From: Nitrosopumilus sp. | GTDB taxonomy: Archaea; Thermoproteota; Nitrososphaeria; Nitrososphaerales; Nitrosopumilaceae | Direction of reading: 5' to 3' | Length of the DNA stretch: 64,000 nucleotides | NCBI GenBank assembly: GCA_965205215.1 | Contig: OZ242041.1 | Coordinates: forward strand, 1,984,001 to 2,048,000 | Shown here: positions 1 to 64,000 of the stretch, in pieces | How positions within the stretch are numbered: position 1 is the first letter of the stretch | Layout of the letters: the number at the start of each line of letters is the position of its first letter | Notes under the pieces: generated by a model | Seen by the model: only the letters and a program-made list of their open reading frames with translations | Told to the model about the DNA's origin: nothing | The model's database searches: none | Program-made: the position numbers and the translations under genes

Positions 1-43
1 CGATACGGACACGGCTGGCAAAGAGGCATGAAGGCGTCTATTT

Positions 44-264
44 TGGAGATAATGAGGGCATGAGGAACCGCGTGCAAAACGACCATCTTGTGATGATCGA
101 AACTACCTCTGTGCCCTCGCACTTTTACCGATACGCCTGATTATAAACGTGCCACGACGGTTCGGTTGCTAGGTACGGCTGGTGGGGGCGCCTCATGGAG
201 ATAATGAGGGCCCGTAAGCCGTGACAGTGACCGTCTTGGTAAGCTCAAGACGATCGGGCCCGTA
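44..264. repeat. Intergenic direct-repeat and hairpin cluster upstream of VirB4
   Basis: 16-bp direct repeat TGGAGATAATGAGGGC at 44-59 and 196-211; hairpins CCTCAT/ATGAGG, CGTCTTG/CAAGACG and GGGCCCG/CGGGCCC. Confidence 0.6.
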
Positions 265-439
265 TGTTTTACCGGCGTCCGACTATAAATGTGTCAAGGC
301 GAGTCAGACGCTGCACTCAAGCGTATTTACCACAGCCTCATCACCCAGAATCTCCTCTCCTTTTCCACAAGATGAACCTGCTTGACGGGCATCATTTCCT
401 CCGCACATCCGCTTAAAAGCCGCACGCCGCATCGTACGC

Positions 440-2287
440 GTGGAGATCATACGCGAGCGCCTATTCGGCGAGCCACCCAGACGCGCGTACGGGCACGCGT
501 ACTCGATAACCCCGACCAACTTCCGCATACTGCCGGAGGAGAAGCGGCGGCGCAGACTGGCAGAGTTCTTCGAGGTGCTCAGGATGCTGGAGCGCGCGGC
601 TACCATCACCCTTGAGCGCGTGCCCATAGCCGTCGGGAAGGGAGGCCGGGCGAACGGCGCCAAGATGGACGTGCTGCGGGTCATGCTTGACGCGGCAGAG
701 CCGCTTGACGATATACTGGAGAGGCTTGGATTCTCATACACCATCGACGAGCCCCGCGACGCGCCGTCGGTCACGGCGCAGGGGGTCCGGGACTTTGCGT
801 GTACCATAAACGGCTCGCCCCTGTACGGGAGGGCGTACACAGTATACGGCGCCCCCGCGGTCCTGCCGCCCGCGTGGGTCCACGACGTGTTTGGCACGTT
901 CCACAGGCTCCAGATACACGTGACGCCGATCCGCCCCGACGACGCCCTCCGCAAGATGGAGAACCGCGAGCTGCTCCACAGCGGGGTGCGCACGAACAGG
1001 GCCGACATCCAGAAAAAGCTCCGGGACATACGCGCCCTCAAGCGGGAGCTTGAGCTCGGCAACACGTCGGCGTTTGCGTTTACGGTCAACGGATTCGTGT
1101 TCGCCACATCAAGGCAAAAGCTCCGCGAGCTGCACCGCACAGTCAAGCGCAACACGTCCGCGATGAACGTCCGCGTCACGACATCGCTTGGCAGGCAGAG
1201 GCATATCGTCCTCGGCGGCGGGGCCTCGTGGCTGGGCGCCATTCACAGCATGCACGTGCTCTACCCGTTCGTGTCGTCGGACATGCTTGAGGTTCCAAAC
1301 GGGGTCACGCTCGGCAGAAATTTGGACACACAGGGACCCGTCATATACGACGTCAACCAGCGCAAGAACCACAACGTGTTCACAGCCGGGACTACAGGCT
1401 CGGGCAAGTCGTTCACAAACAAGATACTATTGAAGCGGTTTCTGGAAAAGCGCCCGGACACCATGTGCATAGTGATAGACCCGCAGGGAGAGTACGCGGA
1501 GCACGCCGAATACTTTGGGCTTGACAGGGTGGAGATAGCGCCCGGTCAGGAGTACGGACTGGACCCGTTTGCCATGCTCGGCTCCGCGGTGGAGGCGGCC
1601 GACTTGCTGGGGGCCGCCACCAACGCGCCCAACCAGACAAGAAGGGAGTGGAGGAGCGTCTGCGATACCGTGCGCTCGATAGACGGGCTGTACGAGGCAA
1701 GCTCCGAGGCCTCAAGGGGGTACCTAGCGGACCTGGTACGCGGCGGTGTCTCCCGGGTCTTCCGAGGCAGCCCCAGGTTTTCAGACAGGATGGTCGTATC
1801 ACTGAGGAGGACGGACGGACAGGAGTACGAGGGGCTACTGATCCTGCTTGTTTTGGCGTACGCGTGGAGGCGCGTAAACGAGCTGCCGGCAAGGCAGTGG
1901 AAGTTCGTCCTGCTCGACGAGGCGTGGCGCATGACCAAGATCAACCACAGCATCAGGAAGATAGGCGAGATGGCGCGGCAGGGCCGCAAGAAGTCCCTGA
2001 TATTTGCCGTATCCACGCAGCAGTTCTCCGACATGGACCGCGCGCTAGACGACGAGTCCAGGCTCACCGAGCTGTTCGACACCAAGATAATAATGCAGAT
2101 GTCGCAGTCGGCCGCGCGCGTCATGGGCGCGGCCCTGGGGCTGACCGAGTCTGAAATAGAGCGCGTCACGAACTTCCGGGCCGGGATGGGACTGCTCCAG
2201 ACAAGCGACAACGCGGTATACCTCAGGTTCGAGGCCACCGGCGACGAGGCAAAGCGGTACTTTAACACAAAGGCGGTGCAGGGGTGA
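440..2287 (+). CDS. virB4: VirB4/HerA-like conjugative-type ATPase
   Basis: Walker A GTTGSGKS preceded by NHNVF, IDPQGEY, Walker B LLDEAW, RQGRK...STQ motif; N-terminal LYPF...GVTLG typical of VirB4. Confidence 0.85.
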   Translation: MEIIRERLFGEPPRRAYGHAYSITPTNFRILPEEKRRRRLAEFFEVLRMLERAATITLERVPIAVGKGGRANGAKMDVLRVMLDAAEPLDDILERLGFSYTIDEPRDAPSVTAQGVRDFACTINGSPLYGRAYTVYGAPAVLPPAWVHDVFGTFHRLQIHVTPIRPDDALRKMENRELLHSGVRTNRADIQKKLRDIRALKRELELGNTSAFAFTVNGFVFATSRQKLRELHRTVKRNTSAMNVRVTTSLGRQRHIVLGGGASWLGAIHSMHVLYPFVSSDMLEVPNGVTLGRNLDTQGPVIYDVNQRKNHNVFTAGTTGSGKSFTNKILLKRFLEKRPDTMCIVIDPQGEYAEHAEYFGLDRVEIAPGQEYGLDPFAMLGSAVEAADLLGAATNAPNQTRREWRSVCDTVRSIDGLYEASSEASRGYLADLVRGGVSRVFRGSPRFSDRMVVSLRRTDGQEYEGLLILLVLAYAWRRVNELPARQWKFVLLDEAWRMTKINHSIRKIGEMARQGRKKSLIFAVSTQQFSDMDRALDDESRLTELFDTKIIMQMSQSAARVMGAALGLTESEIERVTNFRAGMGLLQTSDNAVYLRFEATGDEAKRYFNTKAVQG

Positions 2288-2706
2288 CGCAGAGGCGACA
2301 GCGACAGAGGCGGCATGCAGCATCCGGAATGATCGAGGTCCTGATCCTGATTTCGGTGGCAGTCGTGGGCGCCGGCGCCCTTGCCGCGTGGTTCTCCGGT
2401 TCGCACGACGCGATGCAGGAGACGGGATGCACCGCGTGGATGGAGGCGCACGAGATATCCGACGGCACGTACTGGGTACAGTCGACGATACGGAACACGG
2501 GCGACCACCCTATACGCGAGTACCGCGTCATGACAGGCGCCAACAGCACGCCGGCCGCGTCGTCCCATGTGGTCTGGGAGCCTGGCCAGACTGTAGTGCT
2601 GGAGTTCGTGGTGACGGACGTGGACGACGAATCCCACCTGCGGCCTGCAAGGGTGGTAGGCCTGGGGGGAGGGGGCAGCGCGCTCTGCGAGGTGGTCACG
2701 CCGTGA
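2284..2706 (+). CDS. Archaeal type IV pilin-like protein
   Basis: Basic N-terminus (RRH) then hydrophobic helix containing a Glu (ASGMIEVLILISVAVVGAGALAAWF), IRNTG motif; GTGA overlap with VirB4. Confidence 0.6.
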   Translation: MTQRRQRQRRHAASGMIEVLILISVAVVGAGALAAWFSGSHDAMQETGCTAWMEAHEISDGTYWVQSTIRNTGDHPIREYRVMTGANSTPAASSHVVWEPGQTVVLEFVVTDVDDESHLRPARVVGLGGGGSALCEVVTP

Positions 2707-3101
2707 ACCAGATCATACAGTATGTCCTGATATTCGGCGTGGTCGGCGTCTTTTTTGCGGCGCTGTACCAGGGCGCAACGGATGACGTGGGAGGCAGGAT
2801 CGCGTCGTACGACGACAGGCTCGACCTGTACAAGGCGCAGGCCGCAGAGCACCTCAGGCTGGTGGAGATAACGGATACCGAGCCGGCCACGGCAGACCTG
2901 ATAAACACCGGCGCAAAGGACATCAGGATAAGGCACCTGTACGTGGACGGCGTCAGGGACGACTCGTATACGGCCAGGGACAGGGACGGGCCGGTCGGCG
3001 AGCTGCGCGTGGGCAGCCTAGTTCGCATCGTCTCGGCCCTTGACGGAGGCACGGTCTCAATCGTCACCGACAGCGGCAGGGTCTTTAGGTTCGGCCAGTG
3101 A
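2703..3101 (+). CDS. Second pilin-like / membrane-anchored protein
   Basis: GTG start overlapping the previous stop; N-terminal TM, INTG, C-terminal IVTDSGRVF, as seen in archaeal minor pilins. Confidence 0.55.
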   Translation: MNQIIQYVLIFGVVGVFFAALYQGATDDVGGRIASYDDRLDLYKAQAAEHLRLVEITDTEPATADLINTGAKDIRIRHLYVDGVRDDSYTARDRDGPVGELRVGSLVRIVSALDGGTVSIVTDSGRVFRFGQ

Positions 3102-3371
3102 TAACGACACGGCAGACATGATCTCGCCGAACATGGAGGCGCAGTTCTTGGAGGTCACGGAAACCTGCACCAGCGAGTCCGCGTCGCCGCCGTGAAAAAA
3201 ATTGAGCAGAATGGTGTCGTGCGACACATGCTCTGCAAATACCAGATCGCGGAGAGGCACCGCAAAGTGGCTTGTCGAGCCTCCGTCGCCGGTGCAGAGT
3301 ATGGTTCCGTCCGCGGCGATCTCCAGCTCGGCTTTTGTCTTTCCGTATATCCTGACGCGGTAGATACCCAT
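3057..3371 (-). CDS. Small hypothetical protein (possible PH-like beta fold)
   Basis: ATG 6 bp after the upstream gene stop; globular-looking sequence MGIYRVRIYGK... Confidence 0.5.
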   Translation of the reverse strand: MGIYRVRIYGKTKAELEIAADGTILCTGDGGSTSHFAVPLRDLVFAEHVSHDTILLNFFHGGDADSLVQVSVTSKNCASMFGEIMSAVSLSLAEPKDPAAVGDD

Positions 3372-3376
3372 GCCGA

Positions 3377-4123
3377 TTATCCCCTGTTGCCGGCCCCGCC
3401 GCTGGCGCCGACACGGCTCACAAACTGCAGCGTCCTGCGCAACAGGACCGCGCCGCCCGCATGCTCCCGTATGGTAAGAACCCGGGGGCCCTCGCGTTCG
3501 GGCCTGACGTGCATCACCAGCGCGCCCTCCGCGGACGTCCGCAGCGCGTCGATCAGCTCGTCGTCCAGGTAGCACCGGACGAGCCTGTTGCCCAGCATGG
3601 CGCCGTCTCCGCCGTGTATGGTGACGCGTACGGACTTTAGCTCGTCCAGATCGGCGCACGTAATCTCCCGGACGCGCTCAACCTTTTTCGCAGTGTCAAC
3701 GTCAAGCCGGCGCGGGAACCCGAGCACCTTGGACTTCCCGCCTGCCCCTGCTCTGCGCCGCTTTTTGCGCATATCCTGCATCCAGCCGCCGCTGCCCACC
3801 CTTGCCCGGAGACGGGCCGCGAGCAGCGACAGCACGGCGAGCAGCACGACGTCTGCCGTCCCGTACGGCGTCTTTATGATTCCCAGCGCCGCGCCCACGC
3901 CCAGCGGCAGGAGAGCCGTACAGACCGACGCCCAGTCCCGCGTTATTTCCACGTTGTCAGGCACCACCGCCCAGTAGAGCGCGGCGGACACCAGTCCAAA
4001 GATGCCCAGCACCGTCAGATTGCGCAGCGACATGAACCCGAACGGGGTGGTCAGCGCGGGCTCCTCCCAGCCCGAATAGTCTCGGAAAATCAGCACTTCG
4101 GAAGGCTCTGCCAACTTATGCAC
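3377..4123 (-). CDS. PrgI/VirB3-like membrane protein with C-terminal Ig-like domain
   Basis: WEEP...FGFMSLRNL followed by TM helices, as in PrgI-like proteins; context near VirB4; start approximate. Confidence 0.5.
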   Translation of the reverse strand: MHKLAEPSEVLIFRDYSGWEEPALTTPFGFMSLRNLTVLGIFGLVSAALYWAVVPDNVEITRDWASVCTALLPLGVGAALGIIKTPYGTADVVLLAVLSLLAARLRARVGSGGWMQDMRKKRRRAGAGGKSKVLGFPRRLDVDTAKKVERVREITCADLDELKSVRVTIHGGDGAMLGNRLVRCYLDDELIDALRTSAEGALVMHVRPEREGPRVLTIREHAGGAVLLRRTLQFVSRVGASGGAGNRG

Positions 4124-4424
4124 CCCACGCTTCCTTGCGGCACGCGGTCCCGAACAGATACTCCGCACGATGACACCTAGGAGAACTTACCGCCCCCGCC
4201 TCAAGACACATACAAGTCACCACATACAATCGTGCATTTTGTTTTAAGCCAGTTTTTCTTGGCGTCCACCCTTGCATACTGCACGAAAGTATCAGCCGGC
4301 CCAACAGCGTCGCCAAACGATCCAGTAGCGGCTTCGGCCCGGATCAGACGTCATTTATCTCTACGCGAGCAGGATCCGATACGACGTAATGACGTGACCG
4401 TCAGGAAATTCGCGTAAAAGACGT

Positions 4425-5549
4425 TCATGTGTCAATATAACTTCCATCCTCATCAAATAATGGGCATGCGACTCCGCCATAGTGGTTGAACATCTCGTTC
4501 ATAATGGAGGATGCAACTTGTTCGTACTTTGTTTCAAGAAAACGCACCGGATGTTCCCTCTCAATCATTATATTGTCCAAACGTTCTACTTCATATTGTA
4601 TGCTCCTCCCATCTGTAGTAGGAATTGCGCTTTTAGATGAAGATGTCAATACTGCAATTATTTTCACATCTCCAAAATAATTATAATGTGACAGTATTTT
4701 ATTGGCAAACTGTAGCATCTGCATTGTTTTTTGTGCTAGAGCCACGTACGGAAGAAGAATTATATCATTACTTTGAGAACTATAGTGACATATGTATTGA
4801 ACACATCCGTTTCTATGAATTTGTAATTTGTCAGCCTCATGATATGCGGAGATTAATCCGTGAGAAAACGGTTTCAATGCACTGTTTGGTAGACTACGAC
4901 TTCTAAAATCCTTGTCAATCCTGATGGATTCCAACATTTTAATTTGGTCATAGTCTGACGCATCAACAAGTCGATGTCTTATATTTAACGGAATGACTAT
5001 GATGCTTGCAGTTACCTCACCCTTTTTAGAACCCGGTAATATGTCCTGAATGTAATTGCCGAGTTGGTCGTAATGAGAAAAGCGGCTTCTGTAACAATCC
5101 GCGACATCCATTTCGCTCATTTCCACAGATCCGTACTGGGACCGTCTGTAGAATTTTTTGGTCATATTACTCTGATGAGGCTTTAGGTGACTGTCTGGAA
5201 CACGTACGAGCAGGACGCCTTTCTTACTGTCTGGAATTGGTATGAGTTTTGTCTTTACGTCCAGTCTGGGGACGACGTTGGATAAGACAATCTGCTCAAG
5301 CCGTTCTTTGTTCAATTCTTCCATGTCCAGTCCAGGTATATCTGTTGGGTGTCCACCCTTTCCGGACTCCTTGACGCCGAAAACGATATGCCCGCCGCGC
5401 ACGTTGGCGAATGCGCACACGTGTTTGACCAGATCCACATCGCGTATCATCATCTCCTTATAGTCCAAAATTTCGCTTTCGTCAATCTGATCTGTTAAAA
5501 GAGCATGAATGTCTGCATATGTGATTTCGGACATATCCTTCCATATCAT
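4425..5549 (-). CDS. Schlafen/AlbA_2 domain protein
   Basis: ESEILDYKE, VCAFANVRGGHIVFGVKE, KPHQ...YRRS; markedly lower GC than flanks. Confidence 0.85.
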   Translation of the reverse strand: MIWKDMSEITYADIHALLTDQIDESEILDYKEMMIRDVDLVKHVCAFANVRGGHIVFGVKESGKGGHPTDIPGLDMEELNKERLEQIVLSNVVPRLDVKTKLIPIPDSKKGVLLVRVPDSHLKPHQSNMTKKFYRRSQYGSVEMSEMDVADCYRSRFSHYDQLGNYIQDILPGSKKGEVTASIIVIPLNIRHRLVDASDYDQIKMLESIRIDKDFRSRSLPNSALKPFSHGLISAYHEADKLQIHRNGCVQYICHYSSQSNDIILLPYVALAQKTMQMLQFANKILSHYNYFGDVKIIAVLTSSSKSAIPTTDGRSIQYEVERLDNIMIEREHPVRFLETKYEQVASSIMNEMFNHYGGVACPLFDEDGSYIDT

Positions 5550-5700
5550 GTAACAAGACTTGCGATTGTGGTATTTTAATGCCCTTTTCGCGCTTCGGAT
5601 AACTTCCCAAGCCCTTCAACTCTGGCCATGCTAAATTCACTCCTAAAGATAGACACGGCCTGATGATTTTGCGCCTAACGTAGCATGACCCTCACTAATG

Positions 5701-7191
5701 TCATGACCTTGGAATCTTGCGCCTGATCAGGAATCTTTCGCCCGGTAGATCCTTTATCAGTTCCCATCCTTCCGCTGTGCCCGCCAGCAGCTCGGCCTCG
5801 CCATCTGCGATCCTGCTCTCAAAGGGAGACTTTCTGGGGGGCCTGTCATTGGCGGCGGTAACCGAGGCTGCATCTGCCACCCGTATCGCCGTCGTCGTCG
5901 TTTCCCCCGCGCCGGAGGCATCCTTGTCCTCCTCCAAGGCAGTCGCGGATGCCGTCGAGCTATCATTGGGTCCCGCGCTATCGTCCTGCGCGGATGCCGC
6001 TGCGGCCTGTCGTGGCGACGGTGGTGACACATCCCTTGCCCCGTACAGAACCCCGCCTGCAAGCATGTCGTCGGGGTCCAGCCCGTACATCTTGGCCTGC
6101 TGCCTCCACATCCCGATCAGCATCTTGCGCCTGTCCTTTTCCGAGTCATATGTGGCGTCGGTGGACAGGAACGCCTGGCTTTGCTCAAACGCGCGCCTCA
6201 TGTCTTCCGTCATCTGCTCCGTCAGCCTGCCCTTGTTGGTGGTATACCTGGCTTCCATGTCCCCCTTGTGCCCCATGAAGAACTGCCGGTACGCGTGCGT
6301 CATGCACCCGTGGCTTTCTGCAATCAGGAGCTGGCTGTCAAAGTACGCCCTCAGCGCATAGGGGCGCGCCCTGAGCACGCTCCAGATTGCGGGGCGGGCG
6401 ATGGCGCCCAAGGCGGTGGTGGCCACGAACCCGTTTCCCCTATCGTCAAGCTTGCGCCACCCCTTGAGGCGGTATCCAAAGGCCACCGTCACGAGGGGCG
6501 AGCCGGGCCTCAGGACCTCGCCCCGGGCCATCCTCTCCCGGAGGTACCCGAGCACGTACTTGCAGCCCTCCTCGGCCAGAAATGTAAAGTACTTTTTCCG
6601 GATCTTGCTCAGCTGCGGCCTCACTATAACCATAGCGGGGATCCTGGAAAAGCGGGTGTGGCCGCCGTCGAGCACCAGGTCGGGCAGGTCCGATAGCACC
6701 AACCCGTCACTGCGGTCTGCAAGCCCCATGACCTGCGGCCTCACCCCGGCAAAGGCCATCATGCTTATGATTGCCCTGCTGCGCGGGTCTGCCGCGTCCA
6801 GTATCTTTTTGAGCTGTTCCTTGTCCGGCACCTTTTCGTCCTGGATGCTCACCGGCACGTCGGAGTTTGCGATCTTGATCTTGCGCTTGATCTCTATGTG
6901 GTTGTATTCCAGCCAGGACTTTACGGCGGCCAGCATCCCCTTGGTGTACCCGGGGGCGTACCTTTTCTCCTCCATCCACGACACGTGGTCAAGCAGCGTG
7001 TTTTCGGCCCTCATCGGGTCTCTCCTCCCCATCTTTGCCAGCTCGTGCGGCGTCATCCCCACCCTGTCGCAGAACAGGTTCAGCCGCCTGAGCCTGACGG
7101 TGCACGTGAGCATGCTGGACCTACGCAGGTTGTCGTGCCACCGCCTCACGTCCGGATCACTCAGCAGTAGGGTCGGGGGATCTTTTGCCAT
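5701..7191 (-). CDS. int: Tyrosine recombinase/integrase, copy 1
   Basis: Catalytic R (GVRPQ), K (SKIRK), YxLR (PYALRAYF), MGH and Y (EARYT); start set at the ATG shared by both copies (frame is open to 7434). Confidence 0.88.
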   Translation of the reverse strand: MAKDPPTLLLSDPDVRRWHDNLRRSSMLTCTVRLRRLNLFCDRVGMTPHELAKMGRRDPMRAENTLLDHVSWMEEKRYAPGYTKGMLAAVKSWLEYNHIEIKRKIKIANSDVPVSIQDEKVPDKEQLKKILDAADPRSRAIISMMAFAGVRPQVMGLADRSDGLVLSDLPDLVLDGGHTRFSRIPAMVIVRPQLSKIRKKYFTFLAEEGCKYVLGYLRERMARGEVLRPGSPLVTVAFGYRLKGWRKLDDRGNGFVATTALGAIARPAIWSVLRARPYALRAYFDSQLLIAESHGCMTHAYRQFFMGHKGDMEARYTTNKGRLTEQMTEDMRRAFEQSQAFLSTDATYDSEKDRRKMLIGMWRQQAKMYGLDPDDMLAGGVLYGARDVSPPSPRQAAAASAQDDSAGPNDSSTASATALEEDKDASGAGETTTTAIRVADAASVTAANDRPPRKSPFESRIADGEAELLAGTAEGWELIKDLPGERFLIRRKIPRS

Positions 7192-7287
7192 TCTGTTCCA
7201 GCTGTTAAAATTCGAATCTGATTCAAGAGGAGGCTTGCGTTTCGCGCCTACTCCTGCTGCCGACGAGGTTCTTTTGGATTTAAGCAT

Positions 7288-7433
7288 TGGAGAGCCGGGT
7301 TTGCCTGCCTGAGCTCCCACGAATCCGGTGCCTTGCGCGGGGCCCAGCTTGTTATCACGCGCGTTACGCCCGGACATAGTGCTGTTGCGTTTGCCAGAAT
7401 TCTTGGCACGTGCACTAAGCATCATCGGGCCCA
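7288..7433 (-). repeat. Conserved 146-bp integrase leader / element end, copy 1
   Basis: 141/146 identical to 15765-15910; identity stops abruptly after ATCGGGCCCA. Confidence 0.9.
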
Positions 7434-7686
7434 CTGTATATAATCACTTAATCAGCACAGTAACGACGAGAAGTCAGATCACAAGCCATCCGACGGGAAG
7501 CAGGGCCGCGCACTGGGCTCAACCCGCAGCGGCCTGTCCTGCCGCCGTGCTATCGCTTCCACCGCAGAATACTCCCGGGCATCCCAGGACGCCTGAGAAA
7601 CAGGCGCGATGGGACGATAATTCGGGCACGAGGACGGGAGGCAAAGTGGGAGATCGGGATTACGCGCCGCTGGTATCCAACTGTCA

Positions 7687-9267
7687 CTAACCTCCGGCTG
7701 CAATTCGGGGGGCACAGTCGGGCACGCGCGGAAAGAACTGATCCCACGGCGAGAACGGCGGCGACGCCACGACCAGGCATACAAAGTCATCTGCCGAGGT
7801 TACGAAGACCTTGTGGGCCGTGCCGCCGGGAATCATCAGATAGTCGCCTTCCCCTACTGCAAAGCCAGACGCGGAGGACGGATCGTTCGGATCCCATGTC
7901 ACTATCACGGCCGTCCCGCCCAGCACCACATACGCCTCATCGGACGTCAGATGGTAGTGGCCGTCCGTGGCCGTGCCGGGATTGAACGTCGCCTTTGCGA
8001 CCGAAAACGACCCCAGGTAATCCGGGCCGAACCGCCGTAACCCGCCCCACGGCCTGGGCGCGTCCGTCATGTCCCCGGATTTGTGCAGGCGGGGCGGGCT
8101 TGCGGGTGCTGCTGTTGCGGCCGTCCCGGCGGCTGCAGTCCTCTCGGACAGTCGTGAGACATGCCTCTCAATGTCCGCGTCCATCCTGTTGATGCCCTCG
8201 GAAAGCTCCTCCGGCTTGGTTTTGATCACAGTCAGAACTATCAACGAGAATACGAGATCGATTGCGTCGGCGGGCGTTCCGTTTGACAGCCTCAGGTTGA
8301 TCGGGTGCGCGGAGCACAGTATCGTGACCGTCTTGCGCGCCCCCGTCTTGGCCATCCTGCACACCAAGTCGTCACCGGCCTTGGTTATGTCGATCCTGGC
8401 CCTGTTTAGCGTGAGGGACGCAGGCCTGCACATAACCTCGGATATCTCACCGTGCCCGCTGCCGGCGTTGAGCACCATGGCGCCGTCCTTCATTATGAGG
8501 AACTGCTCCACGCCAAGGCACGAACCGTCGCCGTCGGGCGTGCATGATATTATGATATCCTGCTCCGGCAGAACCTTGTTCATCTCCGACACGCCCAGGG
8601 AGCGAAACCCGTGGGCCGACGCGAGCGCCCTTTTCGTGGGATCGGTGTCTGCCACCGAGACCGCGCCTCCGTGTGACCTGCAGGCCGCGGACATGCCGCT
8701 GCCCACGCTCCCGTACCCCAGAACCAGGACGTTCTTGCGCGCCAGCGAGACGGACCTTCGATTGACCAGTGCCGAGAGCGCTGCCTCCGGAGTGGCCATC
8801 GAGTTTTCTATCCCCAGCTTCAGCGCGGATCCGGCCGCGCTGACCACGGGCCAGGGAGGCGCAACGCCGCCCGGGCCGTCGCCGCCAAGCCGGAATATCC
8901 CGTTCGTGGTCTGCTCTATGCTGAATATCCCGGGCTTGACGCCCCACTTTCCATCGTACAGCGCGCTTATTCTCATGCCGTCCTCTATGATTACGTCTAT
9001 TTTCGGCGCGACCCCCGGAACGTCCCCGTAGGAGATCACCTCGCACCCCTCTAGGCTGCGGGCGCCCTCCACGCATGCCACGTCTGCGCTGTACCCTATC
9101 GGGACGTAAAAGACCGACGCGCCCAGGTGTAGCAGTGTCCGAACCAGCTCAACCGTTGCCTCCGTGGCATGCGTGCACAGCAGGATGTTCCTGCCCGCAA
9201 GGCAGCCTGCCCCGGACTTCCCTCGGATCCCCTCCAGGATGCGCATTCGGGGGCGTGCGGGGATCAC
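7687..9267 (-). CDS. Divergent S-adenosylhomocysteine hydrolase-like protein fused to a C-terminal cupin
   Basis: CTHATEAT, IIEDG, EQTTNG, K..IEN, NAD motif LGYGSVG, PINL; cupin RPWG...HYH...E...IPGGTAH; GTGA overlap with upstream gene. Confidence 0.8.
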   Translation of the reverse strand: MIPARPRMRILEGIRGKSGAGCLAGRNILLCTHATEATVELVRTLLHLGASVFYVPIGYSADVACVEGARSLEGCEVISYGDVPGVAPKIDVIIEDGMRISALYDGKWGVKPGIFSIEQTTNGIFRLGGDGPGGVAPPWPVVSAAGSALKLGIENSMATPEAALSALVNRRSVSLARKNVLVLGYGSVGSGMSAACRSHGGAVSVADTDPTKRALASAHGFRSLGVSEMNKVLPEQDIIISCTPDGDGSCLGVEQFLIMKDGAMVLNAGSGHGEISEVMCRPASLTLNRARIDITKAGDDLVCRMAKTGARKTVTILCSAHPINLRLSNGTPADAIDLVFSLIVLTVIKTKPEELSEGINRMDADIERHVSRLSERTAAAGTAATAAPASPPRLHKSGDMTDAPRPWGGLRRFGPDYLGSFSVAKATFNPGTATDGHYHLTSDEAYVVLGGTAVIVTWDPNDPSSASGFAVGEGDYLMIPGGTAHKVFVTSADDFVCLVVASPPFSPWDQFFPRVPDCAPRIAAGG

Positions 9268-10025
9268 CGCGCCCGCCTCACTGCTGTCAGTTCCCACTGC
9301 CTCCACTCCCCGGTTTTCGGGGGCAGCCGCCTCTCCGTCCTTTCAACCGGCGTACCCAGAGGATCGAATCCCGCCCGGCGGAGCCCCGACTCGAGCTCGC
9401 GCCTTGCAAAGAAATGTATGCGGAGCCCTTTCTTGGGGCCCGCTGAATAGACGACGGTGAACCCGCCATAGTCGTTTCTCTCCACAACCTCGTGCGGGTG
9501 GTAGACGTCCGTGCCGGCCGAATTTACGCGCAAAAACAGCAGCCCGCCGGGCCGCAGTACGGCCGCGGCCCGCTCAAGGTACCTCTGGGCCGTTCGCCCG
9601 TCGCCGTGCTGGAACGTCTGTATGGACACGAGATAGTCCACCGCCCCCGGCATGTCACAACTGCCGTCAAGAAAGTTCCCGCGGGACACGCGCCCCGTAT
9701 GCTCCGGGTGCTTCTGCAGCAGGCTGCGTATGCCGGACTCTGACACGTCGATACCGTGGAGGCCGCCGCATGCAGCGGCCAGCGGCGCGTAGTTGCGCCC
9801 GCTCCCGCACCCGACGTAGACGCCGCGCCCGCCCGTTTGGCCGCGCTTGCGCAGCTCGCCTATGATCACGCGGACGAACGGCACCGGGGGCTCGGCCTCG
9901 TACCTGCCGGACTCGTACTCGCGGTCCCAGCACTGCGCGATGTCTTCACTGCCGTCGCCCTCTCCGCGTCCCATTCCACAGCTCTGGCCGCACGTTGCAT
10001 AAAACCCCTCCTTCTCACCCATCAA
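9264..10025 (-). CDS. Class I SAM-dependent methyltransferase
   Basis: YVGCGSGRN motif I, GIDVS, VLRPGG. Confidence 0.88.
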   Translation of the reverse strand: MMGEKEGFYATCGQSCGMGRGEGDGSEDIAQCWDREYESGRYEAEPPVPFVRVIIGELRKRGQTGGRGVYVGCGSGRNYAPLAAACGGLHGIDVSESGIRSLLQKHPEHTGRVSRGNFLDGSCDMPGAVDYLVSIQTFQHGDGRTAQRYLERAAAVLRPGGLLFLRVNSAGTDVYHPHEVVERNDYGGFTVVYSAGPKKGLRIHFFARRELESGLRRAGFDPLGTPVERTERRLPPKTGEWRQWELTAVRRAR

Positions 10026-10104
10026 TGGCCTGGGCTATCATCCTCCGTCGCCGTCGTCACAATGCTCAACTGCATTATTCCTAGGTGGTGGCGAACCGCA
10101 TCGT

Positions 10105-10245
10105 TGGCATCTTGCTGCCGTCTACCCCTCGCCGCCACTCCCCAGCCTCTGGGGCCCGCCAGCCCTCCGATCCTTCTACGATGACGGCCGTCATCAGGCC
10201 GAACTCCGCCCAGCGTAGTCTTGACTCGAGCTCACGTTTTGCAGA
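10105..10245 (-). pseudogene. Relic duplicate of the methyltransferase 3' end
   Basis: SAKRELESRLRWAEF...VEGSEGWRAPEAGEWRR aligns to FARRELESGLRRAGF...VERTERRLPPKTGEWRQ; shared DNA GACTCGAGCTC and CCACTCCCC. Confidence 0.75.
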
Positions 10246-10376
10246 CCCCAAACTGATCGAGTTCAGACGGCAGGAAGAAAGCGGGCTGAGGAAAATATTG
10301 TTCATGCGTTAATATTCACGGTCCTATTGCCAATTCGTGACCTTCTCTCAAACGCACCGCCGCAAGCGCCGTTTTT

Positions 10377-10841
10377 ATGCCTGTGTGCAGCCCACAAAAC
10401 ATGTCAACAACGCCCGACGACATCACCGTACTGGCCAGCACCATAAAAAAGCTGAATAGCATTACAGACGAGCTGGTACAGAAAGTAGCCACGCTGGAGA
10501 CTGAAGTCGAGGGGCTGAAAGACCTCCTGAAGGACGGCACCATTACGGCTACTAGAGACGGAGGGACTGCACAGCCCGAACCCAATATCGAGGTAAACGT
10601 CATATCGTGCCAAAAATCCTCTGGGGATGTCGAAGTCAAGGGAAGCATAACCAACACCGGAGACACGACCCATACAATCAGGTACATCGCTTTTCTGACG
10701 GACTCCAACGGGAACATGATAACGTTTGAGGACGGCACCGTATACGATCTCGATCCGGGGCAGACAGAGTATGTCACTGAATGGATCGAGCACAGTGGCA
10801 AGTGGCACGAATGCGGCCTGAAAGTCACGGGCATCGAGTAG
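10377..10841 (+). CDS. Coiled-coil plus FxLYD-like Ig domain protein
   Basis: VKGSITNTG...FLTDSNGN...LDPGQT. Confidence 0.7.
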   Translation: MPVCSPQNMSTTPDDITVLASTIKKLNSITDELVQKVATLETEVEGLKDLLKDGTITATRDGGTAQPEPNIEVNVISCQKSSGDVEVKGSITNTGDTTHTIRYIAFLTDSNGNMITFEDGTVYDLDPGQTEYVTEWIEHSGKWHECGLKVTGIE

Positions 10842-10943
10842 AAGCGACATATTCCTCATCACCCTCCAACTTTCCAATCCCCGTGGCTTGAGGGTCTGAG
10901 TGTGTAAAAATTATAACGACAGTTCTGATTGTCGGCAATCCTA

Positions 10944-11189
10944 CTACTTCTTTTTTAGGTCTCTCATCTTTATAGTGAGAGATTTGAAGTATTCATACGG
11001 CAACTGAATCCGATTCATTCTTTCTTTCACATACGTCTCAGTCATCTCATCAAACCCAATGATGACGGACGCCCCCTGCTTGTTATGCGTGAACCAAACG
11101 ATCTCATTGGATTCGTCTGAGACCTGCATTTCAAACCCCAAGTTTTCAAGGGCAATTCGGACAGTAGAAAAAGAAAAAATTGCCATCAA
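10944..11189 (-). CDS. HicA-like toxin (divergent)
   Basis: 81 aa, ALENLGF...WFTH, C-terminal helix; overlaps the HicB-like gene. Confidence 0.55.
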   Translation of the reverse strand: MMAIFSFSTVRIALENLGFEMQVSDESNEIVWFTHNKQGASVIIGFDEMTETYVKERMNRIQLPYEYFKSLTIKMRDLKKK

Positions 11190-11398
11190 TTCCGCCTCTG
11201 TAGTCGTGCCTTACCCTTGATCAGGATGGCGTGCGGGTCTTTGGGGTATTTCTGAGCATACAACTTGGCCGCTGCATGTATCGCATCGTCCAACTTGGAT
11301 TCGTCCTTAGAAGAGACGGAGATCATGGCATTCGAGTCACATGTGGCTATAAAGCCGTCAGGATCTCGGATTACAGTATATGTCAGATCATTCTTCAT
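11186..11398 (-). CDS. HicB-like antitoxin (short)
   Basis: YTVIRDPDGFIATC...SVSSKD...AIHAAAKLY fits the HicB partial RNase H fold. Confidence 0.6.
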   Translation of the reverse strand: MKNDLTYTVIRDPDGFIATCDSNAMISVSSKDESKLDDAIHAAAKLYAQKYPKDPHAILIKGKARLQRRN

Positions 11399-11590
11399 GG
11401 CACAATGTTGGAATATGCCAATTTAAGCTTTTCAAAGAACAATTTGTCAGATTTCGTGCCTACTAATCAACATTCATGCCCAAGATGTTGATTATACTCA
11501 TACACCCGTATGTGGTATGTGGTAAGGTGCCTGCTTCTGGTCGGCGCCGGATACCAGTCAACATTTAAGGCTCCCAGCCGCAACACCCCC

Positions 11591-11830
11591 GTGAACACGC
11601 GCAAATATGCCGTCTATTTCGACAAGCGGAACACACACATCAGCATCCACGGCCCGGGCTACATCCAGAGACGAAAACGCGGGGGAATACACGCGTACTA
11701 GAAGAGCGGAGAATGGAGGTTCTTTGCGGAGGAAGGTGAGGCGCGGGAGTACGCAAGTGTGGTGTCCGAGAAAGAGCATATCGGCCATGTGGAGGACTGC
11801 CAGCTCTGCAAAAACCGGGGCCGGTTATAA
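11591..11830 (+). pseudogene. Small Zn-binding hypothetical interrupted by an in-frame TAG
   Basis: KYAVYFDK..ISIH...GGIHAY*KSGEWRFFAEEGEAREYA...DCQLCK; stop at 11699-11701. Confidence 0.5.
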
Positions 11831-11938
11831 GAACGCGGGCACCGCATCTCAGAAGGTCAAGCGGGCAACTGCTGTGTCCATATCACGAATTGTGACATAC
11901 CCGATCATTAAATTGTTAAATATCCCCCACCGATCATC

Positions 11939-12193
11939 GTGACAATGAGTTCAGGTATATCATCAGACATGATGGAAATACTCATGAAGAAGCTCTTGGG
12001 TTGTAAGCAACTCAGTGACTCGGTAAAGACAGAAGACAAACAGCGCGTACTGGATGCGTTGATAGAATGCGCCATGACAGATATTCAGTTGATGCGCCGC
12101 GCGCCTGGCATGGACCGAGTGGGCCTGGTACCCGTCATGAGTGACGAAGAAGAGGCAGAATTTAGGAAAAATCTGCAAAGGATCTGTACTTAA
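11939..12193 (+). CDS. Hypothetical protein
   Basis: 84-aa ORF with AT-rich upstream region. Confidence 0.45.
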   Translation: MTMSSGISSDMMEILMKKLLGCKQLSDSVKTEDKQRVLDALIECAMTDIQLMRRAPGMDRVGLVPVMSDEEEAEFRKNLQRICT

Positions 12194-12361
12194 GATCTGC
12201 CTTAATTTTTCACAAAACTCTTTAAGGATTTTTTTAACCTTCGGTGAAATCTCTTCCATGGCCTGTGTAGGCACTATTCGTATTTAGTAATATACACGGC
12301 TGGATAGTTCCATTATAATACGATAGCCAACACAGATCGCAAGTGCCGGGGTGTAGTTAAT

Positions 12362-12736
12362 ATGGCGTTGGACAGGAGGAGTGGTAAGATGGTGGGGGAT
12401 AACAGGGCGCCAGCTGACGAGTATGCGACGGTATTTAGCGAACTCAACAAGATTATCGAGGCAAGCATGAAGACGACGGAGGAGCTCAATGCAGCGGTTA
12501 AACCATATGTAGAGATGATGGAGAAGATCGAGGCGTCGACTAAGCCATATGTAGAGATGATGGAGAAGGCCGAGGCGTCGACTAAGCCATATGTAGAGAT
12601 GATGGAGGAGCTCAATGCAGCGGTTAAACCATATGTAGAAATGATGAAGAAGGCCGAGGCGTCGGTTAGCGAATTCAAGAAGCGTATGATGGAGCATATG
12701 GAGAGGATGGATCGGCTCGCGACATCGTTTGACTAA
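12362..12736 (+). CDS. Helical 14-aa tandem-repeat protein
   Basis: Four units xxxxxxKPYVEMM(E/K) with a 42-bp period. Confidence 0.65.
   Translation: MALDRRSGKMVGDNRAPADEYATVFSELNKIIEASMKTTEELNAAVKPYVEMMEKIEASTKPYVEMMEKAEASTKPYVEMMEELNAAVKPYVEMMKKAEASVSEFKKRMMEHMERMDRLATSFD
12482..12667 (+). repeat. 42-bp coding tandem repeat (about 4.4 units)
   Basis: CCATATGTAGA(G/A)ATGATG recurs every 42 bp. Confidence 0.9.
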
Positions 12737-12931
12737 TCCAGTGGCGCTTGTAGAACGGTCAAATGACTAGGGTACGACACTTTTAGTAGCCTCTCGGTCG
12801 GTCAGCCCACCGCCGCGTTATGCAGGATGTTTCGTTGCTCTCTCCCCATGCCTAGCAACCGAATTGTAAGCAGAACCAAAATGAGTAATGCTTAATTTAC
12901 GTTATGCCATAGAGTATGGTAGAATGGGAAC

Positions 12932-13174
12932 GTGGAACCACACATGGATCTCACCAGCATCCTAAGGTCCCTGTGCCTGACAAGGGACGACTTTACGGTC
13001 TCCACCCGTTGCAGGCTTAAGGGGCACGTAGTAAACGGGAAGATACTGGACGGCCTTGAGCCGGGCAACGACTGGGAAGCCGCGGAGTGCGAAAAGTGCC
13101 ACTTTCCAGTCTACGTGCGTAGAGATCCAGAAAACAAGGAATATTACATCATAGTAGAGGAACTATATGAATGA
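12932..13174 (+). CDS. Small Zn-ribbon-like hypothetical protein
   Basis: CRLKGH...CEKC; overlaps the next gene. Confidence 0.5.
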   Translation: MEPHMDLTSILRSLCLTRDDFTVSTRCRLKGHVVNGKILDGLEPGNDWEAAECEKCHFPVYVRRDPENKEYYIIVEELYE

Positions 13175-13800
13175 GCACGCCCCGAACGGGTGCAGTCAAG
13201 CGCAGGGAGTTCTACGTACAGGCCGTCCACATCCTGTTTGCCATAATACTGGCACAGAGCTTTATACTGGCCTCACAGGTCATGATACCGATCCACGCCA
13301 TACTTGAGCTGGACAACCGCGAGACAGTCTCCACGCTTATGTTCTCATATCTGCTGATCGTCTTGGGGTGGATAGGGTACGCTAGGACCACATCCATCAG
13401 CCCGTACAGGGACACGGCTTGGAGCGTAGCGCGGTTCGTCCTAGACCTTGTAATACTCTTCGGGTACTTCTACCTTCTCCAGATCTCCCAGACGAAGAAC
13501 GTGGGGGACTTTCCATTGGTTGTAATGGCAATATCCCTCATGTACATGCTGTCCGACAACGTAAAGCAACGGGAACGTCCATTGCAGGATGAGCGGTGGG
13601 TCATACGCAGGAGGGGTACCACCAAGCTGCTGTTCATAGGAGTCGCTCTGGTCGCGGTGATGCATGACGACGGTATGTTTGATGACGTGTCGGCATGGAT
13701 TTGCGTTGACCCGCATATCCTAGTCATCGGTATCCTTACCCTCCTAATAGTACTGCATGGGATCGGCAGGTGGCAGGTGGCAGAGAAGCACCATCTTTAA
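13171..13800 (+). CDS. Multi-pass membrane protein
   Basis: About 6 hydrophobic segments. Confidence 0.7.
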   Translation: MSTPRTGAVKRREFYVQAVHILFAIILAQSFILASQVMIPIHAILELDNRETVSTLMFSYLLIVLGWIGYARTTSISPYRDTAWSVARFVLDLVILFGYFYLLQISQTKNVGDFPLVVMAISLMYMLSDNVKQRERPLQDERWVIRRRGTTKLLFIGVALVAVMHDDGMFDDVSAWICVDPHILVIGILTLLIVLHGIGRWQVAEKHHL

Positions 13801-14159
13801 TTCTTACCTTGACGTGTCCTTACATAACAAGCCAAATGCTACAAGAGTAGTTATGGCAAAGAACATGACTGGTCGATCAGACATAAGGCAGCCTATTATG
13901 GTTTTATCGGAAGTGCAAAATAACAAGGTTATGGTCAAACAAATCATGAATATTATGAAAAATGCCCCCCAAATTTTTCTCCGTGTCACTGTGCCTGTTT
14001 GCCTAGGAGAGATTATTTATAGATTTTAAGTACTGGTTCCGTTTCCAATTAGTGACCTAATGCCAATTTGGACTAGATTAGGCACGGCATAGATGCAGGT
14101 TGGGCGCAGGTCACGAATCGGAGGCAGAACCCGGTTTAGCTGCCCTGCTACCAATGTCA

Positions 14160-15668
14160 CTACCTTGGAATCTTGCGCCTGATCAGGAACCTCTCGCCGG
14201 GCAGATCCTTTACTAGGTCCCATCCTTCCGCGGTGTCCGCCAACAGATCGGCCTCACCGTCTGCAATCCTGCTCTCAAAGAGAGACGGTCTGGGGGCCTT
14301 GTTATCGGCGGTGACTGCAACCGAGGCTGCGTCTGACGCCTGTATCGATGTCGCCTGTATCGCCGGCACCGCCGTTTCCCCCGCGCTGGGGACACCTCTG
14401 TCCGCCTCCAAGGCAGTCGCGGGTGCCACCACGTCATCATTGATCCCCGCACTACCGTCCTGCGCGGACGCGGCTGCGGCCTGCCGCGGCGGCAGCGACG
14501 ACGGTACACCCCGCGCCCCGTCCAGAGTCCCGCCCACAAGCATGTCGTCGGGGTCCAGCCCGTACATCTTGGCCTGCTGCCTCCACATCCCGATCAGCAT
14601 CTTGCGCCTGTCCTTTTCCGAGTCATATGTGGCGTCGGTGGACAGAAATGGCTGGCTCTGCTCAAACGCGCGCCTCATGTCCTCTGTCATCTGATCCGTA
14701 AGCCTGCCCTTGTTTGTCGTATACCTGGCCTCCATGTCCCCCTTGTGTCCCATGAAGAACTGCCGGTACGCGTGCGTCATGCACCCGTGGCTCTCAGCGA
14801 TCAGGAGCTGGCTGTCAAAGTACGCCCTCAGCGCGTAGGGGCGCGCCCTGAGCACGCTCCAGATTATGGGACGGGCGATGGCGCCCAGGGCGGTGGTGGC
14901 CACGAACCCGTTTCCCCTCTCGTCAAGCTTGCGCCACCCCTTGAGATGGTATCCAAAGGCCACCGTCACGAGGGGCGAGCCGGGCCTCAGAACCTCGCCC
15001 CGGGCCATCCTCTCCTGGATGTACCCGAGCACGTACTTGCAGCCCTCCTCGGCCAGAAATGTAAAGTATTTTTTCCGGATCTTGCTCAGCTGCGGCCTCA
15101 CCACCACCATCGCGGGGGTCCGGGAAAAGCGGGTGTGGCTGCCGTCAAGCACCAGGTCCGGCAGGTCCGAGAGCACCAGTCCGTCACTGCGGTCTGCAAG
15201 CCCCAGTACCTGCGGCCTCACCCCGGCAAAGGCCATCATGCTTATGATTACCCGGCTCCTCGGATCCGCTGCATCCAGTATCTTTTTGAGCTGTTCCTTG
15301 TCCGGCACCTTTTCGTCCTGTATGCTCACCGGCACGTCCGAGTTTGCGATCTTGATCTTGCGCTTGATCTCTATGTGGTTGTATTCCATCCAAGACTTTA
15401 CGGCGGCCAGCATCCCCTTGGTGTACCCGGGGGCGTACCCTTTCTCCTCCATCCACGACACGTGGTCAAGCAGCGTGTTTTCGGCCCTCATCGGGTTCTT
15501 TCTTCCCATTTTCGCCAGCTCGCGCGGCGTCATTCCCACCCTGTCGCAGAACAGGTTCAGCCGCCTGAGCCTGACGGTGCACGTGAGCATGCTGGATCTG
15601 CGCAGGTTGTCGTGCCACCGCCTCACGTCAGGATCTCTCAGCAGTACGGCCGGGGGATCTCTTGCCAT
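14160..15668 (-). CDS. int: Tyrosine recombinase/integrase, copy 2
   Basis: Core nearly identical to copy 1 with the same catalytic residues; the low-complexity C-terminal linker diverges. Confidence 0.88.
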   Translation of the reverse strand: MARDPPAVLLRDPDVRRWHDNLRRSSMLTCTVRLRRLNLFCDRVGMTPRELAKMGRKNPMRAENTLLDHVSWMEEKGYAPGYTKGMLAAVKSWMEYNHIEIKRKIKIANSDVPVSIQDEKVPDKEQLKKILDAADPRSRVIISMMAFAGVRPQVLGLADRSDGLVLSDLPDLVLDGSHTRFSRTPAMVVVRPQLSKIRKKYFTFLAEEGCKYVLGYIQERMARGEVLRPGSPLVTVAFGYHLKGWRKLDERGNGFVATTALGAIARPIIWSVLRARPYALRAYFDSQLLIAESHGCMTHAYRQFFMGHKGDMEARYTTNKGRLTDQMTEDMRRAFEQSQPFLSTDATYDSEKDRRKMLIGMWRQQAKMYGLDPDDMLVGGTLDGARGVPSSLPPRQAAAASAQDGSAGINDDVVAPATALEADRGVPSAGETAVPAIQATSIQASDAASVAVTADNKAPRPSLFESRIADGEADLLADTAEGWDLVKDLPGERFLIRRKIPR

Positions 15669-15764
15669 TCTGTTCCAGCTGCGCAGATTCAAAGTAGGTT
15701 TAAGACGCAGCCTTCGTTTCGTGCCTCCTCCTGTTGCCGGCCGGGTTCTCCGGGATTTAGTCGC

Positions 15765-15910
15765 TGGAGAGCCGGGTTTGCCTGCCTGAGCTCCCACGAA
15801 TCTGGTGCCTTGCGCGGGGCCCAGCTCGCCGTCACGCGCGTTACGCCCGGACATAGTGCTGTTGCGTTTGCCAGAATTCTTGGCACGTGCACTAAGCATC
15901 ATCGGGCCCA
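15765..15910 (-). repeat. Conserved 146-bp integrase leader / element end, copy 2
   Basis: 141/146 identical to 7288-7433. Confidence 0.9.
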
Positions 15911-16256
15911 TTCTCGTCTTTTCTAGGTCGTTTTTAGTTCGAATTTCGACGTCCGGATTCATACCTGCCAACGTACAGATTCAACTGGAGTGGATTTAAC
16001 ATGATGTTGATGCCTGCAGGCCCAAACGTCCCGTATGCCGCATTCCACATGTTGGCAATGCCCGCACGCTACACGTCACAATGAATTTTTTGGAGTATCT
16101 GCCTGTCACCCCTGCGGGTCAGAAGCTTGAGGTGTGGCAGTTTGGATCACCCACTCAGACACTACGGCGCGAAGCCCACGCGTTATCAGAAGTCACTCCA
16201 TCGCCGCAACGCGACAAGAAGATACACGTGTTCAGACCATGATGCACGCCTGTAAA

Positions 16257-17186
16257 CTATGGTATGGATGCTCGGAATACTTCAATGACGGGATCGGGGC
16301 GTGTAAAATTGAATTGTAGCAGATAGTTGTTCTCGTCTTGCAGGCTCGTAAAGGCCACCTCATCGTCATTCTCCAGGACCATGAAAAAATCCCCCTCCCA
16401 CTCAAAGAATTGCTTTGGTACTGACAGTTCCACCCCGCCGCTCCCTTGGGAGTGAATCTCGAGCCGCAGGGTGTTCCAGTCAGGGTGGTACCGCATGTCA
16501 CTCAGGAGGCCTTTAATCACCGTATAGGAGATGCGGTGATCCTTTTCGCGCGTCCTGACGTTGACCGAATCGCTTACTGTCGCGTTGCCGTTGTCGTCAA
16601 ACACCACCGGATACCACGACTTTTTGACGGCGGTCTCCGGATACACGCAGGCAAATTTCAGACCGGGTCGCAGAACCAGCAGGTGGTCAGGGTTGTTGCA
16701 GTAGAGTATCTGGCCTGCGGTTCGGTCCTGGATCTGCTTGTAAAGCGACTTTTCTAGGCAGCTGCTGTCGACTGATCTACTTACAATGTGAGGCTCACCC
16801 GTGGGCGGATACGTGTAAAGCAGATCAACAGAAGTAGAACCTTGCACGGAGATCACATAATTGAAGAAACAGTCATCCTCCACCAGCTCACTTTGCAACT
16901 CTAAACCTTCTCCCACCGCCACCATCGGGTCATAAACCGCCGCATCGTCATGCGTTGTAAATATTGGGAAATTCTTTGGAATTTTTATCAAGAGTGGTTC
17001 TTCCCCAGTGTTCGGAATTAACGTAAAGAACAACCCTTCGTCGGGCACAAAGTCAACATTTTCCACAACGTTTGGTTCTATCAAAATCCGGAATGTCTCA
17101 TCTTCCGTGCTCGGAATGGATTCTTCGATACCTGCAACCAAGATGATCGCATAAAAAAGAAAGTTCAACGTAAATCCAATTCCCAA
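16257..17186 (-). CDS. Secreted/surface thaumarchaeal protein
   Basis: N-terminal hydrophobic signal; C..P.HLLVLRP...ACVYPETAVK..W motif; beta domains resembling PEFG-CTERM proteins. Confidence 0.6.
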   Translation of the reverse strand: MGIGFTLNFLFYAIILVAGIEESIPSTEDETFRILIEPNVVENVDFVPDEGLFFTLIPNTGEEPLLIKIPKNFPIFTTHDDAAVYDPMVAVGEGLELQSELVEDDCFFNYVISVQGSTSVDLLYTYPPTGEPHIVSRSVDSSCLEKSLYKQIQDRTAGQILYCNNPDHLLVLRPGLKFACVYPETAVKKSWYPVVFDDNGNATVSDSVNVRTREKDHRISYTVIKGLLSDMRYHPDWNTLRLEIHSQGSGGVELSVPKQFFEWEGDFFMVLENDDEVAFTSLQDENNYLLQFNFTRPDPVIEVFRASIP

Positions 17187-17485
17187 ACGGGCAGTAGTCG
17201 TATATATCGTGATCGATTAATTTGTTCTTGAGAACCGAGTTGAACTGTAGTTCTGGCAATACTGCAGCCGGTGTACCGAACCGTTGTCCACTCGCAGCGT
17301 CATGCCACCAACAAAAGACCGTTGCATGCAACTGCCTTCCCCCCCCCCCTCCCTCTTCCCCCCAACCGCACTTGCGCCCAAAACGCGGACGGAAAAGGCA
17401 GACACAATCACACAATGTGCGGGCATCCGATAACGCACGGCAATCAGCTGTCGAAGTTTTAATACATCATACGCCCCAGAGGGGC

Positions 17486-18157
17486 ATGCGCACGGTTACA
17501 ATCGAAGACTTGGTCGGGAGGCCGCTCAGCGGTATAGAAGAGAAGAACTCCCCCGGCACGGTCTACGTGCAGGGGCCCATGGACATCCCGATCCCGCCGC
17601 CGAGGATCTCCGTGGTGGGTACAAGGCGCCCCACCACCGAGGGCGTCAGAGAGGCCCAAGCCCTGGCCGGGATGCTCGCGGACAACGACGCCACTGTGGT
17701 AAGCGGCCTTGCCTCCGGAATAGACACCGTATCGCACAAGAGCGCCATCGAGCAGGGGGGCCGGACCGTGGCAGTACTTGGTACCCCGCTGAACGTCGCA
17801 TACCCGGCGTCAAACCGTGATCTACAGAAGCTCATTGCAGACTGCCACCTGGTCGTATCCCAGTTTCCTGCCGGGCGCCCCGTCACCAGGAAAAACTTTG
17901 TCATGAGGAACCGCACCGTGGCGCTGATATCGGACGCCAGCGTGATAGTCGAGGCGGGAGAGGGCAGCGGCACCAGGCACCTGGGATGGGAGGCCATCAG
18001 GATTAAGAGGCCCCTGTTTGTGTGCGGGCCCGCAGCAAGGCGGCGGCCGAGATGGCTGGAGGAGATGGAGGGTTACGGCGCGATCACACTTGAGAATTAC
18101 GAGGAGATACTAGACGCGGTGTCACGTAACACCAAGTCAATAGACGTGTTTGAATGA
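17486..18157 (+). CDS. dprA: DprA/Smf (Rossmann domain only)
   Basis: VVGTRRP, VSGLASGID..SH, AVLGTPL..YP, FVMRNRTVA, VEAGEGSGT. Confidence 0.9.
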   Translation: MRTVTIEDLVGRPLSGIEEKNSPGTVYVQGPMDIPIPPPRISVVGTRRPTTEGVREAQALAGMLADNDATVVSGLASGIDTVSHKSAIEQGGRTVAVLGTPLNVAYPASNRDLQKLIADCHLVVSQFPAGRPVTRKNFVMRNRTVALISDASVIVEAGEGSGTRHLGWEAIRIKRPLFVCGPAARRRPRWLEEMEGYGAITLENYEEILDAVSRNTKSIDVFE

Positions 18158-18279
18158 TCCCCCCCATTCCGTATGCCGGCAGGCGCGCCAGACAACTCCC
18201 ATGCATACCGAGCAGGCAAAAGAAGACGTCGTGACTTTCCGTGGATTCGACTACGGCCCGCCAGCTTTTCGACGCACAG

Positions 18280-19194
18280 TCACCTTGCCGATACGGTGTC
18301 AGATACCTGGATCACCTTGGACACGTCACCGTCTATGTAATAGTCGCACGACTTCATGCCGGGCACGGGCTCGGCCAACCCGCGGCCGCACAGCAGCAGG
18401 TGCATGCGCTTTAATCGTCTGGACACCGGGTATATGCTGTCTGCAAAAAAGTTCAGCCCCTCTGCAGTGCTGGAGAACACGACCGTTATGAGCGGCCCGT
18501 CCTTGGGGCTCCACACCTTGTCTGCCAGCCTCTCAAAGTCAAGGTCAAACAGCACGCCGGCGGCCTCTGACATGTCCCCGAGCTCAAAGACGGCCCACCC
18601 GCCTGAGCGGTATATCGAGCAAGCCGCGCGCGACACGGGCTCGCTGCGAGAGTCGGCCGCGATCACAAGCGCGCTCCTTCCCTTCCCCTGGCCTGCGCGC
18701 ACGCCCGTATCGCGGCCCTCTATCTCATGCAGGGAGCGCGAGATTACCCCTCCCAAGTAGTTCTGCTCGGCCGCCCCGATCTTGCCTGTCTCGTACATGT
18801 CTAGTATGGCGTCTGACGCGGGCAACACCACGTCCAGCACCAAGCTGGCAGGGGCGGCCCCTGATCTGACGCAGTTGCGGACCAGCTGCACGGCTCTCGA
18901 CTCTGACGCGTCCCTGACGCACTCCATGTATGCGGACGCGGCCCTAAAGTAGTCGTCCGGAAACGCAAAGGACTCCTGCCCGGGGCGTAGCGACCACAGC
19001 GTGACGTTGCCCATCTCCCTCCGATCCAAGGTGCCGTCTGCTGCAAGCATCCTGAGGTACTTGGATACGGTGGTGCGGCTCATCCCGAGCGCCCGGGCCA
19101 GATCCACGCCGGACATGCCCCCCCTGGCGTCCGCATCCCCCAGCGCCTTTATGAGCCGCCTCCGCACGTCGTGTAGGGGGTAGCCGCGCGCCAT
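18280..19194 (-). CDS. HTH regulator with B12-binding-like domain
   Basis: N-terminal wHTH (GVDLARALGMSRTTVSKYL); cap region with YETGKIGAAEQ; Rossmann-like C-terminus. Confidence 0.75.
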   Translation of the reverse strand: MARGYPLHDVRRRLIKALGDADARGGMSGVDLARALGMSRTTVSKYLRMLAADGTLDRREMGNVTLWSLRPGQESFAFPDDYFRAASAYMECVRDASESRAVQLVRNCVRSGAAPASLVLDVVLPASDAILDMYETGKIGAAEQNYLGGVISRSLHEIEGRDTGVRAGQGKGRSALVIAADSRSEPVSRAACSIYRSGGWAVFELGDMSEAAGVLFDLDFERLADKVWSPKDGPLITVVFSSTAEGLNFFADSIYPVSRRLKRMHLLLCGRGLAEPVPGMKSCDYYIDGDVSKVIQVSDTVSAR

Positions 19195-19290
19195 ATACGG
19201 TGTTGCGCATACATCGTATAAAGTGGTACCATGCTACGCTGCCCGCGCATATAACAAAAGTAATATTCGCACCAATAAGCGTGTCAGTCG

Positions 19291-21762
19291 TTGAGCGGCA
19301 ACACAGTACTGGCATCCGTGGGAGGCCACACGTTCCGATACAGGCACCTGATGGTCATAGCCATACTTGCCGCGGCAGTCGCCGTCGCGTTCCTGATAAG
19401 GGCCCAGCCGGCCCAGTACGGGTTCGAGCTCAACGAGTTCGACCCGTTCTTCAACTACAGGGCCACGCTCTACATGGTGGAGAACGGCATACCCGCCTAC
19501 TACGAGTGGCACGACACCATGGGCTGGTACCCGGAGGGCAGGGACGTGTCGGCCACGTCGCAGGTGGCCCTGCACATGGCGGCCGCGGTCACGTACCAGG
19601 TGTTCGGCGGCGGCATGTCCGTATACGACTACACCATACTGTTCCCGGCCGTATTCGGGGCGCTGACCGCGGTGTCCATATTTGCGCTGGTGCGCGTCAT
19701 GGGCGGCACCTCGGCGGGACTGCTCGCCGCCATGCTGTATTCCGTGTCGCTGCCCATACTGGTGAGGTCCCCGATCGGGTGGTTCAAGTCCGAGCCGTTC
19801 GGGCTGTTTTTGAGCATAACGGCCGCGTACCTGCTCGTAAGCGGGCTTTACTCTTCTGCAAACAATAGGTGGGAGGCGGCCACGAGGCTGGCGGCGGCGG
19901 GCCTGTTCATGTCGGCATCGGTGTCGGCATGGGGCGGAAACCAGTTCTTTGTCATACCAATCGGCATACTGTTCCTGGCGCTGCCGTTTCTGCGAAAGGA
20001 CCACAGCTTTCTGGTGTGGGCGGCCCCGCTGTTTGCAGTGTCGACGCTGGCGACGTCGTACCTGTTTGAGAGGGGGATTGCGTCCACCCCCGTGGCCGGG
20101 CTGGCGCTCATCGCCGCGGCGGGATTCCTGGTCGCGTGCATATTCATACAGAAAAAGAGCGCGCGCCACAAGACAAGAAACGGGCTGGCGTTCCTGGCAG
20201 CGGTGCTAATCATACTGCCGGCGGGCGCGGTCGCGGGGATAGAGGGCGGCGTCGTGCCGAACCCAGAGTACAGGTACCTCAACGCGCTCAACCCGTTCCT
20301 GACCACCGAGATACCGCTCGTGGAGTCGGTGGCAGAGCACGCCACCACCACGCTCCAGCAGTCGTTCCTGTTCCATACCGTACTCATGATATTTGCGGGG
20401 TTCGGCGCATGGCTCATCATAAGGGCGCTTGCACGATACAGGGAGGACAGGGTCTACGTCAGGCCCGACATGCTCGCGTTTGCCCTGATGATCGGCATGA
20501 CGGGCGTGTACATCAGCTCGTCGTACGTCCGGCTCGAGGTGTTTGCCGCCGTATCCGTCATTGTCATGGCGTCGCTCGGGCTCGGCATGCTCTCAAGGGA
20601 GTTCCTTGGAAGGGGCGGCACCGGGATGCACGGCGACGACTATGACGCGGCGGAATCGCATGCGGCCCGGAATGACGGCGTGCGGGCAGACGACGACCCC
20701 GGGCCGCCCGACGGCGCGCCGGATCCGCAGGACGATGCCGCGGCCCAGACCAGGACCTCGGGCCCGAGGCATCTGTCTGCGCGCGCGCAGCGGCGCGCCG
20801 CGCGCATACCTGCGCCGCCGAGGCGCGGCGGCAACAGCGGCCGCCATACCGGCAGGCGGCGCGTCCCCGGCATACTGGGCGCGCCGTACGTGGCGGGGAT
20901 AACCGCGCTGCTGCTCCTGCCTTTGGTGTTCCCTGGAAGCGGCGCGTCAGACGTCTTTACAATCACAGACACGCCGCCGACCATACTGACGGGCGGAGCG
21001 TCGTTCGGGACGCCCTCCGGCGACTGGCCCGACGCGCTGTCGTGGATAAGGAACAGCACGCCCCCAGACGCGATAGTGGCAGCCTGGTGGGACTACGGAT
21101 ACTGGATAAGCACGGTCGGCGAGAGGGCGTCGCTTGCTGACAACGCGACCCTGGACAGCGATCGTATAGAGAGGCTGGCCGACATGTTCATGAGCTCCCC
21201 CGACGACGCGTGGCGCGAACTGCGCGACCTGGACGCCGACTACGTGCTGGTCTTCGTGGCGGGCCAGCTGCTGGAGAGCGAGTCCCCCGTGCCGCTGTAC
21301 TCGCTGCAGCACGGGGGCGACGAGTCCAAAAAGCAGTGGTTCATGAGGATAGGCGGCCACGACCCCAACCTGTACCTGCACATGGACGGGATGAGCGGCA
21401 CCGAATACTTTTGGGAGAATGCCGCGGTTGCGCACTTCTTCCCGTTCAGCCTGGCCACGTACGTGAACCCGAACAACCCCGCGCAGCAGTTCCCGACATA
21501 CGTGCCGGGGGCAGTGGCCATATACGCAAAGGATATCAAATACCCGGCAGACGGGGACGGGCCGTTCAGGCTCGCGTACTCGTCGCCGTCGTTCAACGCG
21601 GAATCGGTGGGCCCGATGATCGGGATATTCATATACGAGGTCAACGCCGACTACGATCCCGAGGTGGGGAGCGCGCCGGACGTCGCGCCGGACAGCACAA
21701 TACAGGTTCCAATGCCAGAGGCCGACGACGGCGACATGCGGCCCGAAAACGACACGTCATAG
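19291..21762 (+). CDS. aglB: Oligosaccharyltransferase AglB (STT3)
   Basis: EFDPFFNYR, SVAEH, WWDYG, DNAT; many TM helices. Confidence 0.95.
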   Translation: MSGNTVLASVGGHTFRYRHLMVIAILAAAVAVAFLIRAQPAQYGFELNEFDPFFNYRATLYMVENGIPAYYEWHDTMGWYPEGRDVSATSQVALHMAAAVTYQVFGGGMSVYDYTILFPAVFGALTAVSIFALVRVMGGTSAGLLAAMLYSVSLPILVRSPIGWFKSEPFGLFLSITAAYLLVSGLYSSANNRWEAATRLAAAGLFMSASVSAWGGNQFFVIPIGILFLALPFLRKDHSFLVWAAPLFAVSTLATSYLFERGIASTPVAGLALIAAAGFLVACIFIQKKSARHKTRNGLAFLAAVLIILPAGAVAGIEGGVVPNPEYRYLNALNPFLTTEIPLVESVAEHATTTLQQSFLFHTVLMIFAGFGAWLIIRALARYREDRVYVRPDMLAFALMIGMTGVYISSSYVRLEVFAAVSVIVMASLGLGMLSREFLGRGGTGMHGDDYDAAESHAARNDGVRADDDPGPPDGAPDPQDDAAAQTRTSGPRHLSARAQRRAARIPAPPRRGGNSGRHTGRRRVPGILGAPYVAGITALLLLPLVFPGSGASDVFTITDTPPTILTGGASFGTPSGDWPDALSWIRNSTPPDAIVAAWWDYGYWISTVGERASLADNATLDSDRIERLADMFMSSPDDAWRELRDLDADYVLVFVAGQLLESESPVPLYSLQHGGDESKKQWFMRIGGHDPNLYLHMDGMSGTEYFWENAAVAHFFPFSLATYVNPNNPAQQFPTYVPGAVAIYAKDIKYPADGDGPFRLAYSSPSFNAESVGPMIGIFIYEVNADYDPEVGSAPDVAPDSTIQVPMPEADDGDMRPENDTS

Positions 21763-21946
21763 ACATGGCGCGCACGACAGGTTTGCCGTACGGCAGGCCG
21801 CCAAGTCCAGCAAAAAGAAGAGGCCGTGCGCGCATACATAATACGAGGCTCACAGGTTTGAGCGGGCAGACGGAGATTGCAGGCCCGCACGATCCGCGCG
21901 CGCCCAGCACGATCCGCGCAGGCAGATCACGCATTAGGGGTACGTT

Positions 21947-21982
21947 GCACAGGCAACCGCACAGGCAACCGCACAGGCAACC
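21947..21982 (+). repeat. 12-bp tandem repeat GCACAGGCAACC x3
   Basis: Seen directly, just upstream of the epimerase start. Confidence 0.85.
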
Positions 21983-22003
21983 GGCGCGGGGGTGGTACCG
22001 CAC

Positions 22004-22927
22004 ATGAAATTCCTGGTGACCGGCGGCGCGGGCTTCATAGGCAGCCACGTAGCCGAGGCCCTGCTTGCGGGCGGGCACTCGGTGCGGATAATCGACAACC
22101 TGCACGCGGGATCCCTGGAGCGCATATCGCACATCATGGACCGCGTCGAGTTCGTCAAGTCCGACATAAGGGACAAGGAAGATCTACGCCAGGCCATGCG
22201 CGAATGCGACGGGGTGTTCCACCAGGCGGCTCTCGTCTCGGTGCAAGAGTCGTACGCCATGAAGCAAGAGTACCGCGACGTGAATGTGACGGGCACGAAG
22301 AACGTCCTAGAGCAGGCCGCGGAGCTCGGCATAAGGGCGGTCTACGCGAGCAGCTCCAGCGTGTACGGCAACCCCCGGTCCACGCCCATAAGGGAGGACG
22401 CCCCGCTCAGCCCCGAAAACCCGTACGGCACCACCAAGGCGGACGCGGAAGCCGTGGCCCAAGAGTACATCAGAAAAGGGGCCAGCGTCATAGGGCTGCG
22501 CTACTTTAACGTGTACGGGAACGGCCAGACCGGGACGTACGCGGGGGTGATAACGCAGTTCATGAGGAGGCTGGAAAAAGTCAAGCCCCCCGTCATCAAC
22601 GGGGACGGGGCCCAGTCGCGGGACTTTGTGTACGTAAGGGACGTGGCGGCCGCAAACGTGGCGGCCATGTCAGGCCGGACGGAAAGCGGCTTTTTCAACA
22701 TCGGGACGGGCAAAGAGACCACCATAAGCCAGCTGGCGCGCACCATGATACGGGCGTATTCCCTGGATGTGGAGCCCGAGTATGCAGACGCGCTGCCAGG
22801 CGACGTCATGGCAAGCAGGGCCGACACGTCGTTGGCGTCACGGGCCATACAGTGGACATACGAAACGGAGCTGGACGACGGACTGTCCGGTATGATTCGG
22901 AGATCGCCGCCGCCATCGCCGCCATGA
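22004..22927 (+). CDS. NAD-dependent sugar epimerase/dehydratase (GalE-like)
   Basis: [27 protein letters not shown]. Confidence 0.93.
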
Positions 22928-23000
22928 ATTACGTGACGGCCGCGCACCCCAGACATTTCCAACCGCAGGGGTAATATTACGACGTGCGTCCGCAGCAGGC

Positions 23001-23792
23001 ATGGCAGGTCCAAGGTTTGGCAGGGACGTCACCGTAAGCGGCAATGCCGCCATAGGCGACAACGTCACCATAGGCGACAACGTCACCATAGGCGACAACG
23101 CCGTCCTAGAGGGCGACATTACCGTAGGCGACGGCACAAGAATAGACCGAGGAGCAGTCATACGCGGCAACGTCACCATGGGCAGAAACAACTGGATACA
23201 CACCTACAGCGTGATTGGAGCCGTGCCCCAGCATCTTGAGTATGCAGGAGTCGACGTGCAGGACTCGTCGGACAGGCTAGGCGGCATACGGATAGGCGAC
23301 GCCAACACCATACGCGAATTCGCCAGCGTGCACCTGTCCACCCACAAAAGCGGAACGGTCATAGGTTCGGGCTGCTACATAATGACATACACCCACATAG
23401 CGCACGACTGCCACCTACACGACCGAGTCACCATGACAAACAAGGCCACCCTGGGGGGACACGTCGAGATATTCGACGACACAACCCTAGGGTTTGGCAA
23501 CAACATACACCAGTTCTGCAAGATAGGCTCCCACGTAATGCTCGGCATGGGCAACAACATAACCAAGGACGTGCTCCCGTTCGCGCTCATCAACCGTAAC
23601 GCGTTCACGAGGATCAACCGGATCGGAATGGAGCGCTCTGGAATCAAGAAAGACGACATAGACTGCATAGAGTCGATGTATGCCACCGGGGCGTGGAAGG
23701 ACCTCCCGCCATCGTCTGCGAGCAGGTACGCCGAAGAGATAAGGGGGTTTGTAAAGGCGTCCGAACGCGGCCTGTACGAACCAGCATTCTAG
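23001..23792 (+). CDS. LpxA-like hexapeptide-repeat acyl/acetyltransferase
   Basis: IGDNVT repeats, PQH, IREF, HIAHDC, GGHV, HQFCKIG, NRIGMERSG. Confidence 0.85.
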   Translation: MAGPRFGRDVTVSGNAAIGDNVTIGDNVTIGDNAVLEGDITVGDGTRIDRGAVIRGNVTMGRNNWIHTYSVIGAVPQHLEYAGVDVQDSSDRLGGIRIGDANTIREFASVHLSTHKSGTVIGSGCYIMTYTHIAHDCHLHDRVTMTNKATLGGHVEIFDDTTLGFGNNIHQFCKIGSHVMLGMGNNITKDVLPFALINRNAFTRINRIGMERSGIKKDDIDCIESMYATGAWKDLPPSSASRYAEEIRGFVKASERGLYEPAF

Positions 23793-24289
23793 CATTGCAA
23801 CGCGCGCCGGCGACATGCTGCGCAGGGAGCAGCAGGCAGAGCGAGCGGAATGTCCGTTCTGTACGGCTTTTGCGCACAGGAGCGTATCTTTTAGGCAATA
23901 TGCGGTAAGATTGATTTTCTCCTGCGGTGGCTCCGGTGGGCGCATACCTCATCTTTCTCGTATCTGTATTCGGCTCCACTGAAATTAGGCGCCATCTTTG
24001 CATCTTGGCCAAGTCATAAAGCATCGCCCCAAAACAAATGCCCGGCAGAGTCTCGGGCCAAACTCACGTCGGGATCATGCGGTTCGGCCTGCTTGCGCAC
24101 GTGACAGGCCACATGAGCGCACCGCCGCGTTGTCGCGGGTCAGATCCGCGTCACGGATGCATCCGGTGCAGTCCACCAGTGTCAGTCCGCAGGCGCGTCT
24201 GCAAGTGCCACACAGGCCGGATCTCCGCCCCTCCGCAATCTGCGCGCCCCGCAAGGATGGTTTTTTAACTCAGTCCCGAGATCAATCTC

Positions 24290-25267
24290 ATGCGCCTGCT
24301 CCTCATATCGTCCAGGTATGACGACGGCATAGGCGGACACGCGGCCATGCTGGCCGCCCAGCTTCAAAAGCGCGGCCACAGCGTCGACCTGCTGCGCGTC
24401 CCGCACGTGCCGATCAAGAACCTCAAAAACCCGAGCTTTGCGGTACTGGCGGCCCTCCGCACCCTCGCGACCAGGCGGCAGCGGTACGACATAGTCCATG
24501 CGTTCAACGTGCCGTCGGCGCTCCCTATGAGGTGCGTCAGGGCCACTAGGAGAGTACTCTCGGCGCACGGCGTTTATGGGGAGCAGGTCGGCATGATTCA
24601 CTCACGGGCCGCCGCGCGACTCGCCACCGTCGCCGAGTCCACGGCCTTTGGATGGTCAGACGCCCTGACCACAGACTCCAAGAAAACGGCGGCAGCATAC
24701 AGAGAGCTCGGGTACGACTTTGTATACCTGCCGTCTGCCATCGACCCGTCCATGTTCGAGGGGATCGCGCGCGCCGGGGAGCGGACAGGCAAGACGGTGG
24801 CGTACGTGGGGCGCGACAGCTACGAGAAGGGGATAGACATACTGCGCGGAATCGAGCCGGACATACGCGGCCCCGTGCGGTACTGCACCAGCATGAAGTG
24901 GCGCGACGCGATGTCCGTTCTGGCGGGGTCGTCCGTAATGGTGCTGCCCTCAAGAGCGGAGAGCCTCCCCACGGCCGTAAAGGAGGCGTTCTACCTGAGG
25001 GTCCCGGTAGTCGCCACGTCAGTCGGCGGCGTCCCGGAGCTCGTAGAGGACGGCAAGACGGGATTCCTGATAGAGCCGGGCGATGCTCGGCGCATGGCAG
25101 AGGTCGTAAACGGCATACTAGACGGCTCCATACCCACGCAGGAGGTGGTGGATGCCGCGCACAGCTACGTGATGCGGCACATGACGTGGGACGCGGTCAT
25201 GCCCCGGTACGAGGAGGTATACGAGGGGCTTCTCTCAGGGGAGGGCGGGGCCGGCCAGCACAGCTAG
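24290..25267 (+). CDS. Glycosyltransferase family 4 (copy A)
   Basis: YVGR..YEKG, ESLPTAVKEA, VGGVPELV. Confidence 0.9.
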   Translation: MRLLLISSRYDDGIGGHAAMLAAQLQKRGHSVDLLRVPHVPIKNLKNPSFAVLAALRTLATRRQRYDIVHAFNVPSALPMRCVRATRRVLSAHGVYGEQVGMIHSRAAARLATVAESTAFGWSDALTTDSKKTAAAYRELGYDFVYLPSAIDPSMFEGIARAGERTGKTVAYVGRDSYEKGIDILRGIEPDIRGPVRYCTSMKWRDAMSVLAGSSVMVLPSRAESLPTAVKEAFYLRVPVVATSVGGVPELVEDGKTGFLIEPGDARRMAEVVNGILDGSIPTQEVVDAAHSYVMRHMTWDAVMPRYEEVYEGLLSGEGGAGQHS

Positions 25268-25381
25268 CCCGTCCCCGGCGCACCGGAGTGCGCGTACGGC
25301 GCAGGCATGACGGCTAGCGGGACGTCGGCTGATCGCAGCCGCGACGCTTGCAGCGGCGGGCGGCGCAGGACGGGCGGAGCC

Positions 25382-26479
25382 TCACGCGATCTTGGCCACG
25401 ATCTCGCTCATCCTCTTCAGGTGGCTTGGCCTCACGCCCGGATGGACGGGCAGCGACAGTACGCGTCCTGCAGCCCGCTCCGTGACCGGAAGCTTCCCAC
25501 GGCGGCCCTTCATGGCCGTCGCATAGAACGGTATTTGGTGCACAGGTATCGGATAGTACACGCTTGCCCCAAACCCCGCCGCGTTTAGCGCCTTTTTGAG
25601 CTCGCCCTGCGCCCCGGTCGATATGGTGTACAGGTACCAGTTGACCTCCTCGTGCGGCCGCTGCTCCGGAAGGGCGACGTCCGCGCCCTCAAGCAGCCTC
25701 GACAGCGCCCTTGCGTTTGCCCTCCTCTTTTCAAGAAACGACGGAAGCCTGCACATCTGCACCTTTGCTATCGCCGCGCTGATCTCCGGCATCCTCAGGT
25801 TCAGGCCGAAGGCCTCAGAGTCATATCCGCGCATCATGCCGTGGTTGCGCGCCATCCGCAGCGCGTCGTACAGCTCCTTGCTGTCAGTCACTACCAGTCC
25901 CCCCTCCCCCGCGGTAACCACCTTTGCCGGATACAGGCTAAAGCACCCCATGTCCCCGAACGTGCCCGACTGCCTCTTCCTGTACGTGGAGCCCATGGAC
26001 TGCGCCGCGTCCTCGACCACCCTCAGTCCGCGTTCGTCTGCGATCCTGCAGATCTCCTCCACCCTTGCCACGTTCCCGTAAAGGTGCACCGGAACCACCG
26101 CCTTTGAGCGCCGGCTTACCTTCCTCTCCAGATCCTCAGGATCCATGGTATAGTGCGTCTTGTCAATGTCAACAAACACGGGCTTTGCGCCCGCGGCCAC
26201 CACCGCGTTTGCGGTGGCCACAAACGTAAACGACGGGACCAGAACCTCGTCCCCCCTCCCTATGCCAAGCGCGTGCAGGGCGGCCTGGATGGCCGCCGTC
26301 CCGGAGTTTACCGCCACCGCGTAAGACGATCCCAGAAACCGCCTTGCGGCGTCCTCAAACTCGCGCACGTTGGGGCCGCCCTCCATGGAGGCGTCCGTCA
26401 GCGCCCCCCCTCTCAGTACCCGGCCCACCTCGCGCACCTCCTCCCTGCCCAGAACGGGCATGTTAATCGGGACGTTCAT
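25382..26479 (-). CDS. DegT/DnrJ/EryC1/StrS aminotransferase (copy A)
   Basis: NSGTAA, EDAAQS, SLYPAK (PLP lysine), GEGG. Confidence 0.93.
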   Translation of the reverse strand: MNVPINMPVLGREEVREVGRVLRGGALTDASMEGGPNVREFEDAARRFLGSSYAVAVNSGTAAIQAALHALGIGRGDEVLVPSFTFVATANAVVAAGAKPVFVDIDKTHYTMDPEDLERKVSRRSKAVVPVHLYGNVARVEEICRIADERGLRVVEDAAQSMGSTYRKRQSGTFGDMGCFSLYPAKVVTAGEGGLVVTDSKELYDALRMARNHGMMRGYDSEAFGLNLRMPEISAAIAKVQMCRLPSFLEKRRANARALSRLLEGADVALPEQRPHEEVNWYLYTISTGAQGELKKALNAAGFGASVYYPIPVHQIPFYATAMKGRRGKLPVTERAAGRVLSLPVHPGVRPSHLKRMSEIVAKIA

Positions 26480-26566
26480 GCCAGTTGCGGGGCACGCAGA
26501 TCTTAAAAGGCGAGCGGTCGGAGTGCGGCAGAAGCATCAGGCGAGGGGGCGGCGGGAGGACCCGGC

Positions 26567-27643
26567 TCACCCCAGGGATGCAATGGACTTTTCCAGCACG
26601 GGGTATGGATCCTCCATCGACCGTACAAGTTCCGCGGCCCTTTTGGCGTACACGCTCCGGGGGGTACCAAGCATCCTCTTTGCGAGTTTGACGGCCATGC
26701 CGGGATCCGATGTACGGTGCAGCGCCCCCTTGCGCGCCAAGAACCGCTCGCCCCAGTTGGGCACGGCGCCAGTCGATATCGTGGGCACCCCCAGCAGTGC
26801 GGACTCGGACGTCATGGTGCCGCCCGAGCCCACGAACAGATCGGTGTTCTCCAGCAGGGAACGGCCGTCATACGACTTGGTCAGGACTGTCACCCTGTCT
26901 CCAAACTCCTTTTGCAGTCCTCTTATCTGATCCGCATACCTTGCAAGCACCACGATTCTGGCGCCCCCCAGCCGATCCGCAAAGGCCCCGAGCATCTGCC
27001 GCATGTTGTCGTCGCCCTTCCTTATGTACGCGGACTGCTCCTCGGCCATCCTAAACAGGATTATCTTGCCCGGGCTTGCCCCCTTGCCGCCGTCCCTGCT
27101 GTAACGGGAGAACGGCGCCGCGCCGCGCGAAGCGGCGGGCGCATGCTGCGATATGATGTAGGCCGCATCAAAGGCCCTGTACGTCATTATCTGGCCTGCC
27201 CCAATCCCGTACCTGACAAATGCGGACTTTGGTATGTACGAGGGTATGAGCAGCCGCTGCACGAGCGGAACGACAAGCCTCATCTGTGGTATGATGTGCG
27301 GCGAGTCAAAGAAGGCCACGTGGTTTATTCCAAGGCCGTACGAGACACGCGCGGCCTCGGGCGAGCAGAAGCTTATTGCAAGGTCCACGCCTCCCGTACG
27401 CCCCTCAACAAAGCGCTGCAGGCGCGCCACGCGCGAGGTACTGGCCCGCAGCTTTTCGGCCCTGTCGCCCCCACCGTGCCGCCCGACAATCGCGAGGTCG
27501 ACGTCGTGTATCCTGGCAAGGTTTTCCAGCTCCCTGTATTTGCGGCCGGTACAGACCACCTCGTGCTTCCGGGCCAATCTCCTTGCCATGGGCGTAAAGA
27601 ACAGTATCTCCTTCGGGGTCAGTATGTCAAACCAGATCTTCAA
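26567..27643 (-). CDS. DUF354 GT-B fold protein (copy A)
   Basis: KIWFDILTPK, GRHGG, GSGGTMTSESALLGVPTIS; TTG start inferred. Confidence 0.85.
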   Translation of the reverse strand: MKIWFDILTPKEILFFTPMARRLARKHEVVCTGRKYRELENLARIHDVDLAIVGRHGGGDRAEKLRASTSRVARLQRFVEGRTGGVDLAISFCSPEAARVSYGLGINHVAFFDSPHIIPQMRLVVPLVQRLLIPSYIPKSAFVRYGIGAGQIMTYRAFDAAYIISQHAPAASRGAAPFSRYSRDGGKGASPGKIILFRMAEEQSAYIRKGDDNMRQMLGAFADRLGGARIVVLARYADQIRGLQKEFGDRVTVLTKSYDGRSLLENTDLFVGSGGTMTSESALLGVPTISTGAVPNWGERFLARKGALHRTSDPGMAVKLAKRMLGTPRSVYAKRAAELVRSMEDPYPVLEKSIASLG

Positions 27644-27978
27644 CGGGCTTGGTTCGGAGCACCTACTAATAATGCAATGCAACACGGCCGGAAGATCCTC
27701 CGGCCCTCATCGCCACTGCCGCAGTCATCACCATCATCACCGGCAACAGCAATAGCGACTATGTCGGCAGCATGCCACCAGACAGGCGCGTACAAGCAAG
27801 GCCGGGTACCGGTGGAACAAAACAGTATTTTGCGGCAACTTCTGCTTATCCGAAGATTTCACGGGTTGCGCCACCGATCCTTTACCAGGACAAGCAAGGT
27901 GCAAGCTACGATGCCTGCAAGTCCCGTACAATGGAGTCATTCCGCGGCCATACGCGCGATGCGGTAGCAGTCCCCCCG

Positions 27979-28917
27979 TTATTTCAGGTCCAGATAGACC
28001 GGGACGCCCCTCCTGGCCGACAGGAGTGCGGATTCGGCTATCTTTGTCACGTTGATTGCGTGCTGTGGCTTTACCCGAAGCTCTGCCTCCCCCCTGACCG
28101 CGTCAATAAAGTTCCGCATCTCCAGCAGCAGTGGTTCCTGCGCCTCTCTTTCCACGACCGACACGCCGTCGTTCTTCTCCACCTTGATCTCCTGCGTGAT
28201 AAAGTCAGAGGAGATTACCGCCTCGGTGCAGACGGCGCCAAACCTCCGCACCTTTACCGGCGTCAGCCAGTTGGAGAGTATCATTGCGACCCTGTTGTCG
28301 TCGAACCCCAGCATGATGGAGGAAAAGTCCTCATGCTCGTGCTTTATGCGCCCCGCGCTCGCAAACACCACGTTGGGCGTACTGTCAAACAGCCACAGGG
28401 CCGTGTCGATGTCGTGCACCGCGGTATCATAAATGATTCCCACGTCCTTTATGTGGAGGGGCATGCGGTTCTCCCTGTGGAACTCCAGCATCACGAGATC
28501 CCCGTACTTTTTTGAGCTGACAAAGTCCTTGACCACATCCACGGCGGGATTGAACCGCTCTATGTATCCGCATGTCAGCAGGACGCCGTTTCTGTCGGCC
28601 AGCTCGCGCAAGTTCTCCCCGTCCCTAGAGTCATACGTCAGCGGCTTTTCGACAAACACGTGCTTTTTGCGGTTCAGCAGCTTCGTGGCGATGTCCGCAT
28701 GGGTATTCGTGGGCGTGCAGACGAGCGCCGCATCAAACTCCTCACCGTCCAGCAGTCCGTCTACCGAGTCATAGCCGCGTACCGAGTACTGCTGCGAGAA
28801 CTTTCTGCAGCGCTCGGCATCGGTGTCGCATACGGCGCAGAGGGCCCCTAGACGCGAGAGGACGCGCGCGTGGTTCCTGCCCCAACCTCCCGTGCCTATC
28901 TGTGCGACGCGTACCAT
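27979..28917 (-). CDS. Gfo/Idh/MocA oxidoreductase, WbpB-like (copy A)
   Basis: IGTGGWG, VEKP, GYIERFNP, DTAVHD. Confidence 0.92.
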   Translation of the reverse strand: MVRVAQIGTGGWGRNHARVLSRLGALCAVCDTDAERCRKFSQQYSVRGYDSVDGLLDGEEFDAALVCTPTNTHADIATKLLNRKKHVFVEKPLTYDSRDGENLRELADRNGVLLTCGYIERFNPAVDVVKDFVSSKKYGDLVMLEFHRENRMPLHIKDVGIIYDTAVHDIDTALWLFDSTPNVVFASAGRIKHEHEDFSSIMLGFDDNRVAMILSNWLTPVKVRRFGAVCTEAVISSDFITQEIKVEKNDGVSVVEREAQEPLLLEMRNFIDAVRGEAELRVKPQHAINVTKIAESALLSARRGVPVYLDLK

Positions 28918-29218
28918 CTGCGAATACACCTCCGCATCCCACTTAAAACTTGACCTCGCCCAGCAAATGTGGAATTCAAAAACAAGTTCCCCACACCCCC
29001 CCCCCCCTCCCAGCTTGCATCGCATTGCCCTCCACAACGGCATTGTATGAACATTAAAGTACTTCAGAAGCTCGATCTGGTACAATTCAAGAACATCCGC
29101 TCGTCCAGACGCACTCAGGCACGCGCCAAATCCGCATCAACCGCGTTTTCTAGAGTCCCAGAAGGTCGGCATGTTAGTACACCACTTTATTATTTCCCTT
29201 GTCAGCAAAACGGCCTAG

Positions 29219-30223
29219 ATGAAAACAGCAGCAGTTCGCGTGGAACAGAATCCGGCACCAAAGTCCGTACTGCACGTAGGCGAAGCGGCGGCAGTTGCCA
29301 GTGTCCTGGCAAAGTTTCAGCGCAAGCTGGGCATGAAAGCAGACGTAATGTCGCTGCAAGAAGAAGATCCGTATGGGTATGTGAGGTTTTACGGTTGCGG
29401 CATAGAAGTCAGACAACCAAAGCTACACCGCATGCTTTCTGCTGCCATCCACAAATGGCGGTACCGCGCTGCGAGAGAGAGGAAAATGAAAGCAAATGTT
29501 GAGCCCCGGAAGGATCTAACGCCGTACGAGGTAACCGAAAACAGATTATTGTTCAGGATGGGATTGCAGCGCCGCTGGTACTTGCAACAAATAATAGATA
29601 GTGCCGAACCATACGATATAATCCACCTGCATTTTTACCCGCAGTTTGCGCCACACATAAGATCAAGGTTTCCAAGAAAAAACATAGTAATACACCACCA
29701 TGGCACGGCGCTCAGAAATGCCACCCCCACCTATCGCAGAATCCAGAAAGAATATGAAAAGTCAGCAGACTTGGTACTTGTGTCGACTGAGGACCTATTA
29801 CATTATCTAGATGGCGCCGACGGAACTCACCTGCCAAATCCGTGCGATACAGACGTGTTTTATCCGTCAGAGACACCTCTAAAACATGAAAAAATGCTAC
29901 GTATCAAAAACCCGCACGTCTCAGACGTATGGGCCGATTCAGCGTACAAAAAACTGAATCTAGGCTTGCCGTATACCGTACTAGATCGGAACATACAGTA
30001 TGGCAATATGCGCAACACACTATGTAACTATACGCACTATATCGACTGGACGCCGGCATACATTGAACGGCATAATCATTCCACACTCGGATTGCAGGCA
30101 CTGGCATGCGGGCTCACGGTTTTAGGGATAGATTTTAAAATGCATTCGGGAGGATTGCCACCCGAGCACCAGCCTCATAATGTGGTAACACAATTAAACA
30201 AATTATATGAATTCCCTAATTAG
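29219..30223 (+). CDS. Glycosyltransferase (GT4-like)
   Basis: VLHVGEAA..ASVLAK, DIIHLH, HGT..R, PNP.D, LQALACG; low GC. Confidence 0.7.
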   Translation: MKTAAVRVEQNPAPKSVLHVGEAAAVASVLAKFQRKLGMKADVMSLQEEDPYGYVRFYGCGIEVRQPKLHRMLSAAIHKWRYRAARERKMKANVEPRKDLTPYEVTENRLLFRMGLQRRWYLQQIIDSAEPYDIIHLHFYPQFAPHIRSRFPRKNIVIHHHGTALRNATPTYRRIQKEYEKSADLVLVSTEDLLHYLDGADGTHLPNPCDTDVFYPSETPLKHEKMLRIKNPHVSDVWADSAYKKLNLGLPYTVLDRNIQYGNMRNTLCNYTHYIDWTPAYIERHNHSTLGLQALACGLTVLGIDFKMHSGGLPPEHQPHNVVTQLNKLYEFPN

Positions 30224-31255
30224 AGAGACAAGGCGGTCAGCCGCCACGTCATTGCTGAAATTCTCCAGGGCGTACTTACGCCCCATGTCGGCTATGCCGG
30301 CATACGAGTCTGGATTGTCAAGGAACTTTTCGAACTTTTCGCGACAGTTGTGCTCGTCTATTGCGACGCAGTTGATACCATCGCGAAATCCCAGATAATC
30401 GCCGTAATTACGATCGGTGATCTCCATAAAGGCAAGACAGCCGGCGGCCGCGATCTCCCAGTATTTGATGGTAGGGTAAAACGTGGTAGCCGCAATCGCT
30501 CCGCAGTAATTGGACAACAATTGCTCATACGGTAGGTCGCGTGCGAAGTTTGTTTGATCGGTGACATACGGCAGTAACTTGCAGTCCGTCCTTAACTTGT
30601 AGAAATGATACTGTGTGTGATGCGGGTATCTCAACTTCCTATACATGGAAATATTTGGCTCTGTTAATCGGAGAGCCCATATCAGCTGGCGCTTTATCGA
30701 ATATCTCATGCTGCGTGACAGCCACTTCAAGTATGGCATTCTGTCTGCGAGCGGGTCAACGTCGTCTGCGGCGCCGCTGACCAGTATCTGCTCCTTGATA
30801 CGCTGATCATACGGCTTTGGTGCTTTGTACAGAGACGGTTCAACACCGAAGAATATAGTCTTGTAATTCATATGAGTAGGATACCAGTCGTAAAAATACT
30901 TCGCGGATATAAAGCTGAATAAACAGTCGACCCCCCACTCATCATAATTTTTGGCGCCCGTGCCATATCTCTTTGAATCATGAGGATCTCCAATCCTTGC
31001 CAGCACAGGCACACCCAGTGATTTTAGGCCGGTGATTTTCGGTATGTTGTAGTTGCGTATGGCAGCTAGAACTATTGCATCCGTCTTCCCCCTCAGACTA
31101 GTGGCATCAAACTCCTCGGATATTGGAAGCCGGGTGTATTCTACATCTGGATGTTCTGATAGGGCCCGTACCAAAAAGTTGTAGTTAGTAGTGTCAAAGT
31201 GTTTTCCACTATAAAACACATCGTTGCCGTGATGTATGAATGTGATTCTCATCAC
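30203..31255 (-). CDS. Glycosyltransferase (CgeB / Glyco_trans_1_2-like)
   Basis: KYWEIAAAGC, GFRDGINC, IADMGRKYAL. Confidence 0.7.
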   Translation of the reverse strand: MMRITFIHHGNDVFYSGKHFDTTNYNFLVRALSEHPDVEYTRLPISEEFDATSLRGKTDAIVLAAIRNYNIPKITGLKSLGVPVLARIGDPHDSKRYGTGAKNYDEWGVDCLFSFISAKYFYDWYPTHMNYKTIFFGVEPSLYKAPKPYDQRIKEQILVSGAADDVDPLADRMPYLKWLSRSMRYSIKRQLIWALRLTEPNISMYRKLRYPHHTQYHFYKLRTDCKLLPYVTDQTNFARDLPYEQLLSNYCGAIAATTFYPTIKYWEIAAAGCLAFMEITDRNYGDYLGFRDGINCVAIDEHNCREKFEKFLDNPDSYAGIADMGRKYALENFSNDVAADRLVSLIREFI

Positions 31256-31377
31256 GTCTGATTCGTTTTATGGCATATATCAATTAAATCAAAAGAGGAG
31301 TCAACGCAAATGTAGCACGAGTGGGGCCCCCAACAGACTTGGAGAGAATTTCAGCTCAAAGGTGGGATCCGTGACAA

Positions 31378-32480
31378 TAGTGCCGATCATTGAAAATTTC
31401 GCCTCACATGCAGCGGTACAAGAATTTGTAGATGCTGAGTCTGATCGGGCATGTCCTGAAGTATTCTGACACCGCATGAGCCAACTCTTCCAGCGTCTCA
31501 TAGTGTTCGGAAGTGACGAGCCTGTACTTTGCGTCCTTCCATATGGCCTCTATCATGCTCAGCTCCGGCGTCGCGGTAGGCAGGTACAGAACCTCTATGC
31601 CGTCGTGTTCTTCCAGGTACTCCCTGACCGCCCGGGTCTTGTGCTGGCTTGCGTTATCCATTATCAGGAGGGCCTTACCCCATTTGCGGCGCACTTTCTC
31701 GAGGTATTTTACGAACGTCAGGCCGTCGAATTTTTCGTACTGCCGCATGAGCCTGGTCCCGTCTTCGGCCAGGGCGCCGTACACGACGGTTCTGTCCCTC
31801 CTGCCATACCTGGTGACGGCCACCGGATCTCCGACACGCGACCACAGCTTCCTCCCGTTCGTCCCACGTCCTGAGAAATATCGACTCGTCCTGCACCACG
31901 ATGATAAATCCGCGCCTTTTTGTTCCCGATATCATATCTGCGGCGTCGGTCTGCCATCTTTTTATCGCGTCGGCGTCGGCCGCCGAGGCGTACCTGGTGG
32001 TGGATCGTTTGGAGGAAAACCCGAGGAAGCGCAGTATCCTGCGCACGCTGCACAGGCTGTATTGGATGTACAGCTTTCCCCGTATCCAGTTTCGAAGCTT
32101 TCTCGGGGTGAGCATGTTCCTGCTGGCAAGCCTGTCTGCAAGTCTCCTGATCCGCCCGTACCTTGCGCGCAATGCCCTGCCCCTTCCGGGAGCGTCCCAG
32201 AGGCCACCGATGCCACCTTCGTCGAACCGGGCAACCCACAGTTGCACTGTGCGCCGGTCCACGTCTGCAAAATCAGAGGCGGTTTTTGTGGAGTGGCATT
32301 TGAGTACGCCCATGACCGCCATTATTCTGTTGCGGATCCTGACATCCCTCTCTGCACACATGGCCTCCGTCAGCTCCCGGATCTTCTTGCTGCTTTCGCT
32401 CATGGACGGTTCGGCGATCTGTCGATCAATAAGCCTTTCTGCGACTGTCCATCATGAGGCAAAATTTTCAATTAGCGCTA
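31378..32480 (-). mobile_element. IS630-family element with frameshifted transposase
   Basis: Imperfect TIRs TAG(T/C)GC..ATTGAAAATTT(C/T)GCCTCA with terminal TA; HTH, QDES, MDNASQH and PELSMIE; frameshift near 31870. Confidence 0.88.
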
Positions 32481-32768
32481 CTCAAGGTTATGCAGTGCTT
32501 CTGCAAACTTCCCCACACTTTAGGGCCGGGGCTCCTGATCCCATAGGATGTACATCCTAAACATGAGGGATTTGATGATTACCCACGCGCCATAAAAGAG
32601 GTACACGTACATAAAGCAAAACATCCGGATCGCCTGAACCTTGCACCGCGTCTTTACATTTACGTGCTCAAGTATGTTGTGTTAGTCTGGAGCTGGAAAG
32701 TCTAGGAGATATGAGATGGAATAGAGAGTGGGAGGCATGATTGCGCATGATATTTCTTTTGCCTACAC

Positions 32769-34148
32769 CAGTACATGGAACTGAAGCAGGACACGTCCGG
32801 TTCCAGCAGATGCCGCGTTCGCGCATTGTCCGGTCGCTGTACAGTGCCTAGGCCTCTCACATGACATGATCAAATACCACTAGATCTATATGACGGCGTC
32901 CACGCCCGCCCCACGGTGTATAGGAAAAGGGGCGGGCAGGCGCGCCGAAGGTGCGGGCTCGAGGATCGTTAATATCTTGTCCGGCCTGCTGGCCGTGTCC
33001 GGCGTGTCGTTCTCGACAAAACGCAGGACGCGGTACGGGCTACAGGAGTGGACGGCGATCCTGATCGAGATGTGCAACAAGCGCACGACGGCCGAGGCCG
33101 CGGCCAGGAACCTCGGCGCCTCGAAAAGGATGCCCACGGGGAGGTGGTTCCGCGACGCGATGCACACGGTCTGCCCCGCCAGAGCCGAGGCCTTCTGCAG
33201 CGAGATGCGGGGGCACACGGTACACCTTGCCAGGAGGGCCGGAATGCGCGGCGGAGGGGACGTGCTGGTGGCAATCGACAAGCACCTCATACCGCGGTTT
33301 GACGCGGGCAGCATGCTGTTCCTGGTGTTCGCGGCGCGAAAGGGCGGCACCAACAGATTCGAGGCGTACGCCACGATGCAGGTCGTGGCGGGGCCGATAA
33401 ACGCGGTGCTGGACTGCGTAAAATTCACCCGAGACATGGACAACGTGGATTTCGTGCGTCGATTTGTACACATTCTGGACGGGTACGGGATCCGCCCGCG
33501 CCTCATGCTGGTCGACCGCGAGTTCTTCGCGGTGGACGTGATGCTGGCGCTGAACGGGCTGGGCAAAAAATTCCTCATGCCGGCCGCGAAGACCGCCGGG
33601 ATCAAAAGGGCCGTCCTAGAGCACCACCGCGGGAGGAGGGCCGCCGTGTCCTCGTACGTGATGAGAAACGTCGCGGGGCAGTCGGTCACGTACAGGCTGG
33701 TCATACAGAGGGTCAAAAAATGGTCCGAGGTGGGGGGACTACGAGCCGGAAAAGAGGGACGGCAAGAAGAGAACGAGGGACCAGAAGATCATGGAGATGT
33801 ACGTGGTGTTTGCCACCAACCTTGCCGCCGCGCGCGTGCGGCGCGAGATCAGGAAGCTGCCGGAGGACTACCGCAGTCGGTGGGGCATCGAGACCGGGTA
33901 CAGGCAGATCGAGGGGGTCAGGCCGTGGACTACAAGTCGCGACCTGGCGTTCCGCCTGATGCTGTTCTACACCTCGCTGTTCATGTACAACATGTGGGCC
34001 ATAGAGCGCAGCAGGGAGGGGGCAGACCGGGCAGACATCACGCTTGCATCACTAGTACACGTGGCGGTCCTGGTCATCTCTTGCAGCATTGCGGGGGTGC
34101 CGTTTGATCCGGGCGGCCCTGGCTAACGTGCTTCAGTTCCATGTACTG
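32769..34148 (+). mobile_element. ISH3-family (IS4-like) element with frameshifted transposase
   Basis: Perfect 20-bp TIR CAGTACATGGAACTGAAGCA; 5-bp TSD TACAC (32764-32768 and 34149-34153); AID, DREF, YRSRWGIETGYR; extra G in run 33732-33737. Confidence 0.93.
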
Positions 34149-34159
34149 TACACGCATTG

Positions 34160-35257
34160 CTAGTTAGAATCGAGAAATTCGATCACCGAATCAACGTCAT
34201 ATGCATGGGCGCCGTCGTGAACCACATATCGAAACGTCCCCGCGGCCCCGTGCAGATCATATGCCGTTTGAACCGTGCGTTGTACGTCCCCAGACGTTGC
34301 GGCATAACCAGGAGGACCCGCCTCCAGAGAGCCGTATGACATGTAGAGTGGCATGGGGGCAAGGGCCCTTACCCTGTCTATGTCCTCTACGTTGTATTCC
34401 GTTGCAATATATGGGCCTGCAGTGACGAACATGGGCCACCCATGTACTATGTTTATTCCACTGGCCAGCACCGTGGCGTTTATCGTGTCGGGGTTTGCAA
34501 GCGCGACTGACAACGCTCTTGGGACGCCTCCGGAGAGTCCCGATATTGCAATCCAGTCGTGCTTGCTTGACACGTATGACAGCACTGTGGCGACTTCCTT
34601 TTCATGCATGGACATCAAGCTTAACCCATATCTGGCAAGTTTCTCTTGAAATGCAAAATATTCACAATTATTCGCAATGCCACTATTTGGACACGTGCTT
34701 CCGACGTCCTTTTGTCTTTCGCCCCAGCCGTCCAGTTCTAGCGTGTATGCGTCATATCCCGCCTCGGCCAGTCTCAAGCCGATCTTATCGTGGTAGGGTT
34801 CATGCCGCGTCATTATGCCCATTATCTCCCGGGCCGCTCCATCGCCACTACCAGGTATCACGAGAACCGCTTTGCCGTTAGATCTGTCGGGGGGGGCGGC
34901 ATGATATACTATTATCTCACCCAAAAACAGTTTCTCAAGACCGGGTGAGACAGCTTCGGGATCTGTAGACTCCGGGTGCTGGTTGTGTTCTATAAGCAGA
35001 TTAGGATCCATTAGACTGTCTTTCCACATCGCAAAATCACCGATGTCTCGTACGTGCCTTTCATATGAGAGCGGCGGCGGAATCTCAACATTGTGGTAAT
35101 ATTTGGGATCAAGAAACCTGTATTCCTGCTCCATTGGTTCAATGAGTTGACTGGACAGAAGATAGTTTGTAATAGTTCGATCAAACAACATGCTGGCAGT
35201 CACGGATGTTGCTACAAACACTACCAAGATTACAAAAAATCCCACCTTGTAGTTCAT
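34160..35257 (-). CDS. Membrane-anchored alpha/beta hydrolase
   Basis: N-terminal TM, GWGER, nucleophile GLSGG, C-terminal HDGAH. Confidence 0.8.
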   Translation of the reverse strand: MNYKVGFFVILVVFVATSVTASMLFDRTITNYLLSSQLIEPMEQEYRFLDPKYYHNVEIPPPLSYERHVRDIGDFAMWKDSLMDPNLLIEHNQHPESTDPEAVSPGLEKLFLGEIIVYHAAPPDRSNGKAVLVIPGSGDGAAREIMGIMTRHEPYHDKIGLRLAEAGYDAYTLELDGWGERQKDVGSTCPNSGIANNCEYFAFQEKLARYGLSLMSMHEKEVATVLSYVSSKHDWIAISGLSGGVPRALSVALANPDTINATVLASGINIVHGWPMFVTAGPYIATEYNVEDIDRVRALAPMPLYMSYGSLEAGPPGYAATSGDVQRTVQTAYDLHGAAGTFRYVVHDGAHAYDVDSVIEFLDSN

Positions 35258-35445
35258 AATATGAGTTATCAGTAGTTGGGAGTTATATGTTTCTTGAACG
35301 ATCTAGGTACGGAATCGTACCATCCACTGTCGAATTATGGAACCCTTCATGTCCCCATTTTTCAGAGGGTTTCACGTCCCTGTAACTTTTGAGCCACTCG
35401 CTATAATGTATTATATAAAGGACTACACAAATCGGAGATATTATC

Positions 35446-36318
35446 ATGCGTCGGATCTTTTACGAACGACACGACGATGACGCGCGCAAATCGCGTCTAC
35501 GCAACGTATTAGGCAAATGGATAAGGCGCAGCAAACACCTATGGCCGCTATATGATATGCCATACAGATACGTCACGTCAGTGGCTCGTGCGCTGCCCAG
35601 TTGGCACATCATCGGTGCGCCCAAGTGTGGTACCTCATCGCTGTACGACTACATCGTACAACACACAGACATAGATCCTTGCATGTCAAAAGAGCCCATG
35701 TATTACATCGCATGGCACAGGTACGGCCCGCATTACTACAGATCCTTTTTCCCGTACCGCCGCCGCGGGCACATCACAGGCGAGTCCACCGTTTATTATC
35801 TAATGCACCCGCGGGTCGCCCCTCGTATGTACGCGCTGACACCTGATGCCAAGATCATAGTTATGATGCGCAACCCTGTAGATCGGGCGTACTCACACTA
35901 CCACTTTATGCGCCGCATTGGCGTAGAGACAATACCGACGTTTGAGCAGGCAATGGCGTACGAGGAGCAGCGGCAGCGCAAATACGAGCAGGGTGACATG
36001 ACAGAGTTCGCATGGCATATGTACCGCGGTAGTGGGCATTACGTGCATCATCTTATGCGCTGGGATCAGTATTTCCCCATTGAGAAAATGCTGATCATCA
36101 ACTATGATGATTTTGCCTCCGGTCCACAAGGAGTGCTCGACAGGGTATGGGACCACTTGGGCGTCCGGCCACTGAGCATCCCGGACCGCCCCCCGCTGAA
36201 AGTAGGCAGATATCCTCCCATGCGCCAGAATACGCGCGACGAGCTGATCGAGTATTTCAGGCCGCATAACAAGAGGTTGAGCCGCCTGACAAAACAAGAA
36301 TTTGACTGGGATTGCTAG
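35446..36318 (+). CDS. PAPS-dependent sulfotransferase
   Basis: 5'PSB IIGAPKCGTSSL, KEP, 3'PB RNPVDRAYS, YFRPHN..L. Confidence 0.92.
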   Translation: MRRIFYERHDDDARKSRLRNVLGKWIRRSKHLWPLYDMPYRYVTSVARALPSWHIIGAPKCGTSSLYDYIVQHTDIDPCMSKEPMYYIAWHRYGPHYYRSFFPYRRRGHITGESTVYYLMHPRVAPRMYALTPDAKIIVMMRNPVDRAYSHYHFMRRIGVETIPTFEQAMAYEEQRQRKYEQGDMTEFAWHMYRGSGHYVHHLMRWDQYFPIEKMLIINYDDFASGPQGVLDRVWDHLGVRPLSIPDRPPLKVGRYPPMRQNTRDELIEYFRPHNKRLSRLTKQEFDWDC

Positions 36319-36497
36319 CCGGGATCCAGGTATGCAGAGTCATCGCACACACGTCACGGCTCCAGATTAGGTGATTGGGTGCCCCTGTCGTTATCAGCGC
36401 CACACATGCCAAACGCCCCGGACCGTTCGGAAACACGGCCGCCGAGCTTGCCAGAACCCTACGTCTGGTTTAAATTTCATTATACGCGGGCCCTGTC

Positions 36498-37577
36498 ATG
36501 ACCGGCGCTGCTGGCATGAGGCTCCTTATAGGCTCCGCGCCCTCCAAGCTCTTTCACCAAAAAGAGTTTGCCGCGGCCATGGCAAGAAAGGGCTCAGAAT
36601 GCAGGGTGGTGGTGGACTCTGACGTATACGACGGGTTTCCCAACCACAGGATCCCGTCATGGTTCCAGACCGCGAAAAAGGCAAACCAGCTGTTTGACGA
36701 GTTTGGGCCGGATGCGGTGCTGGTTGACAGGAACGGGCACTTTGCCAAGGCGGCATTAGACAGAGGGCTGCCGCTGCTAGTGCAGCTGCGCGGGGATTAC
36801 TGGTCGGAGATGCGGTGGTACAGGGAAACGATTGGCGGGGATCCGGTCAGGAGGGTGGGCAGGTACATCAAGTCCAGAATGGAGGAGAAATGTTTTCGCG
36901 AATCCTCCGCGATACTGCCCATATGCAACTACCTCAGGGATATAGTGGAGCGGAGGTATCCCGACAAGCCTGCGGGCACCATATACCAGGGGATAGACCC
37001 GGCCAAATGGGACAACAGCGGTGCAGGCGGCATGGACCTCAAGCATCCCTGCGTGGGCCTGCTGCAGAGCGCCAACATCTGGGGCAAGGCGCGCGAGATG
37101 CTCGTGCTGCCAAGGGTCATGGAGGAGCTCCCGGACGTCACGTTTTACTGGGCCGGTGACGGCCCGTACCGCGACAGGATACTCCCTACACTCTCAAAAC
37201 ATGACAACTTTGTATGGCTTGGAAACCTGGACTACCCGGACGCAGTAAGCCGGTACCTTGCAGAGATCGACGTATACGCCCTGATCAGCGGGATTGACAT
37301 GTCGCCCCTGACGCTACAGGAGGCCCAGCTCGTGCAGAAGCCCGTGGTCGCCACCGACGTGGGCGGCATACCGGAACTAATGCGGGACAAGGTTACCGGC
37401 TTTCTGGTAGAACGGCAGAACGCCGAGGACGCGGTTGCGAGAATTAGGGAGATTCTCGGCGATGAGGATAGAGCAAGGGAGATGGGCAGAAACGGCAGGC
37501 GGTTTGTGCAGGACAGCTTTAACTGGGACAAGATATGCGGTGATTTTGCCGAGGCGGTGAATCCGGTAATAGGCTAG
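36498..37577 (+). CDS. Glycosyltransferase family 4
   Basis: WAGDG, PLTLQEA, VGGIPE. Confidence 0.88.
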   Translation: MTGAAGMRLLIGSAPSKLFHQKEFAAAMARKGSECRVVVDSDVYDGFPNHRIPSWFQTAKKANQLFDEFGPDAVLVDRNGHFAKAALDRGLPLLVQLRGDYWSEMRWYRETIGGDPVRRVGRYIKSRMEEKCFRESSAILPICNYLRDIVERRYPDKPAGTIYQGIDPAKWDNSGAGGMDLKHPCVGLLQSANIWGKAREMLVLPRVMEELPDVTFYWAGDGPYRDRILPTLSKHDNFVWLGNLDYPDAVSRYLAEIDVYALISGIDMSPLTLQEAQLVQKPVVATDVGGIPELMRDKVTGFLVERQNAEDAVARIREILGDEDRAREMGRNGRRFVQDSFNWDKICGDFAEAVNPVIG

Positions 37578-38845
37578 GAGAGCCTTGCCTCCGGGTCAAG
37601 GTCCCCCGTTATGAATATGCGGTACCAGATCTCGAAGGCGAGCAGCCCCAGAAACTTGTTGACATATCTTACATCCTGCAGATCGCGGGACATGTTCTGC
37701 GCGACCCACTCTCCGCTTATCCATCCATCTGATACGGTCCTAGACGAGCCGCCCCCCAGGTAGAGGGAGCACAGGTCGTAGCCGCGCCGCCGCCAGTACG
37801 ACACGGTGTCCGGGGAGAACCCCATCTTGGAGTCTGACATCAGGCGGTCCGCGTCCATCGTTGATCGCAGCAGGGCGCGAAGCGGCAGCTTTCCCACGCC
37901 GCGCGCCGCGTCGTATTTTTCGGTGGCTTGTATCCCCATGGCGTGCCGTATCATGTCGTTTGAGAGGAGGGGGGAGGCAGTCCTGACGCCAAAGCGGCGC
38001 GCCATCGCGCCGCTTACGTGGGCAAAGTTATATGCCAGCTTGCCGTTGTAGTCTGCCAGGAACACCTGCTCCAGCGGATCCAGCCCGTTGTCTCCAAAGT
38101 ACGGGAGCAGCACCCCCCGCACGTCGTCCCATGAAAAGTTCATGCGGGGTCCGAAAACCCTTTCCTGATCTGGCACGTAGTCGCGTGCGTGGTTGTCCAG
38201 GTACGCGCGCACCCTCTGATCCGGGGAGGCAGGCCCGGCAGCGCCGCCCTTGTCCGCTGACAGAAAGCCCTCATACCGGAACGTGTACCCCCCAAAGAGC
38301 TCGTCGCCGCCGTCCCCGGATATCAGGACGTCGGCCGATTCGGCGGCGGCCCGCTTGGCCACGTGGTACCAGTGGAGATCCCACATGGGCAGCGCCGCGG
38401 CGGATACCGCCGCGGGCAGCTCCCGCATATAGTCCTCGACTGTCACTATGACGTGCCGCTCCACCCCGAGGGACTCTGCAATGCGTGCGGCACGTCCCGT
38501 CTCGTCGTATCCGTCCTCAAAGCGCACCGATATGGCGGTTACGTCCAGGTCCGGAAAGTGCTTTCGTATCAGGCCAAGCACCAGGGCCGAGTCGACCCCG
38601 CCGCTCAGCGAGACGGCGGCCCGCGCGTCCGGGGCCGCGCCGACTATGTCGCGCAGGGCGGCCGCGGCCAGGCGCTCTATGGCTTCGGGCGAGGACGAGC
38701 AATGGGAGGACGGACGCATGTCGCGGGGCGTAACGGCAGGCAGCACGGGCGCCAGCAGGGGGTTGTAGCGCAGCGTCAGGATGTACCGCGCCGCGGCGGG
38801 GCCGTAGGCCTCGCCGTCAGGAAGGGTGCCTGCCAGAATTGCCAC
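37574..38845 (-). CDS. Asparagine synthase-like amidotransferase (synthetase domain)
   Basis: SLSGGVDS, SGDGGDELFGGY, KMGF. Confidence 0.85.
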   Translation of the reverse strand: MAILAGTLPDGEAYGPAAARYILTLRYNPLLAPVLPAVTPRDMRPSSHCSSSPEAIERLAAAALRDIVGAAPDARAAVSLSGGVDSALVLGLIRKHFPDLDVTAISVRFEDGYDETGRAARIAESLGVERHVIVTVEDYMRELPAAVSAAALPMWDLHWYHVAKRAAAESADVLISGDGGDELFGGYTFRYEGFLSADKGGAAGPASPDQRVRAYLDNHARDYVPDQERVFGPRMNFSWDDVRGVLLPYFGDNGLDPLEQVFLADYNGKLAYNFAHVSGAMARRFGVRTASPLLSNDMIRHAMGIQATEKYDAARGVGKLPLRALLRSTMDADRLMSDSKMGFSPDTVSYWRRRGYDLCSLYLGGGSSRTVSDGWISGEWVAQNMSRDLQDVRYVNKFLGLLAFEIWYRIFITGDLDPEARLS

Positions 38846-40262
38846 CTTCGTAGTTACGTGTCCCGCGCCCCACCCCCCTGTACACCAGTCCCGCGGACGC
38901 GGCCTCCGCGGGGCTCATCACGCCCATGCAGTCGACAAACACCCTGCAGCCGGACTCGGAGACGGTGCGCGCGTCCAGTGTCAGCAGCTCCTTGTGCGCC
39001 GTGACTAGTACGGCCGCATCTGCCCCGCGCATCGCGTCTGTCGCGGACGCGGCCGTCTCCACCCCAAGAACCTTTTCCCCCACATAGTACGGGTCATACA
39101 GCCCGAGGCGCGCCACGCCCTTGGACCGCAGCAGTCGCGCGATCTCCCGGGAGGGGGCCAGCTGCATGTCGCGCACGTTGGGCTTGTATGACACGCCCAG
39201 CAGGGCCACTGCGGGCTCGGAGTCCGCTGTGATGCCCGCCTCCCGCAGCCCGTCAAACATCAGGCTTACCACGTGCGACGGCATGGCCTCGTTGGCGCGC
39301 CGCCCGGCGCGGACCATGCCAAGCAGCGAGTCGCCGCCCTCCAGCCCGGATGCGGTGTTGAGTAGCTGGTACGAGTTTACAGGCAGGCAGGGCCCGCCGA
39401 CCCCGGCCCCCGGATAGTGCGGCTCAAAGTTGTACTTTCGCTTGGCGGCATCCAGCACCGTGTTGACGTCTATGCCGAGCCTCTCAAAGAGGATCGCCAG
39501 CTCGTTTACAAACGCCACGTTGACATCGCGAAACACGTTGGTGGTAAGCTTGACCGCGTTGGCCGTGCGGCAGTCGGGCATCCTGATCATATCCACAGGG
39601 AATACGTGCCCGTACACCTCGGATATTATGTCGGCGGTGCGCGCATCCAGGGCGCCCACCAGCCTCGGCAGGCTCTCAAAGTTGCGCAGGATCTCGCTGG
39701 GGTTGGCAGTCTCCGGGCAGGCCCCGAGGCCAAAGTTTTCAGAGACCCTCAGCCTCGAGCGGTCGCCCTCGATGAGTGGCGCCATCTTGGACTCTACAAA
39801 GCCCGGCTCCACCGTGCTCTCTACCACCACCACGGAGCCCGGCGCCAGCAGGGTGCTCAGGTCCGACGCGACCGATTCGAGGGCCGTATAGTACGGGGTG
39901 CCGGAGTCGTCCATGGGGGTGGGCAGGGAGAGCAGCACGACGTCCGAACCCGGTATGGCCTCGGCGGGATCCGTAGTAACGGAGAACAGGTCCGTGCCAT
40001 GCACGGCCTCGAAGATCTCGCGGTACCCGGGCTCGTCTTCCAGCGGAAAGTCGGCCGAGCGTATACGCGACACCAGCGCCTCGTTTACGTCCAGTCCGGT
40101 TACCGGTAGTCCAGACTTTGCAAATGAGAGCGCGGTCGGCAGGCCGATCCGGCCTATGCCGATGACGCATACGCGTACACATCCCGTGCGTAGGCGCGTA
40201 CTAACATCAGGGGCGTCGAGGATTGGCGTGCTGACGCCACCGTGCCGGGCTTTGTGCGTCAT
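38817..40262 (-). CDS. UDP-N-acetylhexosamine 6-dehydrogenase (WbpA/WecC-like)
   Basis: GIGRIG, ESTV, KLTTNVFRDVNVAF, GVGGPCLP, SYKPNV. Confidence 0.92.
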   Translation of the reverse strand: MTHKARHGGVSTPILDAPDVSTRLRTGCVRVCVIGIGRIGLPTALSFAKSGLPVTGLDVNEALVSRIRSADFPLEDEPGYREIFEAVHGTDLFSVTTDPAEAIPGSDVVLLSLPTPMDDSGTPYYTALESVASDLSTLLAPGSVVVVESTVEPGFVESKMAPLIEGDRSRLRVSENFGLGACPETANPSEILRNFESLPRLVGALDARTADIISEVYGHVFPVDMIRMPDCRTANAVKLTTNVFRDVNVAFVNELAILFERLGIDVNTVLDAAKRKYNFEPHYPGAGVGGPCLPVNSYQLLNTASGLEGGDSLLGMVRAGRRANEAMPSHVVSLMFDGLREAGITADSEPAVALLGVSYKPNVRDMQLAPSREIARLLRSKGVARLGLYDPYYVGEKVLGVETAASATDAMRGADAAVLVTAHKELLTLDARTVSESGCRVFVDCMGVMSPAEAASAGLVYRGVGRGTRNYEGGNSGRHPS

Positions 40263-40833
40263 ATGTATGCGACGAGATCCGAGTAATCCATATTTCTACC
40301 TTGAGTTGAGAGTTTTGCCAATACGAAAGCACAGTCGGCAGTCTTGGTTCTGGAGACTCAGAATAATAGACCCAAACGCGCACGCGGCCGGCTCGGGAGG
40401 GGGTCGGTTTCGCGGTGGGTTTGGTGGTACACAGTTTCACTGGTATTGCATCCCTGCGACGTCAGCTGTTCAGTTCATTTGGCGGGCCCTTTGGCCGTAC
40501 GGCGCCATCCCGCCGTCATTTTGTAGGACGCGGTCCTGCCAAGGAACCGTCGCACGGCAGCGCCTTCAGCGGCGTTTCACCAAGCCGACTCTTGGATACG
40601 TCGCGTTGTGCCCAGTCGAGGCAGGCACGATCGAACCTGTGGCGCTGACGGGCCCCCGGCCGCATATCCTAGAGCGCGCCTGCCACCCCCTCTGATTCTG
40701 GGCCCTGCACGCCAAACCATCGCAAATGCTATCACGCGTTAGATCAACCGGTTTCCAATCCTGCGGGCAGTCGGAGCATACCTGCCAAGCACAGCTGGGC
40801 GCACCAAGGTGACTTTAACCCGCGTCATGGAGC

Positions 40834-41808
40834 ATGTCTGTGCGGCTACTTTTCATATCATCGAGGTATGATGACGGCATAGGCGGCCATGCGGCCATGC
40901 TGGCCGGCCAGCTTCAAAGGCGCGGCCATGGTGTGGACCTGCTAAAGGCGCCGCATATACCAATAAAAAACCTCAAAAACCCCAGCTTTGCCATTTTTGC
41001 CACGCTTAAGACCCTCTTGACAAACAAGCGATACGACATCGTTCACGCCTTTAACGTGCCGTCGGCGCTTCCCATGCGGTACGCAAGGGCGGCAAAAAAA
41101 GTACTCTCCGTGCACGGCGTATACGGGGAGCAGGTGGGCATGATACACTCACGCTCCGCCGCTAGACTTGCGGACGCGGCCGAGACCAAGGCCTTCGGGT
41201 GGGCCGACGTCCTGACCACGGACTCCATGAGGACGGCGGCGGCGTACGGCGCCATGGGGTATGATTTTGCATACCTGCCGTCTGCCATAGACCCCGCCAT
41301 GTTTGAAGGTCTTGCAGATGCCCAAAAGTGCACAGGCCAAGTGGCGTACGTGGGGCGCGACAGCTACGAGAAGGGGATAGACATACTGCGCGGAATCGAG
41401 CCGGACATACGCGGCTCCGTGCGATACTGCACCAGCATGAAGTGGCGCGACGCGATGTCCGCTCTGGCAGGGTCGTCCGTAATGGTGCTGCCCTCAAGGG
41501 TGGAGAGCCTTCCCACGGCCGTAAAGGAGGCGTTCTACCTGGGAGTCCCGGTAGTCGCCATGTCAGTCGGCGGCGTCCCGGAGCTCGTAGAGGACGGCAA
41601 GACGGGATTCCTGATAGAGCCGGGCGATGCTCGGCGCATGGCAGAGGTCGTAAACGGCATACTAGACGGCTCCATACCCACGCAGGAGGTGGTGGACGCC
41701 GCACACAGCTACGTGATGCGGCACATGACGTGGGACGCGGTCATGCCCCGGTACGAGGAGGCATACGAAAAGCTGCTCTCAGGGGAGAAGCAGAGCCGAC
41801 CGGCATAG
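40834..41808 (+). CDS. Glycosyltransferase family 4 (copy B)
   Basis: Paralogue of 24290-25267. Confidence 0.9.
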   Translation: MSVRLLFISSRYDDGIGGHAAMLAGQLQRRGHGVDLLKAPHIPIKNLKNPSFAIFATLKTLLTNKRYDIVHAFNVPSALPMRYARAAKKVLSVHGVYGEQVGMIHSRSAARLADAAETKAFGWADVLTTDSMRTAAAYGAMGYDFAYLPSAIDPAMFEGLADAQKCTGQVAYVGRDSYEKGIDILRGIEPDIRGSVRYCTSMKWRDAMSALAGSSVMVLPSRVESLPTAVKEAFYLGVPVVAMSVGGVPELVEDGKTGFLIEPGDARRMAEVVNGILDGSIPTQEVVDAAHSYVMRHMTWDAVMPRYEEAYEKLLSGEKQSRPA

Positions 41809-41932
41809 CTAGCCCATCCTTCCGCTCACCGGAGTGCGCACACGGCGCGGACATGGCGGCCAGCTGGACGTCGGCCCTGATCGCCGCCGCGGCACTTGCA
41901 GCGGCGGCGGGCGGCGCAGGACGGGCTGGACC

Positions 41933-43033
41933 TCACGCGATCTTGTCCACGATCTCGCTCATTTTCTTCAAGTGGTGTGGCTTCACGCCCGGATGGACGG
42001 GCAGCGACAGTACGCGTCCCGCAGCCCGCTCCGTGACCGGCAGCTTCCCACGGCGGCCCTTCATGGCCGTCGCATAGAACGGTATCTGGTGCACCGGTAT
42101 CGGATAGTACACGTTTGCCCCAAACCCCGCCGCGTTGAGCGCCTCTTTGAGATCTCCCTGCCTCCCGGTAGATATGGTGTACAGGTACCAGTTGACCTCC
42201 TCGTGCGCCCGCTGCTCCGGAATGGTGACGTGATCCGCGCCATCAAGCAGTCTGGACAGCGCCCTTGCGTTTGCCCTCCTCTTCTCAAGAAACGACGGAA
42301 GCCTGCCCATCTGCACCTTTGCTATCGCCGCGCTGACCTCCGGCATCCTCAGGTTCAGGCCGAAGGCTTCAGAGTCGTATCCGCGTATCATGCCGTGGTT
42401 GCGCACCATCCGCAGCTCGTCGTACAGCTTCTTGCTGTCAGTCACTACCAGTCCCCCCTCCCCCGCGGTAATCACCTTTGCCGGATACAGGCTAAAGCAC
42501 CCCATGTCTCCGAACGTGCCCGACTGCTTCTTCCTGTATGTGGAGCCCATGGACTGCGCCGCGTCCTCGACCACCCTCAGTCCGCGTTCGTCTGCGATCC
42601 TGCAGATCTCCTCCACCCTTGCCACGTTCCCGTAAAGGTGCACCGGAATCACAGCCTTTGAGCGCCGGCTTACCTTCTTCTCCAGGTCTTCCGGGTCCAT
42701 GGTATGGTGCGTCTTGTCAATGTCAACAAATACGGGCTTTGCGCCCGCGGCCACCACCGCGTTTGCGGTGGCCACAAATGTAAACGACGGGACTAAAACC
42801 TCGTCCCCCCTCCCTATGCCAAGCGCGTGCAGAGCGGCCTGGATGGCCGCCGTCCCGGAGTTTACCGCCACCGCATAAGACGATCCCAGAAACCGCCTTG
42901 CTGCGTCCTCAAACTCGCGTACGTTGGGGCCGCCCCCCATGGAAGCGTCCGTCAGTGCCCCCCCTCTCAGTACCCGGCCCACCTCGCGCATCTCCTCCCT
43001 GCCCAGAACGGGCATGTTAATCGGGACGTTCAT
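41933..43033 (-). CDS. DegT aminotransferase (copy B)
   Basis: Paralogue of 25382-26479. Confidence 0.93.
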   Translation of the reverse strand: MNVPINMPVLGREEMREVGRVLRGGALTDASMGGGPNVREFEDAARRFLGSSYAVAVNSGTAAIQAALHALGIGRGDEVLVPSFTFVATANAVVAAGAKPVFVDIDKTHHTMDPEDLEKKVSRRSKAVIPVHLYGNVARVEEICRIADERGLRVVEDAAQSMGSTYRKKQSGTFGDMGCFSLYPAKVITAGEGGLVVTDSKKLYDELRMVRNHGMIRGYDSEAFGLNLRMPEVSAAIAKVQMGRLPSFLEKRRANARALSRLLDGADHVTIPEQRAHEEVNWYLYTISTGRQGDLKEALNAAGFGANVYYPIPVHQIPFYATAMKGRRGKLPVTERAAGRVLSLPVHPGVKPHHLKKMSEIVDKIA

Positions 43034-43120
43034 GCCAGTGGTGGGACACGCAGATCTTAAAAGCCGAACGGTTGGAGGGTGGCAGGGGCGCAGGGCGGGG
43101 GAATGGCAGGAGGGTCCGGC

Positions 43121-44200
43121 TCACCCCAGGGATGCAATGGACTTCTCCAGCACTGGATACGGATCCTCCATCGATCGCACAAGCCGCGCGGCCTTTCTGG
43201 CGTACACGCTTCGTGGAGTACCAAGCATCCTCTTTGCAAGTTTGACAGCCTTGCCAGGATCTGATGTACGGTACAGCACCCCCTTGCGCGCCAAGAACCG
43301 CTCACCCCAGTTAGGTGCGGCGCCAGTCGATATTGTGGGCACGCCCAGCAGTGCGGACTCTGACGTCATGGTGCCACCCGAGCCCACGAACAGATCGGTG
43401 TTCTCCAGCAGGGAACGGCCGTCATACGACTTGGTCAGGACTGTCACCTTGCCTCCAAGCTCCTTTTGCAGCCTTCTTATCTGATCTGCATATCTTGCAA
43501 GTACCACGATTCTGGCGCCTTCCAGTTGATCCGCAAAGGCTTCAAGTATCTGCCGCATGTTGTCGTCACTCTTCCTTATGTACGCAGACTGCTCCTCGGC
43601 CATCCTAAACAGGATTATCTTGCTCGGGCTTGCCCCTTTGCCGCTGCCCTTGTTGTAACGGAAGAACGGCGCCGCGCCGCGCGAAGCGGCGGGCGCATAC
43701 TGGGATATGATGTAGGCCGCATCAAAGGCCCTGTATGTCATTATCTGGCCTGCCCCAATCCCGTACCTGACAAATGCGGACTTTGGTATGTACGAGGGTA
43801 TGATCAACCGCTGCACGAGCGGAACGGCAAGCCGCATCTGCGGTATGATGTGTGGCGAGTCAAAAAAGGCCACGTGGTTCATGCCAAGGCCGTATGAGAC
43901 CCGTGCGGCCTCGGGCGAGCAGAAGCTTATCGCAAGGTCCACGCCTCCCGCATGCTCCTCCTCAACAAATCGCTGCAGGCGCGCCACGCGCGAGGTACTG
44001 GCCCGTAGCTTTTCGGCCTTGTCGCCCCCGCCGTGCCGCCCAACAATCGTGAGGTCGATATCGTGTATCTTGGCAAGGTTTTCCAGCTCCCTGTATTTGC
44101 GGCCTGTACAGACCACCTCGTGCTTCCGGGCCAGTCTCCTTGCCATGGGCGTAAAGAACAGTATCTCCTTCGGGGTCAGTATGTCAAACCAGATCTTCAA
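43121..44200 (-). CDS. DUF354 protein (copy B)
   Basis: Paralogue of 26567-27643. Confidence 0.85.
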   Translation of the reverse strand: MKIWFDILTPKEILFFTPMARRLARKHEVVCTGRKYRELENLAKIHDIDLTIVGRHGGGDKAEKLRASTSRVARLQRFVEEEHAGGVDLAISFCSPEAARVSYGLGMNHVAFFDSPHIIPQMRLAVPLVQRLIIPSYIPKSAFVRYGIGAGQIMTYRAFDAAYIISQYAPAASRGAAPFFRYNKGSGKGASPSKIILFRMAEEQSAYIRKSDDNMRQILEAFADQLEGARIVVLARYADQIRRLQKELGGKVTVLTKSYDGRSLLENTDLFVGSGGTMTSESALLGVPTISTGAAPNWGERFLARKGVLYRTSDPGKAVKLAKRMLGTPRSVYARKAARLVRSMEDPYPVLEKSIASLG

Positions 44201-44264
44201 CGGGCTTGGTTCGGGACACCTACTAATAATGCAATGCAACGAGGCCAGGAGATCCTCCGGCCCT

Positions 44265-44361
44265 CATCGTCATCACCGCAATCACCATCATCATCACCAT
44301 CATCATCATCATCACCATCATCATCACCATCATCATCATCACCATCATCATCACCATCACC
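44265..44361. repeat. (CAT/CAC)n microsatellite
   Basis: About 30 CAY triplets; only a few at the equivalent site in copy A (about 27726-27741). Confidence 0.95.
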
Positions 44362-44600
44362 AGCAACAGCAATAGCGACGATGTTGGTAGCATGTTGCCA
44401 GACAGGCTCGCACAAGTGAGGCCGAGAAACGGGGGGACGAAAACGGTATTTTGTGGCAACTTTTGCATATCCGAAGATTTCACGTGTTGCGCCACGGGTG
44501 CTTTATCACAACAAGCACGAATACAAGCTACTATGCCTGCAAACTTCGGACAAGGGAATCGTTCCGCGGCCATACGCGTGACGCGGTAGCAGTTCCCCCG

Positions 44601-45539
44601 TTATTTCAGGTCCAAGTAGACCGGGACACCCCTCCTGGCCGACAGGAGCGCGGATTCGGCTATCTTTGTCACGTTGATTGCGTGCTGTGGCTTTACCCGC
44701 AGCTCTGCCTCCCCCCTGACTGCGTCAATAAAGTTCCGTATCTCCAGCAGCAGCGGTTCTTGCGCCTCCCCTTCCACGAGCGACACGCCGTCGCTCTTCT
44801 CCACCTTGATCTCCTGCGTGATAAAGTCAGAAGAGATTACCGCCTCGGTGCAGACGGCGCCGAACCTCCGCACCTTTACAGGCGTCAGCCAGTTGGAGAG
44901 TATCATTGCGACCTTGTTGTCGTCAAACCCCAGCATGATGGAGGAAAAGTCCTCATGCTCGTGCTTTATGCGCCCCGCGCTTGCAAACACCACGTTGGGC
45001 GTCCTGTCAAACAGCCACAGGGCCGTGTCGATGTCGTGTACCGCGGTATCATAAATTATTCCCACGTCCTTTATGTGGAGGGGCATGCGGTTCTCCCTGT
45101 GGAACTCTAGCATCACAAGATCCCCGTATTTTTTCGAGCTGACAAAGTCCTTTACTATATCCACGGCCGGATTGAACCGCTCTATGTATCCGCACGTCAG
45201 CAGGACGCCGTTTCTGTCGGCAAGGTCGCGCAAGCGTTCCCCGTCCCCAGAGTCATACGTCAGCGGCTTTTCGACAAATACGTGCTTTTTGCGGTTCAGC
45301 AGCTTTGTGGCAATGTCCGCGTGCGTCTTTGTGGGCGTGCACACGAGCGCCGCATCAAACTCCTCGCCGTCCAGCAGGCCGTCCACCGAGCCATAACCAG
45401 GTACCGAATACTGCTGTGAGAACTGCCTGCGGCGCTCACCGTCTGAGTCGCATACGGCGCAAAGGGCCCCCAGATGCGAGAGGACGCGCGCGTGGTGCCT
45501 GCCCCACCCGCCCGTGCCTATCTGCGCGACGCGTACCAT
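44601..45539 (-). CDS. Gfo/Idh/MocA oxidoreductase (copy B)
   Basis: Paralogue of 27979-28917. Confidence 0.92.
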   Translation of the reverse strand: MVRVAQIGTGGWGRHHARVLSHLGALCAVCDSDGERRRQFSQQYSVPGYGSVDGLLDGEEFDAALVCTPTKTHADIATKLLNRKKHVFVEKPLTYDSGDGERLRDLADRNGVLLTCGYIERFNPAVDIVKDFVSSKKYGDLVMLEFHRENRMPLHIKDVGIIYDTAVHDIDTALWLFDRTPNVVFASAGRIKHEHEDFSSIMLGFDDNKVAMILSNWLTPVKVRRFGAVCTEAVISSDFITQEIKVEKSDGVSLVEGEAQEPLLLEIRNFIDAVRGEAELRVKPQHAINVTKIAESALLSARRGVPVYLDLK

Positions 45540-45673
45540 CGGCAGTACGCCCCCACATCTCACTTAAAACTTGACCCGTCCAGTCCTTCGGATTGTAGGC
45601 CGCCATACTGTCATAAAACCCGGCCGGCGGATCCATAGGGCAAGCCACCGGCAGCCTGCAGCTGCTGCCGTTG

Positions 45674-46243
45674 TTACAGCCCACCAAAGCTCTCCGGCCT
45701 CTTCAGTATGCCCCCGCCCGCCAGAAACCCGAGCTTCTCGTCCAAGTTCCTCATGGCCTTGACGTCGTCCGGGGTCAGGCTCTCCCCCGCGTCGGCCTTT
45801 TTGAGCGCGCCCAGAACCTCGTAAAGCAGCGGCGCCAGCACCTCCCGTTGCACGCCTGGCGGAAGCTTGTACATGTACGGGTTGCTCTCGACGCTTATCT
45901 CGATTTCGGAGCGGAACGCGCTCGTACGGCGCATGTGCAGGTAGCCGACCAGTATCATAATCGGGAACCCGGCCAAGGTTACGAGCGCGATGTACAGCGT
46001 AAAGCTTGAGAATACGGACTGCAGGGCCGGATAGTTGTTCACCGCCAGATAGTACGTCAGGGTGAGCGTGTTGGCCGCGCCAAATATGAACATGAAGTAT
46101 TCCGAGTATCCGGTCCGGAAGTAAAACCAGGAGCGGAAGGGCACCGACCGCTTAGAACCGTGGCTGCCGTGGTTGCCGTCGCGCACCTTGCTGCTGCGCA
46201 GGTCGCCGCTGCTGCCGCTGCCGTCCCCGCCGTCATCGCTCAA
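45674..46243 (-). CDS. Two-TM hypothetical protein
   Basis: FRSWFYFRTGY..Y motif; paralogue of the neighbouring gene. Confidence 0.75.
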   Translation of the reverse strand: MSDDGGDGSGSSGDLRSSKVRDGNHGSHGSKRSVPFRSWFYFRTGYSEYFMFIFGAANTLTLTYYLAVNNYPALQSVFSSFTLYIALVTLAGFPIMILVGYLHMRRTSAFRSEIEISVESNPYMYKLPPGVQREVLAPLLYEVLGALKKADAGESLTPDDVKAMRNLDEKLGFLAGGGILKRPESFGGL

Positions 46244-46728
46244 TCGTCTATCACGCCCCTCGCATACGAGCCCACGCTCCCCCCGTCGATCAGGTGCCGG
46301 AGGCGCTCCCGGAGACGGTCAATCTCGCCGAGCTCCTCGTCGGTAAGCTTCTCAGATATGGAGCTCTTGAGTACGGCCCTCAGGATCATCTTGTAGGCCG
46401 GCCCGAACACCTCACGCATGAACCCGGGCTGGAACTTGTAGTTGAATATGTTGTTCTGCATGTTGATTGCCACGGCGGCGGAGTGCGCGCCTATCCTCTT
46501 GTAGTGGGCGTACCCTACAACCGTAACCGTGGGAATTGCCACCAGCACCGCCGTTACGACGTACATCTCAAACGTGGGAAAGACCTCCTTGATAAACGGA
46601 ATCTCATCTATGGCCAGAAAGTAGGTGGACGTCAGGACGTTGACGGCCCCCAGCAACATGATTAGGTATGCGGCGTATCCCGTCCTAAAGTAGAACAGGG
46701 TGCGAAAGCCCCTCCTAGTCGCCTTCAT
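46240..46728 (-). CDS. Two-TM hypothetical protein (paralogue)
   Basis: FRTLFYFRTGY..Y motif; start approximate. Confidence 0.75.
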   Translation of the reverse strand: MKATRRGFRTLFYFRTGYAAYLIMLLGAVNVLTSTYFLAIDEIPFIKEVFPTFEMYVVTAVLVAIPTVTVVGYAHYKRIGAHSAAVAINMQNNIFNYKFQPGFMREVFGPAYKMILRAVLKSSISEKLTDEELGEIDRLRERLRHLIDGGSVGSYARGVIDD

Positions 46729-47018
46729 GCCGGCAATACCCGTGATAGGCATAAAAAGATCACGACGTTGCGGTCGGCCTAAATCCTTTTTAGATCGGCT
46801 GTGCAACGCACGTCGCCCAAGAGCAGGCACGCAGACGGACCGGGATGATGCGATCGTACGATACCGGTGACTTTCGGTTCACCCAGGCGTGCTACACAGA
46901 GGGCGACCCCCGGTTAGAGAACCTGGTGAGGGTTTGGCTAAAGCACCGATGATCCCGCGCGAGTCAGAACCGGGGCACAATCCCAAGCCATATAGCGGGG
47001 GCCGCGCCACCCGACACG

Positions 47019-47432
47019 TTGGCAAACCGCTGGCTTGCAAAGCAGGAACCCAGCGCCTACTCGTTTGAGCAGCTGAGGCGCGACCGCACCACCATGTGGG
47101 ACGGCGTCCACAACAATTTGGCGCTCAAGCACATACGCAACATGAGGCCCGGCGACCAGGTGCTGTTCTACCACACGGGCAAGGAGAAGAGGGCAGTCGG
47201 GATCATGCAGGTTACCTCAAAGCCGTACCCGAACCCCGAGGAGGCAGACGAGCGGTTCGTGGTGGTGGATGTAAAGTACAAAAAGCCGCTGAAGCGGCCC
47301 GTCACGCTGGCGGAGATCAAGCAGAACGAAAGGATGGCAGGGTGGGATCTCCTGCGCATATCGCGCCTGTCAGTCATGCCGGTCCCCAAGGACGTGTGGG
47401 ACGAGGTAATCCGGATGTCAGAGCAGGCATGA
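47019..47432 (+). CDS. EVE domain protein
   Basis: WLAKQEP, WDGVHN, GDQVLFYHTG, RLSVMPV. Confidence 0.92.
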   Translation: MANRWLAKQEPSAYSFEQLRRDRTTMWDGVHNNLALKHIRNMRPGDQVLFYHTGKEKRAVGIMQVTSKPYPNPEEADERFVVVDVKYKKPLKRPVTLAEIKQNERMAGWDLLRISRLSVMPVPKDVWDEVIRMSEQA

Positions 47433-47514
47433 CGCAGGCCCCGGACGGCGGCGGATCATGTCCTGCGGTTCGGCCGCGCGAACTGTTGATATATGCCCCG
47501 TATTGACAGCTGCC

Positions 47515-47754
47515 ATGGCAACAGCGTATGTCTTGATAAACTGTGAGCTGGGTTCCGAGGAGGACATCATCAGCCAGCTGAAGGGGCTTGAGGGCGTCAT
47601 CGAGGTTCACGGCACGTTTGGTGCGTATGACATACTGGCAAAGATCGAGTCTGAGACGGTCGAAAAGCTCAGGGAGACGATCACCTGGAAGATCAGGAAG
47701 ATCGAAAAGATCCGCTCGACGCTCACCCTGATGGGCATCGAGGGCCAGACGTGA
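47515..47754 (+). CDS. Lrp/AsnC ligand-binding (RAM) domain protein
   Basis: AYVLINC, GAYDILAK, IRSTLTL. Confidence 0.9.
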   Translation: MATAYVLINCELGSEEDIISQLKGLEGVIEVHGTFGAYDILAKIESETVEKLRETITWKIRKIEKIRSTLTLMGIEGQT

Positions 47755-47869
47755 GCCGCGCACCACTGACTTTTTCTCATTTCCACATACCACAGCGGAT
47801 GACTGCGAGCACCCGCCCACAAGCGGCAGCGCAACAACACCAATAACCCGCCCAAGCACACCACACGCA

Positions 47870-48460
47870 ATGCCCGTGCTCCACTTCATATTCGTCACAA
47901 AGCACGAGCAGGACAGGGCCGCCTCGGGCCGCGACTACAACTACGTCCAGAGGATGGCCGCGTTCTACGGCTCCTGGATACGCGAAAAGTTCGGCATCTC
48001 ATACGAGATCAAATGCGACGAGCTGGTCGCAAACCCCCGCGGCGTTCTTGACCGCATCAACATGCACACGCTCGTCAGGGACCACGAGCACCGCGGCAGG
48101 GACACCTACCACTTCTACCTGACATACTTCAGGCCCATCTGGACCGACTGCACGTGCGAGGGGTACCACGCCGAGAACTTTGGCATGGCGTACTGGCAGT
48201 CCCCCAAGGATGCGGACATCTCCGGTGAGGACGCCGACCTGTTCTTTGCAGAGAAGAACTGCACCGTCGTGTCGCACCAGATACTGCACGAGATGCTGCG
48301 CATGCAGGGCAACAAGCGCCACATACAGGACGTGCACGACCTGTGGACCAAGCACGTCTTCTCGCAGCTGGAGTTCGTCCAGTATGACGGCTCGCACGAG
48401 GTTACGGAGGAGAGGCCGTCGTTTCTCGTCGTGGATGTATCCGCGCTCGAATCGGGCTGA
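47870..48460 (+). CDS. Hypothetical protein (possible zincin-like)
   Basis: Host-like codon usage; SHQILHE. Confidence 0.7.
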   Translation: MPVLHFIFVTKHEQDRAASGRDYNYVQRMAAFYGSWIREKFGISYEIKCDELVANPRGVLDRINMHTLVRDHEHRGRDTYHFYLTYFRPIWTDCTCEGYHAENFGMAYWQSPKDADISGEDADLFFAEKNCTVVSHQILHEMLRMQGNKRHIQDVHDLWTKHVFSQLEFVQYDGSHEVTEERPSFLVVDVSALESG

Positions 48461-49096
48461 TCAGCACTTTGTCACGGAATATATCGTGTTCTCAAAGTTT
48501 GCCGCCTTGAACTCCAGCCTGTTCTCCGGGTCGTCCGGCCTCTGGCCGTTGAGCCTTGCAAGCTCTTTGGTGGCGTCCCTCTTGAACCCGGTGGAGGATC
48601 CGTATATGGCATCAGTAAGCATTGTCCCCTGCTCGCCGCTCTTTATGTCGTCGACCACCTTGTAGAACCTCTCCGTGTCCTTTGCTCCCACGGGGTTGCC
48701 GGTGGCCTTGTTCGTGGCGACGGCGATGTACACGCCCCCCGCGTTCTTTACGGCGACCTGAACGCGGTGGTTCTTGCCCGACGCGCCGGGGATCGTCTCG
48801 TTGACCAGCACGGTGCACTTGTGGTACACGCTGGACACGAACGCGTAGAACCTGTACTGGGCGTACTTGCCGGCCTCGTCCTCCTCGCACTCTACGAATA
48901 TCCTGTGTAGCATCGAGAGCGCATCGTCGTTCATGCTCTGCAGGCGGTCGTCTATCCTGCCGCGCTCCAAGAGGTCGGACTTGCACTCCTTTGCTATCAT
49001 GACAAGTATAAAGTCCGGCAGGTTGTAGTTCTTGAGGGCCGCCACGAACGCGCCCGCCTGCGACATGCCGAACTTTGGAAAGCCCTTGTTGACCAT
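48461..49096 (-). CDS. Hypothetical protein
   Basis: Host-like codon usage; GASGKNH motif reminiscent of restriction-endonuclease-like folds. Confidence 0.7.
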   Translation of the reverse strand: MVNKGFPKFGMSQAGAFVAALKNYNLPDFILVMIAKECKSDLLERGRIDDRLQSMNDDALSMLHRIFVECEEDEAGKYAQYRFYAFVSSVYHKCTVLVNETIPGASGKNHRVQVAVKNAGGVYIAVATNKATGNPVGAKDTERFYKVVDDIKSGEQGTMLTDAIYGSSTGFKRDATKELARLNGQRPDDPENRLEFKAANFENTIYSVTKC

Positions 49097-49275
49097 TATG
49101 CGCGGCTCCTGGGGGCGGTGCTGGGGATGGCTGACAACGCCCTGTATGGCCGCTTTTTGCTTATAATTGTATATTGCTGTAAGGCGGCGCCTGCTACACG
49201 GCTCCCCGACATCCCGGTGCGGCGGCGCAGTCTAGAGTTAAATTCGGGCCGGCCCCCGCCAAGCTCGTAACGATA

Positions 49276-51570
49276 ATGAGCAAGACCACGCTTGACATGG
49301 TGCGCGGCGCATACGGCGCAATGTCCGAGAGGCTGAAGGAATACCGCAGCAAGGTGGGGGGCGCAAGGCCGCTGACCCTGGCCGAGAAGATACTGGCGGG
49401 GCACCTTGACTGCGCGCCGTCCGGCCCCATTGCAAGGGGCAAAGACTACGTGTTTCTGAGGCCCGACAGGGTCGCCCTGCAGGACGTGACGGGGCAGATG
49501 GTGATGCTGCAGTTCATGCAGACCGGGCTGGGCCGCGTTACAATACCCACGACGGTCCACTGCGACCACCTGATACGGGCCGAGTCCGGCGGCGAGGAGG
49601 ACATGAAGGCGTCGCTCGGCAAGAACAACGAGGTCTTCGAGTTTCTGCGCACCGCCGCGGCCAGGTACGGGTGCGGGTTCTGGAAGCCGGGCGCCGGCAT
49701 CATACACCAGGTGGTGCTTGAGAACTACGCGTTCCCGGGGGGGCTGATGATAGGCACCGACTCCCACACCCCGAACGCAGGAGGCCTCGGCATGGTGGCA
49801 GTCGGGGTCGGGGGGCTTGACGCCGCCGAGGTGATGGCCGGAAGCCCGTGGGAGCTGCTGTATCCGAAGATGATCGGGGTCAAACTCACCGGCTCCCTGC
49901 GCGGGTGGGCGGCACCCAAGGACGTCATACTGAAGGTGGCCGAGACCCTGACCGTATCCGGCGGCACCAACTCGATTGTGGAATACTTTGGGGAGGGCTC
50001 CTCGTCGATAAGCTGCACGGGCAAGGCGACGATCACGAACATGGGCGCGGAGATAGGCGCGACCTGCTCCGTGTTCCCGTACGACGAGAAAATGTCGGCA
50101 TACCTGAGGATGACCGAGCGCGCCGAGATTGCGGATCTGGCAGACAAGTACGCGGACGAACTGCTCGCAGCCGATCCGGAAGTCGGGGCCGACCCCGAAA
50201 AGTACTTTGACCAGGTGATAGAGATCAACCTCTCCAAACTGGAGCCCCACATCGTGGGGCCGCACACGCCGGACCTGGCAAGGCCCATCTCGGGGCTTGC
50301 CAAGGACGTGGAGTCGAACTCGTACACGGACGAGATCTCCGTGGCGCTGATCGGCAGCTGCACCAACTCGTCCTACGAGGACATGTCGCGCGCAGCCAGC
50401 CTGGCAGAGCAGGCAAGCAGGCTCGGCATCACGTCAAAGGCGCCGCTGCTTGTAACTCCGGGCTCCGAGCAGATACGGGCCACGATCGAGCGCGACGGGC
50501 AGATGGAATCGCTGCGTGGCATAGGCGCGACCGTCCTTGCAAACGCCTGCGGGCCCTGCATAGGGCAGTGGAACAGGCCCGAGCTCGAGCCCGGCGCCGA
50601 GAACACCATCGTAACGACGTTCAACCGCAACTTTCCGGGCCGCAACGACGGCAGGCGCTCGACTTTGAACTTTATCGGCAGCCCCGAGATGATCATAGCG
50701 CTGGCGCTCGGGGGCCGGCTCTCGTTTGACCCCACGAGGGACGAGCTCGTGTCGGCCGACGGCACGAGGCACGTGCTCGAGCCGCCCCCGCCGGCGCCCG
50801 AGGTGCCGCCCCGGGGGTTCGCGGGCACCGACTCGGTGTACGTGGAGCCGCCCGCGGCAGGGGATGCTGAGAGCATAAGGGTCGCGATAGACCCGGACAG
50901 CGGCAGGCTGCAGAAACTGGAGCCATTCGAGCCGTGGGACGGGCAGGACTACGAGGAGATGTCCGTAATGGCAAAGGCCCGCGGCAAGTGCACCACCGAC
51001 CACATCTCGCCTGCCGGCGCGTGGCTGTCACTGAGGGGCCACCTTGACAGGCTGAGCGACAACCTGCTGCTTGGCGCCGTAAACGCGTTCACGGGGGACG
51101 TGGGCTCCGGAAAGAACGCGCTGACCGGCAAGACGGAGCAGTTCGCGGCCATCGCAAGGCAGTACAAGGAGCAGCGCATGAAGTGGGTCATAGTGGGAGA
51201 CCACAACTACGGCGAGGGCAGCAGCAGGGAGCACGCCGCAATGACGCCGCGCTACCTGGGGTGCGCGGCGGTCATTGCAAGGAGCCTTGCACGCATACAC
51301 GAGACCAACCTCAAAAAGCAGGGGGTGCTGGCCCTGACCTTTGCGGACCACGCGGACTACGACCGCATACGGGAGGACGACCGCATAAGCCTGCACGGGC
51401 TGTCGCACATGGAGCCCGGCAGGCCCGTAGCATGCACGATAACGCACGCGGACGGCGAGTCGGAGGACATACAACTGGCGCACTCGTACAACGAGCTCCA
51501 GATAGAATGGTTCAAGGCGGGCTCCGCCCTGAACGTGCTCAAGCGCGGGCGGGACGGGCAGGACGCGTGA
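49276..51570 (+). CDS. acnA: Aconitate hydratase (mitochondrial-type)
   Basis: HCDH, GTDSHTPNAGG, GSCTNS, CGPCIG, TTDHIS, GSSREHA. Confidence 0.95.
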   Translation: MSKTTLDMVRGAYGAMSERLKEYRSKVGGARPLTLAEKILAGHLDCAPSGPIARGKDYVFLRPDRVALQDVTGQMVMLQFMQTGLGRVTIPTTVHCDHLIRAESGGEEDMKASLGKNNEVFEFLRTAAARYGCGFWKPGAGIIHQVVLENYAFPGGLMIGTDSHTPNAGGLGMVAVGVGGLDAAEVMAGSPWELLYPKMIGVKLTGSLRGWAAPKDVILKVAETLTVSGGTNSIVEYFGEGSSSISCTGKATITNMGAEIGATCSVFPYDEKMSAYLRMTERAEIADLADKYADELLAADPEVGADPEKYFDQVIEINLSKLEPHIVGPHTPDLARPISGLAKDVESNSYTDEISVALIGSCTNSSYEDMSRAASLAEQASRLGITSKAPLLVTPGSEQIRATIERDGQMESLRGIGATVLANACGPCIGQWNRPELEPGAENTIVTTFNRNFPGRNDGRRSTLNFIGSPEMIIALALGGRLSFDPTRDELVSADGTRHVLEPPPPAPEVPPRGFAGTDSVYVEPPAAGDAESIRVAIDPDSGRLQKLEPFEPWDGQDYEEMSVMAKARGKCTTDHISPAGAWLSLRGHLDRLSDNLLLGAVNAFTGDVGSGKNALTGKTEQFAAIARQYKEQRMKWVIVGDHNYGEGSSREHAAMTPRYLGCAAVIARSLARIHETNLKKQGVLALTFADHADYDRIREDDRISLHGLSHMEPGRPVACTITHADGESEDIQLAHSYNELQIEWFKAGSALNVLKRGRDGQDA

Positions 51571-51668
51571 TCTTGGTTCCATGCGGTTACGAACCGTACG
51601 GACTACTAGGGGGCGCCATCACGGTGCATGCCGCGCGCAGTCAGTGTGACCGCGCTGTTAAGGGGACG

Positions 51669-51818
51669 TGGGGCCGACCGGAATCGAACCGGCGACCTAC
51701 GGGTCACTACAGCTCCAAACTTACATCATCCGTGAGTCAGTTTGCTTAGTTTACCTCTGGAGCCCTTAGCGGTGATCTGTGTAGATACTGTCGCCCTACC
51801 AGGCTAGGCTACGACCCC
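51669..51818 (-). tRNA. trnW: tRNA-Trp(CCA) with two introns
   Basis: Acceptor GGGGTCG/CGGCCCC, T-arm GCCGG-TTCGATT-CCGGT; anticodon arm ACGGG-CTCCAGA-CCCGT is restored by removing inserts of about 24 and 52 nt. Confidence 0.9.
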
Positions 51819-51989
51819 ACAATACTGCGTCTGCATGCTTGAATTTTAAGCTATATGAGGCAGCAGTATGATCCAGGCCCATTGAAGGTTCATGCCCGTC
51901 GTCCTGCGTCCTAAGGCATCACAGGAGACCGTGCCATGCCCCAAAGCGCTTGGAATCAAACTTATTTGACGACACGGCGTACATACCGC

Positions 51990-52532
51990 ATGGTAAGGCC
52001 GTTCTATCTGGCTCTGGGCGCCATTCCAGTCGTCATGGCGCTCCTCATCTCGGTGCCCCTCCTGACCAAAAACGAGATACCCGTGTCAGCAGCACACTCC
52101 TTTGACACGATAGACATCGAGTATACAAAGCACCAGCTCAAAAAGGTCTCGCACGGCATAACGGAGCGGGTGGGCTCGCAGTACACGGAGATTCTGGTCA
52201 TAAAGAACGACGGCGAGGTGAGGTATACAGTCTCCGACCAGGGGTACCTCAGGCCCGACATAAAGTCCGAGCTTGACGACGCAAAGCTTGCAAAGATCAG
52301 GGCCCTCATAAAGGAGACGGGGTTCATCTCCATCCCGTCGGAGTCGTTTCCGGTGTTTGAGAACGCGACCGAATACCAAAAGTCAAACGTAAAGGTGACG
52401 CTCAACGGCAGGACCAACCAGCTCCACTGGCCGGAGCAGAACGTCACGTCCGGATTCATACCGCCCATAATCACGATGGTGGAGTCGGAGCTCGACGGGA
52501 TCATAGAGGACCTGCAGAAGCGGCAGCCGTGA
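51990..52532 (+). CDS. Membrane-anchored hypothetical protein
   Basis: N-terminal TM followed by a soluble domain; start approximate. Confidence 0.7.
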   Translation: MVRPFYLALGAIPVVMALLISVPLLTKNEIPVSAAHSFDTIDIEYTKHQLKKVSHGITERVGSQYTEILVIKNDGEVRYTVSDQGYLRPDIKSELDDAKLAKIRALIKETGFISIPSESFPVFENATEYQKSNVKVTLNGRTNQLHWPEQNVTSGFIPPIITMVESELDGIIEDLQKRQP

Positions 52533-52637
52533 CGACGATTGCGACAACTGGGGGGAGGGCCGCGTTGGAACTCGCATCCTTACACCATAACCCGGGCCTG
52601 CTGGCTGCGGGCGCCTGTGGATTCTAGTGATGCCAGT

Positions 52638-52819
52638 CCGGTTTGGACGCAGACGCCGCACGAGGCGGACTCCCGCCGTGTCGTGACTGCACGCCCTGCC
52701 CTTGGGCACAAATCACAATCACCTGAATTCACGCGCTGGCAAGAAACGAACCGGATCTCAGAGATGGTAGGGGAGTCGGGCCATCACCCGACAATACACA
52801 GAAACCTGAGAGCGAGTAG
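52638..52819. repeat. Diverged direct repeat of about 180 bp, left copy
   Basis: Shares TTGGACGCAG, GTGACTGCACGCCCTG, CTGGCAAGA and CGGATCTCA with 53663-53839. Confidence 0.85.
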
Positions 52820-52849
52820 CTTGGAAACACACTCTCAACTACTAATCTT

Positions 52850-53482
52850 TCAGGAATCGCCTCGATTGCGCATGTTGTCTATAGCTTTGGCGCTGTCAGT
52901 GAGGGTGCGTGCCAGAAACTGGGCGATGTCTGTAATTTCTGCTTCATAGTCAGGATGAAAATCTACGGCAAACCAGTCATCAAGGGCGCGTTTGGCATGG
53001 ACCTCCCCAAGATTCTCTAAATCATGCACAGGCTTGATAACGTATTCTTCCATTTTTTCTATGTATGATTCCTTGTCGGTCGCAGTACGCTCCTCCAACC
53101 AGATGGCGACTCGATCAATCAGCGCGTCGACTTCGCCCTCCGTGCCTCCTTCCTCCCTTGCAACATCCACAAGAAACCTTACCGTGTCAAGTGGAAGCAC
53201 CAGATAATGCCCATTTTTCTGCAAAAAAAACGCGACAAGTATGGCAGTCCGTTTGTTGCCGTCCGGAAACGGGTGTAGGCGCGTTATGCCCTCCAGATAG
53301 CACGCCGCCTTCCTGTAGATGGTGTCATATTTCACGCGTCCGTACAGTTGCATGTGTGGCTTTTCCGCTATCGCCTTGATCTTGCCCTCGTCAATCTTTC
53401 CTTCCGTTATGCCGTGCGGAAACTGCTATCGAACCACTTCGTGCAACGCCACAAGGCCCTGCTCTGTTATTTCCCTGTACAT
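52850..53482 (-). pseudogene. doc: Doc/Fic toxin with a premature TAG at codon 19
   Basis: HPFPDGNKRTA; frame MYREITEQGLVALHEVVR*QFPHG..., stop at 53426-53428. Confidence 0.8.
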
Positions 53483-53589
53483 CAGATTTCGGACAGTCGC
53501 TGAAAGACAGCCCTGTTTTCGTTTATCACCTTTTCTGCGATGGACTTTAGTTCCTTTATCTCTTCATCCTCACTCTGCTCGGTGGCCAT
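53482..53589 (-). CDS. 35-aa putative Doc antitoxin
   Basis: MATEQSEDEEIKELKSIAEKVINENRAVFQRLSEI; TGATG coupling to doc; not in the ORF track. Confidence 0.7.
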   Translation of the reverse strand: MATEQSEDEEIKELKSIAEKVINENRAVFQRLSEI

Positions 53590-53662
53590 TGTTTTGGATA
53601 AGACATCTTCGTTATTAAAATTAACTAAGGTCGGTTCCTGTGCGTTGCCGGATAAGAAGGAT

Positions 53663-53839
53663 CCGGCTTGGACGCAGGCGCCTCAGGAGGCAGATTTCCG
53701 CCGCGCCGTGACTGCACGCCCTGTCTTTGGGCACGGATTATAGCCACTTGGATTCGCGTGCTGGCAAGAGGCGGATCGGATCTCATAGACAGGGTTGGAG
53801 CCACCGCCGGATAACGCACGGGAACCGGCGGGCAAATAG
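53663..53839. repeat. Diverged direct repeat of about 180 bp, right copy
   Basis: See left copy; mismatches are mostly transitions. Confidence 0.85.
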
Positions 53840-53869
53840 ATAAAATAGCCCGAGGCGTCGATCCCACGT

Positions 53870-54838
53870 ATGATATCACTATCGGGGCAGCGCGGTGACG
53901 CGGCCGGGGTCGTGCGCGACAAGTCCGGCTCTACGGACTCCATGCGGGGCACCGCCAGGCTGAAGCGCGGGTTCGCGCACATGCTCAAAAACGGGGTCGT
54001 CATGGACGTGACCAATGCGGAGCAGGCCAGAATAGCGGAGGAGGCGGGCGCCGTGTCGGTCATGGTGCTTGACAAGCTGCCCTCCGACGTCAGGCGCGCA
54101 GGCGGGGTCGCCCGCACGGCGAGCATCAAGGTCATAGAGGAGATCATGGACTCTGTTACGATACCCGTAATGGCAAAGTGCCGGATAGGGCACGTGGCCG
54201 AGGCCCGGGTGCTGGCATCCTGCAACGTCGACATGGTCGACGAGTCCGAGGTGCTCACGCCCGCCGACGAGTCACACCACATATGGAAGTGGGACTTTAC
54301 CACGCCGTTTGTAAACGGGGCGCGATCGCTTGCCGAGGCCCTCAGGCGCATAGAGGAGGGCGCTGCCATGATACGCACAAAGGGCGAGCCGGGAACCGGC
54401 AACGTGGCCGAGGCCGTCACGCACATCAAAAAGCTCAACGACGAGATGCGCGTCATAAGGGCGGTCAGGGACTCCGGGGATAAACAGGACATGATAAGGC
54501 TGGCCAGGGAGTTCCGCGTCTCGTACGACATGCTGGACCAGACTGCAAAGCTGGGAAGGCTGCCGGTCGTAAACTTTGCGGCCGGCGGCATCGCCACACC
54601 CGCGGACACGGCATACCTGATGTCGCTTGGATGCGACGGGATATTCGTCGGGTCCGGCATATTCAGTTCCGATGACGCGGCCGAGCGGGCGCGGTCCATA
54701 GTCATGGCGACCACGTACTGGGACGATCCCGACGTGGTGTGCGAGGCGCAGAAGATGATCGACGAGAGGCAGTCCATGCTGGGACTGGACGTAAAGACGC
54801 TTGACTTGCGCATGCAGGAGAGGGGGGCGTCGGCATGA
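53870..54838 (+). CDS. pdxS: PLP synthase subunit PdxS
   Basis: [39 protein letters not shown]. Confidence 0.97.
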
Positions 54839-55596
54839 GCGACGGCGGCGGCGGCAGTAGCAGTGGTAGCGGCAACAGAAAAGGCGTCCGCATAGGGGTG
54901 CTTTCTATACAGGGCGACGTGGCAGAGAACGTGGCCGCCATATCAAGCGCGCTAAAGGCGCCGCGCGGCTTTGAGGACGACGCCGTGCTGCAGGTAAAGA
55001 CCGCCGGCGAGATAGCAGGGCTGGACGGACTCGTGATTCCGGGAGGCGAGAGCACCACAATCGGCAGGCTCTCCGCTGCAGGCGGCGTGCTTGACGCCAT
55101 ACGGGAAAGGGTCAACGGCGACGGCATGCCGGTCCTGGGCATATGCGCGGGACTGATCCTGCTTGCAAGATCAGCCGACGACCGGACGGTCGGAAGGCTC
55201 GACGGGCAGCCGCTCCTGGGGGTGCTCGACGTCGAGGTGCAGCGCAACGCCTTCGGGCGCCAGCGCCAGTCCTTTGAGGCCAAGCTGGACATCAGGCCGC
55301 TTGCGATATCAAACTTCAAGGGCGTCTTTATCCGGGCCCCCGTCGTGTGCGGGACGGGGCCTGACGTGGAGGCGCTCTGCGAGCTGCCGCCTAGCGCGGG
55401 CGACGGCGGTGGGGATGGCGAGAATAATGATAGTGGCGATACGGCCCCCGATGCCGGCGGCAACAGCCCGCGGCGCAGGATAGTAGCGGTCCGCAAGGGC
55501 GACATAATCGGCACGGCGTTCCACCCCGAGCTGTCCGGCGACCTTGCCGTGCACAAGTACTTTGTGGACGCGGTGCGGCGCAAAAGGCGCGGTTAA
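54835..55596 (+). CDS. pdxT: PLP synthase glutaminase PdxT
   Basis: PGGESTT, GICAG, RNAFGRQ, FIRAP, FHPEL. Confidence 0.96.
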
Positions 55597-58073
55597 CCAC
55601 TGTTTGTTATGTTGTGCATCGCCCTCAGGTCCCTCTCAAACGGCTTTAGGGCGTCCGGAATCTCCAATGCAATCCCGTCCTTTAGCGACAGGCTCTCGGA
55701 CTTTTTCCTGTTCCACACCATGGAGTTGAACTCTGTTATCGCCCTGGTGGTGGCGTCGTCACCGCCGTCGGGGCCGCCCGGTGCGGGCGCGCGGCCGGGC
55801 AGCGCCTCGAGGTGTATGCTCCTGCCGTCCGGCGCGGCGTACATCCTCTGCCACAAATACTCCGTGATGAACGGCGTGATGGGGGCAAGCAGCCTCAGTA
55901 TGGCCTGCAGCACGGCGTGGAGCGTCCGCACGGCCGCCCGCCGCTCCTCCTCGGAGAAGCCCATCCCGTACGCCCTCCCCTTCACCATCTCGATATAGTG
56001 CGCGGCAAACACGTTCCACGTAAACTCCCTGACCGCGATGGCGGGGGTGAAAAAGTTGTACTCCGAATACCCCCTGCGGCACCGCTCTACCAGCGCGTCA
56101 AGCTCCCCGAGTATCCACCGGTCCGTGTCCTGCAGGCTGTCGCGCGCCGGCTTGTCCTGCACCAGCAGGTCCGCGCCCTCGTCCCCCACGTCCGGGACCT
56201 CGAATGAGGACAGGAACCTGGAGACGTTCCACAGCTTGCTGAGGAACTTTTTTGCCGACTCTATCTTCTGCTCGCTGCACCTAAAGTCGTACCCGTGGTT
56301 CACCTCACTTGCGTTCCAGAACCGGAACGTGTCGGCCCCTAGCCTCTCTATCACAGGTAGAGGGTCTATCGCGTTGCCCTTGCTCTTGCTCATCTTCAGC
56401 CCATGCTCGTCAAGCCCGTACCCCATTATCCACGCCTCCGACCAGGGCGCCGTGCCGGTCATCTTGTCGCACCGCAGCAGCGTATAGTACAGCCAGGTCC
56501 TGACGATATCCTTTGCCTGGGGCCTGATGGAGGCCGGATACAGCCTCTCGAACCTGTCGTCCGCCCCGTCGCCGTCGTCGGCGGCGGCGCCCGCGTACCC
56601 GCATATGAACAGCGGCGATATGCTCGAGTCCATCCACGTGTCAAACGTGCGCTCCTCGCCGGCAAAGTCCGACGCCCCGCACTTGGGGCACTCCCGGGCG
56701 GGGCACTCCTCAGTCCAGGGCCTGTAGTACCTTCCGGGTTCCGGCACGTACGTGTCGCCGCACTTTTGGCAGCGCCATGCAGGAATCTCGGTGCCGTAGT
56801 AGCGGCGCCTCGATATGGGCCAGTCCATGCTTATGGACTCGAGCCAGTTGAACAGGACCTGCTTGTGCATGGGGGGATGGAAGGTTATCTTCTCTGCCAT
56901 CTCCCTGATCCTGTCCGTGTAGTCCATCTGCTTCATGTAGTACTCCTCCATCGGGATTATCTCTATGGGGTTCCTGCTCCTCTCCGCCACCGGGGTACGG
57001 TGCGTGATCTCCTCCACCCTGCTGATGATGTCTCCGGACCCTTGCATGTCCTCGATGATCTTGGCCCTCGCCTGTTTTGGCCTGAGGCCCGCGTAGGGGC
57101 CCGCGGCGTCGGCCATGCGGCCGTCGAGGCCGATGGCGGCCACCTCCTCGAGCCCCAGCTCCCGGAACAGCGCCACGTCGTTCTGGTCGCCATAGCTGCA
57201 CACCATCACGGCGCCCGACCCGAACTCGGCCCTTGCCGAGTGGTGCTCCAGTATGGGCACCTTCTGGTTCGTAACGGGCACCGTAACGGTCCGGCCCGCG
57301 CATCCCGAGTACCTCTCGTCGTCGGCGTTCACTATCACGGCCCTGCAGGCGCACAGCAGCTCGGGCCTGGTGCTCGCGACTATGATGTGGTCTTCTCCGT
57401 CCTCCCGCGGGGCCTCGAGTTTGAACCTCATGTGCACGAGCTTTGCGGGCATCTCGACGTACGCGATCTCCGCGTCCGCTATGGTGGTGCCGGACACCCA
57501 GTCGTAGTTGTTGGGCCTGTTTGCCAGGTAGACGTCCCCGTTGCGCCACATTTTGATGAACGTGGCCTGCGTGAGCGCCCTGTACTGGGGCGTGTCGGTG
57601 CGGTACCTGTTGGACGTGTCGCCGCTGAGCCCCAGCCCGTCCATTATCTGGACCATCTCGGCCTCCAGCTCGTCAAGCGAGTCGCTGCACATCTCCAGGA
57701 ACTTGGTGCGGCCAGTCTCCCGCATCCGGATGTTGTGCTTTTTCTCCGTGTATATCTCGACTGGCAGCCCGTTTCGGTCTATCCCTATTGGAAAGTAGAC
57801 GTTCTTGCCGGACATGCGGGCGGTGCGGGCTATCATGTCTATCTGCGAATAGTGGGCCGCGGCCCCGATGTGCCAGGGCCTGCCCGACGGGTACGGGGGC
57901 GGCGTGTCGATAGTATAGTTGCGGCCCTTCTCCTGCAGGGTGAACCTGTAGGTGTCCTCTTGCTGCCACTTTCTTCGTATCTCCGACTCGAGCCCCGGGT
58001 TCCAGGCCTTTTCTGTTATTGCGGGGGCCCTCCTGCCGTTGTCGCCCCCGTCGCCGTCACTGCCTCCGCTCAT
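55593..58073 (-). CDS. valS: Valine--tRNA ligase
   Basis: IDTPPPY..HIGA, WPISRRRYYG, DTWMDSS, KMSKS. Confidence 0.95.
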   Translation of the reverse strand: MSGGSDGDGGDNGRRAPAITEKAWNPGLESEIRRKWQQEDTYRFTLQEKGRNYTIDTPPPYPSGRPWHIGAAAHYSQIDMIARTARMSGKNVYFPIGIDRNGLPVEIYTEKKHNIRMRETGRTKFLEMCSDSLDELEAEMVQIMDGLGLSGDTSNRYRTDTPQYRALTQATFIKMWRNGDVYLANRPNNYDWVSGTTIADAEIAYVEMPAKLVHMRFKLEAPREDGEDHIIVASTRPELLCACRAVIVNADDERYSGCAGRTVTVPVTNQKVPILEHHSARAEFGSGAVMVCSYGDQNDVALFRELGLEEVAAIGLDGRMADAAGPYAGLRPKQARAKIIEDMQGSGDIISRVEEITHRTPVAERSRNPIEIIPMEEYYMKQMDYTDRIREMAEKITFHPPMHKQVLFNWLESISMDWPISRRRYYGTEIPAWRCQKCGDTYVPEPGRYYRPWTEECPARECPKCGASDFAGEERTFDTWMDSSISPLFICGYAGAAADDGDGADDRFERLYPASIRPQAKDIVRTWLYYTLLRCDKMTGTAPWSEAWIMGYGLDEHGLKMSKSKGNAIDPLPVIERLGADTFRFWNASEVNHGYDFRCSEQKIESAKKFLSKLWNVSRFLSSFEVPDVGDEGADLLVQDKPARDSLQDTDRWILGELDALVERCRRGYSEYNFFTPAIAVREFTWNVFAAHYIEMVKGRAYGMGFSEEERRAAVRTLHAVLQAILRLLAPITPFITEYLWQRMYAAPDGRSIHLEALPGRAPAPGGPDGGDDATTRAITEFNSMVWNRKKSESLSLKDGIALEIPDALKPFERDLRAMHNITNSG

Positions 58074-58999
58074 TGCGCAATGTCCCTGATCTTTGTTATG
58101 ATGTGGGAGCCCTTGTTGTATCCCTCGTATATGTAGACGCCGACTGCCTCCACGTTTGGCGGCATCTTTGGCGCAAGCAGCCTGATCAGCTCCGTCGCCA
58201 GGTTCTCCACGGTCGCCTCGCCCTGTAACAGGTACGTCGTGTCCTTTGGCACCTGCAGGTCGAACCTGCCCCGCGGGCCGTCGAACCTTATCGTATAGTG
58301 TGCGTCGTCCCGCCCCGCCACGTACCTCTCGTTTATGAAGAACTTGTGGTCAAACACGGACACCGCCTCCCTTATGATCTCCTTTGCCACCCCAAAGTCA
58401 ACCAGCAGGTTGTCCTTCATCTGCCCGACCAGCTCGACCATCACAGACGACGTGTGGCCGTGCAGTATTGAGCACTTTTCGACGAGTGGCAGTATGTGGG
58501 CATAGTCAAACGAGAACGAGGGATCCTCCAGGAATATGGAGCCCGTCTGGGGCGCCTTGTTGTCATAGCATATGATGTCGCCAATCTCGCTTATGCGCGC
58601 CACGTTCCTGGCCCCCCCTATTGCCATGATCCGCGTGCCGGACGACGCAGTCGAGGGGTGGGATCTCACCATCTCATACTTGGCAAGATCGTCCTCGCCG
58701 TCTACCACCTCTATGAGGCCTTTGTCGGTCTTAAAGTCGATACGTACCGTCCGGCCCTTGCCGTCGCCCAAGTCCATGGCGTGCCCGTACTCGTACGCGA
58801 TGCCGAGAAAGTCCAGCATCTGGGACACGGCAAGCTCCGTCCTGCTCTTCATCATGTTCCCCTTCCCGTCCACGTACACAAAGTCCGAGTCGAGTATCTG
58901 GGACTGGTCGGCGGGGGGCGGCCGCGACGGGCGCGTTGACGGCGGAGATGCCGGCGATGGTGCGGCAGACGGCGTCGAGTCCATAATACCGTGCCCCAC
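58070..58999 (-). CDS. 6-pyruvoyl-tetrahydropterin synthase (QueD-like) with N-terminal extra domain
   Basis: AH..P...C..LHGH, DFG, FDHK, TVENL. Confidence 0.85.
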   Translation of the reverse strand: MGHGIMDSTPSAAPSPASPPSTRPSRPPPADQSQILDSDFVYVDGKGNMMKSRTELAVSQMLDFLGIAYEYGHAMDLGDGKGRTVRIDFKTDKGLIEVVDGEDDLAKYEMVRSHPSTASSGTRIMAIGGARNVARISEIGDIICYDNKAPQTGSIFLEDPSFSFDYAHILPLVEKCSILHGHTSSVMVELVGQMKDNLLVDFGVAKEIIREAVSVFDHKFFINERYVAGRDDAHYTIRFDGPRGRFDLQVPKDTTYLLQGEATVENLATELIRLLAPKMPPNVEAVGVYIYEGYNKGSHIITKIRDIAQ

Positions 59000-59184
59000 A
59001 CGAGTTCGTTATAAATTCTATAAACGGGCGGCTCTCAAAGCCGCGGCGCAACAGGTCGTCCCCTCCCCAAACCGGACTGCCTAGATCCGTCTTACCGGCA
59101 TCAGGATTCCAGAGTCCATGCGTGGGGTGCAAGAGAGTGTGAGGGTGGAGCAAACAGCTACATGGAGCTGGAGAGCAGTCCGGC

Positions 59185-59469
59185 CTATGCAATCAGCGAG
59201 TCAAGCACCCTTGCCAGGTTGATGTCGTTTGACGTGATGCCCCCCGCGTCGTGGGTGGTCAGGTCTATGGTCAGCCTGTTGTACACGTTGAGCCATTCGG
59301 GATGGTGGTTTGCCTTTTCGATCTCCATTGCGGCCCTCGTCATGAATCCGAACGCGGCGTTGAACGTGTCAAACAGGTATTCCTTGTGGAGTTTGCCGTT
59401 GACGACCTCCCATCCGGCCATGCCGCTTGTCGCATTCATTATCTCTTCTTCGGACAGCACGGCAGGCAT
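59185..59469 (-). CDS. phhB: Pterin-4a-carbinolamine dehydratase
   Basis: NHHPEW.NVYN, LTTHDAGG. Confidence 0.95.
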   Translation of the reverse strand: MPAVLSEEEIMNATSGMAGWEVVNGKLHKEYLFDTFNAAFGFMTRAAMEIEKANHHPEWLNVYNRLTIDLTTHDAGGITSNDINLARVLDSLIA

Positions 59470-59642
59470 GACATCCAGTGCCGCATGACAGTTAAATGGA
59501 TTGCGGATGCACGTTTCTATGCGGATTCATAATCTCGAACCCTCAAACCAATCCCGCAAATAGTATGACGCCAATCGACCGTGTTTTCCAGAGGCTGCTC
59601 CGCTCAATCTTATATACTGCCATATACAAGGATATGCACAAC

Positions 59643-59873
59643 ATGACTGCAACCACTGTGAGGATCGACGCCGAGACAAAAGCGCTAATCTCAGATAGAA
59701 AGAACCACCCCCGGGAGTCATTGGAGGATGTCATAAAAAGAATGATAGCAGTCTATGACATGGATCGCCACTTGAGTGACGACGAGCTTAAAGCGGTCGA
59801 ACTGGGAATGCGAGACGTTCGGACGGGGAGAACCATATCCGGTGCGGATCTGAGGAAAAAATTAGGGCTGTGA
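59643..59873 (+). CDS. Antitoxin (RHH-like)
   Basis: TTVRID..TK...K.HPRES.EDVI.R, C-terminal LRKKLGL; TTATATA about 30 bp upstream. Confidence 0.8.
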   Translation: MTATTVRIDAETKALISDRKNHPRESLEDVIKRMIAVYDMDRHLSDDELKAVELGMRDVRTGRTISGADLRKKLGL

Positions 59874-59877
59874 CGCA

Positions 59878-60150
59878 TTGGCATGGGATGTCGTTTATAC
59901 CAAACAAGCTGCAAACAGTCTGGGAAGAATAGCCAAAAGTGACAAAAAAATGGCAGCCCGCATAATGGACCGCATCGACGAGGTTGCAAAACAGGATCCA
60001 TACGCGTCTACGATGCGCCTATCCGGGGTGCCATTACACAGGCTGCGCGTGGGGGATTACAGAGCAATACTGGATTTACAAAATGGATTGATGAGAGTTT
60101 ATGTGATAATGGTCGACAAGCGAGCACGATCCTATAGAGAACTCCGATGA
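59878..60150 (+). CDS. relE: RelE/ParE toxin
   Basis: RLRVGDYRAI, KR..SY. Confidence 0.9.
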   Translation: MAWDVVYTKQAANSLGRIAKSDKKMAARIMDRIDEVAKQDPYASTMRLSGVPLHRLRVGDYRAILDLQNGLMRVYVIMVDKRARSYRELR

Positions 60151-60156
60151 CGGGCG

Positions 60157-61089
60157 ATGATCAAGGCGATGGACGAGGCATGCCGTACGATACTTGACAC
60201 CATGCAGCTCTCAATACGCGACGCCCTGGGCGAACCAAGCGCGGGCGGCCGCATAGGCGTCGCCTTTTCAGGCGGGGTCGACAGCACGCTACTTGCAACC
60301 GTGTGCGACGCGATGGGATACGACATCGCGCTCCTGACCGTCGGGTTTGAAGGGTCACATGACATGGAGTTTGCCCGCGTCGTCGCGTCGGAGATGCCGC
60401 ACATGAGGGAGCGCCACCGCACGCTGACTATCGGAGACACGCCAGACTTTGCCGACGCATACGAGTCGGTGCGAGACGTGATACGCACGGACGACCTCTC
60501 ATGGATAGAGAACTCTGTGGCCTTTTACCACATATTCCGCCTAGCGCGCACCATACCGGTTGACGTCGTGCTGACGGCAAACGGGATCGACGAGCTGTTC
60601 TGCGGGTATGACGCGTACAGGCGCGCGCTGCACGAACGTAGCAATGGCGGTGACAATGCTGCAGGTGACGCTGCTGCAGGTGACGGCCGCAGCCCTCCTG
60701 CAGATACCAATACGGATTACGCCGTCACGGCTACATACAGCCCCGCCCAAACCGGCAGCAACGTCGAGGACGTCATTTATGAAATAATGCGCCAAAAGCT
60801 GGACAACGAGCTGCGCATGATGCGCGCGATCGACAAGGTGGCGTCCCTGTGCGGCGTGTCCGTGCTCCAGCCGCTCCTAAGCAAAGGGTTCTGCAGGGCC
60901 GCATACGGCATACCGCTCCCCGAGAAGATACGTGGGCCCTTCGACATGTACCGCAAGCACGTGATAAGGCGTCTTGCCGGCGCAGTGGGTGTGCCCCGCA
61001 CGTCATACCAAAAGAGGAAAAAGGCCATGCAGTACGGATCCGGGATCCACAAGGCCGTCCTCAGGATCAGAAAGAGGCCCGCCGCCTGA
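60157..61089 (+). CDS. Asparagine synthase C-terminal-like protein
   Basis: FSGGVDS, DELFCGY, KKAMQYGSG. Confidence 0.85.
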   Translation: MIKAMDEACRTILDTMQLSIRDALGEPSAGGRIGVAFSGGVDSTLLATVCDAMGYDIALLTVGFEGSHDMEFARVVASEMPHMRERHRTLTIGDTPDFADAYESVRDVIRTDDLSWIENSVAFYHIFRLARTIPVDVVLTANGIDELFCGYDAYRRALHERSNGGDNAAGDAAAGDGRSPPADTNTDYAVTATYSPAQTGSNVEDVIYEIMRQKLDNELRMMRAIDKVASLCGVSVLQPLLSKGFCRAAYGIPLPEKIRGPFDMYRKHVIRRLAGAVGVPRTSYQKRKKAMQYGSGIHKAVLRIRKRPAA

Positions 61090-62491
61090 CCCTGCCCCGC
61101 ACCATCCTGCCCACGCCGGATATTATCCGGGAAGACGCGCCCAGGTGCCTTGCGGGGTCGAATATGCGGTCCACCTCCCGCGGATCCAGTATGGCTGAAG
61201 TCGTTTTGTCCATCTTTATGGCCTCGTCGTACGGCGTGCCGGTCCGGCTTGCCTCAAACGCGACCCTCTGCACGGCCTCGTACGCCGTGATCCGCGGCAC
61301 TCCCTTCCTAATCATGGCCTCCAGCACAAACTCTGCAAATATCTGGCCCCCCGTGGCGCCAAGGTTGCCGCGTATACGGCCGGTGTCGACGCTCAGGTTC
61401 TGCACCACCCGCAGCATCGTGCGCAGCATCTCGTCGGCGAGGATGGATACGGTAGGTATGACAAACCGCTCGTTTGCCGAGTTTGACAGGTCGCGCTCGT
61501 GCCACAGCGGTATGTTGTCCATGGATATGCCGATCTGCCCCTTGAGGATCCGGGCAAGGGACGTTATGCGCTCGCTCTTTATCGGGTTGCGCTTGACTGG
61601 GACGGCGCTGCTTCCCATCTGGCCCTTCCTGAAGGACTCGGCCACTTCGCCTATCTCCGTCCTCTGGAGGTTTCTGATCTCGACTGCAATCTTCTCAAGC
61701 GTCGCGCCGATCAGCGCCGCGCCGAACACGTACTCGGCGTACCTCTCCCTCGGCACGATCTGGGTCGCCACCATAATCGGGTGCAGTCCGAGCGTGCGGG
61801 CCACCCTCCTCTGCACGTCGGGCGCCCTCCTTCCCATCAGGGAGCCGGTTCCAACCACCCCCAGCGTCTTGCATACCAGTATCCTTTCTTTCATCTCGTT
61901 CATCCTGTCCATGTGGGCCGCCATCTCGGCCGCCCAGTTTGCAAACTTTAGCCCGAACGACACTATGCTTGCATGCTGCCCGTGGGTCCTGCCGACTGCC
62001 GGGACATCGGCGTACCTTGCCGCCATGTCCGCCAGCACGGATGCCAGCTTGGCGGCCTTGGGATACATGATGTTCATGGCATCGCGCATCAGCATCGAGT
62101 TGCTGGTGTCGACCAGATCGTTGCTTGTAAGCCCGTAGTGAATCCAGGGCCTGGCGTGCTCGGGGCATATCCGGCCCAGCGCCTCCACCAGCGCGGCCGT
62201 GTCGTGGTCGCGCTTTGCCTCCAGCGCGGCCACGCGCCTTGCGGGTACGGCCCCGGGCCTGGCGGCCCTCCTGATTGCCGAGGCCGCCCTCCTCGGTATC
62301 ATGCCGATCTCGCCCTGCGCCGAGGCGACCGCGGCCTCTATCAGCACCTGGCAGTCTATCTTGTTCTGGCCCCCAAACACGGCCTTCATCTCGTCGGTGC
62401 CGTACCGTCCGTCGTCGATCGGGAGGATGGCCATCGCGTCGCGTATCATGCGTTTCAAAATAAATCCTTTCTTGGCGACATTTTGTGACAT
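61067..62491 (-). CDS. purB: Adenylosuccinate lyase
   Basis: HYGLTSND, GRTHGQHA, GSSAVPVKRNP; true start probably the internal MAILPID. Confidence 0.95.
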   Translation of the reverse strand: MSQNVAKKGFILKRMIRDAMAILPIDDGRYGTDEMKAVFGGQNKIDCQVLIEAAVASAQGEIGMIPRRAASAIRRAARPGAVPARRVAALEAKRDHDTAALVEALGRICPEHARPWIHYGLTSNDLVDTSNSMLMRDAMNIMYPKAAKLASVLADMAARYADVPAVGRTHGQHASIVSFGLKFANWAAEMAAHMDRMNEMKERILVCKTLGVVGTGSLMGRRAPDVQRRVARTLGLHPIMVATQIVPRERYAEYVFGAALIGATLEKIAVEIRNLQRTEIGEVAESFRKGQMGSSAVPVKRNPIKSERITSLARILKGQIGISMDNIPLWHERDLSNSANERFVIPTVSILADEMLRTMLRVVQNLSVDTGRIRGNLGATGGQIFAEFVLEAMIRKGVPRITAYEAVQRVAFEASRTGTPYDEAIKMDKTTSAILDPREVDRIFDPARHLGASSRIISGVGRMVRGRVRRRASF

Positions 62492-62670
62492 GCGGGGCCC
62501 GGGATGACCGGCAGTCCTCCCGAATGGGCGCGCATAGCCGTGCCGGTAGCGCGCCGAGCGGCCCTGCGGTGGATGGAAGGGGAGAAGTTGGAAGCAGGAA
62601 CGAGGCGCCTGCAGGGCCGGCCGGATGCCGACCTTAGGATTTAAAATGCCATTGCCCGTTTTGCAGGTAA

Positions 62671-64000
62671 ATGCCAGACCACACAGTACGGCCGGTACGG
62701 GCCGGAAAGAACCAGTACGTCATAGAGCCCGACGAGTCGTCCGGCCGTATCGCGCCCGTCCGCATATACGCCGACGACGCGCTGCTTGACAAAATGATGA
62801 CCGACCGCACCATAAGGCAGGCCTGCAACGTGGCGTCCATACCAGGCATAGTGGGGCACGGGGTGGTACTGCCCGACGGGCACGAGGGGTACGGGTTCCC
62901 GGTCGGCGGCGTGGCGGCCATGGACGCCGACGAGGGCATGATCAGCCCCGGCGGCGTCGGATACGACATCAACTGCGGCGTCAGGCTGCTGAGGACGGAC
63001 CTTGACGAGGCGCAGATGCGCCCGCGCATAAAGGACGTAATATCGGACCTGTTTGGCGCCATCCCCTCCGGCGTCGGCTCAAAGGGCGCCGTCCGGCTCA
63101 GAAGGTCGGAGCTTGACGAGGTGATGGTAAGGGGGGTGGACTGGGCAGTGGAGAACGGGTACGGCTCCGCGGACGACGCGGACTCCTGCGAGGAGTCCGG
63201 GCGCATCGGCGGCGCCGATCCCGGCGCGGTCTCCGAGAAGGCAAAGAGCAGGGGCGCCCCCCAGCTTGGCAGCCTGGGCTCCGGAAACCACTTTCTGGAG
63301 ATCCAGAAGGTGGCGGAGATACACGACGAGGTTGCGGCCGAGCGGATGGGGATCAGGCTGGGCGCCATAACCATACTGATCCACTGCGGGTCCCGCGGGT
63401 TCGGGCACCAGATATGCAGCGACTACCTGAGGGTGTCGGAGCGGTGCATGCCAAAGTACGGCATCACCCTGCCGGACAGGGAGCTTGCGTGCGTCCCCAA
63501 CTCGTCGGAGGAGGGCGAGTCGTATCGCAGGGCGATGTTTGCCGCGCTCAACTTTGCGTGGAGCAACAGGCAGATGATAACCCACTGGACGCGCAAGTCG
63601 TTTGAGCGCGTCTTTTCGCGGTCCGAGACCGACCTGGGCATGCGGCTGGTGTACGACGTGGCCCACAACATCGCAAAGGTGGAGGAGCACGAGGTGGACG
63701 GCGAGAGGCGCAGGCTGGTGGTGCACCGCAAGGGGGCCACCAGGTCGTTCCCGGCCGACCGCAGCGAGGTTCCCTCCAGGTACAGGGACATCGGGCAGCC
63801 GGTGCTGGTGCCCGGCTCGATGGGCACCGCAAGCTGGATTCTCCTGGGGCAGCCAAACGCAATGAGCCTGAGCTTTGGATCCACGGCGCACGGCGCGGGG
63901 CGCATGATGTCTAGGTCCAAGGCGCGCCGCAACTATACGGAACAGCAGGTCAGGGCGTCGCTCAACAGCAGGGGCATATTCATAAAGTCACTCACGCGGG
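62671..64000 (+). CDS. rtcB: RNA ligase RtcB (runs off the window)
   Basis: PDGHEGYGFPVG, VGYDINCG, GSGNHF, HCGSRG, HRKGA, PGSMG, HGAGR; absent from the ORF track. Confidence 0.95.
   Translation, partial: MPDHTVRPVRAGKNQYVIEPDESSGRIAPVRIYADDALLDKMMTDRTIRQACNVASIPGIVGHGVVLPDGHEGYGFPVGGVAAMDADEGMISPGGVGYDINCGVRLLRTDLDEAQMRPRIKDVISDLFGAIPSGVGSKGAVRLRRSELDEVMVRGVDWAVENGYGSADDADSCEESGRIGGADPGAVSEKAKSRGAPQLGSLGSGNHFLEIQKVAEIHDEVAAERMGIRLGAITILIHCGSRGFGHQICSDYLRVSERCMPKYGITLPDRELACVPNSSEEGESYRRAMFAALNFAWSNRQMITHWTRKSFERVFSRSETDLGMRLVYDVAHNIAKVEEHEVDGERRRLVVHRKGATRSFPADRSEVPSRYRDIGQPVLVPGSMGTASWILLGQPNAMSLSFGSTAHGAGRMMSRSKARRNYTEQQVRASLNSRGIFIKSLTR

Follow-up and report, generated by a model that had tools for sequence, protein, structure and literature searches.

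It is very probable that the two tyrosine integrases encoded in the window, the whole 64,000-nt stretch of DNA analysed here, belong to mobile elements stacked in tandem at the 3' end of a tRNA-Ile(GAT) gene, and that the 146-bp block leading each of them forms the beginning of the integrase frame at the att core. A sequence-only reading had described two co-oriented integrases approximately 8.5 kb apart, and both were recovered as minus-strand open reading frames (ORFs) at 5701-7434 and 14160-15971, with a spacing of 8477 nt. The integrases, their blocks and the att cores between the elements (E1, E2 and a remnant of E3) are located as follows:

5701-7434, minus strand: integrase A, with a frame open from the core (GTG at 7434, ATGATG at 7425-7420) and a short form from the ATG at 7191
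7288-7433, minus strand: 146-bp block copy A, which supplies the integrase leader ORF with its first 46 codons past the core (MMLSARAKNSGKRNST...) and is the integrase-proximal att arm
7422-7433, plus strand: att core A, TCATCGGGCCCA, equal to the last 12 nt of tRNA-Ile(GAT), at the junction of E1 (left) and E2 (right)
14160-15971, minus strand: integrase B, a long ORF of 603 aa from the TTG at 15971 in the neighbouring element's arm and through core B, with a short form from the ATG at 15668
15765-15910, minus strand: 146-bp block copy B, a 141/146 match to copy A
15899-15912, plus strand: att core B, TCATCGGGCCCATT, 14 nt comprising the tRNA-Ile end and the 2 nt that follow it here, at the junction of E2 and the E3 remnant

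The figures previously given for the blocks were all reproduced: the two copies differ by five mismatches, the final 79 nt have none, and identity is lost abruptly past ...ATCGGGCCCA, at 7433 and 15910, where both blocks end in the 11-mer CATCGGGCCCA. The approximately 100 nt next to the block are, as had been claimed, clearly more diverged, with 10 mismatches in the 50-nt bin 7310-7261 and 14 in 7260-7211. The five differences within the block (block positions 80, 81, 82, 84 and 108) change three codons non-synonymously and one synonymously, in agreement with the earlier remark that they mostly alter amino acids. Conservation of the block is not exceptional for this pair of integrases, as five differences in 146 nt falls within the best 6.6% of 1574 sliding windows along the two genes, and the catalytic region, not the block, contains the longest stretch of identity (109 nt, 6168-6060). 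Homology between integrases A and B extends over approximately 5694-7433 and 14150-15910, coinciding with the open reading frame alone, and its 3' border is equally sharp.

The sharp end of the block is, judged by sequence identity, an att core copied from the 3' end of tRNA-Ile(GAT). This gene lies at genome positions 1897618-1897694, 94 kb upstream of the block border and 86 kb to the left of the window start, and its 3' end, ...TCATCGGGCCCA, recurs in the tRNA orientation as direct repeats at core A (12 nt) and core B (14 nt). On the plus strand of the 2.1-Mb genome, CATCGGGCCCA occurs at just three sites: the tRNA-Ile 3' end, 7423-7433 and 15900-15910. Each integrase is directed away from its own core, on the strand opposite the tRNA. 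Identity between the blocks ends sharply because a recombination junction lies there, beyond which is DNA of the neighbouring element or of the host. The observation that the block is not a recognisable tRNA held insofar as ARAGORN found no tRNA gene in the 64,000-nt window and an Rfam scan of 5000-17000 returned no tRNA match and nothing else relevant, but the last 12 nt are derived from tRNA-Ile. The CCA noted at the end of the block was rejected as a CCA tail, as it consists of the acceptor-stem end GGGCCC followed by the discriminator A of tRNA-Ile. Since the core matches a host tRNA-Ile gene, the kind of match that the sequence-only reading had itself equated with plain att duplication, we conclude that the repeats are an att duplication.

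Related genomes place the insertion at the same tRNA. Among 30 same-genus genomes searched, matches stop at the tRNA-Ile 3' end, and in three of the four that were fetched (L126, L127 and L129; not L128) the next gene is a homologue of the gene at 18280-19194, in the same orientation and approximately 126 nt downstream of tRNA-Ile. As the tRNA-Ile of these relatives adjoins this homologue, approximately 104.5 kb is inserted here as a tandem array; together with the tRNA-derived last 12 nt, this bears out the proposal that the block is an att arm or end of tandemly stacked elements. The interval from tRNA-Ile to the host gene is accessory DNA: two 20-kb samples of E1 gave only scattered matches to multi-copy genes in five complete same-genus genomes, and a stretch of E1 has a second copy, 94% identical, at genome positions 630153-639528. 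In relatives, tRNA-Ile and its neighbouring gene enclose neither the gene at 16257-17186 nor that at 17222-18157 of the E3 remnant.

The array runs from tRNA-Ile and its core through E1, core A, E2, core B and the E3 remnant to the host gene at 18280-19194, with the window covering its right-hand part. E1 extends for 93.7 kb and carries integrase A at the end away from the tRNA, where core A closes it; E2 measures 8.5 kb and carries integrase B in the same position, closed by core B; and the E3 remnant occupies the approximately 2.3 kb between core B and the host gene. At 93.7 kb, E1 may be composite and not a single element. The contents of the array to the right of core A are as follows:

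7437-7533, plus strand: left end of E2, 78% identical to the leader found after tRNA-Val(GAC) and before the integrase in L038
7687-14159: E2 cargo, a NAD-binding/cupin fusion, a methyltransferase and low-GC hypothetical ORFs
7687-9306, minus strand: predicted NAD-binding/cupin fusion of E2
9264-10025, minus strand: predicted methyltransferase of E2
12284-12697, minus strand: low-GC hypothetical ORF of E2 with 42-nt tandem repeats
16257-18157: E3 remnant cargo, a hypothetical ORF and a DprA-like gene
16257-17186, minus strand: hypothetical 309-aa ORF of the E3 remnant
17222-18157, plus strand: DprA/DNA_processg_A-like gene of the E3 remnant
18243-18263, plus strand: a weak, possible degenerate remnant resembling a tRNA 3' end, GGATTCGACTACGGCCCGCCA, at the expected right end of the array
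18280-19194, minus strand: host flank gene, whose homologue adjoins tRNA-Ile in three same-genus genomes

The left end of E2 is atypical, being a remnant of another leader type and not a canonical distal arm; because no integrase follows it here, we regard 7437-7533 as the remnant of an oppositely oriented element. The right end of the array is placed no closer than 18157-18280.

In its AlphaFold model (mean pLDDT 74.1), the integrase has the two-domain fold, core-binding plus catalytic, of tyrosine recombinases such as XerA, Cre and IntI. The best Foldseek matches in the PDB were XerA (5hxy_B, E 7.4e-6), the integron integrase VchIntIA (2a3v, E 2e-5) and Cre. By sequence, there was a weak match to the NCBIfam XerA model (E 1.8e-4), Pfam assigned no family to P0001 or P0002 at E <= 0.1, and a search of PDB sequences with a profile of 18 homologues found no match. 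The gene caller's version of integrase A (P0003) is 496 aa long and starts at an internal Met, ATG 7191; some homologues are likewise called short. Invariant in 41 homologues, in P0003 numbering, are R151 (AFAGVRPQV), K196, Y278, R281 (RPYALRAYF), H308 (MGHKGD) and Y316 (EARY). We tentatively take R151, K196, R281, H308 and Y316 to be the canonical R..K..H-x-x-R..H/W..Y residues, an assignment made by eye in which the first His would be a Tyr (Y278).

The distribution of this integrase family looks like that of a mobile gene, being patchy and multi-copy, with a match in 37 of 151 family genomes (a tally that counts the unpublished genome G077) and nine in this genome; the hosts of homologues are Nitrosopumilaceae-like. 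A scan of 80 loci found the N-terminal motif in 47, of which 28 have a co-directional tRNA immediately ahead of the integrase. Five close homologues and a third integrase copy in this genome have leaders whose first 12-16 nt, on the tRNA strand, repeat a tRNA 3' end, which is that of tRNA-Ile in L033, tRNA-Lys in L034 and L055, tRNA-Val(TAC) in L035, tRNA-Val(GAC) in L037 and tRNA-Met in the third copy. This last copy bounds a 24.3-kb element that starts at tRNA-Met. Integrase bodies lie at the far end of their elements, 93.7 kb from the tRNA for integrase A and 24.3 kb for the third copy.

The block appears to form part of a basic, low-complexity N-terminal extension of the integrase. In the integrase frame all ten leaders examined, which are approximately 40-45% diverged, have no stops, compared with one to seven stops in the other frames; for a single sequence, the probability of a stop-free leader frame among shuffles is 0.03-0.30. 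In L033 a pair of +1 and -1 indels preserves the frame from the aligned start codon. The sequence-only reading had set translation of the block as an integrase N-terminus against its own proposal, and the block does lie within a frame that is kept open and probably encodes such an extension. Protein-level constraint on the leader is little: pairwise differences are flat across the three codon positions (0.42/0.39/0.46 overall and 0.41/0.44/0.46 in the block, compared with 0.25/0.13/0.43 after the internal Met), and over the first 75 codons integrases A and B differ by 20 non-synonymously and 2 synonymously changed codons.

Upstream of the core, this frame meets a conserved module in the arm of the adjoining element. 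Two features bear on where the integrase may start:

15913-15999, minus strand: distal att arm (P' arm) of the E3 remnant, with TTAAAT at 15999-15994, a TTG start at 15971-15969 and 21 codons in frame with integrase B
7221-7226, minus strand: candidate internal TATA box TTGAAT, approximately 30 nt upstream of the short-form ATG

The E3 arm is homologous to arms that follow tRNA-Ile, tRNA-Val(TAC) and tRNA-Met in this genome and precede the integrase in L033 and L034. A TTAAA[AT] motif lies 28-30 nt ahead of the aligned TTG or ATG start in seven of the eight arms (L033 has none), and the start, which is TTG in six, is 62 nt ahead of the core hexamer in six (GGGCCC, or GGGTCT in L034). The start-to-core distance of 63 nt in L033 is offset by a 1-nt deletion in its leader, and a decayed arm at 1276253-1276369 has no core. 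From the arm start the frame is open into the core in seven of the eight arms, and a predicted ORF continues unbroken from the distal-arm start via the core into the integrase in window copy B, L033 and L034. Beside tRNA-Ile, tRNA-Val(TAC) and tRNA-Met, the arms include the TATA box, the start and 21 codons, and their frame continues into the tRNA.

This arrangement suggests that in the circular form of an element the integrase gene would span the att core, with the distal arm supplying a TATA box, approximately 24 nt further a TTG or ATG start, and 21 codons that continue across GGGCCC (Gly-Pro) to reach the block. Insertion at the tRNA would then cut the promoter and first codons off the gene in the 'suicidal' manner of SSV-type integrases, and a tandem neighbour could restore the lost start, as the 603-aa ORF of integrase B, completed by the E3 arm, may illustrate. 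The second TATA-like box, approximately 30 nt before the conserved internal Met, may allow an integrated element to express a short form, which would give two protein forms. The block would play a dual role, as integrase-proximal att arm and as coding sequence for the N-terminal extension.

It is possible, albeit unlikely, that the block is instead a purely non-coding att arm to which the integrase or accessory proteins bind, the frame and the arm start being untranslated and the start always the internal Met (496 or 502 aa). The flat codon-position profile of the leader, the mostly non-synonymous changes between A and B and the calling of P0003 from the internal Met all fit this reading, as do the short motifs AAACGCAAC and CGTAACGCGCG, which recur among homologues, and the TTAAAT approximately 30 nt upstream of the internal ATG, conserved in eight of ten homologues, silent positions included. 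In most distant family members, moreover, only 50-120 nt separate the tRNA end from the conserved N-terminus, so the core enzyme needs no extension. Against a non-coding arm, however, stand ten diverged leaders without an in-frame stop, the compensating indels of L033, and TATA-to-start and start-to-core spacings that are fixed in six to seven of eight arms, and binding sites are compatible with a double role as arm and coding sequence. Far less probable is that the twin copies reflect a recent local duplication, gene conversion or assembly artefact without integration of mobile elements. Homology between A and B is confined to the gene, and the block is among its better conserved parts, so the att-proximal part may have been homogenised between neighbours; yet 169 nt and several indels, distributed as a mosaic, separate the two genes, their borders coincide with the tRNA-derived 12-nt repeat, and the whole interval is missing at the same site in relatives. 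Contigs from independent runs also bridge both junctions without differences, core B in runs of two studies and core A in one; the assembled contigs of four runs, a form of data that drops rare forms, contained no joint linking the cores, either circular or empty-site.

The sequence-only reading had favoured a structured nucleic acid, either a folded single-stranded att site or a cis ncRNA partnering the recombinase, an explanation that we now regard as highly improbable. Integron attC and CTX-phage attP are folded single-stranded sites recombined by tyrosine recombinases and dependent on a conserved imperfect hairpin, and the structural matches of the window protein include an integron integrase. 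The stems that had been named do exist in both window copies, with all five A/B differences outside them, and the named structure pairs in 61% of cells over nine homologues, compared with 26-39% for slid controls, a level reached by 7 of 500 shuffles. Two of these nine rows, however, are the window copies from which the structure was derived, and helices 1-3 pair in just 49-62% of cells. Across the same nine sequences some double change is seen at 13 of 25 pairs, but for most stems pairing is lost in roughly half of the homologues; in L033, non-pairing sequence takes the place of the stems. Unlike attC and CTX attP, the block folds no better than dinucleotide shuffles, either as RNA (z +0.57, with 141 of 200 shuffles folding as well) or as DNA (z +1.26 and +0.18 for the two strands). 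As there was also no Rfam match, and the tRNA-derived core accounts for the sharp end, we rejected a folded RNA or DNA device.

As in classical type II integration (pNOB8 or lambda-like), most relatives (28 of 47 loci) have a complete short-form gene directly preceded by a tRNA, and the short forms of integrases A and B are intact; unlike in type II, the frame of the window subfamily is carried across the core by its 234-nt in-frame leader and by the start in the distal arm. Thaumarchaeal cryptic elements and proviruses, in the portion of the survey by Krupovic et al. 2019 (PMC6563490) drawn on here, likewise combine a tyrosine recombinase with 3'-distal tRNA insertion and re-use of a site into arrays; integrated elements reach approximately 98 kb, and att sites of 8-25 bp (median 17), mostly tRNA 3' ends, compare with the direct repeats of 12-16 nt here. 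That portion of PMC6563490 does not describe a promoter-bearing distal arm with the first integrase codons, or an integrase frame running through the core in this family.

The architecture of the window resembles that of the split SSV-type (type I, 'suicidal') archaeal integrases such as those of SSV1, pTN3 and pT26-2, as presented in the part of PMC8371274 consulted. Both have a tRNA target and an att core within the integrase frame, and in both integration separates an N-terminal piece, here with the promoter, from the catalytic part, which neighbours can supply with it. PF16795 (Phage_integr_3) is common to the SSV-type families in that account (PMC8371274) and has no match here, so by sequence these integrases are not filed as SSV-type members. 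They also differ in att length (12-16 nt here versus 40-50 bp; PMC8371274), in cutting off only approximately 21 codons, and in hosts that are Nitrosopumilaceae-like, where those named for the SSV-type are hyperthermophiles (PMC8371274). Unlike in the SSV-type, the enzyme might remain expressible after integration, from the conserved internal Met and its TATA-like box. Tandem elements at a tRNA gene are of an ordinary kind; the layout that places att inside the integrase ORF is modestly new.

The sequence-only reading had singled out a 146-bp block in front of each of two co-oriented integrase ORFs (minus strand; integrase A, 5701–7434, and integrase B, 14160–15971), and it described the geometry accurately. 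The blocks, 7288–7433 and 15765–15910, lie at the 5′ ends of the ORFs, differ at 5 of 146 nt and are identical over their final 79 nt; their alignment collapses right after ...CATCGGGCCCA, and on the integrase side the next ~100 nt diverge much more strongly, two 50-nt bins holding 10 and 14 differences. This conservation is not unique to the block: a score of 5 differences in 146 nt ranks in the top 6.6% of 1574 sliding windows, the catalytic region, not the block, holds the longest stretch without a difference (109 nt), and homology between the two copies is limited to the reading frame (about 5694–7433 versus 14150–15910). These observations changed our picture. The block forms the integrase-proximal att arm, and with it the 5′ part of the reading frame, where stacked elements join. 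ARAGORN found no tRNA in the 64-kb window, and the proposed Rfam check of 5000–17000 at E ≤ 1 returned a single match, a chance one to mir-143, and no relevant RNA family. The block has a 5-bp stem with a 7-nt loop at a roughly tRNA-like distance; a degenerate tRNA 5′ half was rejected on the lack of U33 and of a D or T arm and on the negative ARAGORN result.

For ten close integrase copies, we aligned the 480 nt that precede the conserved DPDVRRW motif. At two loci with homologous integrases, L036 and L038, a tRNA gene lies directly upstream of the integrase, and the border sequence in the window equals the 3′ end of the L036 tRNA-Ile (...TCTCATCGGGCCCA). Whole-genome ARAGORN placed the source genome's own tRNA-Ile(GAT) at genome positions 1897618–1897694 (+ strand), 86 kb left of the window start, where it terminates in TCATCGGGCCCA. 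The 11-mer CATCGGGCCCA has three + strand sites in the 2.1-Mb genome, namely this tRNA, 7423–7433 and 15900–15910. Its single reverse-strand site, where about one is expected by chance, is at genome 2005608 (window 21608), within a long ORF, and was rejected as an inversion partner. Since the + strand sites are confined to tRNA-Ile and the two borders, the terminal 'CCA' of the block, which had not been recognisable as a tRNA, is the tRNA-Ile end repeated: acceptor-stem end plus discriminator base, in the orientation of the tRNA. The sharp end of each block therefore does match a host gene, and constitutes an att core (core A, 7422–7433; core B, 15899–15912).

The leaders of homologous integrases, by which we mean the in-frame stretch between the core and a conserved internal Met, start with the ends of several tRNAs.

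Leader starts of homologous integrases, written on the tRNA strand
L033: CTCATCGGGCCCA, tRNA-Ile
L034 and L055: CCCTTTAGACCCG, tRNA-Lys
L035: CCCCGTGGGCCCA, tRNA-Val-TAC
L037: CTCACTCGGCCCACCA, tRNA-Val-GAC
Third close copy in the source genome: CCCTTCGGGCCCA, tRNA-Met

The third copy is 24.3 kb from tRNA-Met, with the repeat present at both ends, and two further integrase copies of the source genome lie directly behind tRNA-Lys genes. In the wider family, 47 of 80 loci contained the N-terminal motif, and 28 of these 47 have a co-directional tRNA just upstream. The tRNA-end rule of the close homologues agrees with the picture given in PMC6563490, where thaumarchaeal att repeats measure 8–25 bp, tRNA 3′ ends make up most of the targets and single sites can carry arrays. 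The tRNA-Ile end is oppositely oriented in the leaders at L033:9994–10030 and L036:7388–7430, being antisense in L033 and the window and sense in L036, where the intact tRNA lies directly upstream. Being palindromic, the central GGGCCC (TGGGCCCA in the window) might permit insertion in either orientation.

A 20-kb query around tRNA-Ile, searched in 30 same-genus genomes, retained synteny on the 5′ side and lost it within 15 nt of the tRNA end. The suggested comparison of empty sites showed that in three of the four same-genus genomes fetched (L126, L127 and L129) a homologue of window ORF 18280–19194 lies ~126 nt downstream of tRNA-Ile in the same orientation, while in L128 it is not the best match. 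Given this usual neighbour, about 104.5 kb sits between the two genes here, arranged in the following order.

Array at tRNA-Ile
tRNA-Ile
E1: integrated element, 93.7 kb, possibly composite, with integrase A at its right end
Core A
E2: integrated element, 8.5 kb, with integrase B at its right end
Core B
E3: remnant of 2.3 kb carrying one hypothetical and one DprA-like gene
Host flank

Compared with five complete same-genus genomes, two 20-kb samples of the interior gave matches to scattered multi-copy genes alone, and 9.4 kb at the left end of the island (genome 1898268–1907694) is 94% identical to a second copy at 630153–639528. The right border can be placed only to within 18157–18280, and a weak tRNA-end-like string occurs at 18243–18263. 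An inversion of the flanking gene relative to the relatives was rejected, the order being co-linear. The genes after the tRNA-Ile neighbourhood in L126–L129 map far off in this genome, at about 1.626 Mb and 0.153–0.175 Mb, which indicates that the chromosome has been rearranged near the island.

With tRNA-derived cores and an insertion of ~104.5 kb relative to relatives, we hold with high confidence that the block is an att arm of tandemly stacked elements, as the sequence-only reading had considered. Misassembly had been raised as another origin of the twin copies. We checked the junctions on assembled contigs from public sequencing runs, which are identical to the window wherever they cover them: contigs of X1 and X2, from one study, bridge both cores, and a contig of X3, from a second study, also bridges core B. 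Misassembly is thereby ruled out, the bridging of core A coming from one study only. In the sponge metagenome X4, a related contig matches the block up to 7433/7434 and has different sequence beyond it, as expected for a recombination junction. A joint in X4 from 6258 to 14740 across the two integrases, with a 21-nt side and 4 extra letters, was set aside as a paralogue or a chimera of another organism.

Other genes and repeats were recorded in and beside the array.

Genes and repeats in the window
4425–5549, minus strand: Schlafen/AlbA_2-domain gene, just downstream of integrase A, inside E1
12284–12697, minus strand: 137-aa ORF in the low-GC cargo of E2, with a 42-nt tandem repeat of 4.5 copies at 12471–12680
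17222–18157, plus strand: DprA (DNA_processg_A)-like gene of the E3 remnant
23026–23183: 18-nt periodic repeat (GTCACCATAGGCGACAAC-like), at least 6 copies

Schlafen/AlbA_2 and DprA-like genes are typical accessory or defence-type cargo.

Neither integrase ORF matched any Pfam model; NCBIfam gave a weak XerA match (E 1.8e-4), PHROGs only weak integrase matches (E 0.003–0.2), and PDB sequences searched by phmmer and by profile nothing useful. The family is nonetheless large, with 764 proteins at E ≤ 0.001 among 8000 candidates scored, and its named members are labelled Nitrosopumilus, Thaumarchaeota or 'site-specific integrase'. An AlphaFold model built from 41 homologues (mean pLDDT 74) had XerA (E 7e-6), the Vibrio integron integrase and Cre as its best PDB structural matches. 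The alignment-invariant residues R151, K196, Y278/R281, H308 and Y316 (P0003 numbering), assigned by eye to known motifs, fit the tyrosine-recombinase catalytic set. The C-terminal ~45 residues (window 5701–5850 and 14160–14310) form a conserved small beta-rich domain behind a disordered variable linker (PFESRI..AEGWDL..DLPGERFLIRRKIPR; invariant G475, W476 and R490; pLDDT 67–87), and such a domain is unusual for tyrosine recombinases.

The family has a patchy, multi-copy distribution, matching in 37 of 151 genomes of the taxonomic family (a tally that takes in the unpublished genome G077), in none of the nine other same-genus genomes of that sample, and nine times in the source genome. The closest homologue, P0004, is 83% identical. 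Close copies are doubled or tripled elsewhere too (P0004 and P0006, P0007 and P0010, P0019 and P0031; L033–L035), which indicates that stacking or multiple insertion is common for this integrase subfamily. Viral contigs scanned with an 18-sequence alignment held no relative, and hence no free viral form showing a circular att; a metagenome contig scan gave 80 loci, all at ≤56% identity and too distant to test the block.

If the block were a folded element, whether a single-stranded DNA att site or a cis-acting ncRNA, it should fold better than shuffled sequence and keep its stems in homologues. Folded as RNA on the integrase strand, it has an MFE of −50.2 kcal/mol; dinucleotide shuffles give −52.3 ± 3.7 (z +0.57), and 141 of 200 fold as well; as DNA the two strands give z +1.26 and +0.18. 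The proposed stems, written as one structure and counted on nine homologues, pair in 61% of cells, compared with 26–39% in slid controls and 57% in column shuffles, 7 of 500 of which reach 61%. However, two of the nine rows are the sequences that gave the structure, and about half of the cells pair without them; helices 1–3 are paired in 49–62% of cells, and in L033 the stem sequences are simply different. We see no support here for a conserved structure in the block, and leave it only a small residual probability; nor does the evidence favour an exotic mechanism.

The far side of the core, the distal arm, is a conserved module of about 140–170 nt in its own right.

Distal-arm modules in the source genome
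Genome 751530–751672, outside the window
Genome 941528–941672, outside the window
Genome 981486–981595, outside the window
Genome 1276253–1276369, outside the window, decayed
Window 15913–15999, right of core B

The module directly follows three tRNA genes ending in GGGCCCA (Ile-GAT, Val-TAC and Met-CAT), has further copies at 981486 and 1276253–1276369, and lies upstream of the integrase in L033 and L034, which suggests that several related elements or remnants of them occupy different tRNAs. It comprises, in order, an inverted repeat (GAGTTCGA..TCGAACTC), TTAAAT, a TTG or ATG start and 21 codons, and holds TTCGAA motifs like that of a tRNA T-loop. TTAAA[AT] stands 28–30 nt before the aligned TTG or ATG in seven of eight arms, the start is 62 nt from the core hexamer in six of eight, and the frame is open from start into core in seven of eight; at L033 the start lies 63 nt away, with the frame restored by the loss of 1 nt from the leader. 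Because the distal arm lies to the right of core B, integrase B is a continuous 603-aa ORF (TTG start at 15971, TTAAAT at 15999–15994), and integrase A has no distal arm because the left end of E2 instead carries 100 nt left over from an L038-type leader (78% identity).

Read from the nucleotides, the predicted gene is arranged as in SSV-type split integrases: it contains the att core, and an N-terminal part of it stays behind at the opposite end of the integrated element. The frame joining the conserved Met has no stop in any of ten leaders, themselves ~40–45% diverged from one another, while the other two frames have 1–7 stops and 3–30% of shuffles per leader are stop-free. The main rival holds that the block is a purely non-coding arm, and here substitutions in the leader are spread evenly among codon positions (0.42/0.39/0.46, compared with 0.25/0.13/0.43 past the Met), the differences between leaders A and B mostly change amino acids, and gene callers often choose the internal Met. 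TTAAAT is also kept ~30 nt upstream of that Met in eight of ten copies, silent positions included, which suggests an internal promoter. On balance we lean towards a split gene with two protein forms.

In such a split gene, integration into a tRNA would remove the promoter and first 21 codons; the long form would be made only from a circular element or a tandem junction, and the short form, starting at the internal Met, from the internal promoter. The switch from long to short form would act as a built-in control of directionality, a tandem array would re-arm the integrase of its upstream element, as with integrase B, and the palindromic GGGCCC would let the same leader work in either orientation to the tRNA (L033 versus L036). 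We put forward only tentatively the joint proposal of a thaumarchaeal tyrosine-integrase lineage that carries its own att core at codons 22–24, is switched by integration, is re-armed in tandem arrays and inserts in both orientations; the same caution extends to its being unrelated, by sequence models, to the SSV, pTN3 and pT26-2 families. As a practical rule, the distal-arm module and an antisense tRNA end at the leader start delimit such elements, marking left and right ends in genomes of ammonia-oxidising archaea, where att repeats are too short to find blind.

The sequence-only observation is real, yet its kind is ordinary: an att junction of tandem tRNA-integrated elements, a class already catalogued in Thaumarchaeota and to which the elements in the window belong. 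What may be new is the att-inside-ORF module and its restoration in tandem arrays, in a Pfam-unrecognised family whose att module has two arms, the far one supplying a TATA box, a start codon and 21 codons that read in frame across the tRNA-derived core into the integrase. Searches of open-access article text turned up no description of such an arrangement for Nitrosopumilaceae; PMC6563490 mentions one SSV1-like split integrase, in a Nitrososphaera element (NitEve-E3). Functionally the layout resembles that of suicidal integrases, which PMC8371274 describes as having a PF16795 domain, one origin, 40–50-bp att sites and mainly hyperthermophilic hosts. In contrast, the window family has no PF16795 match, att sites of 12–16 nt and only about 21 codons removed, and for these reasons we do not file it as a member; if the extension is translated, this family would add a separate case of 'suicidal' split-gene architecture, and possibly a second origin of it.
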